Positions 1 to 53,447 of a stretch of DNA of 53,447 nt are shown here, one piece after another. The position numbers and the translations under genes were made by a program. The notes under the pieces were generated by a model. The model was not told where the DNA came from, did no database searches, and saw nothing but the letters and a program-made list of their open reading frames with translations. This stretch comes from an uncultured Gammaproteobacteria bacterium (GTDB lineage: Bacteria > Patescibacteriota > Patescibacteriia > Magasanikbacterales > GWA2-37-8), in contig CAYIHE010000001.1 in the NCBI GenBank assembly GCA_964363145.1, positions 1 to 53,447 on the forward strand, in the 5' to 3' direction. Every line of letters starts with the position of its first letter. The first letter of the stretch is position 1.

Positions 1-1088
<1,088 letters not shown>

Positions 1089-1105
1089 TTATTATTTTTT
1101 TATAT

Positions 1106-1191
1106 TGTCATTCTGAGTGAAACGAAGAATCTTTGTCTAGTTTGTGCTGAATAACGACGGACAGAGATCCTTCACTCTGTTCAGGATGACA
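1106..1191. repeat. MITE-like palindromic element, family B (TGTCATTCTGAG...TTCAGGATGACA)
   Basis: Inverted termini. The core GGACAGAGATCCTTCAC is shared with copies at 7243, 16666, 32766, 42047 and 43847. Fills the atpG-atpD spacer. Confidence 0.8.
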
Positions 1192-1196
1192 AATAC

Positions 1197-2150
1197 CTAC
1201 TCCAGCGCCGCGGCTCCGCCCGCTATTTCGGCAATTTCTTGCGTGATGCCGGCTTGCCTGGCTTTATTAAAATTTAAATTTAGTTCGTTAATCATATCTT
1301 CGGCCGCGTCGCTGGCGTTTCGCATTGCCAGCATTCTGGCGCTATGTTCGCTGGCCGCGGATTCCAGCATTACCTGATAAATTTGTGTTTCCACAAGTCG
1401 CGGTAAAACAATTTCTAAAACACTTTGTTTATTCGGTTCAAAAAGATAGTCATCCAGCTCTACTTTTACGGATGAATTTTTTTCCAGTTTTAATTCGGTA
1501 ATATCGGTTAAAATTTCTTCCAAATCAATTTTGGAAATAGGCAAAACTTGTTTTAATTTCGCGACCTGTGAAAGCGTGGATTTAAAATCCGTGTAAGCCA
1601 CCACCACTTTGTCATAAGTTTTTTTGGTGTAAGCGTCTATCACCATTTTGCTAATCGGCAAAGCGTCGTCCAAACCCGGCGTGTCGGTCATGCTGGTAAA
1701 AGAGGCCACTAAATTATATCCCATTTTTTTGGCAAAATCCGCGCCTTTTTTTCCAATCCCGATCACATCAACGTTTATTTTTTCATTTGGCAAAAACTCT
1801 TTTCCTTTTATAATTTGTTTAGCCAGATATTTTGTGTCTTTCATCTGCGCGGCCGTCTTTTTTATAATATTGGAATTAAAACTACCGCACAATCCCCTGT
1901 TAGAAGTAATTATAATCATTAAAATTTTTTGTACTGGCCTGATTTCCAACAGAGGAATCAACGCTGTTTGTGATTGAGAAAGATTAACCAGTAAATTCCA
2001 AGCCAGCGTAGCGTAAGTACGGGTGTCCAAAGCCGCGTTGACGGCCTTGCGCATTTTGGCGGCCGCCACCATTTCCATTGCCTTGGTGATTTTTTTGGTG
2101 CTACCTATGGATTTTAGGCGGCGCTTGATTACTTTGGTGTTTACACCCAT
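1197..2150 (-). CDS. atpG: F1 ATP synthase gamma subunit
   Basis: 317 aa. N-terminus IKRRLKSIGSTKKITKAMEMVAAAKMRKA and C-terminus ARQAGITQEIAEIAGGAAALE are typical gamma-subunit ends. Operon position between atpA and atpD. Confidence 0.9.
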   Translation of the reverse strand: MGVNTKVIKRRLKSIGSTKKITKAMEMVAAAKMRKAVNAALDTRTYATLAWNLLVNLSQSQTALIPLLEIRPVQKILMIIITSNRGLCGSFNSNIIKKTAAQMKDTKYLAKQIIKGKEFLPNEKINVDVIGIGKKGADFAKKMGYNLVASFTSMTDTPGLDDALPISKMVIDAYTKKTYDKVVVAYTDFKSTLSQVAKLKQVLPISKIDLEEILTDITELKLEKNSSVKVELDDYLFEPNKQSVLEIVLPRLVETQIYQVMLESAASEHSARMLAMRNASDAAEDMINELNLNFNKARQAGITQEIAEIAGGAAALE

Positions 2151-2199
2151 ACGTTAATTTATAATTTCAGATTTAAGAATTATGATTTTAGCGATTGGT

Positions 2200-2326
2200 T
2201 GTCATTGCGAGGAGCCGTAGCGACGCGGTCCCGTAGCGAACGGGATCCGCGATCTTCAAGATCGGGACAATCTACTTATTGGCACTACCATCCGATGGGA
2301 TTGCTTCGCTGTGGCTCGCAATGACA
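2200..2326. repeat. MITE-like palindromic element, family A (TGTCATTGCGAGG...CTCGCAATGACA)
   Basis: Inverted termini. The first ~70 nt are near-identical to the copy at 51075. Contains the 41-nt hairpin module E at 2230-2270. Fills the atpA-atpG spacer. Confidence 0.85.
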
Positions 2327-2327
2327 A

Positions 2328-3845
2328 TTACTTATCAAACTCCTCGCAAGCTGATTTTAATTCCGCTTCTATTTTTTCATCCCATTGGCCTTGAGCAATT
2401 TTGTCCAAAAGCGGACGCTTTGCTTTATTCATAAATTCAGTCAGTGTTTTTTCTGCATTTGGAATATTTTTTACCTCCACATTATCAAAGTATCCATTAT
2501 TTACGGCGTAAATATTTACCACCTGATCTTCCACCGCTACCGGTTGATATTGCGGTTGTTTTAAAAGCTCGGTAATGCGCTGACCGCGTTCAATTTGTTT
2601 TTTTGTTTCCGGATCCAAATCGCTGGCAAATTGAGCAAAGGCTTCCATTTCGCGGAATTGGGCCATAGCCAATTTTAATTTACCGGCCACTTTTTTCATC
2701 GGTTTAATTTGCGCCGCGCCGCCGACGCGGGATACGGAAATACCAACGTTTAACGCCGGACGAATGCCGCGATAAAATAAATCGGTTTCCAAGAAAATTT
2801 GACCGTCGGTAATAGAAATTACATTAGTTGGAATATAAGCGGTAACGTCGGATGCTTGAGTTTCGATAATTGGCAGAGCGGTAATAGAACCTCCACCGGA
2901 TTCTTTGTTGCGGCGGCAAGCGCGTTCCAGCAATCGGGAATGAATATAAAACACATCGCCAGGGTAAGCTTCTCGTCCCGGTGGTCGGCGTAACAATAAA
3001 GAAATTTCGCGGTAAGCCCAAGCTTGCTTGGATAAATCATCGTAAACACAGAGAACGTCTTTGCCTTGATCCATAAAATATTCAGCCATGGCCACGCCAG
3101 AATACGGAGCTATATAGGAAAGCGCGGCCGGTTGGGAAGCCCCAGCTACCACCACGATTGTATAATCCATTGCGCCGGCTTCTTTTAACCGCGCGACAAT
3201 TCTGGCCACTTTTGATTCTTTCTGGCCAATAGCCACATACACACAAATCATATCTTTGCCTTTTTGATTGATGATAGTGTCTATGGCTAAGGCGGTTTTT
3301 CCGGTTTGTCGATCGCCGATAATAAGCTCGCGCTGGCCACGGCCAATTGGTATCATGGCGTCTATGGCTTTAATGCCGGTTTGCAGTGGCTGGCTGACCG
3401 GTTCTCTGGTCATAACACCGGGCGCGATTTTTTCAATCGGATAGAACTTGTTGGTTTTAATGTCTTTGCCGCCATCAATGGCTTGCCCCAACGGGTTTAC
3501 CACTCTTCCAACTAATTCTTCTCCAACCGGCACGGACAAAATTCGGCCGGTTCTTTTTACAGTGTCGCCTTCTTTAATATGTTCATAATCGCCCAAAAGC
3601 ACGCAACCAACTGTTTCTTCTTCCAGGTTAAGGGCTAGACCAAATGTAGTGGCTCCGTCATTCGACGTGGCGCTCGCATCGTTCACAAACTCCAGCATTT
3701 CGCTGGCTTGGCATTTTGTCAAGCCGGAAATACGGGCAATTCCGTCACCGACTTCTATAACTTTGCCGGTTTCTTCTTTGGCCACTTCTTTTTGAAAATG
3801 GGCGATACTTTTTTTAAGTTCTTCTACGATGGAATTGGTGCTCAT
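2328..3845 (-). CDS. atpA: F1 ATP synthase alpha subunit
   Basis: 505 aa. Walker [19 protein letters not shown]. Conserved blocks [27 protein letters not shown] and [14 protein letters not shown]. Confidence 0.97.
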
Positions 3846-3846
3846 A

Positions 3847-4230
3847 TTAAATTAAACTAGTTTTTAATCTTAATAATTGTTTTTTTAAACTGGCGTCGTA
3901 AATAATATCATCAACTTTTATTTTTATCCCGCCTAATAAAGTTTTGTTTATAGTTTCCGTGATTTCCGAATTTTCACCAAACATTTTTTTAATTTTATTT
4001 ATCGTTGTTTTATCCAGCTCGCGTGCGGATTCAACCTCAATTTCTTTAATACCATCTTGTTTTTTTGCGTGTTTTTCAAATTCCTCAATAATTAAATTTA
4101 CTTTTGACAGCCTTTTGTTTTTTTGCAGTAATACCAAAAATTCTTTTGCGATTTCCGCAAAATAGCTCTTAGGCGCGTCTTTAGAAACACGGTATAATGC
4201 TTTTGCGTATTGTTTATTGCTTTTTTTCAC
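3847..4230 (-). CDS. atpH: F1 ATP synthase delta (OSCP) subunit, short form
   Basis: 127 aa. The C-terminal [26 protein letters not shown] matches the OSCP C-terminal pattern. Sits between atpF and atpA. Confidence 0.75.
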
Positions 4231-4237
4231 AGTAATA

Positions 4238-4795
4238 TTAAATCTTTATATCTTCCATCGCCTCTTCAATGATTTTTTTATCTTTGGTTGAATCCAGTTT
4301 GCCGGAAATCATTTTTTCCGTCGCTGAAATTATCAAATTGGCGGCCTGTTCCTTTATCTCGGCAATGGACTGGTCGCGTTCAATCTTGATATTTTTTCTG
4401 ACTTGCTCCACGAGCTGTTCTATTTCTTCTTTGGCTTTAGTTTTAGCGGCTTCTCCGGCTTGTACAGCTTCTTGCTGTGATTTTTCCATAAGTTTGTTCG
4501 CGTCAACTTTGGCTTGATCAATTTTTTCCTGATATTTTCTTTCACTCATGCCCAAATTTGTTTCTATTTTTTTGGCGTTGTCTATGCTATCGTCAATCAT
4601 TTTTTGTCTTTCAGACATTTTCTTTGTCAACGGCTTTAAAATCAAAAACCACAAAATTACCGCCACGATGGCAAAATTTATCAGTTGAAAAACAAAAAGC
4701 GTGCCGTTGATGCCAAGCGAGGCCAAGACACTTTCTTCGGCCGCGGCTTCGGCGGTTCTTGCAACTTCGGATGCAGATGCGATATTAATAAACAT
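4238..4795 (-). CDS. atpF: Fo ATP synthase b subunit
   Basis: 185 aa. Single N-terminal TM (LFVFQLINFAIVAVILWFLILKPL) followed by a long charged helix. Operon position. Confidence 0.8.
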   Translation of the reverse strand: MFINIASASEVARTAEAAAEESVLASLGINGTLFVFQLINFAIVAVILWFLILKPLTKKMSERQKMIDDSIDNAKKIETNLGMSERKYQEKIDQAKVDANKLMEKSQQEAVQAGEAAKTKAKEEIEQLVEQVRKNIKIERDQSIAEIKEQAANLIISATEKMISGKLDSTKDKKIIEEAMEDIKI

Positions 4796-4876
4796 ACTTG
4801 CAAATTAGTAGTCTGCTATTTTAATTAAATAATCCAATTTTGTCGGGCCTATAAAATTCAGACCCAACAAATTGAA

Positions 4877-5119
4877 CTACTTGAGTGTGAAAACAACGAC
4901 CAACGCGTAAATGGCGATGGCTTCGGCAAAAGCGGCGCCGAGCAACATGGGGACAAATAATTTGTCCGATGCTTCCGGGTTGCGGCCGATTGCTTCCATG
5001 GCTTTGGCTACTAATTTACCAATAGCTAAAGCGGGAAACATGCCGCCGATAGCCATGGTTAAACCTTTCGCCAATGTGACGACTGATTCGTGATCCATAC
5101 TTGACCTTTCTGACATCAT
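4877..5119 (-). CDS. atpE: Fo ATP synthase c subunit
   Basis: 80 aa two-TM hairpin. Loop GRNPEA and carboxylate motif AFAEAIAIYALVVVF. Confidence 0.85.
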   Translation of the reverse strand: MMSERSSMDHESVVTLAKGLTMAIGGMFPALAIGKLVAKAMEAIGRNPEASDKLFVPMLLGAAFAEAIAIYALVVVFTLK

Positions 5120-5175
5120 TGCCGGCGAGAGGGTTGGTTATTTAGTCTCGTGCCAAGGATATCTTAATTAGTTAA

Positions 5176-5276
5176 TGTCATCGCGAGGTCGCTTAAAGCG
5201 GCCGTGGCGATCCCCTTGAATCAAGTCGTACTTAATCCAACGGGATTGCTTCGTCGCTTCACTCCTCGCAATGACA
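5176..5276. repeat. MITE-like palindromic element, family A (diverged left end TGTCATCGCGAGG)
   Basis: Ends CCTCGCAATGACA. Internal GGGATTGCTTCGTCGCTTC as in other A copies. Fills the atpB-atpE spacer. Confidence 0.8.
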
Positions 5277-5277
5277 G

Positions 5278-6075
5278 TTAATGAGCGTGTTCGTGCGCTT
5301 CTTCATGTCCGTGCGGTTGGGCGGTGGCCACAGTTAAATAAACCAAAGTCAGCATAGTAAATACGGCGGCTTGGATTAAACCAACAAGCAATTCAAGCAT
5401 CATAAACGGCGCGGGCACTGCAATAGCCACTAAACTGCTAATAACTGAAATGAGAACCTCGCCAGCAAAAATATTGCCAAATAACCTTAGAGAAAGAGAC
5501 AAAACTTTGGCAAATTCGCTAACAATTTCAATTAAACCTACAGCCAGCTCAATCACCGCGGTAAAAATAGCCACCGGGCCTTTGGTTAAACTTTTGAAAA
5601 ATGTTCCGATTTGTATAAATTTATTTAAATGCGTAAAAACTCCGACAGTAATCAATCCAAAAATATGGGAAGAAATAACCGCCACCGCGGCCATGGCCAA
5701 AGTTAAGTTAAGATCAGTGTTGGCCGGGCGAAACAACATATTCTCCCCGGCTTTTATACTGCCGGTGCCGGGCATTAAACCCAGCCAGTTGGAAAGTAAA
5801 ATAAAAAAGAAGACAGATCCGACAATTGGCAAAAACCGCAAAGTCTTTTTTCTGTCTCCGGTTACCCTGTCAAAATAACCCATTAATTTTTCCAAAAAAA
5901 ATTCCATGAAATTTTGCGCTTTGCTTGGCTTGAGATGGATTCGTTTGCGCAGATACAAACCAAGCGCGAGAAAAATAATAATTGCCAGCCAAGTATTTAT
6001 AATAGTGTTGGTTATCGGCAATTTACCAATGTGAAATAGTGTTTCCGGGGCTAATGTGGGTATGTGAAGTTCCAT
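5278..6075 (-). CDS. atpB: Fo ATP synthase a subunit
   Basis: 265 aa polytopic protein. Conserved LSLSLRLFGNIFAGE motif with the essential Arg. Confidence 0.9.
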   Translation of the reverse strand: MELHIPTLAPETLFHIGKLPITNTIINTWLAIIIFLALGLYLRKRIHLKPSKAQNFMEFFLEKLMGYFDRVTGDRKKTLRFLPIVGSVFFFILLSNWLGLMPGTGSIKAGENMLFRPANTDLNLTLAMAAVAVISSHIFGLITVGVFTHLNKFIQIGTFFKSLTKGPVAIFTAVIELAVGLIEIVSEFAKVLSLSLRLFGNIFAGEVLISVISSLVAIAVPAPFMMLELLVGLIQAAVFTMLTLVYLTVATAQPHGHEEAHEHAH

Positions 6076-6076
6076 A

Positions 6077-6121
6077 CACAGATTTAAACAGATTAATGTG
6101 GATTACGCAGATTACGTAGAT
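6077..6121. repeat. GATTAC-type leader repeat (GGATTACGCAGATTACG / CAGATTTAAACAGATTAA)
   Basis: Same motif family as 7819-7858, 17059-17173 and 52008-52044. Begins 2 nt upstream of the atpB start codon. Confidence 0.7.
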
Positions 6122-6149
6122 TCCCCGCTTGGGCGGGGTAGGGGTGGGT
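6122..6149. repeat. GC-rich hairpin module C (TCCCCGCTTGGGCGGGGTAGGGGTGGGT)
   Basis: 28/28 identical to 40049-40076, which lies inside a CDS. CCCCGC/GCGGGG hairpin. Confidence 0.85.
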
Positions 6150-6167
6150 GAGATTCTGAGCGGACAA

Positions 6168-6443
6168 TTATTTTTTAGTATTCATCTTTTTATACTCGTC
6201 TCCGTAAAACTTTGCCTTCTTATATATAACTTTTGCGGACAACAGCGCGGCCAGCACAAATCCCAGGATTGTGAAAAGCGGAGACTTGCCGTATTTTCCG
6301 TCTAAATATTGGCCGATTAATACTAAAATCACAACCGGAACAGCCAGAGAAGCGCCAAAGTCGCCGATAATTTTAAAAGCAAAAAGGCAATACTCCCGGC
6401 TGGTGGATTTTGGAGATTTTTGTTCTTCTGTCATAGACGCCAA
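6168..6443 (-). CDS. AtpZ/AtpI-like small membrane protein of the ATP synthase operon
   Basis: 91 aa, two TM helices. The block FKIIGDFGASLAVPVVILVLIGQYLDGKYG resembles the ATPase_gene1 family. First gene upstream of atpB. Confidence 0.6.
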   Translation of the reverse strand: MASMTEEQKSPKSTSREYCLFAFKIIGDFGASLAVPVVILVLIGQYLDGKYGKSPLFTILGFVLAALLSAKVIYKKAKFYGDEYKKMNTKK

Positions 6444-6469
6444 TATTTTACAAAGAAACTCTTAAAAAG

Positions 6470-6895
6470 TCAAGGCAATTTGCTTATAATAGAACGAAAA
6501 AACTCCTTGTCTTTGGGGTTGGTAAGCAAATCAGCCGCTTCACTTTTGTTTACCCATCTGGCTTCAGGGTTGTCCGGATCTATCGGTTTTAACTCGCGCT
6601 GGCTGGTTCTAAACAAAAACATAAAAATTGTCTTGTGTTCGGAAAAGTCATGTCCTCCCTCAATACTGGTTTTATATCTTTGGTAATCGCCTAATTCGGA
6701 AATTAATTCCAACTGATTTACGCCGGATTCTTCATAAATTTCTCTTTTGGCGGCCGCTAATTTCTCTTCTCCGGCCTCAATATGGCCTTTAGGCAAAGAC
6801 CATGCCCGCCCGCGCTGATTTACTATCAGCACTTCGCCGTTTTCATTAATTACCACTCCGCCGGCTGATTCGGTTTGTTTTGTTTCTACACTCAT
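6470..6895 (-). CDS. NUDIX hydrolase
   Basis: 141 aa. Nudix box GHIEAGEEKLAAAKREIYEESGV (GX5EX7REUXEEXGU). Confidence 0.85.
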   Translation of the reverse strand: MSVETKQTESAGGVVINENGEVLIVNQRGRAWSLPKGHIEAGEEKLAAAKREIYEESGVNQLELISELGDYQRYKTSIEGGHDFSEHKTIFMFLFRTSQRELKPIDPDNPEARWVNKSEAADLLTNPKDKEFFRSIISKLP

Positions 6896-7812
6896 AAATT
6901 AAATAGTTTATTGGCATTTTTAGCAGTTATTTCTACAACTTCGTCAAAAGACAGATTTTTTATCTCCGCAATTTTTTTGGCCACTTCTTCCACCATCCAC
7001 GGTTCGCAACGCTGACCACGATAAGCCTGCGGAGCCAGATATGGCGCGTCTGTTTCTATTAACATACGCTCTAACGGACAATTTTTTATAACTTCAAGTA
7101 AATCTAATTGCGGTTGTGGGTCTTTTTTTGGAGGAAAAGTGATGACGCCGGTAAAACCCAAATGTAATCCCAAATCAAGATATTTCTGGGCGTGCGCCCA
7201 ATCAGATGTATAGCAATGCACAACCCCTCTTACTTTTTTTTCTGTCATCCCGAGCGTAGCCGAGGGATCCCTTACACTAGACGAAAGGGATTCCTCCACG
7301 GAGTTTATGCCCCGAGGGGTAGTCGGAATGACAAGCGAACGCAAGAGCTCCACCATTTCATCATGGGCATTACGCACATGAATCACCAGCGGTAAATTTA
7401 ATTCTTGCGCCAATTTGTATTGCGCGATAAAAATTTCTTTTTGTTTTTTAAAGACTTCTTCCTTGCTTACACCATCCGGCTGATGGAAAAAATCCAGCCC
7501 GCACTCGCCGATGGCGATAACTTTTTTGTTTTGCGCCAATTTTTTATAAAATTCATAATCAAAATCTTCGGCGCGTGAATCAAATTTGGCTTCGCTTTCG
7601 TCCACATGCGATTTAAAAAGATGAATCGGGTGGAGGCCGATCGTGGCAAAAATATTATTGTATTTTTCCGCGTATTCAACCGCTCGAACGCTAGTGTCTT
7701 TTTGAGAACCAACCACATTTAAAATTACGCCTTTCTCCCGGCAGCGTTTTATAACATCTTCATAGTCATCTTTGTAGGCGTTGAATTGAATGTGGCAATG
7801 AGTGTCAAACAT
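6892..7812 (-). CDS. tatD: TatD-family metal-dependent hydrolase/DNase carrying an in-frame repeat insertion
   Basis: 306 aa. MFDTHCHIQF, IAIGECGLDF, LPLVIHVRNAHDEM, VVHCYTSDW and IETDAPYL motifs. Overlaps the NUDIX start by 4 nt. Confidence 0.9.
   Translation of the reverse strand: MFDTHCHIQFNAYKDDYEDVIKRCREKGVILNVVGSQKDTSVRAVEYAEKYNNIFATIGLHPIHLFKSHVDESEAKFDSRAEDFDYEFYKKLAQNKKVIAIGECGLDFFHQPDGVSKEEVFKKQKEIFIAQYKLAQELNLPLVIHVRNAHDEMVELLRSLVIPTTPRGINSVEESLSSSVRDPSATLGMTEKKVRGVVHCYTSDWAHAQKYLDLGLHLGFTGVITFPPKKDPQPQLDLLEVIKNCPLERMLIETDAPYLAPQAYRGQRCEPWMVEEVAKKIAEIKNLSFDEVVEITAKNANKLFNL
7243..7333. repeat. Family B element inside the tatD coding sequence
   Basis: TGTCATCCCGAGCGTAGCCGAGGGATCCC...GGAATGACA. 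Read through as VIPTTPRGINSVEESLSSSVRDPSATLGMTEKK. Confidence 0.8.
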
Positions 7813-7818
7813 AGTATT

Positions 7819-7858
7819 GCGGATTACGCGGATTTACAGTCTGGATTTCGCGGATTCG
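7819..7858. repeat. GATTAC-type leader repeat
   Basis: GCGGATTACGCGGATTTACAGTCTGGATTTCGCGGATTCG, starting 7 nt upstream of the tatD start codon. Confidence 0.7.
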
Positions 7859-7867
7859 ATAAATTGA

Positions 7868-8392
7868 TTATATTAAGCCTTCCACGGTACTGCGCAAAAT
7901 TCGAATCGCTTCGGGAAAAAAAGGAACAAAAATTGAAGCCAGTTTTACCAAAAGCGGCGCCAGCTTTGATCCGGCCAGGCCATCCATAAAAGTAAGGCTA
8001 ATTGGAAAACGAGCGATAAAATACAAAGATACGCCAATAACCATCGCGCCTTCCAGAGCGCCAAAGGCCATGCCAAGCAATTTATCCAGACCGCGAATAA
8101 TGGGAAGCTTGGTAAAAATGGTCAGGAATTTTTCCATAATCCAAAAAACAAAACCGACTAAACGGGTAATGATTATGAAGCTAAGCACGAAAATAATAAC
8201 TTTGACGTAATTTTGATTCCAACCAGTGGCGGTTATAATCCAATTAGCCAGCGGCGCGTAAAATCGGCTGGCAAGATAAACGCCAAAAATAGTGCCGATT
8301 AGCGAACCTAGTGTATGCACCAAACCAAACCACAGGCCAAAAAGAGCAAAGCCGCTGATAATGACCAGTAAAACAATGTCAAATAACGGCAT
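7868..8392 (-). CDS. cvpA: CvpA-family membrane protein
   Basis: 174 aa, 4-5 TM. The N-terminus FDIVLLVIISGFALFGLWFGLVHTLGSLIG is typical of the colicin V production protein family. Confidence 0.7.
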   Translation of the reverse strand: MPLFDIVLLVIISGFALFGLWFGLVHTLGSLIGTIFGVYLASRFYAPLANWIITATGWNQNYVKVIIFVLSFIIITRLVGFVFWIMEKFLTIFTKLPIIRGLDKLLGMAFGALEGAMVIGVSLYFIARFPISLTFMDGLAGSKLAPLLVKLASIFVPFFPEAIRILRSTVEGLI

Positions 8393-8402
8393 AAGATAAA
8401 AA

Positions 8403-9227
8403 TTAGGATTTAATTTCGCTTAATTTTAAAACTTTGTCGGTTAACATTTTAATTTCCTTATCATAATTACTCAAGGTGACAGCTAGTTTTTTGGCCGCAT
8501 CGTCTTTGTTAATTTGACCGGAAATAGACTCAATACAAACTTTAAAATCTTCTTGTGATAATTCTTTTTTCAATTCATACACTAAAATTTGCGCCAGATA
8601 CTCGCTGACTGCTTCATGAATAAAATCAGCTTTTTTCTCCGGGTTTTTTTCTTTTGTCGACAAGGTTTCATACAATTCCCCGGCTATAATATGAAGTCGT
8701 GAATTTGGTTCACCGGTAACCCCGCCCCACTCTCCACGGATAGTAGAACGATACCTCAGCTTTTTTTTGGCGACTTTTTCATTTATTTTAGCCGCGTATT
8801 TGTATAACTCAGCTTGAGCCTGCAAATCATTTTGATCAAGTTTGTTTACAAATTCCATTATCAAAAAATCAATGTAGCTTTTTATAATAGCAATATCTTC
8901 ATTGCTTGCTTCCAGCGCGCTGTCCGGTTCTTTAAGTATCCTTCTTACCAAGCGAAATGTGGCCGGTTTATCGCCAGTTTCAAACCCTGCGGCACTCCTG
9001 TACCATATACTGTACTCTTTCTCATCATACTTTTTTATAATAATATTTTTTATAACTTTGGTGTCGGACATATTTTTTAAACATTCCGGTTCGTCAATAA
9101 CCGCGCCGGTTTCTTCTTCTTTTCTGTGTTTATTCCAAAACTCCTTTATCGGATCGCGTAGCTCGTCCAGTTCTGCTTTTGTGGGAAATGGAACAATTTT
9201 ACCTGTTTCATGTTTTGGAAAATTCAT
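8403..9227 (-). CDS. Hypothetical soluble protein
   Basis: 274-aa uninterrupted ORF with host-like composition. Tightly packed between metG (5-nt gap) and cvpA (10-nt gap). No motif recognised. Confidence 0.55.
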   Translation of the reverse strand: MNFPKHETGKIVPFPTKAELDELRDPIKEFWNKHRKEEETGAVIDEPECLKNMSDTKVIKNIIIKKYDEKEYSIWYRSAAGFETGDKPATFRLVRRILKEPDSALEASNEDIAIIKSYIDFLIMEFVNKLDQNDLQAQAELYKYAAKINEKVAKKKLRYRSTIRGEWGGVTGEPNSRLHIIAGELYETLSTKEKNPEKKADFIHEAVSEYLAQILVYELKKELSQEDFKVCIESISGQINKDDAAKKLAVTLSNYDKEIKMLTDKVLKLSEIKS

Positions 9228-9232
9228 ATTTT

Positions 9233-10765
9233 TTAAGATAATCTGGGAAATAATTGTTCCGGCTTTCGAATTTTATTGCCAACGGTTAACTCTACCCAAT
9301 CTTGCAGTTGCGACAGCGGTTTGGCCAACTCAACGGACACTTCCAAACCCAACTGAATAAATATTTTTTCCGATGTCTCCGGCATTATCGGCCAGATCAT
9401 TACCGCCACATGGCGCAAGGCCTCGCAAAGATGATGAAGTAGATCGTTTACCTCGTCGGTTTTACCTGCTTTGGCCATAGCCCACGGCTGTTTATCAGAA
9501 ATAATTTGATCGCAGTGGCCGATAAATTTCCATACCGATTCCAAAGCCCGGTCAAAACGCCAGAAATTCATGGCTTGATTGTAATTGGGAATTATTTCTT
9601 TGGTAAGAAAATCAATAATACTTTGATCAACCGTTGTCGTGGCCGGAATCACGCTGTCGCAATATTTTTCTATCATCACCAAAATACGATTAGTTAGATT
9701 GCCGATGCCATTGGCCAAATCAGCGTTATAACGTTCCAAAAATTTGCCTTGTGAATAGTCGCCGTCATTGTCAAATTGAATTTCTCTCATTAAAAAATAA
9801 CGTACCGCTTCCAGCGGGTATTTTTCCACCAACTCCAACGGGTCTATTACATTACCAATGCTCTTGCTCATTTTTTGGCCGTTTACGGTTATCCAGCCGT
9901 GCACGGCTATTTGTTTTGGCAAATCCACGCTAGCGGACATAAGCATTGCCGGCCAAAGCAGAGAATGAAACCTGTTTATTTCTTTGCCGATAACGTGAGC
10001 GTCCGCGGGCCAATACTTTTGAAATAATTTATCGTCCGCGCTTTCCCACCCAAGAGCGGTAATATAATTTGTTAGCGCGTCAAACCAAACATACATAACT
10101 TGCGCGTCATCTTCGGGAACCGGAACACCCCAGGGCAATTTTTCTTTGTTTCGCGAAATACTTACATCTTCCAGCCCGCTTTTTAAAATGTTCTTCATTT
10201 CTTTATAGCGATGCTCCGGATAAACAAAATCCGGATTATTCGCAAACAAAAATTCCAGCGGCTCCTGATATTTGGAAAGCTTAAAAAAATAGTTTTCTTC
10301 GGAAACTGTTTCCGGCGCGATGTGATGATCCGGACATTTGCCGTCCGCTAAATCCTTTTCCGTTTTAAACGCTTCACAGCCAACACAATAAAGACCGGAG
10401 TAATTTTTTTTATAAATATCCCCGCTTGCCAAAGATTTTTTCCAAAATTCTTGCGCGGATTTTACATGGCGTTCTTCGGTGGTGCGGATAAAATCATTGT
10501 TACTGATATTCCATTGGTCGGCCAGCAATTGATACTTGGCGGATTTTTCGGATGCAAATTCTTCTACGGGCTGGCCCGCTTCTTTGGCAGTGTGAAGCAT
10601 TTTTTGGCCGTGCTCATCGGTGCCGGTAAGAAAATAAACGTCTTTCCCCAACAATCTTTGGTAGCGCGCCATTACATCTGTATATAAAAATTCTAAAGCA
10701 TGCCCGATGTGGGGATCGGCGTTGGCATAAGGAATCGCGGTAGTGATGTAAAATTTAGATTTCAT
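9233..10765 (-). CDS. metG: Methionyl-tRNA synthetase
   Basis: 510 aa. HIGH-type motif ANADPHIGH, KMSKS motif, Zn knuckle CVGCEAF...CPDH. Confidence 0.95.
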   Translation of the reverse strand: MKSKFYITTAIPYANADPHIGHALEFLYTDVMARYQRLLGKDVYFLTGTDEHGQKMLHTAKEAGQPVEEFASEKSAKYQLLADQWNISNNDFIRTTEERHVKSAQEFWKKSLASGDIYKKNYSGLYCVGCEAFKTEKDLADGKCPDHHIAPETVSEENYFFKLSKYQEPLEFLFANNPDFVYPEHRYKEMKNILKSGLEDVSISRNKEKLPWGVPVPEDDAQVMYVWFDALTNYITALGWESADDKLFQKYWPADAHVIGKEINRFHSLLWPAMLMSASVDLPKQIAVHGWITVNGQKMSKSIGNVIDPLELVEKYPLEAVRYFLMREIQFDNDGDYSQGKFLERYNADLANGIGNLTNRILVMIEKYCDSVIPATTTVDQSIIDFLTKEIIPNYNQAMNFWRFDRALESVWKFIGHCDQIISDKQPWAMAKAGKTDEVNDLLHHLCEALRHVAVMIWPIMPETSEKIFIQLGLEVSVELAKPLSQLQDWVELTVGNKIRKPEQLFPRLS

Positions 10766-10773
10766 ATTTTTTT

Positions 10774-10872
10774 TGTCATTGCGAGGAGCCGTAGCGACGC
10801 GGCAATCCCACTGTTAGTAGTACTAGTATTTTGGGATTGCTTCGTCGTCCGCGAGGACTCCTCGCAATGACA
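10774..10872. repeat. MITE-like palindromic element, family A
   Basis: TGTCATTGCGAGGAGCCGTAGCGACGCGGCAATCCC...GGGATTGCTTCG...CCTCGCAATGACA. Fills the metG-rsmI spacer. Confidence 0.85.
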
Positions 10873-10880
10873 ACCCTTAA

Positions 10881-11570
10881 TTACTTTTGATTTACTACAA
10901 CCACAAACTCCCCTCTTTCATCTTTCATTTGTTCTATAATTTGACTAATATTTCCTCGATAAATAGTCTCAAATTTTTTAGTAAGTTCACGGCAAACTAC
11001 CATTTGTCTTTCGGGATTTAACACTTCCTTTAATTCCTGCAGACATTTTTTTATTCTATGGCCTGATTCGTAAAATACAGTTGTATATTCAGCCGCGGCT
11101 ACTTCTTTAAAAAACTTTTGCCTTTTATTTTTATGGGGAGGAAAACCCATGAAAACGAATTTGTCCGTGGGAAATCCGGAGATGGAAAGGGCGGCGACGG
11201 CGGCGCAGGGGCCGGGGATGGGGATTACCTCGGCAACTCCCCCAACCCCCTCTTGGTAAGAGGGGGACACGATTCGTGAAATCAATATTCCTCCCGGGTC
11301 GCTTATTCCAGGCGTGCCGGCATCTGTGACCAAAGCCAGATTTTTACCTTCTTCTAACAAACCAATAATTTCTTTAATTTTTTTGGCTTCAGAGTGCTGG
11401 TGGTAGCTGATAAGCGGTTTGTTGATTTGATAATGATTGAGCAAATTTTTTGTCACCCGCGTATCTTCGCACAAAATAAAATCAACACTTTTTAATGTGT
11501 CCAGTGCGCGCAAAGTAATATCGCCAAGATTCCCAATCGGGGTGGCGACAATATAAAGTTTACCAAACAT
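10881..11570 (-). CDS. rsmI: 16S rRNA (cytidine1402-2'-O)-methyltransferase
   Basis: Start moved to M19 (MFGKLYIVATPIGNLGDITLRALDTLKSVDFILCEDTR), the canonical RsmI N-terminus. The upstream 18 codons overlap a terminator hairpin. Carries a hairpin insert at 11238-11270. Confidence 0.88.
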   Translation of the reverse strand: MFGKLYIVATPIGNLGDITLRALDTLKSVDFILCEDTRVTKNLLNHYQINKPLISYHQHSEAKKIKEIIGLLEEGKNLALVTDAGTPGISDPGGILISRIVSPSYQEGVGGVAEVIPIPGPCAAVAALSISGFPTDKFVFMGFPPHKNKRQKFFKEVAAAEYTTVFYESGHRIKKCLQELKEVLNPERQMVVCRELTKKFETIYRGNISQIIEQMKDERGEFVVVVNQK

Positions 11571-11607
11571 ATACGGTGGTATTTTAGCAAATAAACGATA
11601 AAAAGGC

Positions 11608-11782
11608 AAAAAAATGGGTGCCACCGAAGTAGCACCCCCACAGAGACCAAGAGTCCGAGGATTGAATCTCTGTGTGGCAGAATCTGGAAGGCCTGATCTG
11701 CCTTACGAGGGTACCCATTTGATCTGTTTGATCATCCTCCTGGTTAGGCCGTACATGAGCAATGTACGTCAAAACCCTCGTC
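11608..11782 (-). ncRNA. Candidate structured RNA of ~175 nt (unknown class) or cis-regulatory leader of rsmI
   Basis: Minus-strand TTGACA (11812-11817), 17-nt spacer, TAGATT (11789-11794). Four stems seen by eye. Ends in GGGUGCUAC-UUCG-GUGGCACCC plus U7 (11608-11637). No credible ORF. Confidence 0.4.
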
Positions 11783-11831
11783 CAAGATAATCTAACATAG
11801 GATACCGCTTGTGTCAATATAAAAAGGTTGC

Positions 11832-12260
11832 TCACTTCGCTAGTTTCGCGACAATCCGGCGCAAAAGCCAAAAGAGGCAGAAAAACAGCGCGCCAACACC
11901 GCCCATAATCAAGTCGTTCATGGTGTCGGCGTTGCTTAACTGTGAATGAGTGAAGAAATAAGTATCGGAAATAAGTTCGTAAAATTCCCAGACCACCGCC
12001 ATAGCCATAACAAAATTCAAAATTAAAATAAAATCAATAAAAATATTGGCGGTTTTAATTTTGTTATAATTTTTCGCCAAATCCAAAATGAAGTAGCCGC
12101 TGACGGCCATGCTAAACCCGCCGCTAAAGTGAAATAGGATATTTGGCCACCACCATACATCTTCCGGATTGTATAATAGGTTAAGAGAATGGGAAATAAT
12201 ATACACTAAAAAAGGAAACAGGCAAATTTTTACAATGTCGCTAATTTGGATTTTTTGCAT
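11832..12260 (-). CDS. Hypothetical 4-TM membrane protein
   Basis: 142 aa with hydrophobic segments. Last gene of the co-directional Fe-S block. No family recognised. Confidence 0.55.
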   Translation of the reverse strand: MQKIQISDIVKICLFPFLVYIISHSLNLLYNPEDVWWWPNILFHFSGGFSMAVSGYFILDLAKNYNKIKTANIFIDFILILNFVMAMAVVWEFYELISDTYFFTHSQLSNADTMNDLIMGGVGALFFCLFWLLRRIVAKLAK

Positions 12261-12269
12261 AATTTAAAA

Positions 12270-12464
12270 TCAGGATTTTTCTTCCCAATAAATAGCCGCG
12301 GTCGGACAGGCATCAATGCCGCTTTGAATATTTTCTTCAGTATCGCCGGTTTCATTAAAAACCTCGGCCTTATTTTCATCGTTCATGCGAAAAACATTCG
12401 GACAAATAATAGGACAAGTGCCGCAACCGATGCATTTTTCTTTATCCACTTTTGGAACGCGCAT
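12270..12464 (-). CDS. Small [4Fe-4S] ferredoxin
   Basis: 64 aa. CIGCGTCPIICP plus distal DACP, a mono-cluster ferredoxin pattern. Confidence 0.85.
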   Translation of the reverse strand: MRVPKVDKEKCIGCGTCPIICPNVFRMNDENKAEVFNETGDTEENIQSGIDACPTAAIYWEEKS

Positions 12465-12485
12465 ATAATTTGGTTTAACGAAGCA

Positions 12486-12806
12486 TTAACTTAAATCTCC
12501 AAGAATATCTTCTTTGAGAGTTTTATCTAAATTGGATTTTTTGTCTGCTGATGTTGGAGCAATAATCTGCGATGCTTTTTTTATTTCGTCCATAACTGTA
12601 TATTTAGTTACACCCAAAACAAAATTGTCATTGACAAGCATATTTGGCCCAAAATCACAACAGCCAAGGCAGGAAGTAAATTCTAAATTGTAATCATCAG
12701 CTTCAGATTTTATTTCTTTTTCTATCTTTTCCATAATCTGATTTGCTCCGCGACTGGAACATCTGTGTCCGCAACAAATTTTTACGGCTGTAGGTTTTTT
12801 TCCCAT
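12486..12806 (-). CDS. Thioredoxin-like [2Fe-2S] ferredoxin (NuoE-like fold)
   Basis: 106 aa. Cys pattern CCGHRC ... SCLGCC followed by GPNMLVN. Confidence 0.7.
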   Translation of the reverse strand: MGKKPTAVKICCGHRCSSRGANQIMEKIEKEIKSEADDYNLEFTSCLGCCDFGPNMLVNDNFVLGVTKYTVMDEIKKASQIIAPTSADKKSNLDKTLKEDILGDLS

Positions 12807-12809
12807 ATT

Positions 12810-13487
12810 TTATCCATAGTATTTTTCGGTATAAAATCTAATCAGGTCTTCGATGGCCGGAATGGATTCTGGATCGCCAATACCCACTTTTAGTTTCTTT
12901 TGTACGTCTTCCAGGTCGCGCGCGCCTTCCAAAACCGCTTCTTCAATGTCGTGATCCGTAATATTTAAAACCTTGTCTATTACTTTGGCACCGGCGGTAA
13001 TAATTCGGCCGTGCTGACCGGTCTGGCGGAAATAATCGTTAACAGCGGCCTGTAAAGCTTTGTCACCCAGCACCGAACAGTGGATTTTTCTATCAGGCAA
13101 TCCGCCCAAGCGAACCAAAATATCCTGCGGTTTTATTTTTATGGCCTCATCCACCTTCATGCCATTGTTTTCCGTAATCATTTCGCTTAACACCGATGTG
13201 GAAGCAATGGCGCTGCCACAGCCAAACGTGCGCCAACGACATTCTTTGATTTTTTCCGTGGCCGGATCCACCCAAATCCATAAAACCATTTCATCGCCAC
13301 AAGCCGGCGAACCCACTCGGCCCATGCCGTTGAATTTGAATTTTTCATCCTCGCCATATTGCATAAAATTGCGCGGATTGAAAAAATGATCCTTGACAAT
13401 GTCGGAATACAACCAGCCGCCGCCATCTTTACCGCGGATGTCTACCGGCTGTGATAAATCTTCTTTTTTTTCGGCTTTAATAATCAT
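12810..13487 (-). CDS. nifU: NifU/IscU-type Fe-S scaffold with a C-terminal extension
   Basis: GSPACGDEMVLWI, FGCGSAIASTS and KIHCSVLGDKALQAA motifs. Start taken at MIIKAEKK (13487), next to the nifS stop. Confidence 0.88.
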   Translation of the reverse strand: MIIKAEKKEDLSQPVDIRGKDGGGWLYSDIVKDHFFNPRNFMQYGEDEKFKFNGMGRVGSPACGDEMVLWIWVDPATEKIKECRWRTFGCGSAIASTSVLSEMITENNGMKVDEAIKIKPQDILVRLGGLPDRKIHCSVLGDKALQAAVNDYFRQTGQHGRIITAGAKVIDKVLNITDHDIEEAVLEGARDLEDVQKKLKVGIGDPESIPAIEDLIRFYTEKYYG

Positions 13488-13488
13488 A

Positions 13489-14766
13489 TTATTTTTTATG
13501 ATGATGATAATTAGCGTGTTGTTGTTCAAGTAATTTTACCGGAGAAATTTCGCGCAACTGTTCCACAATATTCGGCAAGCAATTCATTAAATAATCAATA
13601 TCTTTTTTGGTATTGCAATGGCCGAGAGTAAAACGTAAACTGCCGTGTGAATATTCGTAAGGCAAACCCATGGCCGTAAGCACATGCGACGGTTCCAAAG
13701 ATTCGGATGTGCAGGCGGATCCGGTGGAGCACATAATACGGTATTCATCCAAATAAAGCAGGAGCGCCTCCCCTTCTATGTCCATAAAAGTAACATTCAG
13801 ATTATTTACCAATCTTTGCTGACCAATCTCCGGGCCATTCAATTTTATTTTGGAAATATTTTTTTGGATTTTTTCCCATAGATATTTTACTAATTTATTT
13901 ATTCTCTCCGATTCTTTTTCTTTTTCCATTTGCGCCAGCTCAAACGCTTTGGCAAATCCAACAATGCCAGCGATATTTTCCGTGCCGGAACGCAAACGTC
14001 GTTCTTGTCCACCGCCTAAAATTAATGCTTTAATCGGAGTGCCGCGGCGAATGTAAAGCATGCCAACACCCTTTGGACCGTAGATTTTACTGCCATTTAT
14101 GGTCATTAAATCCACATGCAACTTTTCCACGTCCAAATCTAAATATCCAGCGGCCTGGCAGGCATCGGTATGAAAAAAAGGATAAACCGAATTATTTGCT
14201 TTGCGGTATTGTAAAAGTTTGCGCCCGATTTCGGCGATTGGTTCAATGGCGCCCATTTCGTTATTGGCGTACATTATAGAAATTAAAATCGTATCCGGAC
14301 GTATGGCTTTGATAACATCATCGGCATTTACCAATCCTTGTTCATTTATTTTTACATAAGTAATTTCCCAACCTTGCTTTTTCAAATCTTCCAGAGGATT
14401 AAGCACGGCATGATGCTCTGTGGCCAGAGAAATAATATGCTTACCGCGTTTTTCATGAGCGCGAGCGATGCCATAAATTGCCATATTATCCGATTCAGTG
14501 CCGCTACCGGTAAAAATAATATTTTCCGGCAAAGCGTTGATAAGCTTGGCTATTGTGCGGCGGCTGTCATTTAAGGCGCCATTGGCTTTGCGGCCTTCGG
14601 CGTAAAGCGAGGATGGGTTGCCATAAATTTCCGAAAAATACGGCTGCATAGACGTCAAAACGCGCTTGTCCATATAAGTGGTGGCGGCGTGATCAAAATA
14701 AACATTTCTGATTTTTTTTGGTTTGGGCAACATTGATTTAACGAAATCACGTCGCGTAGCGTCCAT
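13489..14766 (-). CDS. nifS: Cysteine desulfurase (NifS/IscS class I)
   Basis: 425 aa. YFDHAATT, HTDACQAAG, NGSKIYGPKGVGMLY (PLP lysine) and active-site STGSACTS. Confidence 0.95.
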   Translation of the reverse strand: MDATRRDFVKSMLPKPKKIRNVYFDHAATTYMDKRVLTSMQPYFSEIYGNPSSLYAEGRKANGALNDSRRTIAKLINALPENIIFTGSGTESDNMAIYGIARAHEKRGKHIISLATEHHAVLNPLEDLKKQGWEITYVKINEQGLVNADDVIKAIRPDTILISIMYANNEMGAIEPIAEIGRKLLQYRKANNSVYPFFHTDACQAAGYLDLDVEKLHVDLMTINGSKIYGPKGVGMLYIRRGTPIKALILGGGQERRLRSGTENIAGIVGFAKAFELAQMEKEKESERINKLVKYLWEKIQKNISKIKLNGPEIGQQRLVNNLNVTFMDIEGEALLLYLDEYRIMCSTGSACTSESLEPSHVLTAMGLPYEYSHGSLRFTLGHCNTKKDIDYLMNCLPNIVEQLREISPVKLLEQQHANYHHHKK

Positions 14767-14784
14767 TGAAACGCGACGCGGTGG

Positions 14785-15177
14785 TTAATTAATTTTTACA
14801 TTGCGCATCATTTTCACAATATTTTTGTTTAATTTTTCGGCAATTTTTTTAACTTCGCATTTTTTGTCAAAATTCACGCAGGAATATTTTTCACAGCGCA
14901 AACACGGAGTAATCGCCGGTTTGCCTTCCATTGCCTCAAAAACATTGTATAAACTGATTTTTTTAATGGAACGGCTTAATCTATATCCGCCATTTACTCC
15001 TTGTTCGGCTTCTATGAAACCGGCCAAACTTAACTTGCGGGCGATTTTTTGCAAAAACCAAAAAGAAATGCCGGATTTCTGGGAAACTTCTCTTAAACTG
15101 CAAAAAGAATTTTTCTTAGCATCAAGAAATTGCAGCAATTGAATGGCGTAATCAGTTTCTCTTTTTAGTCCGAACAT
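14785..15177 (-). CDS. Rrf2-family (IscR-like) transcriptional regulator
   Basis: 130 aa. Winged-helix block SLREVSQKSGISFWFLQKIARKLSLAGFIEAEQGVNGGYRL. C-terminal Cys cluster CLRCEKYSC...C. Confidence 0.85.
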   Translation of the reverse strand: MFGLKRETDYAIQLLQFLDAKKNSFCSLREVSQKSGISFWFLQKIARKLSLAGFIEAEQGVNGGYRLSRSIKKISLYNVFEAMEGKPAITPCLRCEKYSCVNFDKKCEVKKIAEKLNKNIVKMMRNVKIN

Positions 15178-15178
15178 A

Positions 15179-15769
15179 CTAGAACGGCAAAGTTAAATTT
15201 ATATTTTTTCTTTCTTTATTCGCGTTTTCGGCCGACTGCATGTCAAAATTTACGGCAAACGGCACTACTTCCCCCACCAAAGATTTATAAAATAGTTGTT
15301 TATTATTTTTCCCAAATTCGTAAAGCTCTTTGGTTACTTTTACGTCTTGTTCGCAATATTTTTTAATTTTATCTATTTTTCCTTCTTTCCACCATCTAAT
15401 AGCCTGCAGACCGTCCGCGCTTTTTGCTATATCTAAAGTAGCCATGGCGACATCGTTTAATTTTAGACGGATGCCAATGCTAGACTTGATTTCCTTCATT
15501 ATATCCAAGTGATTTATCGTGGAAAGATCGCCTAAATAATAATTATGCAAAATAGGCAAATCAAAATGCTCGCTGTTGTAACCGATAATGCGGTCGGCTT
15601 TTTCCAAAATCGGCCACAGCTTATTTAATTCATTTTCCTCAAAACTGGTATAGCTGTCGGTTGCATAACTATATATAGAAACACAAGAAATTTTGAATTT
15701 TTTAAAATCATTGTCCACGTCCGCGAACGTATTTTGTGTTTCTATGTCAAAAACTATTTCGTTTAGCAT
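15179..15769 (-). CDS. DEDD/RNase H-fold 3'-5' exonuclease
   Basis: 196 aa. ExoI FDIET, ExoII GYNSEHFDLPIL, ExoIII YCEQDVKVT. Confidence 0.7.
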   Translation of the reverse strand: MLNEIVFDIETQNTFADVDNDFKKFKISCVSIYSYATDSYTSFEENELNKLWPILEKADRIIGYNSEHFDLPILHNYYLGDLSTINHLDIMKEIKSSIGIRLKLNDVAMATLDIAKSADGLQAIRWWKEGKIDKIKKYCEQDVKVTKELYEFGKNNKQLFYKSLVGEVVPFAVNFDMQSAENANKERKNINLTLPF

Positions 15770-17052
15770 ATTCGAATTGAATTGTTACTAATATAGTATG
15801 AGTTTATGGGAGTTTTGTCAAGAGCGGACAAATCCATGCTGTTTTCAAAAGCTAAAACATCTTTTAAACGCGCTTTTGTGACCGGATGTTTCGCCACAAA
15901 TAAACTGCAGCAATCCTCGTATGGCCGGGCGGAAATATCCAACGTGCCAATGCGGCGCGCGAGGTTTATTATATCTTTTTTATTTGTTCCTATCAAAGGC
16001 GCGAGTTTGAGCATGTCGGTGGCCGAGTAGATCGCCGTCATGTTTTCCAAAGTTTGCGAAGCCACCTGTCCCAAGCTATCGCCGGTAGTTAGCGCCAAAT
16101 AATTATTTTGGCGCGCGATATTTTCAGAAATTTTATAAAAAATACGGCGAATGCTTATCATGCGATATTTTGCCGGCACTTTCATTACAACCTGCCTTTG
16201 CAGTTCGGCAAATGGCACAATAAATAATTTTATTTCCGGCTGATAATTTGACAAAACTTTTGCCAGATCAAAAATTTTCTCGCTAACTTCATCGGTAACT
16301 TTAGTTTGATTTTGGAAATGCACCAACCCGATTTCCGCGCCACGGCACATCATTTTGTAGGCCGCCACCGGACTGTCTATTCCGCCGGACAATAGCGCCA
16401 AAACTTTACCCGAACTGCCTGTCGGCAATCCGCCGGCGCCGTCGGTGGTGTTGCCATAAATACAAGCTTCATCTTTGCCAACGGAAATATGGATATTCAG
16501 ATCAGGATTATTTAAAGATACCTGCCAGTTATATTTTACGCGCGTGTACTCCCCTATTTCTTTGGCGATTTCTGCCGATGAAAGCGGAAAATTTTTAAAA
16601 GAACGTTCCGCGGAGATGCGGAAATTCGTCTTTTTGTAATTCTGAGCCCATCCGACTTCACTCATTGTCATCCCGAGCGAGCTCGCCGCGGCGAGCGACG
16701 AGGGATCTCTGTCCCACTCGTCGCGAGACAACCGGACAGAGATTCCTCCTTCGTTGTCGGAATGACAAGTGGCGGATCGGGATGACAATTGGACAATACT
16801 ATCCACTCCTTTTTTAATATCTTCAATCGTTGATTTTGTTTTTACAGCCTCTGCGTAATTGGCAAAGCCCGGAATAAGAGCTAACTGGCGCAATTGTTCT
16901 TTTTTAATATCTTCCAACCACAAACCACCTTCTACTCTGGCGACACGGATGCCGGTCAACAATCTTTCAAAATTATTTTTAAGCTGACGATAAAAAATGG
17001 GCTGGTTGGAGCCCTTTAAAAAAATTTCGTCGATGTGAATAATTACATTCAT
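15763..17052 (-). CDS. thiI: tRNA 4-thiouridine synthase ThiI carrying an in-frame repeat insertion
   Basis: 429 aa. PP-loop LLSGGIDSPVAAYKM and THUMP-like N-terminus. Overlaps the exonuclease gene by 7 nt. Confidence 0.85.
   Translation of the reverse strand: MNVIIHIDEIFLKGSNQPIFYRQLKNNFERLLTGIRVARVEGGLWLEDIKKEQLRQLALIPGFANYAEAVKTKSTIEDIKKGVDSIVQLSSRSATCHSDNEGGISVRLSRDEWDRDPSSLAAASSLGMTMSEVGWAQNYKKTNFRISAERSFKNFPLSSAEIAKEIGEYTRVKYNWQVSLNNPDLNIHISVGKDEACIYGNTTDGAGGLPTGSSGKVLALLSGGIDSPVAAYKMMCRGAEIGLVHFQNQTKVTDEVSEKIFDLAKVLSNYQPEIKLFIVPFAELQRQVVMKVPAKYRMISIRRIFYKISENIARQNNYLALTTGDSLGQVASQTLENMTAIYSATDMLKLAPLIGTNKKDIINLARRIGTLDISARPYEDCCSLFVAKHPVTKARLKDVLAFENSMDLSALDKTPINSYYISNNSIRIC
16666..16787. 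repeat. Family B element with duplicated right terminus, inside thiI
   Basis: TGTCATCCCGAGCGAGC...GGACAGAGATTCCTCC...CGGAATGACA (to 16767), then a second CGGGATGACA (16778-16787). Confidence 0.8.
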
Positions 17053-17058
17053 ATCATT

Positions 17059-17173
17059 GATTACACGGATTTACATTGGATTACACGGATTACAATCTGT
17101 TTAAATCCCGTTATAATCTGCGTAATCTGTGTTTATTCTACAGGTTTTTTGGAAATTGTAAACCCCGTAATCC
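17059..17173. repeat. GATTAC-type leader repeats, forward and inverted copies
   Basis: GATTACACGGATTTACATTGGATTACACGGATTACAATCTG, then inverted CGTTATAATCTGCGTAATCTGTG and CCCGTAATCC. Starts 7 nt upstream of the thiI start. Confidence 0.7.
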
Positions 17174-17202
17174 TTGACTTCTAAATAAAGCCAGAGTAGC
17201 AT
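17174..17202 (+). promoter_or_regulatory. Sigma70-like promoter for the small ORF
   Basis: TTGACT (17174-17179), 17-nt spacer, TAGCAT (17197-17202). Followed by SD AAAGGAGG at 17213-17220. Confidence 0.4.
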
Positions 17203-17226
17203 AAATTTAACCAAAGGAGGCGGACA

Positions 17227-17424
17227 ATGGAACCATTCGACAATAGACCGATGTATGCTAAAGTCTTGGGTTGGGCCGCGAATTTGCTTCCACAAGAAGA
17301 TTCGCCGGCAGGTTCATTTGCCGAAGCTGTTTTGGAAGACGTGCTTTATTATAGCTTGTATAGCGTGCAATTGGCTGAAACAGTTTTTTTCAAATGCCGA
17401 TCCAAAAAGCGGGCTGGCAGATAA
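17227..17424 (+). CDS. Orphan 65-aa protein with a strong SD
   Basis: AAAGGAGG lies 6 nt before the ATG. Has its own promoter-like and terminator signals. Only plus-strand unit within 29 kb. No motif recognised. Confidence 0.5.
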   Translation: MEPFDNRPMYAKVLGWAANLLPQEDSPAGSFAEAVLEDVLYYSLYSVQLAETVFFKCRSKKRAGR

Positions 17425-17436
17425 CGGGTTCTTTCC

Positions 17437-17470
17437 GAGCTGGGCGCGTCGCGCTCGGCTCATTTTTTTT
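17437..17470 (+). terminator. Intrinsic terminator
   Basis: GAGCUGGGCGCG-U-CGCGCUCGGCUC near-palindrome. Its two imperfect pairs are G-U only on the plus strand. Followed by A plus U8. The U-run overlaps the copA stop codon. Confidence 0.65.
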
Positions 17471-19793
17471 ATCCGCTTAATCTGGCAAACTGCAAAAACA
17501 AAAATAAAAATACCGCGGCCATTATTATTGGCGCGACCAAAGAAAGATAATTTGTCTTGCGCGGATTAAATCTTTGCAATAAAAGAGAGTTCCCCACCAC
17601 CGAAATAGAGCTTAAAGCCATAGCTAAACCGGCTAATTCGGGCTTGAGAATTATTCCCCAAGACATAAAAATACGCGCCGCGATAGGAATGCCGATGATA
17701 TTATAAAAAAGCGCGAAAAACATATTTTGTTTAATTTTGCTTAAAGTTTCCCGGGAAAGTTTTATGGCCGTAAGCACGTCGCGCAGATCATTTTTAATTA
17801 TAACAATGCCGCCGGTTTCCATGGCCACATCCGTGCCGCTGCCCATGGCAATACCCAAATCCGCCTGCGCCAAGGCCGGCGCGTCATTGATGCCGTCTCC
17901 CACCATAGCCACTTGCAGTCCTTGCGCCTGTAATTTTTTTATTTCCTCGGCTTTGTCTTGAGGCAAAACTTCGGCAAGCACATTTTCTATTCCAGCCTGC
18001 GCGGCAATGGCTTTGGCCGTATGTTTATTGTCTCCGGTAATCATATAAACTTTTAAGCCGGCTTTTTTTAATCTAGCCACTGTTTCTTTGGCGCTGTCTT
18101 TTATAGTGTCGGCCACAGCCAGAAAACCGACAATGCTTTGTTCTTCTCCCAAAAACATAATCGTCTTTCCCTGTTCTTCCATTTCAGTCGCGGATTTTTC
18201 CCATTCCGCTAAAGACACTTTGCGTTCCGCGGCCAATTTTCTATTTCCTAAAAAATAATTTTTGCCGTTTATTATTCCTTCCACTCCTCGGCCCGGCAAA
18301 GCTTGAAATTTATCCACAGACAAAAGCGTTATGTTTTTTTCTTTAGCTTTTTTTATTATGGCTTCGGCCAAAGGATGCTCGGATTGACTTTCCAAAGAAG
18401 CCGCGATGGATAAAATATTATCATCTCCCGCCATGTCGGTTACTAGCGGCTGTCCGTTGGTAAGGGTGCCGGTTTTATCAAAAATAATCGCCTGAATTTT
18501 GCACGCTTTCTCCAATGGTTCGCCGCCTTTTATCAGCACGCCATGCTCCGCGCCTTTGCCGGTACCCACCATAATAGCCGTTGGCGTGGCCAAACCCAAA
18601 GCGCAAGGACAGGCAATAACCAGCACCGAAGTCAGCGCCATTAAGCTAAAAGATAAGCTCGCGTTTAAAAAGAAAAACCAAACTATAAATGTTAGGCCTG
18701 CAATAATTAAAACTAAAGGCACAAATTTGGCGGAAATGCGGTCGGCCAAGGCCTGAATGGGAGCTTTGGAACTTTGCGCTTCTTCCACAAAACGTATAAT
18801 TTGCGCCAGAACAGTTTCGGCCCCGACTTTTTCGGCTCTAAACTCAAAACTGCCGTGTTTGTTTAAAGTAGCGCCGGTAACGGTGTCGCCGATATTTTTT
18901 TCCACCGGCAAACTTTCTCCGGTAAGCATAGACTCATCCACCGCGGAATTGCCTTTGATAATTACGCCGTCCACTGGAATTTTTTCTCCCGGCCGCACCA
19001 GCACTATGTCGCCTTTAGCCACTTCGCCGATGGGAATATCTATTGGCGCGCCATTTTTAAACACACGTGCGGTTTTTGGTTGTAAGCCCATTAATTTTTT
19101 TATGGCGTCGGAAGTTTTGCCTTTGGCTTTCGCTTCCAGCCATTTTCCCAAAATTACAAAGGTAATCAGAAAAGCTGAAGTTTCAAAATATAAATCCATT
19201 ATTTTTTTGCCGCTCTCCCCCATCAGACTTTGATGAGTAATGGCATAACTGCCAAAAACAATCAGGCTATAAAAATAGGCCGCGCTGGTGCCGATGGCAA
19301 TAAGACTATCCATGTTAAATTGTTTTTGTTTTAATCCGCTCCACATGCCGGAATAAAATCTTTTGCCGATAAAAAATTGGATGGGCGTGGTTAGCGCCAA
19401 AGAAACGATTCCTGTATACGGCAAAAGAAAACTTCGCAGCGGCAGCCACGCAAAAAAATCCAGAAACATAAAATAAACCATTGGCAAACTAAAAATAGCG
19501 CTCCAAAGAAATTTATTAAAAATGTCTTTTATTTCCTGATCCTTTAGCATGCGGGCGTGATCGTGGCCTGCGGGCATTACGGCCTTGTAATTGCCGGCTT
19601 CACCGATAGCGCGCGTTAGGTGTTCGTGCTTGACAACCTCTGGATCAAAAAATATAGTGGCTTTTTCCGAAGCAAAATTAACATTGGCCTCTTTTACTCC
19701 CGGCACTTTTTTTAATTTTTTTTCAATGGTATTGGCGCAAGAAGCGCAGTGCATGCCGCTGATAATTAGATCTAGACGTTGGTTTGCCGGCAT
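17469..19793 (-). CDS. copA: Copper-translocating P1B-type ATPase
   Basis: 774 aa. HMA domain [18 protein letters not shown] motif [19 protein letters not shown] and GDGINDAP. Confidence 0.95.
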
Positions 19794-19826
19794 ATGTTTT
19801 AGGATTTAATATTTAGAGTATAGAAT

Positions 19827-20984
19827 TTAGGAAACGGGCGATTTACTTTCCAAATTTCTTAATTGTCCGCAAGCCGCGGCAATGTCTTGACCTTGAGAGT
19901 ATCGGATAGTGGAAATAAATCCGGCGTTCATTAACGTTTCGTGCCAATGCGCAATATTTTCTTTGTCAGAGCCGACCAACCCACCCCCGCCCGCTTCGCT
20001 CGGCGAAGCCGAGCGGGCAGGCCTACCCACAATCGCCTCCCGCAGCGAGCGGGATCCGCGATCCTCGAGGATCGGGACAAGCAGGGATTCAGACGATATA
20101 TTATTATACGGAATTAAATTTATTTTTATTTTTCCTAATTTTGACGCCAGTGTTATCAGCGCCTTTAAATCTTTAGGCCCGTCATTAATCCCGCCAAGCA
20201 TTATATACTCCAACCCGATAAAATGCGCGCGGCTAGGAAAAGCGCGGTGATATTTTTTTGCCCAGCCCACCAGATAATCTAAAAATCCCGGCTGATGCGA
20301 AGGCATAATAGCGGCGCGAGTGGTTTCTATGGCGCTGTGCAAAGACAATGCAAAACGCACCGGAGGAAAATCTTTGTCTTCTACCAGCCTGTCCATGGCG
20401 GCCGGAATACCGCAGGTGGACATGGTAATTTTACTTGGGCCGATGTTGGTATATTTTAAAATAATATTTAAAGCGGTTTTACAATTTTCATAATTCAACA
20501 GTGGTTCACCCTGGCCCATTACTACCATATTATCTATTTCTCCGCCATTTTTTTCATTTAAATATCGGGACCAGAAACGATACTGATCCACAATTTCCTC
20601 AACAGTCAAATTCCGGGAAAATCCGGCTTTTCCTGTGGCGCAAAAAGAACATTTCATACCGCAACCAACTTGTGAAGAAATACAAATTGTATAACGCGGT
20701 TTATCACTATTTACTTTCAGCGACCTGCGGCCCATTAAAACCGCTTCAATCAATTGTCCGTCTTCCAATTTTAATAAAGCTTTTTGCGTGTCATCAATTT
20801 TGCTTTTTTGCAAAGTGTGTAATTTTACCGAAAGCCAAGGCTTATCTGTTAATTTTTCGCGCAAATCTTTTGGCAGGGTGGTTATTTCTTCGTAACTATT
20901 TGTGTTTACATCAAACCAGGCGCGGAACACCTGGTCCTGCCTAAATTTCTTTTCGGTTGATAAAATTTGGAATAAATCTATCAT
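19827..20984 (-). CDS. rlmN: 23S rRNA/tRNA (adenine-C2)-methyltransferase RlmN carrying an in-frame repeat insertion
   Basis: 385 aa. Radical SAM CISSQVGCGMKCSFCATG and C-terminal DIAAACGQL. Confidence 0.9.
   Translation of the reverse strand: MIDLFQILSTEKKFRQDQVFRAWFDVNTNSYEEITTLPKDLREKLTDKPWLSVKLHTLQKSKIDDTQKALLKLEDGQLIEAVLMGRRSLKVNSDKPRYTICISSQVGCGMKCSFCATGKAGFSRNLTVEEIVDQYRFWSRYLNEKNGGEIDNMVVMGQGEPLLNYENCKTALNIILKYTNIGPSKITMSTCGIPAAMDRLVEDKDFPPVRFALSLHSAIETTRAAIMPSHQPGFLDYLVGWAKKYHRAFPSRAHFIGLEYIMLGGINDGPKDLKALITLASKLGKIKINLIPYNNISSESLLVPILEDRGSRSLREAIVGRPARSASPSEAGGGGLVGSDKENIAHWHETLMNAGFISTIRYSQGQDIAAACGQLRNLESKSPVS
19978..20080. repeat. Composite of hairpin modules F and E inside rlmN
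   Basis: CCCGCCCGCTTCGCTCGGC (19986-20004) equals 37338-37356. CCCGCAGCGAGCGGGATCCGCGATCCTCGAGGATCGGGACAA (20040-20080) matches 2230-2270 and 51105-51145. Confidence 0.8.
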
Positions 20985-23209
20985 GTTTTAGCAGCTGCCT
21001 TCAAAATCTTTTCCTTAATATCGTTTGGAGTCATTCCGGCCACCTCATATACCTCGGCCGCATTGCCGGATTTTAGATAGTGAGTTATGCCGATGGATTT
21101 ATTGGCGTAATTTGGGCCTAGCATAAACGGATACAAAAATCCTGGCCAGCCGTTGTGGAGAGTGACTACGAGCGGACGTTCTTCCTCCGGCAGAATTAAC
21201 TGGGCGCTTGCCGGATTAGTTTGCCGCAATTCTTCAAATAATTCCGGAGATGTGACGGCGATGATTTTTACATTGAAACCTTGGGCTTCCAGTTCTGGCA
21301 AAATCTCTAGGGTGTTTAATAGGACTTGCATGCCGCAGATTGCCAATACCAATTTTTTATTTTTATGAATAGATCCCTCGTCGGCTACGGCCTCTGTCGG
21401 GATGACAGTGTGAGAAAATTGTTTGTAGACGTAGGCGCCGTTTGTGGCTTCGATCGCCGGTGGAACTTCGGCGCGGTTAATCGTCGGCTGTTCTGTCCTG
21501 TAAACGGACAGAACAACCGGCTCGCCTTTTTCTAAAGCATAAAATAACATTTCTATGGTTTCGTTGGCGTCTGTTGGTTTGTAAACTTTTATTCCAGGCA
21601 AAGCGTTGTAGAGCGACATCCAGTACATTCCCTGATGCGTTGGGCCGTCCTCGCCTGTTTCCGGGCCATCGTGGGCGGCCAAACAAATAAAAAATCCTTT
21701 TGTTTCGGGGTTGAGCTGATTTCCGATAACTGCCAGACGAATAGCGTTGGCCATCATGTTGGTGAAAACCGCGAACGTTCCAAAAACCGAAACGGGTTTG
21801 TATCCCCCGGGCAAAATATCTTGAGTTAAACCAGCGCCCATCATGGCCATATTTTGTTCGGCAATTCCATAACGAATACCGCGCCCCAATGGATTTTTTC
21901 TACTAATGAGTCCGTAGACTTCTTCCGCGGAATTTGTAAAAACAGATTTGGATAAATCCCCTGCTCCGGCATAAAAAAACGCGGTCTGTTTCATGTACCA
22001 TGCCATCCATGCCTGCGCGGCCGTGCGGGTAGAAACTTTTTTTCCTTCCGCAAAAATTAATTCCGGCGGTAAAACTTTTGGACGTTTTATAGCCAGTGGA
22101 TTTACCAGTGGACGGCCGTCCAGAGCTTTCACCATTTGTTTAACTAAATCTGATTCATGCAAAATTTTCTTAGCTCCAACTTCTAATCGTTCTAAAATAT
22201 ATTTTTCATCATCTGAAGTAACTTGCGCCAAAACAGTTTGAATATCGGCCATTACTTTTCCCTGTTCGCCGGGAATATCAAATCCGAGTTTTTTCATTAT
22301 AGAAACATACTCGTCGTGCTTGACTGGAGACCCATGCGAGGCCGCGGTGTTTTCTTTAGAGCCGTAACCTTTGCCTTTTAATGTATGACAAATTACAACC
22401 GTGGGCGAGCCGTTGGCAAAACCTTTGGCCGCCATTTGATACGCGTAAACCATTTCCAAAATATTGTGTCCGTTTGTTTCTATAACATTCCAGCCTAACC
22501 CAAGCCAATGATTTATATAAGGAGACGAAACCACCTCTTCTATTTCGGCGTCAATTCCAAAATGATTATAATCCAGACTGACAATTAAATTTTTTAATCC
22601 GTTGGTGGCGATAATATTGCGTGCTTCGTATGTCATCCCCTCTTCGCTTTCCGCATCACCCATAAAAACAAAAGTTTTGGTATCCAGCCCGCAAGATTGA
22701 TGAACCATGGCCATACCACCGGCCGCGCATAATCCGTGCCCCGATGGCCCGGTAGTAAAATCCGAATATGGATACTGCGCCTCGGCATGACCCTGTGGGC
22801 CATCGGCATGACGGAAACGCAACAAATCTTCCGGAAATACCGCTTTTGTTACCGCAGAGGAAAATTGCCGTCCAGCGCGGCGTAAAATTTCATAATACAA
22901 AGCTTGTCCGGCAAAAAGTAATGGCGTGCAATGCCCGGCGCTCCACACCACCCTGTCTCTGCCCGAATTTTTGGGGTTGGTAGGATCAAAAGCCATTACC
23001 CCGCCCAAGGTCATTGCCAAAAATTGTTCTACTTTGCCGCTACTGCCGCCCGGGTGCCCAGATTGCCCCGCTTCCACAGCCGCAAAAATCAGGCCGCGCA
23101 GAATTTTGGCGAGCTTGTCTAGTCGTTTTACGTCTATGCCTTTTATGTTTGGTATTTTTTTACCTTGGATGTTTATGTATTCTGGCTGGTTGGATGGTTT
23201 GTTGGGCAT
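20981..23209 (-). CDS. tkt: Transketolase (long form)
   Basis: 742 aa. SGHPGGS, GHCTP, GPSGHGL and GEDGPTHQ motifs. Overlaps the rlmN start by 4 nt. Confidence 0.9.
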   Translation of the reverse strand: MPNKPSNQPEYINIQGKKIPNIKGIDVKRLDKLAKILRGLIFAAVEAGQSGHPGGSSGKVEQFLAMTLGGVMAFDPTNPKNSGRDRVVWSAGHCTPLLFAGQALYYEILRRAGRQFSSAVTKAVFPEDLLRFRHADGPQGHAEAQYPYSDFTTGPSGHGLCAAGGMAMVHQSCGLDTKTFVFMGDAESEEGMTYEARNIIATNGLKNLIVSLDYNHFGIDAEIEEVVSSPYINHWLGLGWNVIETNGHNILEMVYAYQMAAKGFANGSPTVVICHTLKGKGYGSKENTAASHGSPVKHDEYVSIMKKLGFDIPGEQGKVMADIQTVLAQVTSDDEKYILERLEVGAKKILHESDLVKQMVKALDGRPLVNPLAIKRPKVLPPELIFAEGKKVSTRTAAQAWMAWYMKQTAFFYAGAGDLSKSVFTNSAEEVYGLISRKNPLGRGIRYGIAEQNMAMMGAGLTQDILPGGYKPVSVFGTFAVFTNMMANAIRLAVIGNQLNPETKGFFICLAAHDGPETGEDGPTHQGMYWMSLYNALPGIKVYKPTDANETIEMLFYALEKGEPVVLSVYRTEQPTINRAEVPPAIEATNGAYVYKQFSHTVIPTEAVADEGSIHKNKKLVLAICGMQVLLNTLEILPELEAQGFNVKIIAVTSPELFEELRQTNPASAQLILPEEERPLVVTLHNGWPGFLYPFMLGPNYANKSIGITHYLKSGNAAEVYEVAGMTPNDIKEKILKAAAKT
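21371..21407. repeat. Half family-B element inside tkt
   Basis: AGATCCCTCGTCGGCTACGGCCTCTGTCGGGATGACA, read through as VIPTEAVADEGSI. Confidence 0.6.
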
Positions 23210-23271
23210 AAAAAAAATTTTAATAGGGTTATTGTACCGATTTTATAATAAAAAAACAAGGACACGCCCAC

Positions 23272-23300
23272 TTGACAAAAAGCTGATTTTATAGTATGAT
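23272..23300 (+). promoter_or_regulatory. Consensus sigma70-like promoter
   Basis: TTGACA (23272-23277), 17-nt spacer, TATGAT (23295-23300). AT-rich, and divergent from the tkt start. Confidence 0.5.
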
Positions 23301-23347
23301 GTTAGGTCTGCTGTTTTTTTGTGCAGACACACACAAGGAGGAATGCG

Positions 23348-23644
23348 ATGCGGGAAATGATCAAGCAGGCAGTGCAAAAGGCGCTTCAGGGATCGCGCAA
23401 GGTCAGGATCACCTTCAAGCGGGAGGCGATAGGCGACGTCAACTACCTGCTGGGGATGGCCAACAGCGAGATCATCTCGCTCAGCAGCATGGACCACATG
23501 GTGATGATGGCGGTCAGCCAGTCCAGCGGCTGGGACGGCGACCGCAACCGCACCACCGTGGTCACTCTCACCGACAAGTTCGAGGAGGAGTGGTTCGTCG
23601 GCCGGATGTACCGCGCCCTCGAGAAGATCGAGGTCGTCGGATAG
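23348..23644 (+). CDS. High-GC orphan protein (98 aa)
   Basis: Start moved to MREMIKQ because AAGGAGG (23335-23341) lies 6 nt upstream. GC-rich third positions (line 23401-23460 is 37/60 GC). Flanked by AT-rich host-like DNA. No motif recognised. Confidence 0.65.
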   Translation: MREMIKQAVQKALQGSRKVRITFKREAIGDVNYLLGMANSEIISLSSMDHMVMMAVSQSSGWDGDRNRTTVVTLTDKFEEEWFVGRMYRALEKIEVVG

Positions 23645-23662
23645 AACCCTCATCTGCAACAA

Positions 23663-23700
23663 GAGCCCCAGGGACATTGTCCCGGGGCTCGAATTTTTTT
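23663..23700 (+). terminator. Intrinsic terminator
   Basis: GAGCCCCAGGGA-CATTG-TCCCGGGGCTC stem with one bulge, followed by GAA and T7. Confidence 0.7.
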
Positions 23701-23728
23701 ACAAAAAATTATACAATTTGTTCCCATT

Positions 23729-23929
23729 TTATTTTTTGTAATATTTCGCGTATCCCTGTTTGTCTTCGGTGATTTGTTCCATTATTTTATCCGCCAACTC
23801 TGAATTGCCATCTTTAGCAATAACCGCATTCGCTAAATGCACAAGGCATCTTACTTTTTCAGCTTGATTTTGGATCTCGTTTGCTTTTTGTAGGGCGGTA
23901 TTAATATCATTATTATTTTCATAATGCAT
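23729..23929 (-). CDS. Hypothetical 66-aa helical protein
   Basis: ORF with host-like composition directly downstream of the 152-aa membrane protein. No motif. Confidence 0.4.
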   Translation of the reverse strand: MHYENNNDINTALQKANEIQNQAEKVRCLVHLANAVIAKDGNSELADKIMEQITEDKQGYAKYYKK

Positions 23930-23963
23930 TTTTGCGATTCTAATTAATATTTTTTATTTATCA

Positions 23964-24422
23964 TTAAAAATTTAGAATATTAGCAACTACCAGAACAATA
24001 CCGGCGCCGAATAAACATCCAGCCATTTTGCCGACCGCTGATTTGAGTATTGTCCTTTCTTCTGAAACTAATTGCAATCTTAATTTTTCCGCGGAATAGC
24101 CTTCAAAAATTCCAGCAATACCATCGGTTATGGCATTACCTACAACTCCACCTAAAATGGCGCCAGTTACACCGGCAAAATGACCGCCAAAAATTGCCAA
24201 AACAGCTAAAATTCCGTTATCTATTAACCCAAAAACAATATCTGGCTGGATCGATCTTAACTTTATCTTGAAAGGCAGAAGAGAGAATATGCAAAGTACA
24301 GCGAGAATAATTAAAACAAAACCTATCCACCGAGCATTGTTAATAAAAAAGACACTAACTGCAGCAATAACTACGCAAAGTGTTAAAATGTTCAATATAG
24401 ATAGAATGAATTTTTGACGCAT
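23964..24422 (-). CDS. Hypothetical Gly-rich membrane protein
   Basis: 152 aa, 4 TM. Glycine-zipper segment GGHFAGVTGAILGGVVGNAITDGIAGIFEG. Confidence 0.55.
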   Translation of the reverse strand: MRQKFILSILNILTLCVVIAAVSVFFINNARWIGFVLIILAVLCIFSLLPFKIKLRSIQPDIVFGLIDNGILAVLAIFGGHFAGVTGAILGGVVGNAITDGIAGIFEGYSAEKLRLQLVSEERTILKSAVGKMAGCLFGAGIVLVVANILNF

Positions 24423-24485
24423 ATTATAAAAAAGTGTTAGACGTTAGCCATAAAAAGAAAAGGAATATTTCAGCTAATGGCGCGC

Positions 24486-24626
24486 GGCTATGCGCTGTGG
24501 CCGGACCCCGTTTCACGGGGGCTGGACATAGCGTATAGCCGCTGTTATGCAATGTGTGCCGCGCACACTTGCAGAACAGCGGGAACCGCGCGCCATTATG
24601 CAAAATGCGCGGCGCATTTTGCATAA
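24486..24626 (+). other. Cluster of three GC-rich hairpins/palindromes (possible plus-strand RNA or protein-binding sites)
   Basis: IR0 at 24486-24540 around CCCCG-TTTCA-CGGGG. IR1 at 24548-24573. IR2 is a perfect 15+1+15 palindrome TTATGCAAAATGCGC-G-GCGCATTTTGCATAA (24596-24626). Confidence 0.5.
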
Positions 24627-24685
24627 CTGGTTACTATACGAAATGTTTACCTATAATACCCCGAAAACCGTACAACATCAACTTC

Positions 24686-24731
24686 CTACTCCTCCCAAAA
24701 CTACTCATGCTCAAACATCCGGCGTTTCCAT
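24686..24731. repeat. Left copy of a ~46-nt direct repeat
   Basis: CTACTCCTCCCAAAAC...TCAAACATCCGGCGTTTCCAT versus 25669-25714 (15/16 and 20/21 matches in the two conserved blocks). Confidence 0.65.
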
Positions 24732-24783
24732 AAACCCCACCCCTCGCCCCTCCCCTTTTAGGGGAAGGATAAAGGGATGGGTA

Positions 24784-25002
24784 TTAGTATTTTTCAAAAT
24801 CCTCTCCTTTCAACCCGGACTGGATTAAAATTGCCCGAAAAGTTCCGTAAGGTATTTCTTTGTACTTCATTTTAACGGTAACATTTCGCGTAGGATTGCC
24901 AATTTTGCGAAAACGCGCGTGCGACCCCTTTTGACGAACAAACAAAAAGCCCTTTGCTTTAAGGACTTCTAACACCAAGCTTAATAATATCGGCTTAGGC
25001 AT
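24784..25002 (-). CDS. hicA: HicA-family toxin
   Basis: 72 aa. LKAKGFLFVRQKGSHARF...IPYGTFRAILIQSGL matches the HicA pattern. Overlaps hicB by 8 nt. Confidence 0.8.
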   Translation of the reverse strand: MPKPILLSLVLEVLKAKGFLFVRQKGSHARFRKIGNPTRNVTVKMKYKEIPYGTFRAILIQSGLKGEDFEKY

Positions 25003-25213
25003 ACTTTAAAGAAAGCGGTACCAGATCAGGGTGTTCCACTTTGTGAATTTTAGAGATGGGCATATCTTCAAAATATAATTCTAGCGCTTCCTGCAAACTT
25101 TCCATGGCTTCTTTTTTGGTTTTTCCAAAACTAGAAATATCCGTATTGATATTCCAGGAGACAAAATACTTGCCTTCTTTCCAAACTACATTTTTTAAGT
25201 CTATTTTACGCAT
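24995..25213 (-). CDS. hicB: HicB-family antitoxin (UPF0150-like)
   Basis: 72 aa. YFVSWNINTDISSFGKTKKEAMESLQEALELYFED. Paired with hicA. Confidence 0.7.
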   Translation of the reverse strand: MRKIDLKNVVWKEGKYFVSWNINTDISSFGKTKKEAMESLQEALELYFEDMPISKIHKVEHPDLVPLSLKYA

Positions 25214-25285
25214 ATTATTAAGATTAACTTAATAACTTTATTATACCTTAAATAAAAAATAAATACAACCTCTCTAGTCTATCGC

Positions 25286-25567
25286 TCATACTTTATTTTT
25301 TAATTTAATACTCAAAATCAAAATAATAAGACAGGATCCAAAATTTAGTCCGAATATTATTTGTAAAAGCAAATCAGATATAAAAACAATACTATATAAA
25401 AAACCAATGCTGCTGGTTAATGTCCACAAAGCATAGGATGAAATATTGGCGCTTGGTTTTTTATTATACAAATCCTTAATTGTCGGCCAATAGCCGACAA
25501 TGCTGGCAATGCCGGTGACGCCAAAAGCAAGAATTAAAATTTTTAGAAGTATTTGCTGGGTTGACAT
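25286..25567 (-). CDS. 3-TM PQ-loop/SemiSWEET-like membrane protein
   Basis: 93 aa, three TM. YWPTIKDLYNKKPSANIS resembles the PQ-loop motif with Q replaced by T. Confidence 0.45.
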   Translation of the reverse strand: MSTQQILLKILILAFGVTGIASIVGYWPTIKDLYNKKPSANISSYALWTLTSSIGFLYSIVFISDLLLQIIFGLNFGSCLIILILSIKLKNKV

Positions 25568-25668
25568 AGGTTATGTTGTATTTCATCGTTCAAAAAATAA
25601 AAAACCACAGAATTTATACTACACTTGCACGCTTTACATTGTACCAATTTTATTATTTTAGGACAAAT

Positions 25669-25714
25669 CTACTTCTCCCAAAACCGCCCCTCTTCAAACA
25701 TCTGGCGTTTCCAT
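25669..25714. repeat. Right copy of the ~46-nt direct repeat
   Basis: CTACTTCTCCCAAAAC...TCAAACATCTGGCGTTTCCAT. See 24686-24731. Confidence 0.65.
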
Positions 25715-25720
25715 TTATAA

Positions 25721-25765
25721 GCCCGTCCCTGCGTCTACAACGCAGGGAAACTGGGCGGGCTTTTT
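25721..25765 (+). terminator. Orphan intrinsic-terminator-like hairpin
   Basis: Nested stems GCCCG/CGGGC and CCCTGCGT/ACGCAGGG, then T5. No plus-strand gene lies upstream. Confidence 0.4.
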
Positions 25766-25836
25766 AGGCAAAGTATCGGCTCCGCCGATATATATTGTAT
25801 TTCGCCCTTCATTTCATTGCGGGCACTAATAAAAAT

Positions 25837-28107
25837 CTATTCCTGCCAAAATCTTCCTTGCTCGAACATCTGCCTTTTCCACTTGTAGAAGTTTAGATAC
25901 TCACATAAAGTAAGTGGTGAACTGGTAGCGGAATTATAATCACCGGCTTCACACTTAATTTGATCGGGAATGTTATAACTGATTGTTCTTTCCCCTTTTT
26001 CGTCAATTTGATTGATATACAATCCAAACTCATGCATGCCAAGCAAGTTAGGATATTTTTCCCGATCATCAAAAATAGAATGCCCTTCAAACGAATTTGG
26101 AACATTAATGCCCAACAAATTTAAAACCGAAGGCGCGAAGTCAATTCCGGACATATATTTATCTATTTTCTTCGGCAAAATATTACTCGGCACGTACATC
26201 ATAAACGCGTTTTCATCATAAAAATTTACCTTGCCGGCGTCTTCCGGAAAAATATCTTTTGTAACTCCGGCCGGAAAAACAGCGTGATCCGCAATCGCGA
26301 TCACAATTGTATTGTCATAGAATCTACTTATTTTAAATCTCTCCCAAAATATCCTAAAAGCATCATCCGTTGTATGAAACGCGTTTAAAGCGTTGCTTCG
26401 GCTGTTCCTAAATTGAACCACGTCCTTAACGGAAGTAAATGGCAAATGGGAATCAACAGTGGCAAGCATCATAAAAAACGGTTCCGGCTTTTTTTCCAGC
26501 ATATCCATCATCACCGGAAACATTTGGTGGTCGGAATAACCCCAGGCCAAGGGCTCGCCTGGAATAATTTTTGCCAATTCCGCGGTGCCAAAAACCTCAT
26601 CAGTGCCCATGCTGGCAAATAGCGTATCCTTATTCGCAAAATTTTTCTGCACAGCCGTAATATATCCGGTGTACTTGTATCCGTTATTTTTTAATATCTT
26701 CGGAAGACATTGCAAATACACTTTCTTGATCCTCTTTTCTTTTTCAAACTCTTCATGCCCGGTTGGCGGCAAAAACGAACAAAGCTGGGACATGATTCCG
26801 GTTATGCTGGGCGTGGAAGCGTTATATAAATTCCAAAAAACCGTGGTGTTTTTATCGTTCGCAAATTCATCCAAGCCTGGCGTTAAATTTTTAAATCGGT
26901 TGTTATTGTAAACATCCACGAACCGCGAAGAAAAAGATTCCAAATAAATCAAAATTACATTCGGCTTTTCATTTTTAAATTTTTCCGGAAGCAATATCTC
27001 GGATTTTGCGTACACCTTGTCCTTGGAAGCGACGGAAAATTTGTCTGTATTGTATTTCAATCCGAATCTTTCCAATTTGCCAAAAACATACGGAGGCAAA
27101 TTTATTTTTACGTTTTTACTAAAAAAATAATTATAAAATGATCTGGCAACAACAAATTCTGGCGCGGATTGAATAGAACTTGACGCTCCGATTACCAGGA
27201 AACCGGTCAAAATTATTAAATAATGATAAAATTTCCAATATCGTTTTGAGGCAATGTTGTGCGCGCGCAAGACATATTTGACAACAGTCAGCAGAGCGAC
27301 AAAACTGATAAGATACGCGGCCAACAGGATGTAGGTAAGCCAGTTCCAAATAACGCCGCTGGATTCGCCGGCATGCTGTAAAACAACCGGACTAAAATAT
27401 AAACCCGCGAAATAAAGCACGCCAGCATTGACTACCCACAGAAATAACACAAGCATCTGCGCGCCAGCCCAAATTAAAATTCCCAAATAACGCCACCATT
27501 TTTTACTTCCCATATAAACCAGCGCGCCAAGCGCGAACCCGATCATCCAGAGCATTGTCATTGACCACGACCGGAAGACAATTATGTTGTAAATTTTACT
27601 TTGCGCGTCTAAAATATAAAATTTAAATCCAAAATATTGCAAGGCGCTGTTTAACGTAAAAAGAAAAATAACAATGGCAAACACGCCTTTGTTTATTACC
27701 TTCCAGTCGGGAGCGCCGTGGTGTCCGGATAATTGCCGGCTGACCACAAAAAATAAAAGCGTCAAAATACCAATTGAATAAATTAAGCTTAACAAATCAT
27801 TCCGCGAAAAAAATACTAAAAACAACAACGAGGCGGTCAGAAAAAGCTTGTCTATTGATTTGGCAAAATATGTATACCAAAAAGGATGCCTTTCGGTTTT
27901 TCTAACTATATATAAAAATAATTTCTTTCCGGCAATAAATAAAAGATAAACAACAACCCATGTGGCTATGGAAATTAAAATAAACCTTGCGTGCGGCTTG
28001 TGTTTTAGATGATACCAATTCCAACCGGCGGTAATAATAAAGGCGCCGGCTAACGGGTAGAGAGCCGGCAACCAAGTTTTAACGCGATTAAAAATTAATT
28101 TTAACAT
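25837..28107 (-). CDS. LtaS-like membrane-anchored sulfatase/phosphoglycerol transferase
   Basis: 756 aa. About 10 N-terminal TM helices, then an alkaline-phosphatase-superfamily domain (ILIYLESFSS, ATVDSHLPF, IADHAVF). Confidence 0.8.
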   Translation of the reverse strand: MLKLIFNRVKTWLPALYPLAGAFIITAGWNWYHLKHKPHARFILISIATWVVVYLLFIAGKKLFLYIVRKTERHPFWYTYFAKSIDKLFLTASLLFLVFFSRNDLLSLIYSIGILTLLFFVVSRQLSGHHGAPDWKVINKGVFAIVIFLFTLNSALQYFGFKFYILDAQSKIYNIIVFRSWSMTMLWMIGFALGALVYMGSKKWWRYLGILIWAGAQMLVLFLWVVNAGVLYFAGLYFSPVVLQHAGESSGVIWNWLTYILLAAYLISFVALLTVVKYVLRAHNIASKRYWKFYHYLIILTGFLVIGASSSIQSAPEFVVARSFYNYFFSKNVKINLPPYVFGKLERFGLKYNTDKFSVASKDKVYAKSEILLPEKFKNEKPNVILIYLESFSSRFVDVYNNNRFKNLTPGLDEFANDKNTTVFWNLYNASTPSITGIMSQLCSFLPPTGHEEFEKEKRIKKVYLQCLPKILKNNGYKYTGYITAVQKNFANKDTLFASMGTDEVFGTAELAKIIPGEPLAWGYSDHQMFPVMMDMLEKKPEPFFMMLATVDSHLPFTSVKDVVQFRNSRSNALNAFHTTDDAFRIFWERFKISRFYDNTIVIAIADHAVFPAGVTKDIFPEDAGKVNFYDENAFMMYVPSNILPKKIDKYMSGIDFAPSVLNLLGINVPNSFEGHSIFDDREKYPNLLGMHEFGLYINQIDEKGERTISYNIPDQIKCEAGDYNSATSSPLTLCEYLNFYKWKRQMFEQGRFWQE

Positions 28108-28108
28108 T

Positions 28109-28468
28109 TTAATCCTCTATTTTGTACTCCTTTTCTTCGCGGCTTGCTTTTTTGTCTTTAGATTTCACCCGTTGCATCATTTTGTATTTTTTTAATTCCA
28201 ACTCCAAGTAGTCTCTAATTTTATCAACTGCTTTATATAAAGTTTCTTCCTGTTTGGAAGCAAATAAATTCTTGCCCGGCACATCCAATTTGCATTCGGC
28301 AAAAAACTTCTTTCCTTTTAGATGATGATCGCTGCTTACGCCAACCACAACATCGGCTCTGATAATTTTATCGTTATAAAATTTATTTAAAGCCAGCATT
28401 TTTTTATTAACGTAATCTTTGATAGCTTCGGAAAGTTCCGTGTTTTTGCCGGTTATTTGTATTTGCAT
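28109..28468 (-). CDS. hpf: Ribosome hibernation promoting factor
   Basis: 119 aa. MQIQITGKNTELSEAIKDYVNKKM...FFAECKLDVPGKNLFA is typical of HPF/RaiA. Confidence 0.9.
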   Translation of the reverse strand: MQIQITGKNTELSEAIKDYVNKKMLALNKFYNDKIIRADVVVGVSSDHHLKGKKFFAECKLDVPGKNLFASKQEETLYKAVDKIRDYLELELKKYKMMQRVKSKDKKASREEKEYKIED

Positions 28469-28474
28469 ATTTTT

Positions 28475-28563
28475 TAGCTAGTAGCTTTTTAGGTTGTAGC
28501 TATTTAGCTTGTAGTTTTTTAGGTTGTCCCCTAAGAAGCTAACAAGCTACAAGCTAAGAAGCT
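28475..28563. repeat. Direct and inverted AGCT/GTTGTAG low-complexity repeat
   Basis: 22-nt direct repeats TAGCT(A/T)GTAG(C)TTTTTAGGTTG at 28475-28496 and 28505-28526. Arms TTAGCTTGTAG / CTACAAGCTAA. Fills the murB-hpf spacer. Confidence 0.7.
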
Positions 28564-28569
28564 GATTAT

Positions 28570-29520
28570 TTATTTAATTATTTGAACTTCCGGTTCCAAC
28601 TCCACGCCAAATTTATTATATACTCTTTGTTTGATTTCTTCAACTAAAACCAAAACATCCGCTTGGGTGGCGTTGTTAAAATTTACAATATAATTACCGT
28701 GTTCGTCCGAAATTTTGGCTCCTCCCGCGGATAGCCCACGCAGTCCCAGCTGTTCTGTCATCCACCCAACCGGCACTGTGCCTCTTTGTAAAAATAATTC
28801 CGGCAAATCTTTTTTGTCGCCGATCCATTTGTCCAGCTTCATATTTTTAAAAAAACTGCCGGCCGAAGGATAAGGCGTGTGTTTTCTTTGTTTTAAATAT
28901 TCTTGCATCTTGGCCATAACTACCTGCTTATCCCCCGCCTCCAAACGAATACACGCGCGTAAAATTACATCTTGATTGTGTTTAAAATTACTATCCCGGT
29001 AGCCATAGCCGCATTCAGGCATGGATAATTTTAAAATTTCACCATCGCGCCAAACTTCTGCCCACTGCAAAATAGCGGAGGTGTCCATCCCCATAGCGCC
29101 GGCATTGCCGCGCACCGCGCCGCCAATACTGCCCGGAACACCGATACCCCAAGCTAAACCCTGTAATGAATTTTGTACGGCAAAATTCACCACCGCGCTC
29201 AAGCTTAAGCCGGCGTCTACTTCTAAATTAAATTTATCTTCTGTTGGAATTAGTTTTGGCGCTTCATTGCTGGAAATATGAATAACCAATCCATCAAAAC
29301 CCTCGTCGCTAATCAGCAAGTTTGATCCTCCGCTTAAAATTAAATATTTTACATCCGAGTCTTTTAAATAATTCAAAAGCCCAATAAATTGTTCGCTTTT
29401 ATTTACACTAATAAAAAATCTGGCCGGACCGCCGATTTTGATGGTAACGTGTTTAGCCAAAAGTTCGTTGGTTTTTACCCGGCCAAACTCCTTTAATTTG
29501 TGATAAAATTCATCCGTCAT
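28570..29520 (-). CDS. murB: UDP-N-acetylenolpyruvoylglucosamine reductase
   Basis: 316 aa. FAD-binding KIGGPARFF and ILSGGSNLLISDEGFDGLVI. C-terminal GGAKISDEHGNYIVN. Confidence 0.9.
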   Translation of the reverse strand: MTDEFYHKLKEFGRVKTNELLAKHVTIKIGGPARFFISVNKSEQFIGLLNYLKDSDVKYLILSGGSNLLISDEGFDGLVIHISSNEAPKLIPTEDKFNLEVDAGLSLSAVVNFAVQNSLQGLAWGIGVPGSIGGAVRGNAGAMGMDTSAILQWAEVWRDGEILKLSMPECGYGYRDSNFKHNQDVILRACIRLEAGDKQVVMAKMQEYLKQRKHTPYPSAGSFFKNMKLDKWIGDKKDLPELFLQRGTVPVGWMTEQLGLRGLSAGGAKISDEHGNYIVNFNNATQADVLVLVEEIKQRVYNKFGVELEPEVQIIK

Positions 29521-29577
29521 ACGCCTTGCTTTTTATGCTTTTCTCGGGTAGTATATTCCTTAGTATATAGTAAATTT

Positions 29578-30840
29578 ATGCCTAATTCAAATAGCCTGAT
29601 TAAGGCGGTAGAAAAGCGGCTTGCCAAGCGCCGTTTGTTTTATGTCTGCCGGGACATAGAAAGGGCGGCTGGCCTGCGCGCAAAAAATTATTTTGTGATT
29701 GCGAATCATACAAACTACGCCGCCAAGCTGGCCCGCCAAGACTCTAATATTATTCTAATAAAAGAAAAAAATCAACTGGACACGCAAGAATTATTAAAAC
29801 ATCCGCGAGTAGAAAAGATAATCCGCAAAAACGATTTTGTTTTAGTGTTTAAAAATAATTCAATTATTGAAGATGCCTGCCAAAAACACGGCTGGCATTT
29901 GTTAAACCCCGGCGCCAAATTGGCGGATAAAATAGAAAGCAAAATCTCGCAAATTGAGTGGCTGGGCCATTTGGCCAAATATCTGCCAAAACATCGCGTG
30001 GATATTTGCCAAAATATCAAATGGCCCGGCAAACCTTTTATCTTACAATACAACCACGCGCATACCGGTAGCGGCACTTTATTTATAAACACCAAAAAAA
30101 GATTAAATGAACTGGCAATAAAATTTCCGAAACGACCTGTAAGAATTTCCCAATATATAGAAGGACCGGCATTTACCAACAACAATGTGGTCTGGGACGA
30201 TAAGATTTTAATGGGAAACATAAATTATCAAATCACGGGATTGGCGCCTTTTACCGACAATAAATTCGCCACCATTGGCAATGATTGGATGCTGCCGAGT
30301 AAAGTTCTAAGCACTAAGCAGATTAAGCAATATAAGCAGATTGTAACCGAAATCGGAAGGAAATTAAGCAAAGACGGCTGGAAAGGATTATTCGGAATTG
30401 ATATTATAATGGATGAAAAAAATGGACGGCTTTACTTGCTGGAAATAAACGCCCGCCAGCCGGCTTCTACGACGTTTGAGTCACAATTGCAGAAGTCTAA
30501 AGTCCAAAGTCTAAAGCATGCCCCGTACCGAACAGAAGGTTCTGGTTCGAGGTCAAAAGTCTCCACCTTTGAAGCCCATCTGGCCAGTCTGTTAGACTTA
30601 ACAAATAAGGAATATAAACTAATTTCCGTACACGATGGCGCGCAGATTATTCAACGAGTAACGAAGAAAAAAATAAAAATACCCAAAATAAAAAATAAAT
30701 CAATCCTAAATATTATCGCTTACAACAACACAGCTATCGGCGCCGACCTGACAAGAATTCAGTGTAGCCATGGCATAATGCAAACCGCAAATACGTTTAA
30801 TAAAATAGGCAAAGAAATCCGCTCTGCGCTAAAAAAATAA
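29578..30840 (+). CDS. ATP-grasp family ligase (substrate unknown) carrying an in-frame repeat insertion
   Basis: Start taken at MPNSNSL. GLFGIDIIMDEKNGRLYLLEINARQPAS is an ATP-grasp C-terminal motif. Divergent from murB. Confidence 0.7.
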   Translation: MPNSNSLIKAVEKRLAKRRLFYVCRDIERAAGLRAKNYFVIANHTNYAAKLARQDSNIILIKEKNQLDTQELLKHPRVEKIIRKNDFVLVFKNNSIIEDACQKHGWHLLNPGAKLADKIESKISQIEWLGHLAKYLPKHRVDICQNIKWPGKPFILQYNHAHTGSGTLFINTKKRLNELAIKFPKRPVRISQYIEGPAFTNNNVVWDDKILMGNINYQITGLAPFTDNKFATIGNDWMLPSKVLSTKQIKQYKQIVTEIGRKLSKDGWKGLFGIDIIMDEKNGRLYLLEINARQPASTTFESQLQKSKVQSLKHAPYRTEGSGSRSKVSTFEAHLASLLDLTNKEYKLISVHDGAQIIQRVTKKKIKIPKIKNKSILNIIAYNNTAIGADLTRIQCSHGIMQTANTFNKIGKEIRSALKK

Positions 30841-30842
30841 AT

Positions 30843-31658
30843 ATGGAAGAAAAACTATCGCCACAAGCGCAAAAAATTATTCAGGAGTATATTAGCTTGC
30901 CATTTGCCAACGTGGCGGGCGCGCGTTGTCCATATTTTAATAACGCCAAACTGGGCCAGCGCGGCCAGCTGAAAGTTTTAGTCGGTAAAGGCGCGCCCGC
31001 GGAAATAGTGGAAGAAGCGAAAATAATTTCTATCCAATACTGCCACGGCCTTTTTGACAAAGACGGCTTGTGCGATGTCCACCTGGATCATCCGGCGCCA
31101 CACGAACAAACCGAATGTGTGCGCCAATTTTTAGTAGATAATAATTTGGGCGTGGATTGTTCGGGTTTTGTGGTTAATGTTTTGCGGGCGCATTTTTTGG
31201 AAACAAAAAAGATTGATTTTACTAAAAAACTTTTTATTGCTTCGCGAACAAATTTATTGCGCCGACTTATCACCCGCTTGCGTCCGGTGGAACAAGTAAG
31301 CGTGGCGGTTTTGGCTGATGAAAAAAATTCCGAAATCGTAAGTGGTTTGTCATCTATTAAACCGGCGGATTTAATTATCATGCTAAAAACCGGTCCGAAT
31401 AAAAATCATAATCATGTTTTATTGGTTACAGAAAAAAATGACCGCGGAATTAAATACGCGCACGCCCGAGCTTGGCCAAGCGAAGGCAAATACGGCCACG
31501 GCGTGACCGAAGGCATTATTACAATCACAGATCCAAATCAAGGACTGTTGGCGCAAACTTGGGAAGAAAAAAACATGGTAAATCAAGACAACGAAACTTA
31601 TTTGGAAGCCAAGCAAGCTGAAATTTTAACAATAAAAAGACTATGGATCTCAAACTAA
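30843..31658 (+). CDS. Hypothetical protein with an NlpC/P60 (C40)-like Cys-His signature
   Basis: 271 aa. GVDCSGFVVNVLR and PADLIIML...HNHVLLV resemble the C40 catalytic Cys and His blocks. 2-nt gap after the ATP-grasp gene. Confidence 0.45.
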   Translation: MEEKLSPQAQKIIQEYISLPFANVAGARCPYFNNAKLGQRGQLKVLVGKGAPAEIVEEAKIISIQYCHGLFDKDGLCDVHLDHPAPHEQTECVRQFLVDNNLGVDCSGFVVNVLRAHFLETKKIDFTKKLFIASRTNLLRRLITRLRPVEQVSVAVLADEKNSEIVSGLSSIKPADLIIMLKTGPNKNHNHVLLVTEKNDRGIKYAHARAWPSEGKYGHGVTEGIITITDPNQGLLAQTWEEKNMVNQDNETYLEAKQAEILTIKRLWISN

Positions 31659-32758
31659 TCCAACACGCTCTTACCTATTTACTTTTTTCCGCCATCGGCG
31701 CGTTTATTTGGGCTCCGCTACTCACAAAATTTTTATACAAATACAAAATAACCCGCCGGGCGGAATTTGATTTTACGCTTAAAGGCGAGCGAAACCAAAA
31801 AATAGGTACGCCGATTATGGGAGGACTGCTGGTGATTATTACAGTTACGGTAATTACGGTGCTTTTTAATTGGAATCGGGAAAATACCTATGTGCCAATT
31901 GGCGTAATGGGAATTGCCGCGCTGCTCGGCGCCACCGATGATTTGCTTAATATTTTTGGCAAAAAACGCCGTGAACGAAAAGTTTCTCATATCATAAAAT
32001 TAATCCGAGTGCATAAAATATGGCGCATGAAATTATGGAATATTTTAATTTTGCCATGGGAAATTTTTAGAAAAGCGGCCTCTGTTTTCGGCTCGCATCC
32101 GGGACGTGGCATCCAAGTGCATGAAAAATTATTTTTTCAATTTTTGGCCGGAGCCGTTACCGCATGGTGGATATATTTCAAACTAGGCGTGCAGTGGCAT
32201 TCTTTGTGGATACCGTTTGACGGACAGTTAAACGTTGGCTGGTGGATAATTCCCATTGTAATTTTCTTTGTAATGTTTACGGCCAACGCGGTAAATATCG
32301 CGGATGGACTAGACGGTTTGGCCGGCGGATCGCTGATTATAACTTTTTTAGGGCTAATGATAATCAGCTGGACAGAGGGTCGCGTGGCTTTTACTTTGCT
32401 TAATGCCACTACCGCCGGCGCTTTGGTGGCGTACACTTATTTCAACGTCAAACCGGCCAGATTTCAAATGGGCGACGTGGGGTCGCTGGGCTTGGGCGCT
32501 CTTATGGCCATCAACGCTATTGCTATAAATCGCGCTTTGCTAATTCCGTTTTTAGGATTTATTTTTTATATTGAAATTATTTCGGTAATTATCCAGATAT
32601 TTTTCCGCCGTTTGTTGGGAAAAAGATTTTTCAAAATGGCGCCAATACACCATCATTTTGAATTTCGCGGCTGGGGTGAAGAAAAAATTGTCATGCGTTT
32701 TTGGCTGATACACGCGTTTTTTGTGATTATGGCTATTTGGATGAGTTTGTATAAATAA
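31643..32758 (+). CDS. mraY: Phospho-N-acetylmuramoyl-pentapeptide transferase
   Basis: 371 aa. TPIMGGLLVI, NAVNIADGLDGLAGG, GDVGSLGLGA and APIHHHFE. Confidence 0.95.
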   Translation: MDLKLIQHALTYLLFSAIGAFIWAPLLTKFLYKYKITRRAEFDFTLKGERNQKIGTPIMGGLLVIITVTVITVLFNWNRENTYVPIGVMGIAALLGATDDLLNIFGKKRRERKVSHIIKLIRVHKIWRMKLWNILILPWEIFRKAASVFGSHPGRGIQVHEKLFFQFLAGAVTAWWIYFKLGVQWHSLWIPFDGQLNVGWWIIPIVIFFVMFTANAVNIADGLDGLAGGSLIITFLGLMIISWTEGRVAFTLLNATTAGALVAYTYFNVKPARFQMGDVGSLGLGALMAINAIAINRALLIPFLGFIFYIEIISVIIQIFFRRLLGKRFFKMAPIHHHFEFRGWGEEKIVMRFWLIHAFFVIMAIWMSLYK

Positions 32759-32765
32759 ATTTCAT

Positions 32766-32843
32766 TGTCATTCTGAGCGTAGCGAAGAATCTCTGTCCGT
32801 TTTGCGATTGAGACAGAGATCCTTCACTTCGTTCAGGATGACA
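32766..32843. repeat. MITE-like palindromic element, family B
   Basis: TGTCATTCTGAGCGTAGCGAAGAATCTCTGTCC...GACAGAGATCCTTCACTTCGTTCAGGATGACA. Fills the mraY / ATE-like spacer. Confidence 0.85.
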
Positions 32844-32852
32844 ACCGTATCT

Positions 32853-33593
32853 ATGTACCTAACATGGGACAAAAAAACAATCACTAATTTTGATGATAAG
32901 CCGATTGAAGAAATGTACGACGGCGGTTTTGTTTTTACGCGAATTGGCAAAGGTGTGATGAATAAAACCAGAAGTTTGCGGATTAATCTGGAAAAATTTG
33001 GACTATCTTCGGAAAACCGCCGCGTTTTAAAAAAAACCGAAGATTTGGTTTTATCCTCACACACAATCCCCTACCCAGAATACAACTGGACGATACATAA
33101 AATGGGAAAAGAATTTTACGAAAAAAAATTCGGTGACGGAGTGTTTAGCGCGCAGAAAATAAAGGAATTGATTACAAATAAAGATAAAGGTAATTTTAAT
33201 AAACTGTTTGTTTATGCGCTGTCATTGCGAGGAGCCGCAAGCGACGCGGCAATCCCAACGGAAGCACTACCAAACAATGGGATTGCTTCGCTTCCTAAAG
33301 AAGCTCGCAATGACAACATTGCCTATTGCATCGCCTTGGAAACAAAAAATATTTTGCACTACTGCTATCCGTTCTATCACCTACAACCTACAACCTACAA
33401 CCTACAACCTAACATTGGCATGGGCATGATGTTAAAAGCGATTGTCTGGGCAAAAGAAAACGGCAAACAATATATTTATTTAGGATCATTCCAACGACCG
33501 GCTGATGTTTACAAATTGCAATTTTCCGGATTGGAATGGTTTGATGGAAAAAATTGGCAAAGTGATTTGGATGAATTAAAAAAGGCGTTATGA
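32853..33593 (+). CDS. Arginyl/leucyl-tRNA--protein transferase (ATE/Bpt)-like protein carrying a full family-A element in-frame
   Basis: Start taken at MYLTWD, after the repeat. RSLRINLEKFGLSSENRRVLKK and C-terminal QYIYLGSFQRPADVYKLQFSGLEWFDGKNW resemble the ATE_N/ATE_C blocks. Similarity judged by eye only. Confidence 0.45.
   Translation: MYLTWDKKTITNFDDKPIEEMYDGGFVFTRIGKGVMNKTRSLRINLEKFGLSSENRRVLKKTEDLVLSSHTIPYPEYNWTIHKMGKEFYEKKFGDGVFSAQKIKELITNKDKGNFNKLFVYALSLRGAASDAAIPTEALPNNGIASLPKEARNDNIAYCIALETKNILHYCYPFYHLQPTTYNLQPNIGMGMMLKAIVWAKENGKQYIYLGSFQRPADVYKLQFSGLEWFDGKNWQSDLDELKKAL
33220..33315. repeat. Family A element inside the ATE-like CDS
   Basis: TGTCATTGCGAGGAGCCGCAAGCGACGCGGCAATCCC...GGGATTGCTTCG...CTCGCAATGACA, read as LSLRGAASDAAIPTEALPNNGIASLPKEARNDN. 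Confidence 0.85.
33381..33413. repeat. Heptanucleotide tandem repeat (CTACAAC x4 plus a partial unit) inside a CDS
   Basis: Perfect units at 33381-87, 33388-94, 33395-401 and 33402-08. Confidence 0.9.
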
Positions 33594-35074
33594 ATAAACA
33601 TATTCACTTTATCGGTATCTGTGGCGTAGCCATGAGCGCGCTGGCTGTGGCATTTCATAAAGAAGGCTGGGAAGTTTCCGGCAGTGATGTGGGGTTTTTT
33701 CCTCCTATTTCCGATTATTTAAAAGATAATAATATTTCTTTTTACCCGGGATGGCACCCGGAAAAAATGACGGCAAAAGGCGACCCGGATATTGTGGTGG
33801 TAGGAAATGTGGCCGGATCCGGTAATGCGGAATTTATTTATACCAGAAAACATAATTTGAATTATAAATCATACCCGGAAGTAATTGCCGAGCATATTGT
33901 GCAGTCAAAATCACTGGTATGCGCGGGCACTTACGGCAAAACTTCCACTGCCGCTTTACTGACTTTAATTTTAAAAAATGCCGATCTTAATCCAACTTAC
34001 ATGTTTGGAGGATTAAGCGCGAATTTGCCTATTAGCGCGAAAATTAAACTGGGCTTGCCCGGCGTAGCTGTAGCGAAGCCCGGGTGGAGTGTCTTGGAAG
34101 GTGACGAATACAAAACCGCGCGCTGGGACAGCCGGCCAAAATTTAAACTCTACTCCCCCACTCATTTGCTTTTAACTTCGGTTTCCTGGGATCACGCCGA
34201 TATTTATCCCACAGAAGAAACGTATTTTAACGCTTTTAAAGATTTAACAGCCATGCTTCCGGCTCATGGGTTAATTGTGGCTTGCGCGGACGCGCCAAAC
34301 ATGAATAAAATTCTTTCATCCAATACCAACGGATGCAAAGTCATAACTTACGGAAAAAATCAGACAGCGGATTATTATTATTTTGACGTAAAACAGACAA
34401 AAGACGGCGTAAATTTTAAAATACAAAACAAGCGCCGAGTTTCAATGGACGTTACTCGGCATGATTCCGCTGAATCAAATAAAACATACGAACTGGCTTC
34501 GCCTGTATTGGGCGAACACATGGCCGAAAATATTTGCGGCTGTTTTGCCATGGCCAGCGAGCTTGAAATTGAAAACAGTGTTATTTTAAAAACTATTGCC
34601 GAATTTAAAGGCATAAAAAGAAGATTGGAAAAAAGATTTGATGGAGACATTATTGTTTATGATGATTTGGGACACTCGCCGGCCAAAGCCGCGGCCACAC
34701 TGCGAACCTTGCGTGCTATCTACCCGCATAACAAAATAGTTGCCGTGTTTGAACCAAACACAGGCAATCGCAAATCGCAGTCAATCCCCGGATATGATAA
34801 TGCTTTTTCAAACGCAGACGAAGTGATAATCCCAGCGCTCACAAGAATAAAAATAAACCCAAAGGATATTGATCCGCCATTTGACGGAGAAAGATTGACT
34901 GAGATAGCTTCTAAAACCAATCCCAAAGTTATGTATATTAAAGATGACGATAAATTAGTTGAATATATAAAAAATAATTTAAAAGAAAAAGACGTGGTCG
35001 TCTTTCTTGGTTCGCATGGTTTTAGAGGAATGATAGAAAAGCTTATTTACCTTCATCAGCCACTTCGCACGTAA
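33590..35074 (+). CDS. Mur ligase, Mpl/MurC-like
   Basis: 494 aa. IHFIGICGVAMSALAVAFHKEGWEVSGSD, P-loop GTYGKTSTAALL, EGDEY. Overlaps the upstream gene by 4 nt. Confidence 0.8.
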   Translation: MNKHIHFIGICGVAMSALAVAFHKEGWEVSGSDVGFFPPISDYLKDNNISFYPGWHPEKMTAKGDPDIVVVGNVAGSGNAEFIYTRKHNLNYKSYPEVIAEHIVQSKSLVCAGTYGKTSTAALLTLILKNADLNPTYMFGGLSANLPISAKIKLGLPGVAVAKPGWSVLEGDEYKTARWDSRPKFKLYSPTHLLLTSVSWDHADIYPTEETYFNAFKDLTAMLPAHGLIVACADAPNMNKILSSNTNGCKVITYGKNQTADYYYFDVKQTKDGVNFKIQNKRRVSMDVTRHDSAESNKTYELASPVLGEHMAENICGCFAMASELEIENSVILKTIAEFKGIKRRLEKRFDGDIIVYDDLGHSPAKAAATLRTLRAIYPHNKIVAVFEPNTGNRKSQSIPGYDNAFSNADEVIIPALTRIKINPKDIDPPFDGERLTEIASKTNPKVMYIKDDDKLVEYIKNNLKEKDVVVFLGSHGFRGMIEKLIYLHQPLRT

Positions 35075-35207
35075 CAATATTATCGCTGATATTGTTCACC
35101 AACAGAGTAATACCGCAAACATCGCATTCAATAATATTACCAACTGACAAATTTGGATAAGCGGAAAGGTTGACTTCGTTTTTGCACTCCGGACAAACAA
35201 GTTTCAT
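35043..35207 (-). CDS. LysW-like zinc-ribbon protein (54 aa)
   Basis: MKLVCPECKNEVNL...IIECDVCGITLLV...CEVADEGK. CPEC...CDVCG ribbon with an acidic tail. Start trimmed to ATG 35207. Confidence 0.5.
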   Translation of the reverse strand: MKLVCPECKNEVNLSAYPNLSVGNIIECDVCGITLLVNNISDNIVTCEVADEGK

Positions 35208-35258
35208 ATGTATATAATTAGTGGTAAGATAAAAAAAGTATACACTAAATTTTGATTT

Positions 35259-36188
35259 ATGGCAATTACTAAAATAACCCCGCAACCGCAAGCGAAAAAA
35301 TTGGCAAAAAAAATTGGCTTAACCGCGGCTTTGTATTTGAAGCGCGAGGATCTGCATCCGCACGGATCGCACAAAGGCCGGTCTATTCCGCCGATGGTTG
35401 ACCATTATGTCAACGAAGGCGCTAGTAATTTTTGTATTTCATCATCGGGAAATGCAGCCTTGGCCGCTATTTATGCTATTCAAAAACATAAATCTTGCGC
35501 TTTACGCATCTTTGTCGGCAAACATATTCAACAGGATAAGTTGGAACGGTTACGACAAGTAATTTACAAAAATCAGAATATAACTATTGAGCAAGTGGAT
35601 GCTCCAAAACGAATGGCGTTTCAAATGGATAAAAATGGCTCTGTGCCGATTTTGCCGCCGCAAAATCGAGCATCCGCGATTTCGCGCCAAAGCGAAATCG
35701 GGACAAAAAATCTACGCCAGTCAACCGATGACACTGCGCTTGTTGGCTACCAAACGCTGGCCGATGAGCTGGCGGAAATAAAAAATCTTGCCGCTGTTTT
35801 TATTCCAACATCCAGCGGCACCACGGCGCAAGGTCTATATAATGGCTTTCAGAAACACAACATCAATCCGCAAATTCATATTATACAAACCCCTTTTTGC
35901 CACCCAATGGTTGCATCCCCGGCTCCAATCGAACCTTCGGTGGCAAGCGCGATTGTGGATAAGGTGGGCTATCGCAAAGAAGCGGTCCAAAAAGCCATAC
36001 GAGACAGTGGGGGCAAAGGATGGATAGCAACTGATAATGATATCGCGGAAACAAAATGCCAAATTAAAGAAACTGAAAATCTGGACATATCCGCCAACAG
36101 CGCCCTGTCGGTAGCCGGATTAAAACTTGCATTAAAAAATAATTGGCATTTTAGCGGGCCAGTGGTTTGTATTCTTACCGGACGTTAA
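35259..36188 (+). CDS. Fold-type II PLP-dependent enzyme (Thr synthase/Cys synthase superfamily) carrying a hairpin-module insert
   Basis: 309 aa. LKREDLHPHGSHKGR (PLP-lysine block) and SSSGNAALAAIYA. Insert at 35646-35706. Confidence 0.65.
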   Translation: MAITKITPQPQAKKLAKKIGLTAALYLKREDLHPHGSHKGRSIPPMVDHYVNEGASNFCISSSGNAALAAIYAIQKHKSCALRIFVGKHIQQDKLERLRQVIYKNQNITIEQVDAPKRMAFQMDKNGSVPILPPQNRASAISRQSEIGTKNLRQSTDDTALVGYQTLADELAEIKNLAAVFIPTSSGTTAQGLYNGFQKHNINPQIHIIQTPFCHPMVASPAPIEPSVASAIVDKVGYRKEAVQKAIRDSGGKGWIATDNDIAETKCQIKETENLDISANSALSVAGLKLALKNNWHFSGPVVCILTGR

Positions 36189-38228
36189 TTATTCTCCGTT
36201 CATCAAAATAATCTCGTCCACGCCGTCAAAATTAACATCGGCCGCGCCAACACTGGTTTGGCTGGTATTAAAACCGGCGGTAATTTTAAATTGAGACAAT
36301 AATTTTCCCGCCAGACTGTAAGTTTTTATCTGTTTGGTTTTACCAAAATCCAAAGCCACGATTATTTCCGGCGCGCCATCGCCGTTTATATCTCCGGAAG
36401 CCAGGCTAAAGCTTCCTTTTAATTTTTTAGTGTCTACGAAAAATCTCCGGCTGATTTTTGACAGTATGTTGTTATAAACAATAACCTCCGGAAATTTTCC
36501 GCCGCCGGCGCCGACAATAATTTTACTGTTGTTTCCCGCGCCGGCTATGGCCACCGCCAACCCTGTTTTATATGTTTTTCCCAACGGAAAAATATTTTCT
36601 TTTACTATTCCGCCGTGATAATTATAAATATTTATTTGCCCTCCTTTATTTTGAGAAGTGATTGTGGAGTTTTCCTGTGAGTCGGATAATCTTCCGACCG
36701 TTAAACGCACTTCACCGGTATAATTCCTGCCAAACGGCCAATCGCTAAGCCAAGTACCGCCACTACTATTAAATATTCCCAATTTTTGGCTGGTGGCGAT
36801 AATTTTTTCTTCGGTGCCACTGCCGTCCAGATCGCCGTGATATATTTTTGCTCCTCCGGGTACGCCATTTTCATAAACAAACAAACCGTTGCGGACGCGA
36901 TTTCCGTTTTTATCAAAAAATCTAATAAAATTGCCGTTGGCAAAGACAATGTTTTTGAGAGTCTGAAAAGTCCGCAACATTATTAGGCCGTCTTTGGCCG
37001 GTAAATTAACCTGACTAACTATGGAGCCGTCATTGACGGCGGAATCTTGCGTGCCGATTATTTTTTCATATTCGCCGCCTAGATCAATATCTTGCGGCAA
37101 AGAAGTGGCGTTGGTCAAAGCAATGCCATTTTCGTATTCCCTGCGCCAAACGTCTTCTTCGAATTTTTGCTTATTGTTTAAAGACAGAGCCGCCCCCAGC
37201 GGCTTGCCTAATTCAATGTTATATTCATCATACCACCAAGTTTGCGCGTGCGCCGTATCGCCAAAGTCAAAAGCATAATGCCCGTCCAACAGCAAAGCGC
37301 TGGCCAAACCAAAACGAAATTCCTTAAAATTATTTTGCCCGCCCGCTTCGCTCGGCTCAGAAGAGCGGGCGGGCGTTCCTAAATTCGCCGTATTAGCATT
37401 AATAATATTTAGGCGCGGTAAAGGCATGCCAAGCTGATTGCCGGCATAAACATTCATAGAATCTTTCCAGCTCAAAGGTGGAAAATTTTCCAGCATAATG
37501 CCGTTTAAGTCATCTTTATAAACATCGCTGGTGGCATTGCCAATCAAAACAAATTTGTTGCTGGTTAATTTTCTGGTCTCTTGGTAAATAGAGCGCGTGC
37601 CTTCGCGCCAATGCGCGTCTATATCGCTATCTTTTTGTCCATCTTTATTTAAATCTACAGTGTCGCCTGCCAGCCATTTTATGTCTTTCCATGCGTTGTC
37701 ATAAAATACTCCGTCCCAAACACCGGTGGACAAAATTTCTTGCGCCACGAATTTCGCGATGTATTTATTTAATTTGACGCCATTTATTTCCGGCGCGTTA
37801 TCGGCCACATTTAACATCCAAGTGCCGGGCCAAAAAGTGATTTTGTTATTTTGTGCGTCAGTTAAATACCATCGTTCGTCAATTCCAGCGGCCAATTTTT
37901 TTCGCATAACGCTAGTCCCAACAGCCGCGTCTTTTTTTATTTCTTGCGGAGTAATATAGGCGAGCAAAATTATATTGGGATTAAGCTGTTTGATTTTTTT
38001 CAGCGCGCTTAAACTGTTTATTTGCGTTTCCATGTCCAGAATCAACAAATCCCACTTGGCTAACTCAATAATTTTATTATCTAAGATTTCCCAATTCAAA
38101 TAATAGTTGGCGCGTTTTGGCGAAATGCGCGCGGCCGAAGATCGGCGCGGAAACAAAAGAACGGCATAAAAAACCGCGGTAAAAACCAGCGCGGCCAAAA
38201 TTATTTTTTTATTATTTTTTTTCCGCAT
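36189..38228 (-). CDS. Secreted glycoside-hydrolase-like (GHL15-type TIM barrel) protein with C-terminal FG-GAP repeats
   Basis: 679 aa. N-terminal signal/TM. ANYYLNWEI...WDLLILDME. C-terminal GDLDGSGTEEKII, GDINGDGAPEIIV and ADVNFDGVDEIIL. Confidence 0.6.
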   Translation of the reverse strand: MRKKNNKKIILAALVFTAVFYAVLLFPRRSSAARISPKRANYYLNWEILDNKIIELAKWDLLILDMETQINSLSALKKIKQLNPNIILLAYITPQEIKKDAAVGTSVMRKKLAAGIDERWYLTDAQNNKITFWPGTWMLNVADNAPEINGVKLNKYIAKFVAQEILSTGVWDGVFYDNAWKDIKWLAGDTVDLNKDGQKDSDIDAHWREGTRSIYQETRKLTSNKFVLIGNATSDVYKDDLNGIMLENFPPLSWKDSMNVYAGNQLGMPLPRLNIINANTANLGTPARSSEPSEAGGQNNFKEFRFGLASALLLDGHYAFDFGDTAHAQTWWYDEYNIELGKPLGAALSLNNKQKFEEDVWRREYENGIALTNATSLPQDIDLGGEYEKIIGTQDSAVNDGSIVSQVNLPAKDGLIMLRTFQTLKNIVFANGNFIRFFDKNGNRVRNGLFVYENGVPGGAKIYHGDLDGSGTEEKIIATSQKLGIFNSSGGTWLSDWPFGRNYTGEVRLTVGRLSDSQENSTITSQNKGGQINIYNYHGGIVKENIFPLGKTYKTGLAVAIAGAGNNSKIIVGAGGGKFPEVIVYNNILSKISRRFFVDTKKLKGSFSLASGDINGDGAPEIIVALDFGKTKQIKTYSLAGKLLSQFKITAGFNTSQTSVGAADVNFDGVDEIILMNGE

Positions 38229-38241
38229 AAACCGCCGCTAG

Positions 38242-39312
38242 CTATTTTAATTTAAACCCAAAAAACTTGTTTTTTATCACCCAAGCCAAAACTTTCAATG
38301 GATGTTTTTTTATGGCCGTACGAGCCGTGCAAATCATCCAAACCGGCACTTTACCAGCATCTACCTGCCGCCTAACTTCTTCGGCTTCCTCGCTACACCA
38401 AAATTTCTCTACGCCTGACATTTCTCTGATATTGCCCATGCGAATATTATGCACTACCGAAGGATAAATTACGCCGTTCGGATCTAAAAAGAAAAAGTCG
38501 CGCGCCGGCGCGTTGGATACCACCGGGTTGCGGCTGGTAATAAATGTATACATGCCAAAAGCAAAATAAGCGCGCGCCCAACGTTTTAGATTCCAGCCGC
38601 GCAATTCCGATTTGATGATATAAGTATATTGTTCCCGTAATAATTCACGCAGAGGACCGCTGACATGATTGCTGTCTTCTGTTGCCAAAGCCATTCCTTC
38701 GGTTAAAGACTCATCGCCCAAACCCTGAAAATCCGTGTTGGTTTTTCCGCCAAAATAAAACTCCGAACTCTGCGCGAAACTATGAGTGAATTGCGCGCCC
38801 AGCCGGCGAGACAAATCATAAACTTTTTTCAAGTGTTTAATATTTTTTTCGGTAATGGTAAAACCCAAACGCAAATTAGTCATTCCTAACTCTTTTAGCT
38901 GGCGCAGAGTTTCCATATCTTTGCTAAACCCTCCCGGAATGCCGCGCATCTCGTCGTGCATTTCGTCCATGCCGTCTATGGATATGGCTACGCCGATATC
39001 GGGTTTTATTTTTAAGATTTTTTTCATCTGCTTTACGACCAAATCTGTGAGAAAACCATTGGTGGAAATGACAATACGGGCTTTAGGACAGGCCTTGACT
39101 ACAACGGCGATTATCTCTGGCAAATCAGGACGCAAAAACGGCTCGCCTCCGGAGATATTTATATCCCGCAACGTAGATGGAAGTTTGGCAAATTCAGCCA
39201 CCGGCAACTCCGGAAAGCCCTTTATTTTCCAAATGTCGCACATGACACAGCGTGCGTTGCAATTGTAAGTAATAGCCAGCACGCAATCTGTTGGTAATCG
39301 GCAATTTTTCAT
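38242..39312 (-). CDS. Radical SAM protein
   Basis: 356 aa. AITYNCNARCVMCDIW (CX3CX2C) and ISGGEPFLRPD. Confidence 0.85.
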   Translation of the reverse strand: MKNCRLPTDCVLAITYNCNARCVMCDIWKIKGFPELPVAEFAKLPSTLRDINISGGEPFLRPDLPEIIAVVVKACPKARIVISTNGFLTDLVVKQMKKILKIKPDIGVAISIDGMDEMHDEMRGIPGGFSKDMETLRQLKELGMTNLRLGFTITEKNIKHLKKVYDLSRRLGAQFTHSFAQSSEFYFGGKTNTDFQGLGDESLTEGMALATEDSNHVSGPLRELLREQYTYIIKSELRGWNLKRWARAYFAFGMYTFITSRNPVVSNAPARDFFFLDPNGVIYPSVVHNIRMGNIREMSGVEKFWCSEEAEEVRRQVDAGKVPVWMICTARTAIKKHPLKVLAWVIKNKFFGFKLK

Positions 39313-39352
39313 AAGTTTATTTTATCATTAAATCGTGTTATACTCAAATAAT

Positions 39353-40735
39353 ATGACAAGCTACCTTAAACGCTTTTCTTTCAGCGCCTTGCTAATAATT
39401 GGGACGGCTATTTTTACTTTTGTAAACGCGAATACAGCATTGGACGTCCTGGCGCTTTTGCTGATTGTTTTTATTATTTTACAAAAAGTTTTCGGCGAAT
39501 ATTTTGTTTTAATTCTTTTGGCCGCGCGTCCGACGCTGGATTTTTGGCGTGATTTTAGTCTTTTTTCTTTCCGGTCGTTTGAATTTAACATCAATTCGGC
39601 TTTATCCGTATTTTTACTAATTTGGTCAATATATTTTTTTGTAAAAAACCGCGCTTATTTCAAACAAATACCCGCCAAAATTCCCTGGCTGATATTTATG
39701 GGCTGGATTTCTCTTACCGCCATTTACAGCTATGATTTAATTTCTACCATCCGAGAAACGGCCAAAGCCGCCAACCTGTTTGCCTTATTCGGCATTTGCT
39801 TCATAATGTCGATAAAAAACAAAGAAATTTTTGGCAAAAAATTTTTAAAAAGCATGATTGCGGGCGCGATTTTGCCAATGCTTGTGGCCGCTTATCAATT
39901 TTTATCCCGTACCGGCATGGACATAGACGACATTGGTAACAGAATTTACGGCACTTTCGCCCACCCTAATATTTTAGCAACCTATGCCTTGCTTTTATTA
40001 ATAGTTGTAGTGAATGAGTTGTTTATCGCTAAAAATACAACGTTGAAATCCCCGCTTGGGCGGGGTAGGGGTGGGTTGGCCGTGATTTTATTTTTACTGG
40101 CCATAATCGCCTTTACCTACACTCGTATTGCCTGGATCGGCGCGGGAATGCTATTTGTAATTTTGGGCTTGGTTTATTACAGAAAAATTCTGGTGGTGAT
40201 TTTATCCGCCGCGGCTTTATTTTTCGCGCTATTTTATCCGTTAAATAATTATTTAATCCAAAATTATAATATTAATTTACAATCCTCCGGATTAATTTCC
40301 CGCTTAACTTCCCGCAATGAAGATTCTGATTCAATAAAATGGCGCGTAAATTTGGCAAATAAAGTTATGCCTCTTTTCCGCCAACGCTGGCTATTGGGTT
40401 ATGGCTACGGCTCGTTTCCCAAAGTTTGGGACGACAATAAAGACGTGGGGAATATCTGGGATACCACTTCCGAAGCGCATAATGATTATATAAAAGTTGC
40501 TTTTGAATCCGGCGTTGTCGGTTTGCTTTTATTTTTATTTATTTTTGCCAGTTTACTTTACCGACAAATAAATTTTGCCGTAAAAAACCATTGGACAAAC
40601 GTTGTGTTCATAGCCAGTATTGGAATTTATCTGATCTTGAGTCTTTCCGATAATATGTTGCATCACACGCCAATGATTTGGTGGCTGTGGGCGGTGTGGG
40701 GGGTGTGGAGCTACAAGTTGAAAGTTGAAAGTTGA
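39353..40735 (+). CDS. O-antigen ligase (Wzy_C) family membrane protein
   Basis: About 460 aa polytopic protein. SEAHNDYIKVAFESGVVGLLLF motif. ATG at 39353 preferred over the alternative start at 39335. Confidence 0.8.
   Translation: MTSYLKRFSFSALLIIGTAIFTFVNANTALDVLALLLIVFIILQKVFGEYFVLILLAARPTLDFWRDFSLFSFRSFEFNINSALSVFLLIWSIYFFVKNRAYFKQIPAKIPWLIFMGWISLTAIYSYDLISTIRETAKAANLFALFGICFIMSIKNKEIFGKKFLKSMIAGAILPMLVAAYQFLSRTGMDIDDIGNRIYGTFAHPNILATYALLLLIVVVNELFIAKNTTLKSPLGRGRGGLAVILFLLAIIAFTYTRIAWIGAGMLFVILGLVYYRKILVVILSAAALFFALFYPLNNYLIQNYNINLQSSGLISRLTSRNEDSDSIKWRVNLANKVMPLFRQRWLLGYGYGSFPKVWDDNKDVGNIWDTTSEAHNDYIKVAFESGVVGLLLFLFIFASLLYRQINFAVKNHWTNVVFIASIGIYLILSLSDNMLHHTPMIWWLWAVWGVWSYKLKVES
40049..40076. 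repeat. Hairpin module C inside the O-antigen ligase CDS
   Basis: Identical 28-mer to 6122-6149. Read as SPLGRGRGG. Confidence 0.85.
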
Positions 40736-40771
40736 AAGAATAAAGGCGGAGATCACTATCCGCCTCTCACT

Positions 40772-40822
40772 CCGCCGCACACCCATTCGGCTCTGCGGCA
40801 CCAGCGTGCTCGGCGGATTTTT
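40772..40822 (+). terminator. Intrinsic terminator after the O-antigen ligase gene
   Basis: CCGCCG...CGGCGG stem (40772-40816) followed by ATTTTT. Confidence 0.45.
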
Positions 40823-41158
40823 AGCCAGACGGATTTTCCTTATAGGAAAATCTCGTCGCTAAAAACAAAAAACCACCCAGAGAGAGTCACCTAACGAAGT
40901 AATAAATTACTTAGTCGGGTAATCGGGTGGTATTTTTGTTAGGCAGATAAATCTGCCCATTTCCGCTCACTTTATAAATGAACGCAAATGGACAGGTCTG
41001 CCAGCGAAAGCCCCAAAGGGGTCCTTCAATTCTAGTGATTATATTTTTGTACTTTCGTAGCTTTCGTATTTCGTACATAATCATTAAAATTGAAGGGGGG
41101 AAGAGAGTTGCTTAAACAACCGCTATCTCTACTCTCTTCCCCCACCAGGATACTACTC

Positions 41159-41953
41159 CTACTCCATGTTTCGCCCGTCGTACGTGCACTTGAACATGTC
41201 GTAGTAAACCGCGTGATAGAAGGTGCTTTCGACACCGCTCCACTCGATCTGACAGTCAATGGCGACACGATTGCCACCACTCGAGTAACATTCGACCGAG
41301 CAGCTAGAGGCTGGCGCCGCCTTCCACGGATCACCGGCCAGACCGTCGTACAGACTTTCCGGAGGGTAAGTCCCCAACGGAGGTGCTGGCTCGGCGATCT
41401 CGAATCCGCCCCAGAACACGCAGTTCACGGCTGACTCCGACGGCCAAATTTGCATGCCACCGCAATCGGCCAGGGTGTACACACACGTACCTCCCGAGCA
41501 CGAATCGTTCGTCCAGCCCCACCCGTCGTCGCAGTCCGCATCATCGTCGCAGGCCGGACAGACCGCGTCCGGCGTGGCCGCGTCCACAGGGGTGGGCGGC
41601 GGGGTCGCATCGGGCGGCGAGGCATCCGGTGGCGGCACAGTGGCCGCGTCGGGCGTGGGCGGAACGGCGGCGTCCGGGCTCGGAACCGAAGCATCCACAG
41701 TGGGTGGAACGGCGGCGTCCGGGGTCTCGGGAACCGTCGCGTCCGGCGTGGCCGGGGTGGCCGCGTCGCACTCGGGCGTGTTGCCCGCGTCCGGCGTCGT
41801 GACCGGGACGGTCGCGTCGGGCTCCATCGGCGACGGAGTCGCGTCGACCTCCTCGGTCGGCGGCTCGGCGTCGGGCAGATCCTGCAGCGGCAGGTCCTCC
41901 ATGAGGCAACCCGTCGCGCCAAGAACACACATCAAGAACAGACTCTTCATCAT
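41159..41953 (-). CDS. High-GC Pro/Thr/Asp/Ala-repeat, Cys-rich putative lipoprotein
   Basis: Start at MMKSLFLMCVLGATGC (signal peptide plus lipobox-like Cys). SD GAGGAG at 41962-41967. PDA(A/T)VPP repeats. CPACDDDADCDDGWGWTNDSCSGGTC block. Confidence 0.7.
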   Translation of the reverse strand: MMKSLFLMCVLGATGCLMEDLPLQDLPDAEPPTEEVDATPSPMEPDATVPVTTPDAGNTPECDAATPATPDATVPETPDAAVPPTVDASVPSPDAAVPPTPDAATVPPPDASPPDATPPPTPVDAATPDAVCPACDDDADCDDGWGWTNDSCSGGTCVYTLADCGGMQIWPSESAVNCVFWGGFEIAEPAPPLGTYPPESLYDGLAGDPWKAAPASSCSVECYSSGGNRVAIDCQIEWSGVESTFYHAVYYDMFKCTYDGRNME

Positions 41954-42046
41954 TGTCTCATCTCCTCTGGCCGCATCCGTGCGACCATATCTCGAACGTG
42001 ATCTCCACTCCAACCAACGGCATCATTGCCATGGTTGTAGTTTTTT

Positions 42047-42120
42047 TGTCATCCTGAACATAGTGAAGGATCTCTGTCCGTTTGATTGGACAAAATTTCT
42101 TCGCTTTGTTCAGAATGACA
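42047..42120. repeat. Family B element inside the high-GC island
   Basis: TGTCATCCTGAACATAGTGAAGGATCTCTGTCC...TTCGCTTTGTTCAGAATGACA. AT-rich like the host. Confidence 0.85.
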
Positions 42121-42174
42121 AGGTAAATTCATTTTAAGGTGCTTTTTCGATCTGTTTCATATTCCTATTTCTAC

Positions 42175-42212
42175 CAGACAGAGATCCCTCACCTGGATGG
42201 TTCGGGATGACA
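42175..42212. repeat. Half family-B element
   Basis: CAGACAGAGATCCCTCACCTGGATGGTTCGGGATGACA. Confidence 0.65.
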
Positions 42213-42302
42213 ATCGTGAGTGGAATAAGGATATGAATGAATCGCCCTGCACCAGCCGACTCCTTTTGGGAATCAACTGGCGCAGGGAACTGCTGTGGGG
42301 AC

Positions 42303-42998
42303 TTACCTCCCCCACAAGTAGGACAGGTTGAAGCCGCTTACGGCGGCGTACTCTTGGGGAGTGTCCCCGTGAGCGCGCGAACCGCGCACACCGTAGGAAA
42401 CATACCCCTCAAGCAACATCCCGGCCTTTTCTACCGCTACCCGGAAAGACGGGCCGTAGAACGTCTCGTTCCAGGTCTCGCGTGGATGCGAGTCCTGGTT
42501 GATGGTTCCGAGCAGGTCGAAACCGACCCCGAAAGCCACGATCTTCGTATCCGGCGTTGCGTAGCACATGACGGCTACGGAGCTGGACACGGAGATGGTG
42601 TTGAAGCGGCCATCGCCCAGTCCGGCCCGGGCGCGAATGCGCCACGGCGAGGACTTGAAGCCGATCTGACCGACGAGGTCGGCTGTGATCGCCAGACCGC
42701 CACTTGGGTCTCCAAGCAGGTAGGCGTAGCCGAAGCCGATGCCTCCACGAAGGGAGGTGTCGGACTTCTCCTCCACCACGACGAGCCGGGTGGGGGCCGC
42801 CAGCGCCACCTTCTTCTTGAAGAATGGGACCGGGATGAGAACCTCGATGGTGAGGGTCTCACCGGCCTTGGGGGCCGAGAAGACCATTGGCTTGTCGGCG
42901 TCTTCGGCCGACACGGTGACGGTCTTGTCCTCGGCGCGAGCGTTCGTCACGCCTACGGCACAGAACATCAGAAACACCATCTGCTTCGCATTCTTCAT
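42303..42998 (-). CDS. High-GC secreted protein with an outer-membrane beta-barrel-like pattern
   Basis: 231 aa. Signal peptide MKNAKQMVFLMFCAVGVTNARA. About 8 alternating-hydrophobic strands (GIGFGYAYLLG, KIVAFGVGFDLLG, YAAVSGFNLSYLW). SD GAGGAG at 43007-43012. Confidence 0.65.
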   Translation of the reverse strand: MKNAKQMVFLMFCAVGVTNARAEDKTVTVSAEDADKPMVFSAPKAGETLTIEVLIPVPFFKKKVALAAPTRLVVVEEKSDTSLRGGIGFGYAYLLGDPSGGLAITADLVGQIGFKSSPWRIRARAGLGDGRFNTISVSSSVAVMCYATPDTKIVAFGVGFDLLGTINQDSHPRETWNETFYGPSFRVAVEKAGMLLEGYVSYGVRGSRAHGDTPQEYAAVSGFNLSYLWGR

Positions 42999-43226
42999 CT
43001 TCTCGTCTCCTCTGGTCCCGCTCCTGCGGGGCCGTTTGTGAATTGTAAAAAACGATCTTCTTCATCCCCCCACCACTATTAGTGAGGAGACCAAGTGATC
43101 GTGCGAGTGGTTTAGACTCGCACGGGGTAGGCATGATCCCGATTCGCCGGTTGGCAAATGGGACACATGTGTTGGTCGGTGAGGGACCTGCCATGCACCG
43201 GTCGCCCTAGGCGACCTGGTGCGGGG

Positions 43227-43784
43227 CTACTCCTCGCCGAAATACACGGGCTCCAGCCTCGGCACGACTACGATCGTGCCGAGCTGGGTTGAGACAGGCG
43301 CGGCCCTGATGGCCGCAACCTCCTGCTCGACGGCCTCGACCCTTTGCCGAACGTTCTGCGCGTACTTGCGCAGATCGCGGCGGTTGGCCTTCTTGGCGTC
43401 GTCCAGATCGACCAAGTCGGCCTTGGTCTTGAGATCGCTCAGGTCGGCCTTGCTGGCCTGCAGCTTCTTGATCTCGCTGAGGAGGCCTGCGGCGGACTGG
43501 CGGTCCGTCACTGCGTCGGCCTCCAAGACCCCAGTCCTTTTCTCGACCTGGAGTATGCGAACCTGCAGCATGGTGATGTCCGCGCCGGTCTGGGCCGTCT
43601 GGGCCTTGACCGTGGCCGCGCTGTTGTCGCGCGACACCTTGCCTTGGCAAGTGACAGCCAGGAGAACCAGTGTCGCGGCCAAGATCATGGCCATGAAAAC
43701 CGCAAATGCTACCGGCTTGCGCTGTGGCCGCTTCGTCACCGCCGTCGACTCGTCCGGATTTCCACCGTTCTGCTGTCCGCTCAT
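43227..43784 (-). CDS. High-GC single-pass membrane protein with a coiled-coil ectodomain
   Basis: 185 aa. TM segment VAFAVFMAMILAATLVLLAV, then heptad-like LQVRILQVEKR...LLSEIKKLQASKADLSDLK. SD GAGGAG at 43792-43797. Confidence 0.65.
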   Translation of the reverse strand: MSGQQNGGNPDESTAVTKRPQRKPVAFAVFMAMILAATLVLLAVTCQGKVSRDNSAATVKAQTAQTGADITMLQVRILQVEKRTGVLEADAVTDRQSAAGLLSEIKKLQASKADLSDLKTKADLVDLDDAKKANRRDLRKYAQNVRQRVEAVEQEVAAIRAAPVSTQLGTIVVVPRLEPVYFGEE

Positions 43785-43846
43785 GTTCTTTCTCCTCTCG
43801 GTCAGTTCACCCTCGTCTTGGCCACACGGCCTACGAAGGGTTTGAT

Positions 43847-43938
43847 TGTCATTCTGAACCTAATAAAGAATTTCTGCTTTGTAAAACAGACAGAGATTCT
43901 TCACTACGTTCAGAATGACAATTGGTGACAGAATGACA
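43847..43938. repeat. Family B element with duplicated right terminus at the island border
   Basis: TGTCATTCTGAACC...GACAGAGATTCTTCACTACGTTCAGAATGACA (to 43920), plus a second ACAGAATGACA (43928-43938). Confidence 0.85.
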
Positions 43939-44070
43939 ATCGGATAATTGGTGGACTTATGTTTTAAAACAGCAAAACCTCCGTATGAGAGAGGTTGTAA
44001 AAGGTTTGACGACCCGCGCAATATTCTCTCGATATTGTTGGGCCGGTCTTTAACTTTTAAAAGACGTATT

Positions 44071-44099
44071 ACTATATCATACATCCCAAAATTTGTCAA
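44071..44099 (-). promoter_or_regulatory. Consensus sigma70-like promoter facing the high-GC island
   Basis: On the minus strand: TTGACA (44094-44099), 17-nt spacer, TATAGT (44071-44076). Confidence 0.45.
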
Positions 44100-44120
44100 T
44101 AGGCGCGCCCCGCAAAAACC

Positions 44121-44148
44121 AAAAATTAGCCGATATTTGGCTAATTTT
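44121..44148 (-). terminator. Intrinsic terminator of the giant gene
   Basis: On the minus strand: AAAATTAGCC-AAATATC-GGCTAATTTTT, then GGTTTTT. Lies 34 nt after the stop. Confidence 0.6.
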
Positions 44149-44181
44149 AGAGAAAAAATAAGTTATCTCAAAACAAGTATT

Positions 44182-47100
44182 TTAACGTCCGGTTATATCT
44201 TTTAGCTTATTTAAGTCCTCCCACTGCTCATCGGACAATTTAATAGCTTCTTGGTGTGTAAATTTTCTAGTTACACCATATTGGTCCGTCATAAGCAATT
44301 CGCCTTTTTCGTTAGTGTTAAAAATCCAATCTTTATCATGAATAAAAATATCTTCACCTTCCACCGGATCCCAAATTCTAGCCGCATGTCCACCGTTGGT
44401 CAAAACTGGTTCTCGGAGCACTTCCCTACCTTCAATCATAACTAAATCAATTACTTTGTCTTCTTTTTTAAACATAACGTCGCGAAAATCAGACATCCAA
44501 TCTGGTTTATATGTGTTAAATTTCTCTTCCACGGCTAAAACTTTTTCTATTATTCTTAAATTTTCACTACCTGTAATCTCGTGGCTAGAAAGCTTCTCAA
44601 ATATAAGATCCGGCTGATTATTATACAAGAAATCAATTTTCTTTTGCAAAATTATTTCCGAATCACCCCGGAAAACAAATGAGTTGTTAAATTTTTCTAT
44701 GGTCGCGTCTACCATTTTATCGTAAGTATTTATAAATTCTCTAGGACTGGAACCACGCTCACGCAAAAATTCATTGGCAGAAACACGAACATCCTCGGCT
44801 GGCGCCGCCGCTGTTTCTATTCCCGCGGAACCTTTTGCGCCAACTGACACAGCCGATGTTTTGGTTTCCACCGCCGAAGTTTTGGCAGATATAGTATTCA
44901 AAGTTTTTTCCACACGCGTTGGAGCCGGCGCGTTGATTTTTGCTTCCGGCGGATAATCGGTCATTAGTTCCGCTCCCGATTTGGCAGACACTTCTTTGGC
45001 TGCTTCCAGCGGACTAGTTCTTTCCAAAGTGGTATGTTCGGACAAAACAAATTTGGGTTCTGTTGCAACAGGCTCGGCGCCGGGCAATACGGCCGCTGTT
45101 TCGTGATGAATACCCGTGCTCATTTGATCTACCGTTACAGACCCGCTGCCGCTTAAAATTGGCTGGTTATTTTCCAAACCAAAGTAGTTGACTTCTCCAC
45201 GAACATGATTATCAATCCCGGGTTTGGCATCAGTAGCATCAACTTCCAATCCGGCGTTGGCCAAATCCGTGCTTTCCCTGCCTTGCATAGCTCTAAACAA
45301 CCCTCTTACCATTTTGTTATCTTCTTCGTCATACTGCCGGGCAAATTTCAAGTACTGGGCAGGCGTATCTTTATCAATATACTTGGACAAATAACTTAAA
45401 TGCCGCTCGCTAAAATCCTGGCTCTGCAAATATTTGGCGGCTGATTCCGGCCCGCCTTTTTTTAATAATTCTTCAAAAATCACCTGCCGGCGTTCTCCTC
45501 CGCCTTCGTCTAAAGTATCTATGTGACCCTTAATAAAACTATAATGTGAACGAACGCCGCCTCCAACTTGGCTGGAGTTTAAAATATTCTGAACTGAATC
45601 CGGATTATTTAATTCCGGATATTCTTGTGCCAAATTACTAAGCGCGGCCGCGGCTTCCGGACTTAATTTATGTTCCAGAGCAAATTGATCCACGGAAAAA
45701 CTAGACGCCACTTCTACCGGAACAACCGAGGAGCTAACTTCACCAGACGCCATTTGTTTCGGTTCCAGTCCCTCTTCACCGGCCGGATGCGAGGATTGTT
45801 TATGATCTCCGCGCAAATACTCTTGTAATTTGGCGGTACCATAACCCAGCCCGGCGCCAGCCACCGCGCCAACTACCCCATACCCAACCGCGCGCCACCA
45901 GCCGGGTTTGCGCAAAATTCTTTGTTTGATATTTTGCTGTTCAGTGGTTAAGCTTTCTAAATCTTTATTTAAACCGGTTAAAAGATTTTCCACGGCACTA
46001 TGGCGCAAATTTTCCGGAGCCGGCACTTCATCTAATTGCGGAGCTTCGTTTAAATAAATATTTATCTGCAAAGATTCCACTCGACGCAAAACATTTTGAG
46101 CGCGTAATTTTAAATTTATATCGCCTTCCAACATTCCCAAAGTTAAAGGCACACGCAAATCTTTGGCGCTTTCTGCCAATTCCGCCATATTTTCCGGCTT
46201 GAATTCGCCCGCATTTTCTGTTTTTTGCCTTTGCGCCCAAGTTTCTACCAATTTTTCCGCTTTAGCGATATTGTTTTTAAATTCTTTTTCAAATTGCATT
46301 TCTCTGGCTTTGCGATCTTTGAGGTGGCCATATTTTACTCCCAAGTAACCGCCGGCCGCAGCGCCCAACAAGGCCCGCAGTTCCGGCGCCGCGGCCAAAG
46401 CCGCGCCAATGCTGGCGCCAGCTGCCACTGAACCTAAAACCGAAGCGATTTTTCTGGCACTGCTTTCTTTTTTAACCGGATCTTTATCAGCGTCTTTAAC
46501 AAACTTGCTGAATTCTTGGCCATAAATAGTCAGGTTTTGCAATTTTTTAACAATTTTCGGATCGCGATTAATAAGCTCCTGGATTAAAGCTTCCAAATCT
46601 TTGTCTTCGTATAATTTTTTGATTAAAACTTCAACTCTTTCGGTTTGACTGCGTTTTATTTCTATTGCCGATTCTTCGCCAGAGGATATTTTTACTTCGG
46701 CAAATTCTTTGTCAATTTGGCCGGCGACTTCTTCCAAAGCAACTTCGGCGTTGGCTTTTACTTTGGTTATATCTTCATTTTTTACTGCCGAAGCGCTGGC
46801 GTCGCGCAAACTCTGGCTTAACATGGCGGAAAGCTGTTCCAGCATTTGCGGACCTTCTTCGCCGGTAAATTGAGCCAGCAAACTATCGCGCAAGTTTAAA
46901 GATTTTTCTTCTTTTATTTTTTCTTTGCCAACGGAAATTTCCTGATTGGCGTTTTCTTTTCTTTTATTAAACCAGCCCCTAATGCCATCCACTTTGTTTT
47001 TTAGTCCACGCAACAATCCGGTGGCGCCGCCTACAGCGGCGCCACGAACCGCGCTACTGGCGCCGCCAGTGGACAGCAACAATCCCACACTGCCGCCCAA

Positions 47101-49017
47101 AACCGCGAATGGCAAAATGTTTATTGCCGCCAATTTTAAATGCGCGGCCGGATTTTCTTTAAATTTATCCCACAAATTTATGTTTTTATTCAGCCAATTG
47201 CGCGACATCTGTTCCACCCATTTTTTTATCATCTCAAACGAATGTTTGTGCAAATTTTCCACCCATGCTTTTTTAAATTCATCCGGCGTGTAATCAAAAC
47301 CGGCCAGAGTTTTTTTCAGAGCGGCTTCGTCCAAATCTTTTCTGGAAAAAATATCTTTTAACAAAATTCCGGCAACATCAATATTACCCAAAATAATTTC
47401 ATTAACCACTTCCTGCAATTTTTTCTCGCCAATGATTTCCAGCAGATCGTTTTCCTTGATATCCACAACGCGCTTTTTACGTTCCGAAGATTTTGGAGCT
47501 ACGGGCGGAGCCGTTGGTTCCGGTGTTTCTTGTGTTTCCGGCGGTTCCGGTTGTTCCGGTGGTTGCGGCGCTTCGGCGCGCGGCGGCGGCGGATTTTCAA
47601 GCCACGCTTTCAAGGCATCTTCATCAGCTTTTCTTTTGGTGGCAATGGCTTCTTCTTTTTCCTTTTCCACAGCTTTTTTTATATTGTCTTGGATATCTTT
47701 ACTTACGCCATCAATTTCCGCCTGAATAAACTTTGCTTCCTCATCAAACTCCTTGCCTTTATTATGCCAGATTTCTGGGATCATTCGCACTTTTAGGCCT
47801 TCCATAGTATCGTAAAATTCTTTGACAATGTCGGCATACTTGCCTTCTGATTTTTCCCTATATAATTCTAACAGCGCGTCTAATGATGCGTGTAATGATT
47901 TTAATGTTAAAACTCTTTCCGCCGCATCTCTGTTTTGTGTTTCTAAATCATCGGCAATCGGCTCCGGCGGTTTTGGCGATTTTGGCGATTTTGGTTCGGC
48001 ATGCGGCTTTGCTTTTTTTGGCAAAATACCGCCATGTTCAAAAATTTCTTTTATGTCCGGTTCTAAATTTGCGACTAACTCACTAAAATTCTTATCAAAA
48101 TTATCCATGCTGGCATTAAAAATTTCTAGGTCATCATGCATTTTATCTGCGGTATTCAAATCATCCAGCAAGGATGTCATTTGTTCGTCATATTTGCTGT
48201 ACAAATTTCTTTTTCTTTGCTCCTTTTTATCTGCTTCTTTAATAATATTCGTCAGCAATAAAAAATTTTGATCGTGTTTATCAAATAAACGTTTGCGCTG
48301 TTTTCGTTGTTCTTTTTTTTCTTTTTCAGCATCAACGGACTGGAGCTCTGCCGGTTTTACCGGAGATTTGGCGGCGGATTCATCTTGCTTATCTTCGTCA
48401 ATCATGCGATTGAGTATGAGATGTAAATCTCCCAAGCGATTTTTAAAATCATCACGCGCTTCATCCATTTTTTTATAGTCTTTATTTTTCAGCAAACTTT
48501 TCATTTTATCTAAAATTTTGCCGAGTTCAGCCAGCTCGCTTTCGTCAACATCCATTTCATGTTTATCCGCACGCGCCTTAAATTCTTCTAATTCTTTTTC
48601 GGCGTCAAAGTAATGATTCTCAAATTTTTTAAATTCAATATCTTCCGTCGCGGCTATAACTTCCAGCTCTTTAACATCTTTTTGTTTTTGTTCTTCTGCC
48701 GCTTCCGGCACTTCGGTTTTAAGTTCTTCTATATCATATTTTATTTTCCCCATTTCTTTTGTTACTTTAACTAACTTACCGGCAAATACTGACGGATCGT
48801 TTATAAATTTTTTAAGACTTCCATTTTCGTTATTAATCTCAAAAATAAAAGCTTCGATTGTTTTTATCAAATTATCAACTTTTTTTCCTTTTTTATCCAA
48901 ACCGACTAAACCCACTTGTAAACTATTTAATTCATCCAGTTTTTTTTGTATGGATCCTTCTCTCTCTGCCTTGGTGGTAATGGAAAAAGGAGATTTATCC
49001 GGATTTTTTTTGGCCAT
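44182..49017 (-). CDS. Giant 1611-aa coiled-coil / Gly-Ala-zipper membrane-associated protein, function unknown
   Basis: Single uninterrupted ORF with host-like composition. K/E-rich helical N-terminal ~560 aa. Two Pro-rich linkers. Three G/A-rich hydrophobic hairpins. No catalytic motif recognised. Confidence 0.85.
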   Translation of the reverse strand: MAKKNPDKSPFSITTKAEREGSIQKKLDELNSLQVGLVGLDKKGKKVDNLIKTIEAFIFEINNENGSLKKFINDPSVFAGKLVKVTKEMGKIKYDIEELKTEVPEAAEEQKQKDVKELEVIAATEDIEFKKFENHYFDAEKELEEFKARADKHEMDVDESELAELGKILDKMKSLLKNKDYKKMDEARDDFKNRLGDLHLILNRMIDEDKQDESAAKSPVKPAELQSVDAEKEKKEQRKQRKRLFDKHDQNFLLLTNIIKEADKKEQRKRNLYSKYDEQMTSLLDDLNTADKMHDDLEIFNASMDNFDKNFSELVANLEPDIKEIFEHGGILPKKAKPHAEPKSPKSPKPPEPIADDLETQNRDAAERVLTLKSLHASLDALLELYREKSEGKYADIVKEFYDTMEGLKVRMIPEIWHNKGKEFDEEAKFIQAEIDGVSKDIQDNIKKAVEKEKEEAIATKRKADEDALKAWLENPPPPRAEAPQPPEQPEPPETQETPEPTAPPVAPKSSERKKRVVDIKENDLLEIIGEKKLQEVVNEIILGNIDVAGILLKDIFSRKDLDEAALKKTLAGFDYTPDEFKKAWVENLHKHSFEMIKKWVEQMSRNWLNKNINLWDKFKENPAAHLKLAAINILPFAVLGGSVGLLLSTGGASSAVRGAAVGGATGLLRGLKNKVDGIRGWFNKRKENANQEISVGKEKIKEEKSLNLRDSLLAQFTGEEGPQMLEQLSAMLSQSLRDASASAVKNEDITKVKANAEVALEEVAGQIDKEFAEVKISSGEESAIEIKRSQTERVEVLIKKLYEDKDLEALIQELINRDPKIVKKLQNLTIYGQEFSKFVKDADKDPVKKESSARKIASVLGSVAAGASIGAALAAAPELRALLGAAAGGYLGVKYGHLKDRKAREMQFEKEFKNNIAKAEKLVETWAQRQKTENAGEFKPENMAELAESAKDLRVPLTLGMLEGDINLKLRAQNVLRRVESLQINIYLNEAPQLDEVPAPENLRHSAVENLLTGLNKDLESLTTEQQNIKQRILRKPGWWRAVGYGVVGAVAGAGLGYGTAKLQEYLRGDHKQSSHPAGEEGLEPKQMASGEVSSSVVPVEVASSFSVDQFALEHKLSPEAAAALSNLAQEYPELNNPDSVQNILNSSQVGGGVRSHYSFIKGHIDTLDEGGGERRQVIFEELLKKGGPESAAKYLQSQDFSERHLSYLSKYIDKDTPAQYLKFARQYDEEDNKMVRGLFRAMQGRESTDLANAGLEVDATDAKPGIDNHVRGEVNYFGLENNQPILSGSGSVTVDQMSTGIHHETAAVLPGAEPVATEPKFVLSEHTTLERTSPLEAAKEVSAKSGAELMTDYPPEAKINAPAPTRVEKTLNTISAKTSAVETKTSAVSVGAKGSAGIETAAAPAEDVRVSANEFLRERGSSPREFINTYDKMVDATIEKFNNSFVFRGDSEIILQKKIDFLYNNQPDLIFEKLSSHEITGSENLRIIEKVLAVEEKFNTYKPDWMSDFRDVMFKKEDKVIDLVMIEGREVLREPVLTNGGHAARIWDPVEGEDIFIHDKDWIFNTNEKGELLMTDQYGVTRKFTHQEAIKLSDEQWEDLNKLKDITGR

Positions 49018-49022
49018 ATAAA

Positions 49023-49352
49023 TTATTTAGAAGCCAGCAATTGCTTGGTTTTTTCGGTAAATTCAACTAAAACTTCTTTTACTTTTTCTTCAAAATTCGG
49101 CGCGGAATCATGCCAAAAGTTTTTCCATTCTTCTGGAGAAGTATTTTCGTTGTTTGACAATTTTACAAACTTGTCGGTTTGTTTATCGTTTAACTGGGGC
49201 AGAAGTTTTAACCCCAAGCGCATTTCCACTTGCGCCATTATTTGCGGCACATAAATTTTTTTCTGCTCCTCGGCCAAGCTGATTTTGTTTTCCTCCAATA
49301 AAGCCAGGACGTATTCAATTAGGAAATCAAATTGGTGTTTAGTTTGCGACAT
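49023..49352 (-). CDS. Hypothetical 109-aa protein
   Basis: ORF 5 nt upstream of the giant gene, on the same strand. No motif. Confidence 0.55.
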   Translation of the reverse strand: MSQTKHQFDFLIEYVLALLEENKISLAEEQKKIYVPQIMAQVEMRLGLKLLPQLNDKQTDKFVKLSNNENTSPEEWKNFWHDSAPNFEEKVKEVLVEFTEKTKQLLASK

Positions 49353-49372
49353 AAGATTAAATTATGAATAAT

Positions 49373-49987
49373 TTAAATTGAAATTCCAAAAATGTGTTTT
49401 TTGCGCCGCGCCACCCAGAGAGAGGAAATAAAAAATCCGACCAGCAGTCCAACTGCGAAATTTACCGGTAAATTAGGGCGCGCCTGCCATTTGGCCACCA
49501 ATGGCGTGCTGACTATTTTTATGGCCACATCCCCTCCCAGATATTCCCAGCCCTGCGCGGACACGGTTTGCGTTACGGCGCCGGACAAACTAACGGCTTC
49601 TTCTTTACTCTCCGCGTAAACTTTTATGCTCATTAGACCGGTGCCGTAAATCATAGCGGCCTGCACGTCTTTAGCCCATTTTTTTCTTTGCTGGCGATCG
49701 GGGAGTTTTTTCCACGCGTCTTTGTTAAAAGAAACAACTGTGGAATTTAAAGTTTTGTTAAAAAAATCCGTAGTTTTCATGATTTGCGCCAAATTAACGC
49801 CAACTCGCTCCGCGGAACGCGCTTGTGTATATGGATCAACGCCGGTTTTATCGCGGGAAATTATTAACACCTGACTAGTAGCGCTATATTGTTTAGGAAA
49901 AAACCAGCTAATGCCGACGGATAAAAAAGCTAAAACCAAAGCCCATGCCACTATTAATTTTATGTGTTTGAATAAAAGACGAAACAT
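49373..49987 (-). CDS. Wzz-like polysaccharide chain-length determinant family protein
   Basis: 204 aa. N-terminal TM plus PKQYSATSQVLI. C-terminal Pro-rich stretch (PLVAKWQARPNLP) before a second TM. Confidence 0.55.
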   Translation of the reverse strand: MFRLLFKHIKLIVAWALVLAFLSVGISWFFPKQYSATSQVLIISRDKTGVDPYTQARSAERVGVNLAQIMKTTDFFNKTLNSTVVSFNKDAWKKLPDRQQRKKWAKDVQAAMIYGTGLMSIKVYAESKEEAVSLSGAVTQTVSAQGWEYLGGDVAIKIVSTPLVAKWQARPNLPVNFAVGLLVGFFISSLWVARRKKHIFGISI

Positions 49988-49993
49988 ATATTT

Positions 49994-51037
49994 TTATTTT
50001 GTTTGTATTATTTTAACTTTTAAATCCAACTGTTTTCCTCCGCGCAAAACTTTGGCGTCCACGCTCTGGCTATCATTGATAATATACCATAAATTGTCCG
50101 GCTCCACAACTCGGCCGTTGACCTGCGTAATCACATCTCCTTTGCGCAAAACACTAGCAGGCGACCAAACATTGGCGACATAAAATCCTTTTATTTTTTC
50201 TTTGCCAAAAACTATTGGCTGTTCGTCGCTAAACCAGCCATCAGCGCCAAGCGATGGATATGAAACTGTCTTTTGGCTTAAAACTTTCGGCAAAATTCTG
50301 GCTATATAAAAACTGGGCAAAAGCAAATTTTTTTCCGTGATAAAACCAGCCACTCGCCCCTGATTATTTACAGCGACCCTGCCAGCGCCAAACAATCCGC
50401 TTAAAGAATAAAACTGCAAAGGCGCTAAATCAAAATGCGGAATTGAGCCGCTTAAAATCGGATACAGAATAAAACCGTGATACCAATATAAATCCTGGAA
50501 AACAAATAAATCATCTGAAACCAAAACACTGTCGATAAAACTGACTACTTTAAATTGCCGATCTTGAATTTTTAAAAAAAGAATGTTGGAATATTTATCA
50601 AATATGGCGCTTTCCGGCTGGGATACTTTATTGTCGCCGGTCACCACCTGCAAACTTTTGTAGCCGCCATCGTAGCCGGGCAGATACATGGCCAGCCAGC
50701 CATCCGAACTGACCATCACCCCGTCGCCAATTTTTTTATTTAAATAACTGACGCCGCCGGCGCTAATTGAACCTTTATAAATAGACACGATGCGCGTGGA
50801 AATTTCTTCGCGCACATGATTTTCCAGTTGTACGCGAGACATGCTAGGACGAGTATAACTGGTTATCCATGCTTCACCCTCGGCAAATCTAGGCCAAATC
50901 CATCCAAGCATCATGCTGGCGCCGCTCATTCCCGCAATTAAACCAAAAACTACCGCCACGCCCAAAAATTTTAACCGGCGCAATCGACGATGATTTTCTA
51001 TACTACATGATTTTGGAGGAAGGTGGGGAGGGAGCAT
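49994..51037 (-). CDS. Membrane-anchored HtrA-like protein with a PDZ domain, catalytic triad apparently lost
   Basis: 347 aa. GDGVMVSSDGWLAMYLPG replaces the expected ...TNxHV block. FGAGRVAVNNQGRVAGFI replaces GNSGGP. C-terminal PDZ-like block LRKGDVITQVNGRVV. Confidence 0.6.
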   Translation of the reverse strand: MLPPHLPPKSCSIENHRRLRRLKFLGVAVVFGLIAGMSGASMMLGWIWPRFAEGEAWITSYTRPSMSRVQLENHVREEISTRIVSIYKGSISAGGVSYLNKKIGDGVMVSSDGWLAMYLPGYDGGYKSLQVVTGDNKVSQPESAIFDKYSNILFLKIQDRQFKVVSFIDSVLVSDDLFVFQDLYWYHGFILYPILSGSIPHFDLAPLQFYSLSGLFGAGRVAVNNQGRVAGFITEKNLLLPSFYIARILPKVLSQKTVSYPSLGADGWFSDEQPIVFGKEKIKGFYVANVWSPASVLRKGDVITQVNGRVVEPDNLWYIINDSQSVDAKVLRGGKQLDLKVKIIQTK

Positions 51038-51074
51038 AACCGAAATTTTTAATTTCTAATGACTAATTTCTAAT

Positions 51075-51207
51075 TGTCATTGCGAGGAGCCGTAGCGACG
51101 CGGTCCCGTAGCGAACGGGATCCGCGATCTTCGAGATCGGGACAACCTCTTAGTTAGCACTACCAAACCATGAGATTGCTTCCCCGCCTAGGCGGGTCGC
51201 AATGACA
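51075..51207. repeat. MITE-like palindromic element, family A
   Basis: Left ~70 nt near-identical to 2200-2270. Ends GTCGCAATGACA. Fills the spacer between 51210..52001 and the HtrA-like gene. Confidence 0.85.
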
Positions 51208-51209
51208 AA

Positions 51210-52001
51210 CTACTTCCAACGAACAATAAAAAATAAAAATAAAATAAATAAAACCGAATTTATTCCCAAAAACCAAATTTGCTTGCGCCAATCTATCCCC
51301 TCTTTTGATAAATTGAATCTGACCATTAACCAAAGCACATACCAGCACCAAATTAAAATAAGACTACTGACCAGATATCCCAAAGGCAAAAGCTCCACGG
51401 CCCAAATCAGTTCCAAATTTAATATTGCCCAAAAACCGGTCCATAGCCAAAAAGTTTTGTTTTTTTGCGCGCCGTATTCAAGCCACCACCAGCCGGCAAT
51501 AATCGCGGAAAAAACCGAGGCCACCGCCAGCCAAACCAATGGACTGACACCGGGCATAATCTGGAAAGAATTAATCGCGCCCACGCCTTGAAAAATTCCC
51601 GCCAAACCGATAATGCTCATCATAAACCGCCAGCGCAAATGCGGTTTTAAAAATGTGGCCAAGCTGACGCTGGATGACGGCAATAACCAAAAACTGAAAA
51701 AAGAAAAAAAAGAAAAAAACATCCCGAACAAATACCACGCGGTTTTCCATTCTATAAAAAGCAAAAATGCCAGCGCCCCGATTGTCATTATCGCCAGCGA
51801 AGCTAGATGCTTCCATCGGCTCATTTCGGCCGGATAATAAACCATCCACATAAATGCCGCCCAAAGGGCCAACCGGAATGCCAGCCAAACGCCCACCCAC
51901 CACCAAGAATTAAGGTGCCCCACCCACCACAGCATAACCAAACTAATCAAAAAATCAAGCACGGCCGCTAGTTTGGGATGGAAGGAAATTGATTTGAGCA
52001 T
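51210..52001 (-). CDS. Trp-rich polytopic membrane protein
   Basis: 263 aa, about 8 TM, many W residues (WWVGHLNSWWWVGVW). First gene of the minus-strand operon that ends in the giant gene. Confidence 0.65.
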   Translation of the reverse strand: MLKSISFHPKLAAVLDFLISLVMLWWVGHLNSWWWVGVWLAFRLALWAAFMWMVYYPAEMSRWKHLASLAIMTIGALAFLLFIEWKTAWYLFGMFFSFFSFFSFWLLPSSSVSLATFLKPHLRWRFMMSIIGLAGIFQGVGAINSFQIMPGVSPLVWLAVASVFSAIIAGWWWLEYGAQKNKTFWLWTGFWAILNLELIWAVELLPLGYLVSSLILIWCWYVLWLMVRFNLSKEGIDWRKQIWFLGINSVLFILFLFFIVRWK

Positions 52002-52007
52002 ATTAAC

Positions 52008-52044
52008 GGGATTACACAGATTTACAGTGTGGATTACACTGATA
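52008..52044. repeat. GATTAC-type leader repeat
   Basis: GGGATTACACAGATTTACAGTGTGGATTACACTGATAG, starting 7 nt upstream of the start codon at 52001. Confidence 0.7.
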
Positions 52045-52107
52045 GATATTGTGGTATTATTTTGATTATTATATCTTTTTTTTAGGAAAAAAGCAAACCC
52101 GCGCTCC

Positions 52108-52136
52108 TTGACAAATCACTATAATTATGGTATATA
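52108..52136 (+). promoter_or_regulatory. Consensus sigma70-like promoter
   Basis: TTGACA (52108-52113), 17-nt spacer, TATATA (52131-52136). Confidence 0.45.
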
Positions 52137-52175
52137 AACACCAGTCAAACACGGTATTTGGCGAGGAGGAACACC

Positions 52176-52559
52176 ATGAGAAAGCTCGTTGTTCCATCGA
52201 TTGTTATTGGATTCGTCTGGTTCTTTCTGGTGATCGTCCTAAACTTGATCGACCAAGTTGCAGACAAACGAATCACATCAGTTGCCTACGGGATCTCTAT
52301 TGTCGCCTTATTCTATATGTGGGACATTCTAACAGCGTGGTACGATTTCAAGCCATTCTCGAAGAAGTTCTTTCTGGCACTGGCGATTTTTGCAGGCGTC
52401 AGCATGAGTTTGATGTGGACAGTATATTTCTTGCAACTAATTCCCAAGAAACTCCACATATCATTCGGTTGGGTGCTTGTGGGATGGCTGCCGGCCACCA
52501 TCGTCCGGGCACTTGTACCAATACCCAGAAAGAAAAACCCGGGCTCCACGACCGACTAA
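52176..52559 (+). CDS. Orphan 127-aa 4-TM membrane protein with a strong SD
   Basis: Start moved to MRKLVVPS because GAGGAGG (52163-52169) lies 6 nt upstream. Hydrophobic segments. No motif. Confidence 0.55.
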   Translation: MRKLVVPSIVIGFVWFFLVIVLNLIDQVADKRITSVAYGISIVALFYMWDILTAWYDFKPFSKKFFLALAIFAGVSMSLMWTVYFLQLIPKKLHISFGWVLVGWLPATIVRALVPIPRKKNPGSTTD

Positions 52560-52763
52560 TTGGCGCATCGCGCTTCTCCCTGTTGTTCTATGACAACTGG
52601 GATTATTTTTTTACTTTTGAGGTATATGGCTTCTTACTTTTCTCCATCCCCTTATAAAAAAAAAGATTATCCCTCCCCTTATAGGAGAGGGAACGAAACG
52701 AGTGAATAAAAAAGCCCTAGGTATCACCAAGGGCGACGGCGGCTGATTATTGCTAGGAAAGAG

Positions 52764-53291
52764 CTATTTGGGATTATGAGCATTGGCTAAATACCTACAG
52801 CGAAATGGCACCCATTTCTTCCTTTCCATTATCGCCACAAACGTAACATATTCTTCTTCACTGCCATTACCGGCAAAGAACCGAACAGGACCGCAGTATC
52901 TTTCTATAGTACCACGCCTTATTGCTTTTCCAGCCTCCGTTTCTTCAGTAAAGAAGTCAATCCAGAATTCTACTTCACTATAGACTTGCACCTGAGCAGT
53001 AAAGAAACCGGGCTGGTTGGCCACCTGCTTCATTGGTAGTGAATATATCACGCCATCATTCCAATCTTTGTTAATATGCTCACTTACCTTAATAACAGTA
53101 CCCTCATCCGGCAGATCAACAATCTGCACGATGATCATATCACGCTTCTTCATCAACTCGTTGTGATATCTCTCCGCCTTATCCCACTCGCTCAATCCTC
53201 TGTTATGACTACAGCCGCCGTTGATGACCGCCATAGGCACGAGGAGCACACTGACAACGATGAATGACAGCATGAGACGACAGTGTGACAT
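52764..53291 (-). CDS. Orphan secreted/lipoprotein-like protein (175 aa)
   Basis: Start taken at MSHCRLMLSFIVVSVLLVPMAVINGGC (signal peptide with Cys). Minus-strand TTGACA (53384-53389), 17-nt spacer, TAGTTT upstream. No motif. Confidence 0.5.
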   Translation of the reverse strand: MSHCRLMLSFIVVSVLLVPMAVINGGCSHNRGLSEWDKAERYHNELMKKRDMIIVQIVDLPDEGTVIKVSEHINKDWNDGVIYSLPMKQVANQPGFFTAQVQVYSEVEFWIDFFTEETEAGKAIRRGTIERYCGPVRFFAGNGSEEEYVTFVAIMERKKWVPFRCRYLANAHNPK

Positions 53292-53447
53292 GGTAGATTC
53301 CTTTTCACACAGAAACCCGAATCGCTCGGGCAAGCGCGCCGCTAATTTAGCGGACAGATTAAACTAACATACAAATATCCGATTGTCAAACATTGTACTG
53401 TTGCACAGTTAAAGTTACCTTCTGTGGATAAATTAATGATAATGAAT

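Follow-up and report, generated by a model that had tools for sequence, protein, structure and literature searches.

The window, the whole stretch of DNA analysed, is a complete contig (C1) of 53,447 nucleotides from the Patescibacteria (CPR) genome G000, a fragmented metagenome assembly of 961 kb in 114 contigs (43% GC, 94% complete). Three genes on its minus strand form a high-GC island (Table 1). Their coding sequences had 62–67% GC versus 43% for the genome, so the island described in an earlier note on this DNA is real. None of the three genes gave a significant Pfam match. Genes 2 and 3 are separated by a spacer of 349 nt (41954–42302), the RNA of which was strongly structured (z = −8.9). 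Copies of a repeat family, designated family B, sit at the composition borders of the high-GC block, in this spacer and in the operon leader.

Table 1. Coordinates of the island genes, native signals and family-B copies in the window
Feature	Position	Strand	Description
Island gene 1	43227–43784	-	185 aa; N-terminal membrane anchor and coiled coil; GC3 0.84
Island gene 2	42303–42998	-	231 aa; signal peptide; GC3 0.81
Island gene 3	41159–41953	-	264-aa lipoprotein; Pro/Asp/Ala/Thr linker and Cys-rich domain; GC3 0.78
Promoter-like site	44071–44099	-	TTGACA-17-TATAGT; 11/12 positions, TG extension; in all relatives
Terminator-like hairpin of conserved leader	43976–43996	-	AACCTCTCTCATACGGAGGTT then TTGCTGTTTT
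Native 19-bp GC-rich hairpin	42245–42287	-	Directly after gene 2 stop codon; no U-tract
Native intercistronic module	42122–42244	-	CGATTCATTCA at 42234–42244, GAAACAGATCGAAAAA at 42143–42158; interrupted by solo arm
Native gene 3 leader	41954–42045	-	GGCAATGATGCCGTTGGTTGGAG at 42008–42030, small hairpin, CAGAGGAGA ribosome-binding site
Full family-B element	42046–42121	-	76-nt imperfect palindrome; nhmmer 58.9 bits, E = 1e-17
Solo arm (REP singlet)	42177–42213	-	CCC/GGG-stem subtype, TTGTCATCCCGAACCATCCAGGTGAGGGATCTCTGTC; nhmmer, E = 9e-5
Full family-B element in operon leader	43846–43921	.	76-nt palindrome; nhmmer, E = 1e-12
Duplicated terminus	43929–43941	.	CAGAATGACAATC; repeat finder and sequence; 7 nt past the end of element 43846–43921
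Intergenic family-B copy	1105–1192	+	nhmmer
Intergenic family-B copy	32765–32844	+	nhmmer
Related CCC/GGG-stem subfamily copy	16665–16768	.	Inside long ORF 15763–17052
Related CCC/GGG-stem subfamily copy	7243–7296		Inside long ORF 6892–7812

Non-coding parts of the operon

The non-coding parts were conserved among relatives and had mostly 36–50% GC. The leader consists of the promoter-like site, about 110 nt of near-invariant sequence, the terminator-like hairpin, a variable linker, a conserved hairpin, and a ribosome-binding site. In relatives, a repeated native module follows both gene 1 and gene 2. It starts with the hairpin CCCTGCrCC...GGyGCAGGG, which has a covarying tip, and continues with CGATTCATTCA...ATAGGAATGTGAAACAGATCGAAAAA, a short variable stretch, GGCAATGATGCCGTTGGTTGGAG, a small hairpin, and CAGAGGAGA, up to the ATG. 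The intercistronic module at 42122–42244 is unique to this locus in the genome.

The GC-rich hairpin noticed earlier after gene 2 was confirmed as a 19-bp stem at 42245–42287. It was kept after gene 1 and/or gene 2 in relatives, with a covarying distal stem, and was not among the terminators listed by terminator prediction. An origin of this hairpin as a consequence of the insertions was ruled out, as it is conserved in element-free relatives.

Residence of the island

A fragmented 114-contig metagenome assembly with repeats at the composition borders is the kind of material in which a fault of assembly or binning at shared repeats might bring foreign genes and host sequence together. However, four contigs from other samples or assemblies (ERZ1292629, GCA_964366525.1, ERZ1292635, and ERZ1292638) were colinear with positions 40552–45953 at 99.95–100% identity and spanned both island borders and every element. 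Relatives at approximately 60% protein identity agreed with the window in gene order and in the jump in GC. The two full island copies are just 78% alike and therefore too different for contig fusion. The probability of an artefact is practically negligible, and the earlier argument against a chimera holds on the strength of four independently assembled colinear contigs.

Gene 2 had seven homologues among 5.8 billion proteins, and all those traced were found in the same synteny: a giant gene, gene 1, gene 2, gene 3, an opposed Wzy ligase gene, and a radical-SAM gene. In the traced relatives the three genes had 60–68% GC and the flanks 37–48%. Homologues of gene 2 with 25–34% identity were also detected in 3 of the 15 other species of the genus (G004, G006, and G014), each within a block of 55–65% GC in sequence of about 42% GC; in G006 and G004 the gene order was the same. 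In most of the genomes compared, the GC3 of genes 1–3 was 0.72–0.86 and that of neighbouring genes 0.30–0.48; the exceptions, with values of 0.59–0.65, were gene 3 in the related locus L001 and genes 2 and 3 in G004. Gene 3 had 11 homologues, none of which, where traced, indicated a high-GC donor, and no high-GC donor homologue of gene 2 or gene 3 was present among the 5.8 billion proteins.

The island is genuine resident DNA. The colinear contigs and the genus-wide locus are stronger grounds for this than the repeats, and the long residence proposed earlier is borne out by related assemblies and further species of the genus that carry the high-GC three-gene cluster at this locus. This settles the high-GC block as neither a chimera nor a recent import.

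The operon encodes fast-evolving surface proteins. Between lineages, identity was 40–43% for gene 1 and 60–65% for genes 2 and 3, versus 79–81% for the neighbouring Wzy gene. Similarity was mosaic: gene 3 of L002 and L005 was 84% identical, gene 2 only 50%.

Family-B copies in and beside the island

The family-B elements reported at the island do exist, as the sequence, the repeat finder, a motif search, and nhmmer agreed. The motif search gave 8 matches versus 0.22 expected, a number reached in none of 100 shuffles, and the nhmmer family model was built without the island copies. The copy between genes 2 and 3 (42046–42121) is an inverted doublet of two TGTC-tagged hairpin arms. On the operon (minus) strand it has the canonical order, with the ATTCT/AGAAT arm first and the ATCCT/AGGAT arm last. 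One of its arms is the perfect family arm TGTCATCCTGAACATAGTGAAGGATCTC; the other is decayed. The orientation of the leader copy (43846–43921) is ambiguous because both arms are of the ATTCT/AGAAT type, and nhmmer scored it at 42.5 and 42.3 bits on the two strands. Its terminus is repeated beyond the element as 12–13 nt, CAGAATGACAAT(C). The exact 1800-nt spacing of the two full island copies was taken as coincidence. The nhmmer match of the solo arm spans 42152–42213. This arm was present only in the window lineage (alignment columns 127–170 are filled by the window alone) and interrupts a small native stem-loop, ATCCTTATT...ATAGGAAT.

The family had also been reported from host spacers and host genes. 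The copies near 1106 and 32766 are good intergenic members, but those near 16666 and 7243 lie in ORFs and belong to a related CCC/GGG subfamily. Recent mobility, which had been read from these copies, is not borne out by their state: by family-model match the two full island copies rank 29th and 36th of 36 full copies in the genome, the leader copy being the most diverged, with one decayed arm in each, and the copy between genes 2 and 3 holds the same site in three lineages.

Structure of the family in the genome

In the 0.96-Mb genome, nhmmer revealed about 83 loci of the family, and 59 of these were full doublets covering nearly the whole model. Counts of orientation, flanks, and arms were based on the 36 full copies scoring at least 40 bits. 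The family consensus is TTGTCATCCTGA-xy-NNN-y'x'-GAAGGATCTCTGTC, a variable loop, and GACAGAGATTCTTC...TCAGAATGACAA. Each arm forms its own hairpin (ATCCT-GA-xy-NNN-y'x'-GA-AGGAT), in which the TGTC tag is followed by a stem of 5 bp, then a tandem G.A/A.G pair, a second stem of 2 bp, and a triloop, mostly GNA or ANA.

Among the 72 arms, pair 12–18 was A-T in 36, G-C in 35, and G-T in 1; pair 13–17 was C-G in 37, T-A in 27, T.G in 7, and mismatched in 1; the inner stem was CCT/AGG in 36, TCT/AGA in 34, and mismatched in 2. In 40 distinct arms, 98.6% of cells were paired and three of the seven pairs had changed on both sides (51 cells). The observed covariation was reached in 0 of 500 shuffles and collapsed in slid registers. 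The TGTC tag and the pairs A5-T25 and T6-A24 were invariant or nearly so, and the asymmetry of AGGAT versus AGAAT arms was maintained throughout the family. Solo arms and nested modules were common. Loops can contain further hairpin modules, and solo arms were often halves separated by nested inserts. Rfam contained nothing at the gathering threshold, and permissive E-values yielded chance matches of long hairpins to miRNA precursors. A literature search by the repeat DNA strings and by peptide strings from false ORFs returned no relevant paper.

Filled and empty sites

The insertions are clean indels in conserved spacers. The copy at 42046–42121 lies within the variable stretch of the native module. 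This site is filled in the window, in L005, and in L004, the last two copies carrying nested inserts; it is empty in L002 and in the paralogous gene 1–gene 2 modules. The leader copy lies within the variable linker, at a site filled in L005 and empty in L001 and L004. No family-B copy was found in the islands of G006 and G004, although G006 is the species richest in copies. This comparison of filled with empty sites shows the elements to be secondary indels in an established operon. Secondary colonisation of the island, as claimed earlier, is upheld by the empty sites in the homologous insert-free islands of L001/L002. The copies went into tolerant, non-conserved points of native non-coding sequence in an old operon. 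One arm carries an unusual AAT(T)TT change in both the window and L005, a hint at common descent; the copy between genes 2 and 3 may be either one old insertion or a repeatedly struck site.

Gene 3 had been thought to depend on signals supplied by the elements. This is not supported by the relatives: the GC-rich hairpin, CGATTCATTCA...GAAACAGATCGAAAAA, GGCAATGATGCC, and CAGAGGAGA are native and conserved where elements are missing. Judged by this conservation, the native hairpin, the intercistronic module, and the ribosome-binding sites would serve gene 3, and the copies are most likely passengers that are transcribed along with the operon. An upstream ORF of 24 codons, which starts 13 nt past the element 42046–42121, was considered as element-borne and rejected because its start, ATGGCAATGATGCC, belongs to a native motif kept in element-free relatives.

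Distribution beyond the genome

The exact arm TGTCATYCTGARYNNNRYGAAGRATCTC was found in at least 119 contigs of many phyla. The matches listed came from Saccharibacteria, Chloroflexota, Acidobacteriota, Bacteroidota isolates, Nitrospirota, Planctomycetota, Cyanobacteria, Clostridia, and others; among them, 24 of 119 loci had 60–70% GC. With a doublet model derived from G000, full-length doublets were detected in 77 of the 119 loci listed, including loci of 64–68% GC (Acidobacteriota, Gemmatimonadota, and others). Within the genus, copy number varied from 0 to about 68 loci per genome, with the maximum in G006.

An arm that recurs exactly in at least 119 contigs of many phyla, with 24 of those listed at 60% GC or above, is hardly "host-type", as the earlier note had called it. 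Since doublets are present in bacteria of 60–70% GC, the type of repeat alone cannot prove residence, and the argument from a host-type repeat to long residence is unsafe, as the same hairpin is found near-unchanged at any GC content. The earlier note had itself held that family-B-like elements in high-GC lineages would speak against its conclusion. They do occur there, and only the comparison of filled with empty sites rescues the conclusion.

The occurrence of exact arms and full doublets in high-GC loci could also suggest that the copies came with the high-GC genes from a high-GC donor hosting the same repeat family. However, the copies lie in the conserved spacers and leader of mostly 36–50% GC, and the flanks join cleanly in copy-free relatives. 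The best island arm matches the host's commonest arm type exactly, the protein search described above gave no such homologues of gene 2 or gene 3, and the operon is common to several species of the genus. Joint arrival from a donor is accordingly most improbable.

Orientation relative to genes

The 36 full copies were not oriented at random with respect to genes. The ATCCT/AGGAT (CC) arm was directed toward a gene 5' end in a ratio of 27:7 (p = 8e-4), and the ATTCT/AGAAT arm toward a gene 3' end in a ratio of 23:9 (p = 0.02). An ATG was located 3–15 nt past the end of the CC-arm in 25 of 36 copies versus 5 of 36 at the other end (p = 3e-6). Read in the sense of the transcript, the element ends with ...TTCAGGATGACAA and therefore can supply an AGGA box. 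The copy at 42046–42121 is oriented canonically, but 92 nt separate it from the start of gene 3.

This pattern fits a strand-specific process on ssDNA, the survival of those insertions that keep the ribosome-binding site in very short spacers, or a selected role of the RNA. The orientation bias, the placement before start codons, and the occupancy of one site in three lineages could reflect functional selection rather than passive presence. The elements would then be selected cis-acting RNA structures (hairpins for mRNA processing or stabilisation, or translational gates) and not selfish passengers, and the last arm, ending in ...UUCAGGAUGACAA, would give a hairpin-masked AGGA box resembling a Shine-Dalgarno sequence just 5' of the next gene. 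Besides the two orientation ratios and the ATG counts, the AGGAT versus AGAAT asymmetry kept across the family, the filled gene 2–gene 3 site common to the window, L005, and L004, and the strong structure of the spacer are in favour of such a role. On the other hand, congeneric species differ in copy number from 0 to about 68 loci, L001/L002, G006, and G004 have orthologous operons that work copy-free, and each island copy has one decayed arm. The ATG 13 nt past the island element is part of a conserved native motif, and gene 3 itself starts 92 nt away. Moreover, the bias is also expected from a strand-specific ssDNA process and from the purging of insertions that destroy ribosome-binding sites. 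We consider a selected RNA role unlikely.

Element class

Family B shows several traits of MITEs, the class to which the earlier note assigned it: terminal inverted repeats, small size, lack of an ORF, and a dispersed distribution with variable copy number. Classical MITEs are deletion derivatives of a DDE-type insertion sequence, mobilised in trans. A target duplication of at least 4 nt was, however, absent as a family trait: matching 4-nt flanks occurred in at most 1 of 36 copies and matches of 5 nt or more in 0 of 36. The flanks carried just a weak 2-nt AA/AA signal in A-rich surroundings. No DDE_Tnp_1 or TnpB gene and no autonomous insertion sequence with family-B ends were found in G000, where absence is unproven because the genome is 94% complete. 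Its single rve ORF, on contig C13, has no flanking tags. A search for Y1/RAYT genes in 16 genomes of the genus gave one match, in G014, and none in G000, the copy-richest G006, or any of the rest. Covarying internal arm hairpins are not needed by inverted repeats that a transposase binds, and solo arms and nested modules are common. Finally, the gene that does lie between family-B arms encodes a GIY-YIG protein. An origin as classical MITEs is very unlikely on these grounds. The label has to be given up in its strict meaning and is applicable only loosely, in the sense of a gene-less derivative.

The GIY-YIG gene is a 114-aa ORF (G000:C47:2954–3172; Pfam PF01541, 53.6 bits) with a perfect TT-type family-B arm 7 nt 5' of its ATG and a CC-type arm directly 3'. 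By coordinates, the same arm–GIY-YIG–arm bracket is also present in G002:C131 and G012:C9. Two other small GIY-YIG genes of G000 (on C55 and C75) had no flanking family-B arms. In the PDB, the only solved relatives of the C47 protein were UPF0213 GIY-YIG proteins, with E of about 1e-3, and there was no match in NCBIfam.

Hairpins known as SRM (Ssn-related motifs) flank small GIY-YIG genes, and the products of these genes cut ssDNA beside the hairpin in a strand-specific manner (PMC11893778). Mobility driven by the nuclease is a hypothesis and not a demonstrated mechanism (PMC11893778). The published SRM pattern, HGTCWYN(0-2)YYVSBRHN(0-5)WNVSBRGN(0-2)RNCYNB, matched no family-B arm; it matched four other sites in G000, two of them NTS-like. 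The family is best classified among TGTC-tagged REP doublets, of the Ssn/SRM kind, a known class with a cross-phylum distribution.

Origin and meaning of the island copies

We infer that the three island copies belong to a family of TGTC-tagged REP hairpins spread through the genome as inverted doublets and singlets, and that they were inserted secondarily and are likely passengers; we give this reading a probability of roughly three in four. A gene-less doublet corresponds to an arm–gene–arm unit from which the nuclease gene is missing, and one such unit is intact in G000. The family probably spreads on single-stranded DNA without target duplication. The repeats are thus relabelled from MITEs to nuclease-linked TGTC-tagged REP doublets, and the genome adds a CPR example in which a gene-carrying parent unit and its gene-less offspring reside together.

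Repeats at a surface-protein operon are a real yet ordinary finding. The operon itself is a more unusual feature than the repeats: its coding sequences keep a GC3 of about 0.8 across species of a genus with 43% GC, and its spacers and leader are host-like and conserved. This contrast is of more interest than the repeat finding itself. A tentative and rather doubtful explanation is that in this ultra-small bacterium the hairpin doublets and the GIY-YIG nuclease act as a gate for allele replacement in a hypervariable operon of surface proteins, in the manner proposed for NTS around Neisseria antigen genes. The conserved AT-rich spacers might then act as recombination anchors between exchangeable high-GC coding cassettes, and frequent recombination (biased gene conversion) or selection on the message might have produced the high GC3 as a side effect.

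Comparison with known systems

Correia elements have a TA target duplication and transposase-type inverted repeats. Like Correia/NEMIS and other bacterial MITEs, the family-B elements are small, non-coding, gene-adjacent, and probably co-transcribed, with inverted ends and the potential to form RNA hairpins; in contrast to Correia/NEMIS, they lack the duplication, and a covarying hairpin is built into each of their arms. Rickettsia palindromic elements (RPE) resemble the relatives of the family that lie in frame within genes (window 7243–7296 and 16665–16768), whereas the three island copies are intergenic. RPE-4 and RPE-6 are CGTC-type REPs (PMC3733652).

REPINs with RAYT (Y1) transposases (Bertels and Rainey, 2011) are likewise inverted REP doublets with a long hairpin, a variable loop, and singlets as remnants. 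Family B differs from them in its tag, TGTC instead of GTAG, and in that no Y1/RAYT gene was found in G000 or in all but one of the 15 congeneric species searched.

In CGTC-tagged REPs (Di Nocera, De Gregorio and Rocco, 2013), the tag is often TGTC, the stems of 8–9 bp start with A-T pairs and are followed by a 3-nt tail, inverted dimers predominate, and no transposase is associated with them (PMC3733652). Family B shares the unpaired TGTC tag, a stem of 9 positions beginning with A-T and T-A, a short unpaired tail, the prevalence of inverted dimers able to form one long hairpin, some intragenic units, and the lack of an associated transposase. Two of its nine stem positions are G.A pairs, compared with the 8–9 bp of the CGTC/TGTC REPs, its loop has 3 nt versus 4–5, and its tail is CTC versus CCA; in addition, CPR is outside the five phyla named for those REPs (PMC3733652).

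The NTS/SRM hairpins are described by the consensus CGTCATTCCCGCGMAVGCGGGAATCYRG for NTS (Chenal et al., 2025; PMC11893778). Compared with them, the family-B stem is richer in AT and contains the tandem G.A pair, the loop is a triloop, the degenerate SRM pattern fails, and the host belongs to CPR; the linked GIY-YIG protein is a putative member of the Ssn clade (cd10448) with a predicted cleavage activity. NTS and the family-B arm have a common frame, GTCAT-stem-loop-stem-ATC, and both kinds of repeat are oriented hairpins of about 28 nt with (C/T)GTCAT-stem-loop-stem-ATC, present in tens to hundreds of intergenic copies in many phyla, clustered around surface-protein genes, and flanking a small single-domain GIY-YIG gene on both sides.

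High GC of the operon genes

The third-position GC content (GC3) of the three minus-strand surface-protein genes was 0.72–0.86 in most genomes carrying the cluster, with three exceptions at 0.59–0.65, and only 0.30–0.48 in the adjoining genes. The remaining genomes of the genus in which the cluster was found also show high GC3, even where gene 2 identity between species falls to 25–34%; judging from these identities, synonymous sites of the operon genes must be saturated between genus members. The operon leader and most spacers are conserved at 36–50% GC. Since high GC3 persists despite saturation, next to such a leader and spacers, the high GC of the operon looks like a property maintained in the coding parts and not like an un-ameliorated import.

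Isolated high-GC3 genes were observed elsewhere in the window's genome, G000 (contig C25:10605-11780; C85:1957-2766; C3:12044-12562). The first of these is an ORF of >391 aa with a GC3 of 0.90, lying at the end of its contig beside two copies of family-B. The others are a Nudix-like ORF (GC3 0.80) and a small lipoprotein whose linker, rich in Pro/Asp/Ala, resembles the gene 3 linker.

Similarity between lineages was uneven. Gene 3 was 84% identical between loci L002 (8884-9696) and L005 (3182-3985), vs. 50% for gene 2 and 48% for gene 1 between L005 and L001, a locus of the same lineage as L002; the neighbouring ligase gene Wzy showed 78% in the comparison of these lineages. This pattern suggests cassette-like recombination within the operon.

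Leader and intercistronic module

A leader of approximately 110 nt follows the conserved promoter, and its conservation is far above that of the downstream genes, including in two other species of the genus (G006 and G004). It contains the hairpin AATAT-CGAGAGA-ATATT with a covarying stem (AGTAT/ATACT in G006), the GAGAGA loop of which is complementary to CUCUCU in a downstream terminator-like hairpin. This leader, for which Rfam gave no match, is a candidate for an attenuator or a riboswitch-like element.

The native intercistronic module is made up of a GC hairpin whose tip covaries, followed by CGATTCATTCA, ATAGGAATGTGAAACAGATCGAAAAA, GGCAATGATGCCGTTGGTTGGAG, a further, small hairpin and a ribosome-binding site. 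In relatives, it is repeated after gene 1 and gene 2; no second locus was found in the G000 genome.

Coordinates of the operon, its regulatory regions, and hairpin elements
Feature	Coordinates	Strand
Three-gene high-GC3 cluster	window 41159-43784; L012 7260-9788; L013 7598-10132; L001 7160-9640; L005 1186-3985	
Conserved promoter and leader	window 43950-44099	minus
Native intercistronic module	window 42122-42302; L001 7724-7921 and 8597-8686; L004 7038-7202	
Family-B doublets before start codons (examples)	G000 C35:7212-7296; C3:25757-25839; C59:3282-3391	
Family-B doublets with hairpin modules in the loop	G000 C10:5286-5476; C7:1036-1310; C3:29129-29290; C11:4412-4556	
Related CCC/GGG-stem subfamily copies	window 7243-7296 (in ORF 6892-7812); 16665-16768 (in ORF 15763-17052)	

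Family-B elements and related hairpins

Most family-B doublets of G000 (25 of 36) end 3–15 nt upstream of the next gene's start codon, and the arm nearest the gene is in every case ATCCT/AGGAT. Family-B thus places an AGGA box, hidden in its own hairpin, before many genes. Other hairpin modules, e.g., GTCATTCCC...GGGAATGAC and CCCCTCCTTTCCAAGGAGGGG...GGTAAGGAGGGGAT, occur in doublet loops; they are nested insertions splitting the doublets into apparent half elements.

The CCC/GGG-stem copies of the window resemble Rickettsia palindromic elements in also lying within long ORFs, and two G000 hairpins (C21:6734 and C12:15344; e.g., TGTCATTCCCGCCGTAAGCGGGAATCCAG) are nearly identical to the NTS type, the Neisseria hairpin repeat linked to GIY-YIG nucleases.

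What the first reader, a model, noticed from the sequence alone, without database searches (positions are those of the whole stretch)
44182..49017. 1611-aa giant protein with coiled-coil N-terminal half, Pro-rich linkers and three Gly/Ala-zipper hydrophobic hairpins
This is the largest ORF in the window. It has host-like composition, no signal peptide and no catalytic motif I recognise. Its architecture by eye is:
- About 560 K/E-rich helical residues.
- Pro-rich linker 1: PKSPKSPKPPEP.
- Pro-rich linker 2: PPPPRAEAPQPPEQPEPPETQETPEPTAPPVAP (DNA about 47500-47590).
- Three G/A-rich hydrophobic segments: LPFAVLGGSVGLLLSTGGASSAVRGAAVGGATGLL (about 46990-47130), IASVLGSVAAGASIGAALAAAPELRALLGAAAGGYLGV (about 46330-46440) and WWRAVGYGVVGAVAGAGLGYG (about 45840-45905).
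- A C-terminal region of about 550 aa, including a globular-looking last ~230 aa.

The glycine-zipper hairpins resemble re-entrant or pore-forming segments. Giant surface or membrane proteins are thought to mediate attachment in episymbiotic small-genome bacteria (general knowledge). That makes this a candidate host-interaction or membrane-remodelling factor.
Basis: partly seen in the sequence, partly recalled or inferred. Interest (0 to 1): 0.65.

Follow-up and report, generated by a model that had tools for sequence, protein, structure and literature searches.

The report
Giant membrane-anchored protein of groundwater Patescibacteria
The 1611-residue gene is real and belongs to an unnamed family of giant, fast-changing, probably membrane-anchored proteins that close a conserved cell-envelope operon in some ultra-small (CPR) bacteria; its function is unknown and no known sequence family or solved or viral predicted fold matches it.

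Summary
The ORF (44182-49017, minus strand, 1611 aa, no Cys) is intact in the window and in a second assembly from the same well.

It has no Pfam, PHROG, PDB-sequence or Foldseek match. An exhaustive HMMER search found 64 cluster representatives, mostly 1000-3100 aa "hypothetical proteins" of Patescibacteria/Parcubacteria.

The protein has a variable N-terminal part and three conserved modules:
- **A (aa 510-1075):** all-helical. It carries all three Gly/Ala hydrophobic segments at conserved positions.
- **B (aa 1090-1330).**
- **C (aa 1405-1611).**

In 11 related loci the giant gene follows the same upstream genes: a 6-TM protein, an HtrA-like/PDZ protein, a Wzz/CpsC-like protein and, in six of them, DUF5663 (the 6-TM gene lies beyond the end of L004). 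Those partners are 50-83% identical in the nine closer loci. The giant's modules are 28-62% identical or swapped out.

My best reading is an envelope scaffold or tether. Two glycine-zipper helical hairpins and one further helix would anchor it, with the N-terminal ~1000 aa inside the cell and modules B and C probably outside. Topology and function are inferred, not shown.

Immediately downstream lies a conserved three-gene cassette with strikingly foreign codon usage (GC3 0.76-0.84). I could not explain it.

The parts
44182..49017 (-). Giant ORF, 1611 aa, no Cys, no signal peptide
   Evidence: The same ORF is present in the independent assembly L001.
47491..49017 (-). Variable N-terminal region (aa 1-509). 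It is K/E-rich and presumably helical, and contains two Pro-rich linkers (aa 342-353 and 476-508).
   Evidence: It is only 29-33% identical in the closest orthologues. Relatives carry PP2C or WipA-like phosphatase domains; the PP2C-like stretch read in P0029 lies N-terminal to its module A.
45793..47490 (-). Module A (aa 510-1075): a conserved all-helical module containing all three Gly/Ala hydrophobic segments
   Evidence: 35 representatives carry it. Alignment A2. AF2 pLDDT 69, pTM 0.65. No PDB match by sequence or fold.
47002..47142 (-). Hydrophobic segment 1 (aa 626-672): a glycine-zipper helix-turn-helix, with the break at T650-G659
46336..46449 (-). Hydrophobic segment 2 (aa 857-894): a glycine-zipper helix-break-helix. 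The break is at A876-A877, before Pro878. R881, G889 and G893 are invariant or nearly invariant.
   Evidence: There is a weak NCBIfam YiaD glycine-zipper hit.
45838..45900 (-). Hydrophobic segment 3 (aa 1040-1060): a single Gly-zipper helix. It is a candidate signal-anchor, preceded by a basic stretch.
45028..45750 (-). Module B (aa 1090-1330): a conserved alpha+beta domain with the motifs HSHH, GGERRQVIFEELLK, FRAMQG..TDLANAGL and YFGLENGKPILSG
   Evidence: 29 representatives. Alignment A3. AF2 pLDDT about 90 for aa 1105-1301. No PDB or BFVD match.
44185..44805 (-). Module C (aa 1405-1611): a conserved alpha/beta C-terminal domain with the motif L.NGSHA.R.WD
   Evidence: 30 representatives. 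AF2 pLDDT about 85. No fold match.
49023..49352 (-). DUF5663 protein (109 aa, soluble, pI 5.4), 5 nt upstream of the giant gene
   Evidence: Found just upstream of the giant gene in six of the related loci (L002-L005, L009, L012), directly adjacent or separated only by a 59-68 aa ORF.
49373..49987 (-). Wzz/CpsC-like protein with 2 TM helices (204 aa)
49994..51037 (-). Protein of 347 aa with an N-terminal TM helix and an HtrA-like C-terminal PDZ region
51210..52001 (-). Trp-rich membrane protein with 6 TM helices (263 aa); first gene of the conserved block
41159..43784 (-). Downstream cassette of three GC3-rich genes: a TM + coiled-coil protein; a signal-peptide, beta-rich protein; and a lipobox-like, Cys-rich protein. 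It is syntenic with the giant gene in L002 and L006.

Best explanation
The gene encodes a lineage-specific giant scaffold or tether anchored in the membrane. It is the last gene of a conserved envelope operon found in Parcubacteria/Magasanikbacteria-type Patescibacteria. The operon order is 6-TM protein, HtrA-like/PDZ protein, Wzz/CpsC-like protein, DUF5663, giant.

**Proposed working (inferred).**
- The K/E-rich N-terminal ~620 aa and the long helical bundles of module A stay in the cytoplasm.
- Two conserved glycine-zipper helix-turn-helix hairpins (aa ~626-672 and 857-894) dip into the cytoplasmic membrane. Through their Gly faces they probably pack against each other or against the operon's membrane partners.
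- The third Gly-zipper helix (aa 1040-1060) acts as an N-in/C-out anchor.
- That places a flexible linker and modules B and C (about 550 aa) outside the membrane. There they would contact the organism's own envelope or a host surface.
- The outer and N-terminal parts evolve fast and are exchanged as modules. The membrane core and the operon partners are kept.

**Shown:** a real gene; a conserved family; three modules; conserved positions of the zipper segments; conserved synteny; mosaic evolution.

**Inferred:** membrane insertion, topology, oligomerisation and the envelope or host-contact role.
For: **Family and modules.**
- 64 representatives were found, and modules A, B and C are separately conserved.

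**Hydrophobic segments.**
- They lie at conserved positions. G+A is 43-46% there, against 18% for module A overall.
- Glycine-zipper motifs are present in 19-21 of 24 members per segment.
- AF2 places a helix-break-helix exactly at segments 1 and 2 and a single helix at segment 3. It models the flanking helical bundles at pLDDT about 90.
- Kyte-Doolittle 19-residue maxima are 1.97 and 1.79 for segments 1 and 2, comparable with the lower end (1.74-2.7) of the TM helices of neighbouring membrane proteins.

**Topology.**
- Both flanks of segment 1 are net basic, as expected for a hairpin. Those of segment 2 are basic in this protein but close to neutral on the family average.
- Segment 3 has a mean of 4.1 K+R upstream against 1.5 downstream across 24 homologues, the positive-inside pattern for N-in/C-out.
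- A complete stand-alone 357-aa relative (P0064) has a K-rich N-terminus, one Gly-zipper TM helix, a Pro-rich spacer and module B. Its upstream gene is unrelated and ends in a stop codon.

**Synteny.**
- The conserved upstream block is present in all 11 related loci: 6-TM in 10 (the L004 locus starts inside the next gene), HtrA-like/PDZ in 11, Wzz-like in 10, and DUF5663 in 6.
- In the three loci that show the region upstream of the block (L002, L003, L005), it lies next to infC (IF3), with rpmI-rplT and/or smpB alongside.

**Evolutionary rate.**
- Partners are 50-83% identical in the nine closer loci.
- The giant's N-terminal region is 29-33% identical, and module C 28-36%.
- Module B is absent from the closest A-type orthologue (P0002).
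- Module A is replaced by another weakly hydrophobic module in five orthologues.
Against: - No dedicated TM predictor was available.
- A simple-sum Hessa-scale score (values recalled from memory) is only marginal for segments 1 and 2 (+2.8 and +2.6 kcal/mol). It is poor for segment 3 (+7.3; Kyte-Doolittle 1.14).
- AF2 confidence is below 50 in segments 1 and 2 and about 50-59 in segment 3.
- In orthologues with the alternative middle module, the last hydrophobic stretch before module B contains K and R. There, B and C may not cross the membrane.
- There is no expression, localisation or interaction evidence of any kind.
- The k-mer-based homologue searches failed. The accessory-domain repertoire is therefore known from only 25 members.
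Confidence: 0.4

Rival explanations
1. A cytoplasmic-face scaffold or membrane-shaping protein. The whole polypeptide stays inside the cell. The hairpins are monotopic wedges, like those of reticulons or caveolin, that tether a giant helical scaffold to the inner face of the membrane and may curve it. Modules B and C would then be cytoplasmic.
For: - Segment lengths of 38-46 aa are too long for one TM helix and short for two. The second arm of segment 2 is only about 13-15 hydrophobic residues.
- Segment 3 is barely hydrophobic.
- Orthologues with the alternative module have charged residues in their last hydrophobic stretch.
- There is no signal peptide.
- The PP2C domains of relatives are usually cytoplasmic enzymes (general knowledge).
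Against: - The positive-inside asymmetry at segment 3 is conserved across the family.
- The stand-alone P0064 has a TM helix, a Pro-rich spacer and module B, which looks like a type II exported protein.
- Mosaic replacement of B and C is more typical of exposed regions.
Confidence: 0.25
2. A delivered effector or translocon. The protein would be exported, with the small helical DUF5663 protein acting as chaperone or targeting factor. Its glycine-zipper hairpins would insert into the membrane of a host bacterium to form a pore or anchor. This would resemble glycine-zipper toxins (TelE, Tse4, CdzC/D), T3SS translocators or Inc proteins.
For: - Glycine zippers are a known signature of membrane-permeabilising effectors (PMC12955049 and the references it summarises).
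- A small acidic helical protein, and in three loci a further 59-68 aa coiled-coil ORF, lies directly upstream. This resembles the chaperone or adaptor genes of effectors.
- One of 25 relatives carries a WipA-like phosphatase domain and 2 of 25 carry PP2C domains; WipA is a Legionella effector (general knowledge).
- The protein evolves fast and as a mosaic.
Against: - No secretion-system gene is linked. A VirD4-like gene near one orthologue (L003) is absent from all the other loci.
- No trafficking domain such as LXG or PAAR was found, and no immunity-like gene was identified.
- The zippers are internal, inside a 550-aa conserved module, not in a polymorphic C-terminal toxin tip.
- The locus is one conserved locus per contig, next to housekeeping genes, and is not mobile.
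Confidence: 0.17
3. Not a membrane protein at all. The Gly/Ala-rich segments would be buried, tightly packed core helices, or flexible low-complexity linkers, of a soluble giant helical protein.
For: Hydrophobicity is marginal. The segments contain 2-3.5 charged residues on average. No TM predictor was run.
Against: - AF2 does not pack them into the confident bundles; pLDDT is below 50 there while the flanks are about 90.
- The Kyte-Doolittle maxima of segments 1 and 2 exceed the usual 1.6 threshold.
- Four of the five operon partners and downstream neighbours examined have predicted TM helices; DUF5663 does not.
Confidence: 0.1
4. A phage tape-measure protein, a mobile-element protein, or an assembly fusion of several genes.
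For: Tape-measure proteins are long, helical and often have Gly-rich hydrophobic segments (general knowledge).
Against: - No PHROG hit for the giant, and none better than E = 0.003 among its neighbours. No BFVD fold hit.
- The neighbours are envelope and housekeeping genes.
- The intact ORF is identical in two assemblies.
- Orthologues of the same size sit at the same locus in 11 genomes.
Confidence: 0.02

Closest known systems
Glycine-zipper 2-TM hairpin proteins (SlyB/Pcp, YMGG, Rick_17kDa_Anti, YiaD N-terminal region)
   Same: - GxxxGxxxG-rich segments of about 40 aa that form a helical hairpin in a membrane.
- There are weak, composition-level hits to YiaD and, far from significance, to a Legionella OmpA-family outer-membrane protein and to SlyB (E = 0.18 and 7.1).
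   Different: - Those are small lipoproteins of Gram-negative outer membranes, with a signal peptide and a lipobox.
- Here the hairpins are internal to a 1611-aa protein without a signal peptide.
- No family HMM reaches threshold.
Glycine-zipper membrane-permeabilising effectors (T7SS LXG toxins TelE and LXG-T2, T6SS Tse4 and Tde1, CdzC/D)
   Same: - Glycine-zipper motifs, which those effectors need to insert into membranes (PMC12955049).
- Small helical proteins encoded just upstream.
   Different: - No LXG, PAAR or other trafficking domain.
- The zippers are not C-terminal.
- No immunity gene or secretion system is linked.
- The locus is conserved and chromosomal next to housekeeping genes.
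Giant membrane or surface proteins of CPR bacteria (for example the ten longest proteins of Vampirococcus lugosii, PMC8080830)
   Same: - Proteins well over 1000 aa (1392-4163 aa in Vampirococcus), predicted to be membrane-localised, in a reduced-genome CPR bacterium.
- Proposed to mediate recognition of and attachment to hosts.
   Different: - Those proteins carry recognisable adhesion or interaction domains such as WD40, PKD, integrin, fibronectin and DUF11.
- This family has none, and its three modules match no Pfam family or PDB fold.
Proteins with bilobed or wedge hydrophobic hairpins (chlamydial Inc proteins, reticulon-homology domains)
   Same: Hydrophobic stretches of about 38-46 aa, too long for one TM helix, flanked on both sides by large hydrophilic regions.
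   Different: - No sequence or fold similarity was detected.
- No T3SS is present.
- The hairpins are about 185 aa apart rather than about 60 aa.
- The resemblance is architectural only, and I recalled it from general knowledge.

Membership tests
Pfam/NCBIfam glycine-zipper families (Gly-zipper_Omp, Gly-zipper_YMGG, Rick_17kDa_Anti, YiaD_Gzip_OmpA) | Family HMM match at or above the curated cut-off | tested here: not met
   No Pfam family at E <= 1. NCBIfam YiaD_Gzip_OmpA scores 18.8 bits against a cut-off of 175.
Pfam/NCBIfam glycine-zipper families | (G/A/S)xxxGxxxG motifs inside a hydrophobic segment of about 40 aa | tested here: met
   8 motifs, all inside the three segments, against 1.7 expected. 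Present in 19-21 of 24 homologues per segment.
Pfam/NCBIfam glycine-zipper families | Small lipoprotein architecture (signal peptide plus lipobox) | tested here: not met
   The N-terminus is hydrophilic and the protein has no Cys at all.
Polymorphic glycine-zipper toxins (LXG/T7SS, T6SS, Cdz) | N-terminal trafficking domain (LXG, PAAR, Rhs and the like) | tested here: not met
   No Pfam or NCBIfam hit in aa 1-509.
Polymorphic glycine-zipper toxins (LXG/T7SS, T6SS, Cdz) | Linked secretion-system genes and a cognate immunity gene | tested here: inconclusive
   None was recognised among the annotated ORFs of the window or in the 11 related loci. A VirD4-like gene occurs only in L003. An unrecognisable immunity gene cannot be excluded.
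Polymorphic glycine-zipper toxins (LXG/T7SS, T6SS, Cdz) | Membrane depolarisation or toxicity | not testable with these tools
   This needs expression and permeability assays.
Phage tape-measure proteins | PHROG or BFVD similarity and phage tail-gene neighbours | tested here: not met
   No PHROG hit. No BFVD fold hit for modules B-C at E < 0.1. The neighbours are envelope and housekeeping genes.
Giant CPR adhesins (Vampirococcus-type) | Recognisable adhesion or interaction domains | tested here: not met
   No Pfam domain in this protein. Only PP2C, WipA_Phos and KIF21A_4th were found in 25 relatives.
Giant CPR adhesins (Vampirococcus-type) | Surface exposure | not testable with these tools
   The only evidence is indirect: flank charges and the architecture of P0064.
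The unnamed A/B/C giant-protein family defined here | Modules A, B and C, and a position after the 6-TM/PDZ/Wzz-like/DUF5663 block | tested here: met

The most novel reading that the evidence does not exclude
The giant protein, its DUF5663 partner and the adjacent cassette would together form a host-contact apparatus. The cassette has three genes with GC3 of 0.76-0.84: a TM + coiled-coil protein, an OMP-like beta-rich protein whose orthologues end in a beta-signal-like ...SYLF or ...SLLF, and a lipobox-bearing Cys-rich protein. On this reading:
- the giant bridges the epibiont's membrane to the host;
- its glycine-zipper hairpins engage a membrane;
- the cassette proteins are derived from, or codon-matched to, a high-GC diderm host and act in or on the host's outer membrane.
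Probability: 0.06. Interest if true: 0.85.

Novelty: new variant of a known kind. Interest (0 to 1): 0.45.

Why it matters
Most Patescibacteria are uncultured, and how they hold on to and exploit hosts is largely unknown. In the few cultured Saccharibacteria, epibiotic growth depends on envelope machines and adhesins (PMC10633639).

This locus defines a conserved five-gene envelope operon in a different, uncultured branch, the Parcubacteria/Magasanikbacteria type. Its terminal gene is a giant, fast-evolving, modular protein. Three of its modules match no Pfam family, no PDB sequence profile and no PDB fold.

If the proposed topology is right, it is a physical link between the cytoplasm and the cell surface. 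It would also be a concrete target for localisation, AF-multimer and metaproteomic tests in Hainich groundwater samples.

On present evidence it remains one more conserved hypothetical protein. The interest is moderate and rests on context rather than on a demonstrated mechanism.

Tried and rejected
1. **Family and sequence searches on the giant.** Pfam, PHROG and PDB-sequence searches gave nothing; NCBIfam gave only a weak, sub-threshold YiaD glycine-zipper hit.
2. **k-mer-indexed homologue search.** It failed three times. The full protein found only itself. The C-terminal 275 aa and the module A profile found nothing. Low-complexity words probably filled the candidate list.
3. **PDB profile searches with modules A and B-C.** Module A gave only composition-level hits with E > 0.1 (an OmpA-family outer-membrane protein, SlyB, prion hydrophobic core); the B-C profile gave none.
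4. **Foldseek.** Both AF2 models against the PDB, and the B-C model against BFVD, gave nothing below E = 0.1.
5. **Internal repeats.** A self-BLAST found none.
6. **Genome scan with the module A alignment.** The B-C alignment worked.
7. **T4SS link.** I rejected it because the VirD4-like gene occurs in one locus only.
8. **Locating the WipA-like domain.** I could not find it among the nine relatives scanned individually or by a motif regex.
9. **P0064 as a frameshift fragment.** I first suspected this, then rejected it. The upstream ORF is an unrelated thioredoxin-like protein that ends in a stop codon.
10. **GC-rich island as an ncRNA or assembly chimera.** I rejected both. There is no Rfam or tRNA hit. 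The island contains three coherent genes. Three assemblies agree on it, and related genomes carry a homologous cassette.
11. **Literature.** No paper mentions DUF5663, or glycine zippers in Patescibacteria.
Full report
**1. Observation**

The window holds one ORF of 1611 aa on the minus strand, 44182-49017, with an ATG start. It is the largest by far; the next is 774 aa.

- **Composition.** Its base composition matches the rest of the window, with GC about 0.37-0.43 and GC3 0.38. It has no cysteine.
- **N-terminus.** It is hydrophilic, and the first ~600 residues are 24-34% K+E.
- **Quoted peptides.** The two Pro-rich linkers are aa 342-353 and 476-508. The three Gly/Ala hydrophobic segments are aa 635-669, 857-894 and 1040-1060.
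- **Coiled coil.** A crude heptad scan marks only aa 45-109 and 280-327 within the N-terminal half (plus aa 1005-1036 in module A). "Coiled-coil half" is therefore an unverified label for what is certainly a charged, Pro/Gly-poor and presumably helical region.
- **Glycine zippers.** Motifs of the (G/A/S)xxxGxxxG type occur 8 times, against 1.7 +/- 1.4 in shuffles. All eight fall inside the three segments.
- **Independent assemblies.** A second assembly from the same groundwater well (Hainich H43, 0.1 um fraction; L001) carries the same ORF. It differs by five SNPs in 12.5 kb, four in this gene and one non-synonymous. A third assembly (L014) confirms the DNA just downstream.

The gene is real and is not an assembly fusion, as far as contig-level data can show.

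**2. What it is related to**

Pfam, PHROGs and PDB sequence searches give nothing. The only hit is a far sub-threshold NCBIfam match of aa 853-911 to the YiaD glycine-zipper region.

The k-mer-indexed homologue search failed; it returned only the protein itself or nothing.

The exhaustive HMMER search with aa 510-1611 found 64 cluster representatives, 28 of them below E = 1e-30. Most are 1000-3100 aa long. The named ones are "hypothetical protein" from Patescibacteria or Parcubacteria MAGs.

Domain-wise phmmer and jackhmmer searches show three independently conserved modules:
- **A:** aa 510-1075, in 35 representatives.
- **B:** aa 1090-1330, in 29 representatives.
- **C:** aa 1405-1611, in 30 representatives.

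The N-terminal ~500 aa are variable. Of 25 relatives scanned, 2 carry PP2C domains, 1 a WipA-like phosphatase domain and 1 a KIF21A-like domain. The PP2C-like stretch read in P0029 lies N-terminal to its module A.

**3. Anatomy**

*Module A.* The alignment of 24 sequences (A2) shows several conserved elements:
- an IIDIPE start motif;
- a conserved GYT..EF...W block;
- the three hydrophobic segments at fixed positions, with invariant or near-invariant residues (D519, F581, G663, R881, G889, G893, G1050, G1054).

Segment lengths across the family are as follows:

| Segment | Mean length (aa) | Range (aa) |
|---|---|---|
| 1 | 46 | 42-56 |
| 2 | 38.5 | 34-44 |
| 3 | about 20 | 19-23 |

G+A is 43-46% in these segments, against 18% for the module as a whole.

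The AF2 model of module A has mean pLDDT 69 and pTM 0.65 and is entirely helical. Its soluble bundles reach about pLDDT 90. It shows:
- a helix (aa 623-649), a break (T650-G659) and a helix (aa 660-704) at segment 1;
- a helix (aa 853-875), a break before P878 and a long helix (aa 878-933) at segment 2;
- a single helix (aa 1040-1068) at segment 3.

Confidence in the hydrophobic parts themselves is low. It is below 50 for segments 1 and 2 and about 50-59 for segment 3.

*Modules B and C.* In the AF2 model of aa 1076-1611 (mean pLDDT 72):
- module B is an alpha+beta domain (aa ~1105-1301, pLDDT about 90);
- module C is an alpha/beta domain (aa ~1410-1605, pLDDT about 85);
- the linker between them is mostly not resolved by the model (pLDDT below 50).

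Module B carries the conserved motifs HSHH, GGERRQVIFEELLK, FRAMQG..TDLANAGL and YFGLENGKPILSG.

*Fold searches.* Neither model has a Foldseek match in the PDB, where the best E-values are 0.23 and 1.8. The B-C model has none in BFVD, where the best E-value is 0.13. PDB profile searches are also empty apart from composition-level hits.

**4. Genomic context**

The giant gene is 5 nt downstream of a DUF5663 gene. Upstream of that, with gaps of 20 nt, 6 nt and about 170 nt, lie:
- a Wzz/CpsC-like protein with 2 TM helices (204 aa);
- a 347-aa protein with one TM helix and an HtrA-like PDZ region;
- a Trp-rich protein with 6 TM helices (263 aa).

The same upstream block precedes the giant gene in all 11 related loci examined (L002-L012). 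tblastn with the window's proteins found the HtrA-like/PDZ gene in all 11, the 6-TM gene in 10 (L004 starts inside the PDZ gene), the Wzz-like gene in 10 and DUF5663 in 6. In the three loci where the region upstream of the block is visible (L002, L003, L005), it lies next to infC (IF3), with rpmI-rplT and/or smpB alongside.

These loci include Parcubacteria and Magasanikbacteria MAGs (taxonomy). A few TPA MAGs are labelled Gammaproteobacteria or Udaeobacter. Their gene order and 50-66% identical neighbours indicate that these labels are probably wrong.

Identities to the window's proteins:

| Protein or module | Identity |
|---|---|
| Upstream proteins (nine closer loci) | 50-83% |
| Giant, N-terminal region | 29-33% |
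| Giant, module A | 27-61%, or not detectable |
| Giant, module B | 23-62% |
| Giant, module C | 28-36% |

The architecture is also mosaic:
- the window protein is N-A-B-C;
- its closest A-type orthologue, P0002, is N-A-(other)-C;
- five orthologues (L006, L007, L008, L010, L011) have a different, weakly hydrophobic middle module before B-C.

**5. How it most likely works**

Taken together, the evidence points to a resident envelope component rather than a mobile toxin. The locus is conserved and chromosomal, the operon partners are membrane proteins, and there are no phage or secretion-system neighbours. The VirD4-like gene near L003 is unique to that locus.

*Membrane anchoring.*
- Segments 1 and 2 have Kyte-Doolittle maxima of 1.97 and 1.79 and hairpin length, so I read them as membrane-inserted glycine-zipper hairpins. 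The flanks of segment 1 are net basic on both sides across the family; those of segment 2 are basic in this protein but close to neutral on the family average.
- Segment 3 is preceded by a basic cluster. Across 24 homologues there are 4.1 K+R in the 15 residues before it and 1.5 after it. That is the positive-inside pattern for an N-in/C-out anchor.
- A complete 357-aa relative (P0064) has a K-rich N-terminus, one Gly-zipper TM helix, a Pro-rich spacer and module B. This is a TonB-like, type II layout. Its upstream gene is an unrelated thioredoxin-like ORF that ends in a stop codon, so P0064 is not a fragment.

*Model.* I therefore favour, at about 0.4:
- a cytoplasmic N-terminal ~1000 aa;
- two hairpins and one TM helix, probably packed through their Gly faces with each other or with the operon's membrane proteins;
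- modules B and C outside the membrane, acting as a tether or scaffold at the envelope or at a host surface.

*Weak points.*
- The hydrophobicity is marginal. Simple-sum Hessa scores are +2.8, +2.6 and +7.3.
- AF2 confidence in the segments is low.
- The alternative middle module of some orthologues has charged residues in its last hydrophobic stretch.

*Rivals, with my probabilities.*
- An entirely cytoplasmic-face scaffold with wedge hairpins (0.25).
- A delivered glycine-zipper effector or translocon, with DUF5663 as chaperone (0.17). Glycine-zipper toxins are well documented (PMC12955049).
- A soluble protein (0.1).
- A phage protein or an artefact (0.02).

**6. Comparison with known systems**

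At the motif level the protein resembles glycine-zipper hairpin proteins. At the lifestyle level it resembles the giant membrane proteins proposed to mediate host attachment in CPR bacteria (PMC8080830).

It fails the membership tests for the glycine-zipper Pfam and NCBIfam families, for LXG, T6SS and Cdz toxins, for tape-measure proteins and for adhesins with known domains (see the table of tests).

It is best described as an undescribed family: a new variant of the loosely defined kind "giant envelope proteins of CPR bacteria". For background, epibiotic growth of cultured Saccharibacteria needs specialised envelope machinery and adhesins (PMC10633639). Nothing in that paper, or elsewhere in the searchable literature, mentions DUF5663 or this family.

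**7. Verdict**

Membrane association is likely, and a host-interaction or pore role is untested.
- The finding is moderately interesting. It is a conserved, lineage-specific giant protein with three modules that match no known family or PDB fold, in a conserved operon, but with no mechanism shown.

The most unusual thing seen lies just outside the given coordinates. It is a three-gene cassette with GC3 of 0.76-0.84, in a genome whose other genes have GC3 of 0.38-0.52. The cassette is conserved at the same position in two other diverged genomes. I could not explain it.

Noticed in passing
window 41159-43784 (minus strand); also L002 13693-16155 and L006 10497-13031: Three genes directly downstream of the giant gene have GC 0.61-0.77 and GC3 0.76-0.84. 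All flanking genes have GC3 0.38-0.52.
- The first encodes a TM + coiled-coil protein.
- The second encodes a beta-rich protein with a signal peptide. It ends ...SYLWGR here, and its orthologues end in the OMP beta-signal-like ...SLLF or ...SYLF.
- The third encodes a Cys-rich protein with a lipobox-like signal. Its L002 orthologue has a sub-threshold Disintegrin hit.

A homologous cassette with high GC3 (0.60-0.79) sits at the same place in two diverged genomes. The cassette proteins are only 26-63% identical between genomes, although the flanking genes are 64-83% identical. This is not a chimera, because three assemblies agree. The origin and the reason the high GC3 is maintained remain unexplained.
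   Followed up: partly
window 49994-51037 (minus strand): This 347-aa operon partner has one TM helix and matches HtrA-family models only over its C-terminal PDZ part. By eye, the position of the GNSGG catalytic-serine motif reads LFGAG, which suggests an inactive HtrA-like pseudo-protease.
   Followed up: no
L003 7789-7986, L004 2016-2195, L005 5333-5539: In three more distant orthologous loci, an extra 59-68 aa coiled-coil ORF lies between DUF5663 and the giant gene. It is absent from the window, where the gap is 5 nt. It may be a small adaptor or chaperone.
   Followed up: partly
L007, L008, L009, L011, L012 (genome contigs records): MAGs labelled "Candidatus Udaeobacter" or "uncultured Gammaproteobacteria" carry the same CPR-type operon, with neighbours 50-66% identical to the window's. 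The taxonomic labels of these TPA assemblies are probably wrong.
   Followed up: no
window 25837-40735: The surrounding region is rich in envelope genes:
- an LtaS-like sulfatase-domain protein (756 aa);
- a Mur ligase;
- a GHL15 glycosyl-hydrolase-like protein with FG-GAP repeats;
- a radical SAM/SPASM enzyme;
- a Wzy_C (O-antigen ligase-like) protein.

The last four (Mur ligase, GHL15, radical SAM, Wzy_C) are syntenic with the giant locus in L002.
   Followed up: partly
window 45966, 45976, 45997, 46842 and 41246: Of the five SNPs between the window and the independent assembly L001, four lie in module A of the giant gene. Only one changes a residue (K to E, near aa 1018). The sample is too small to interpret.
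   Followed up: partly
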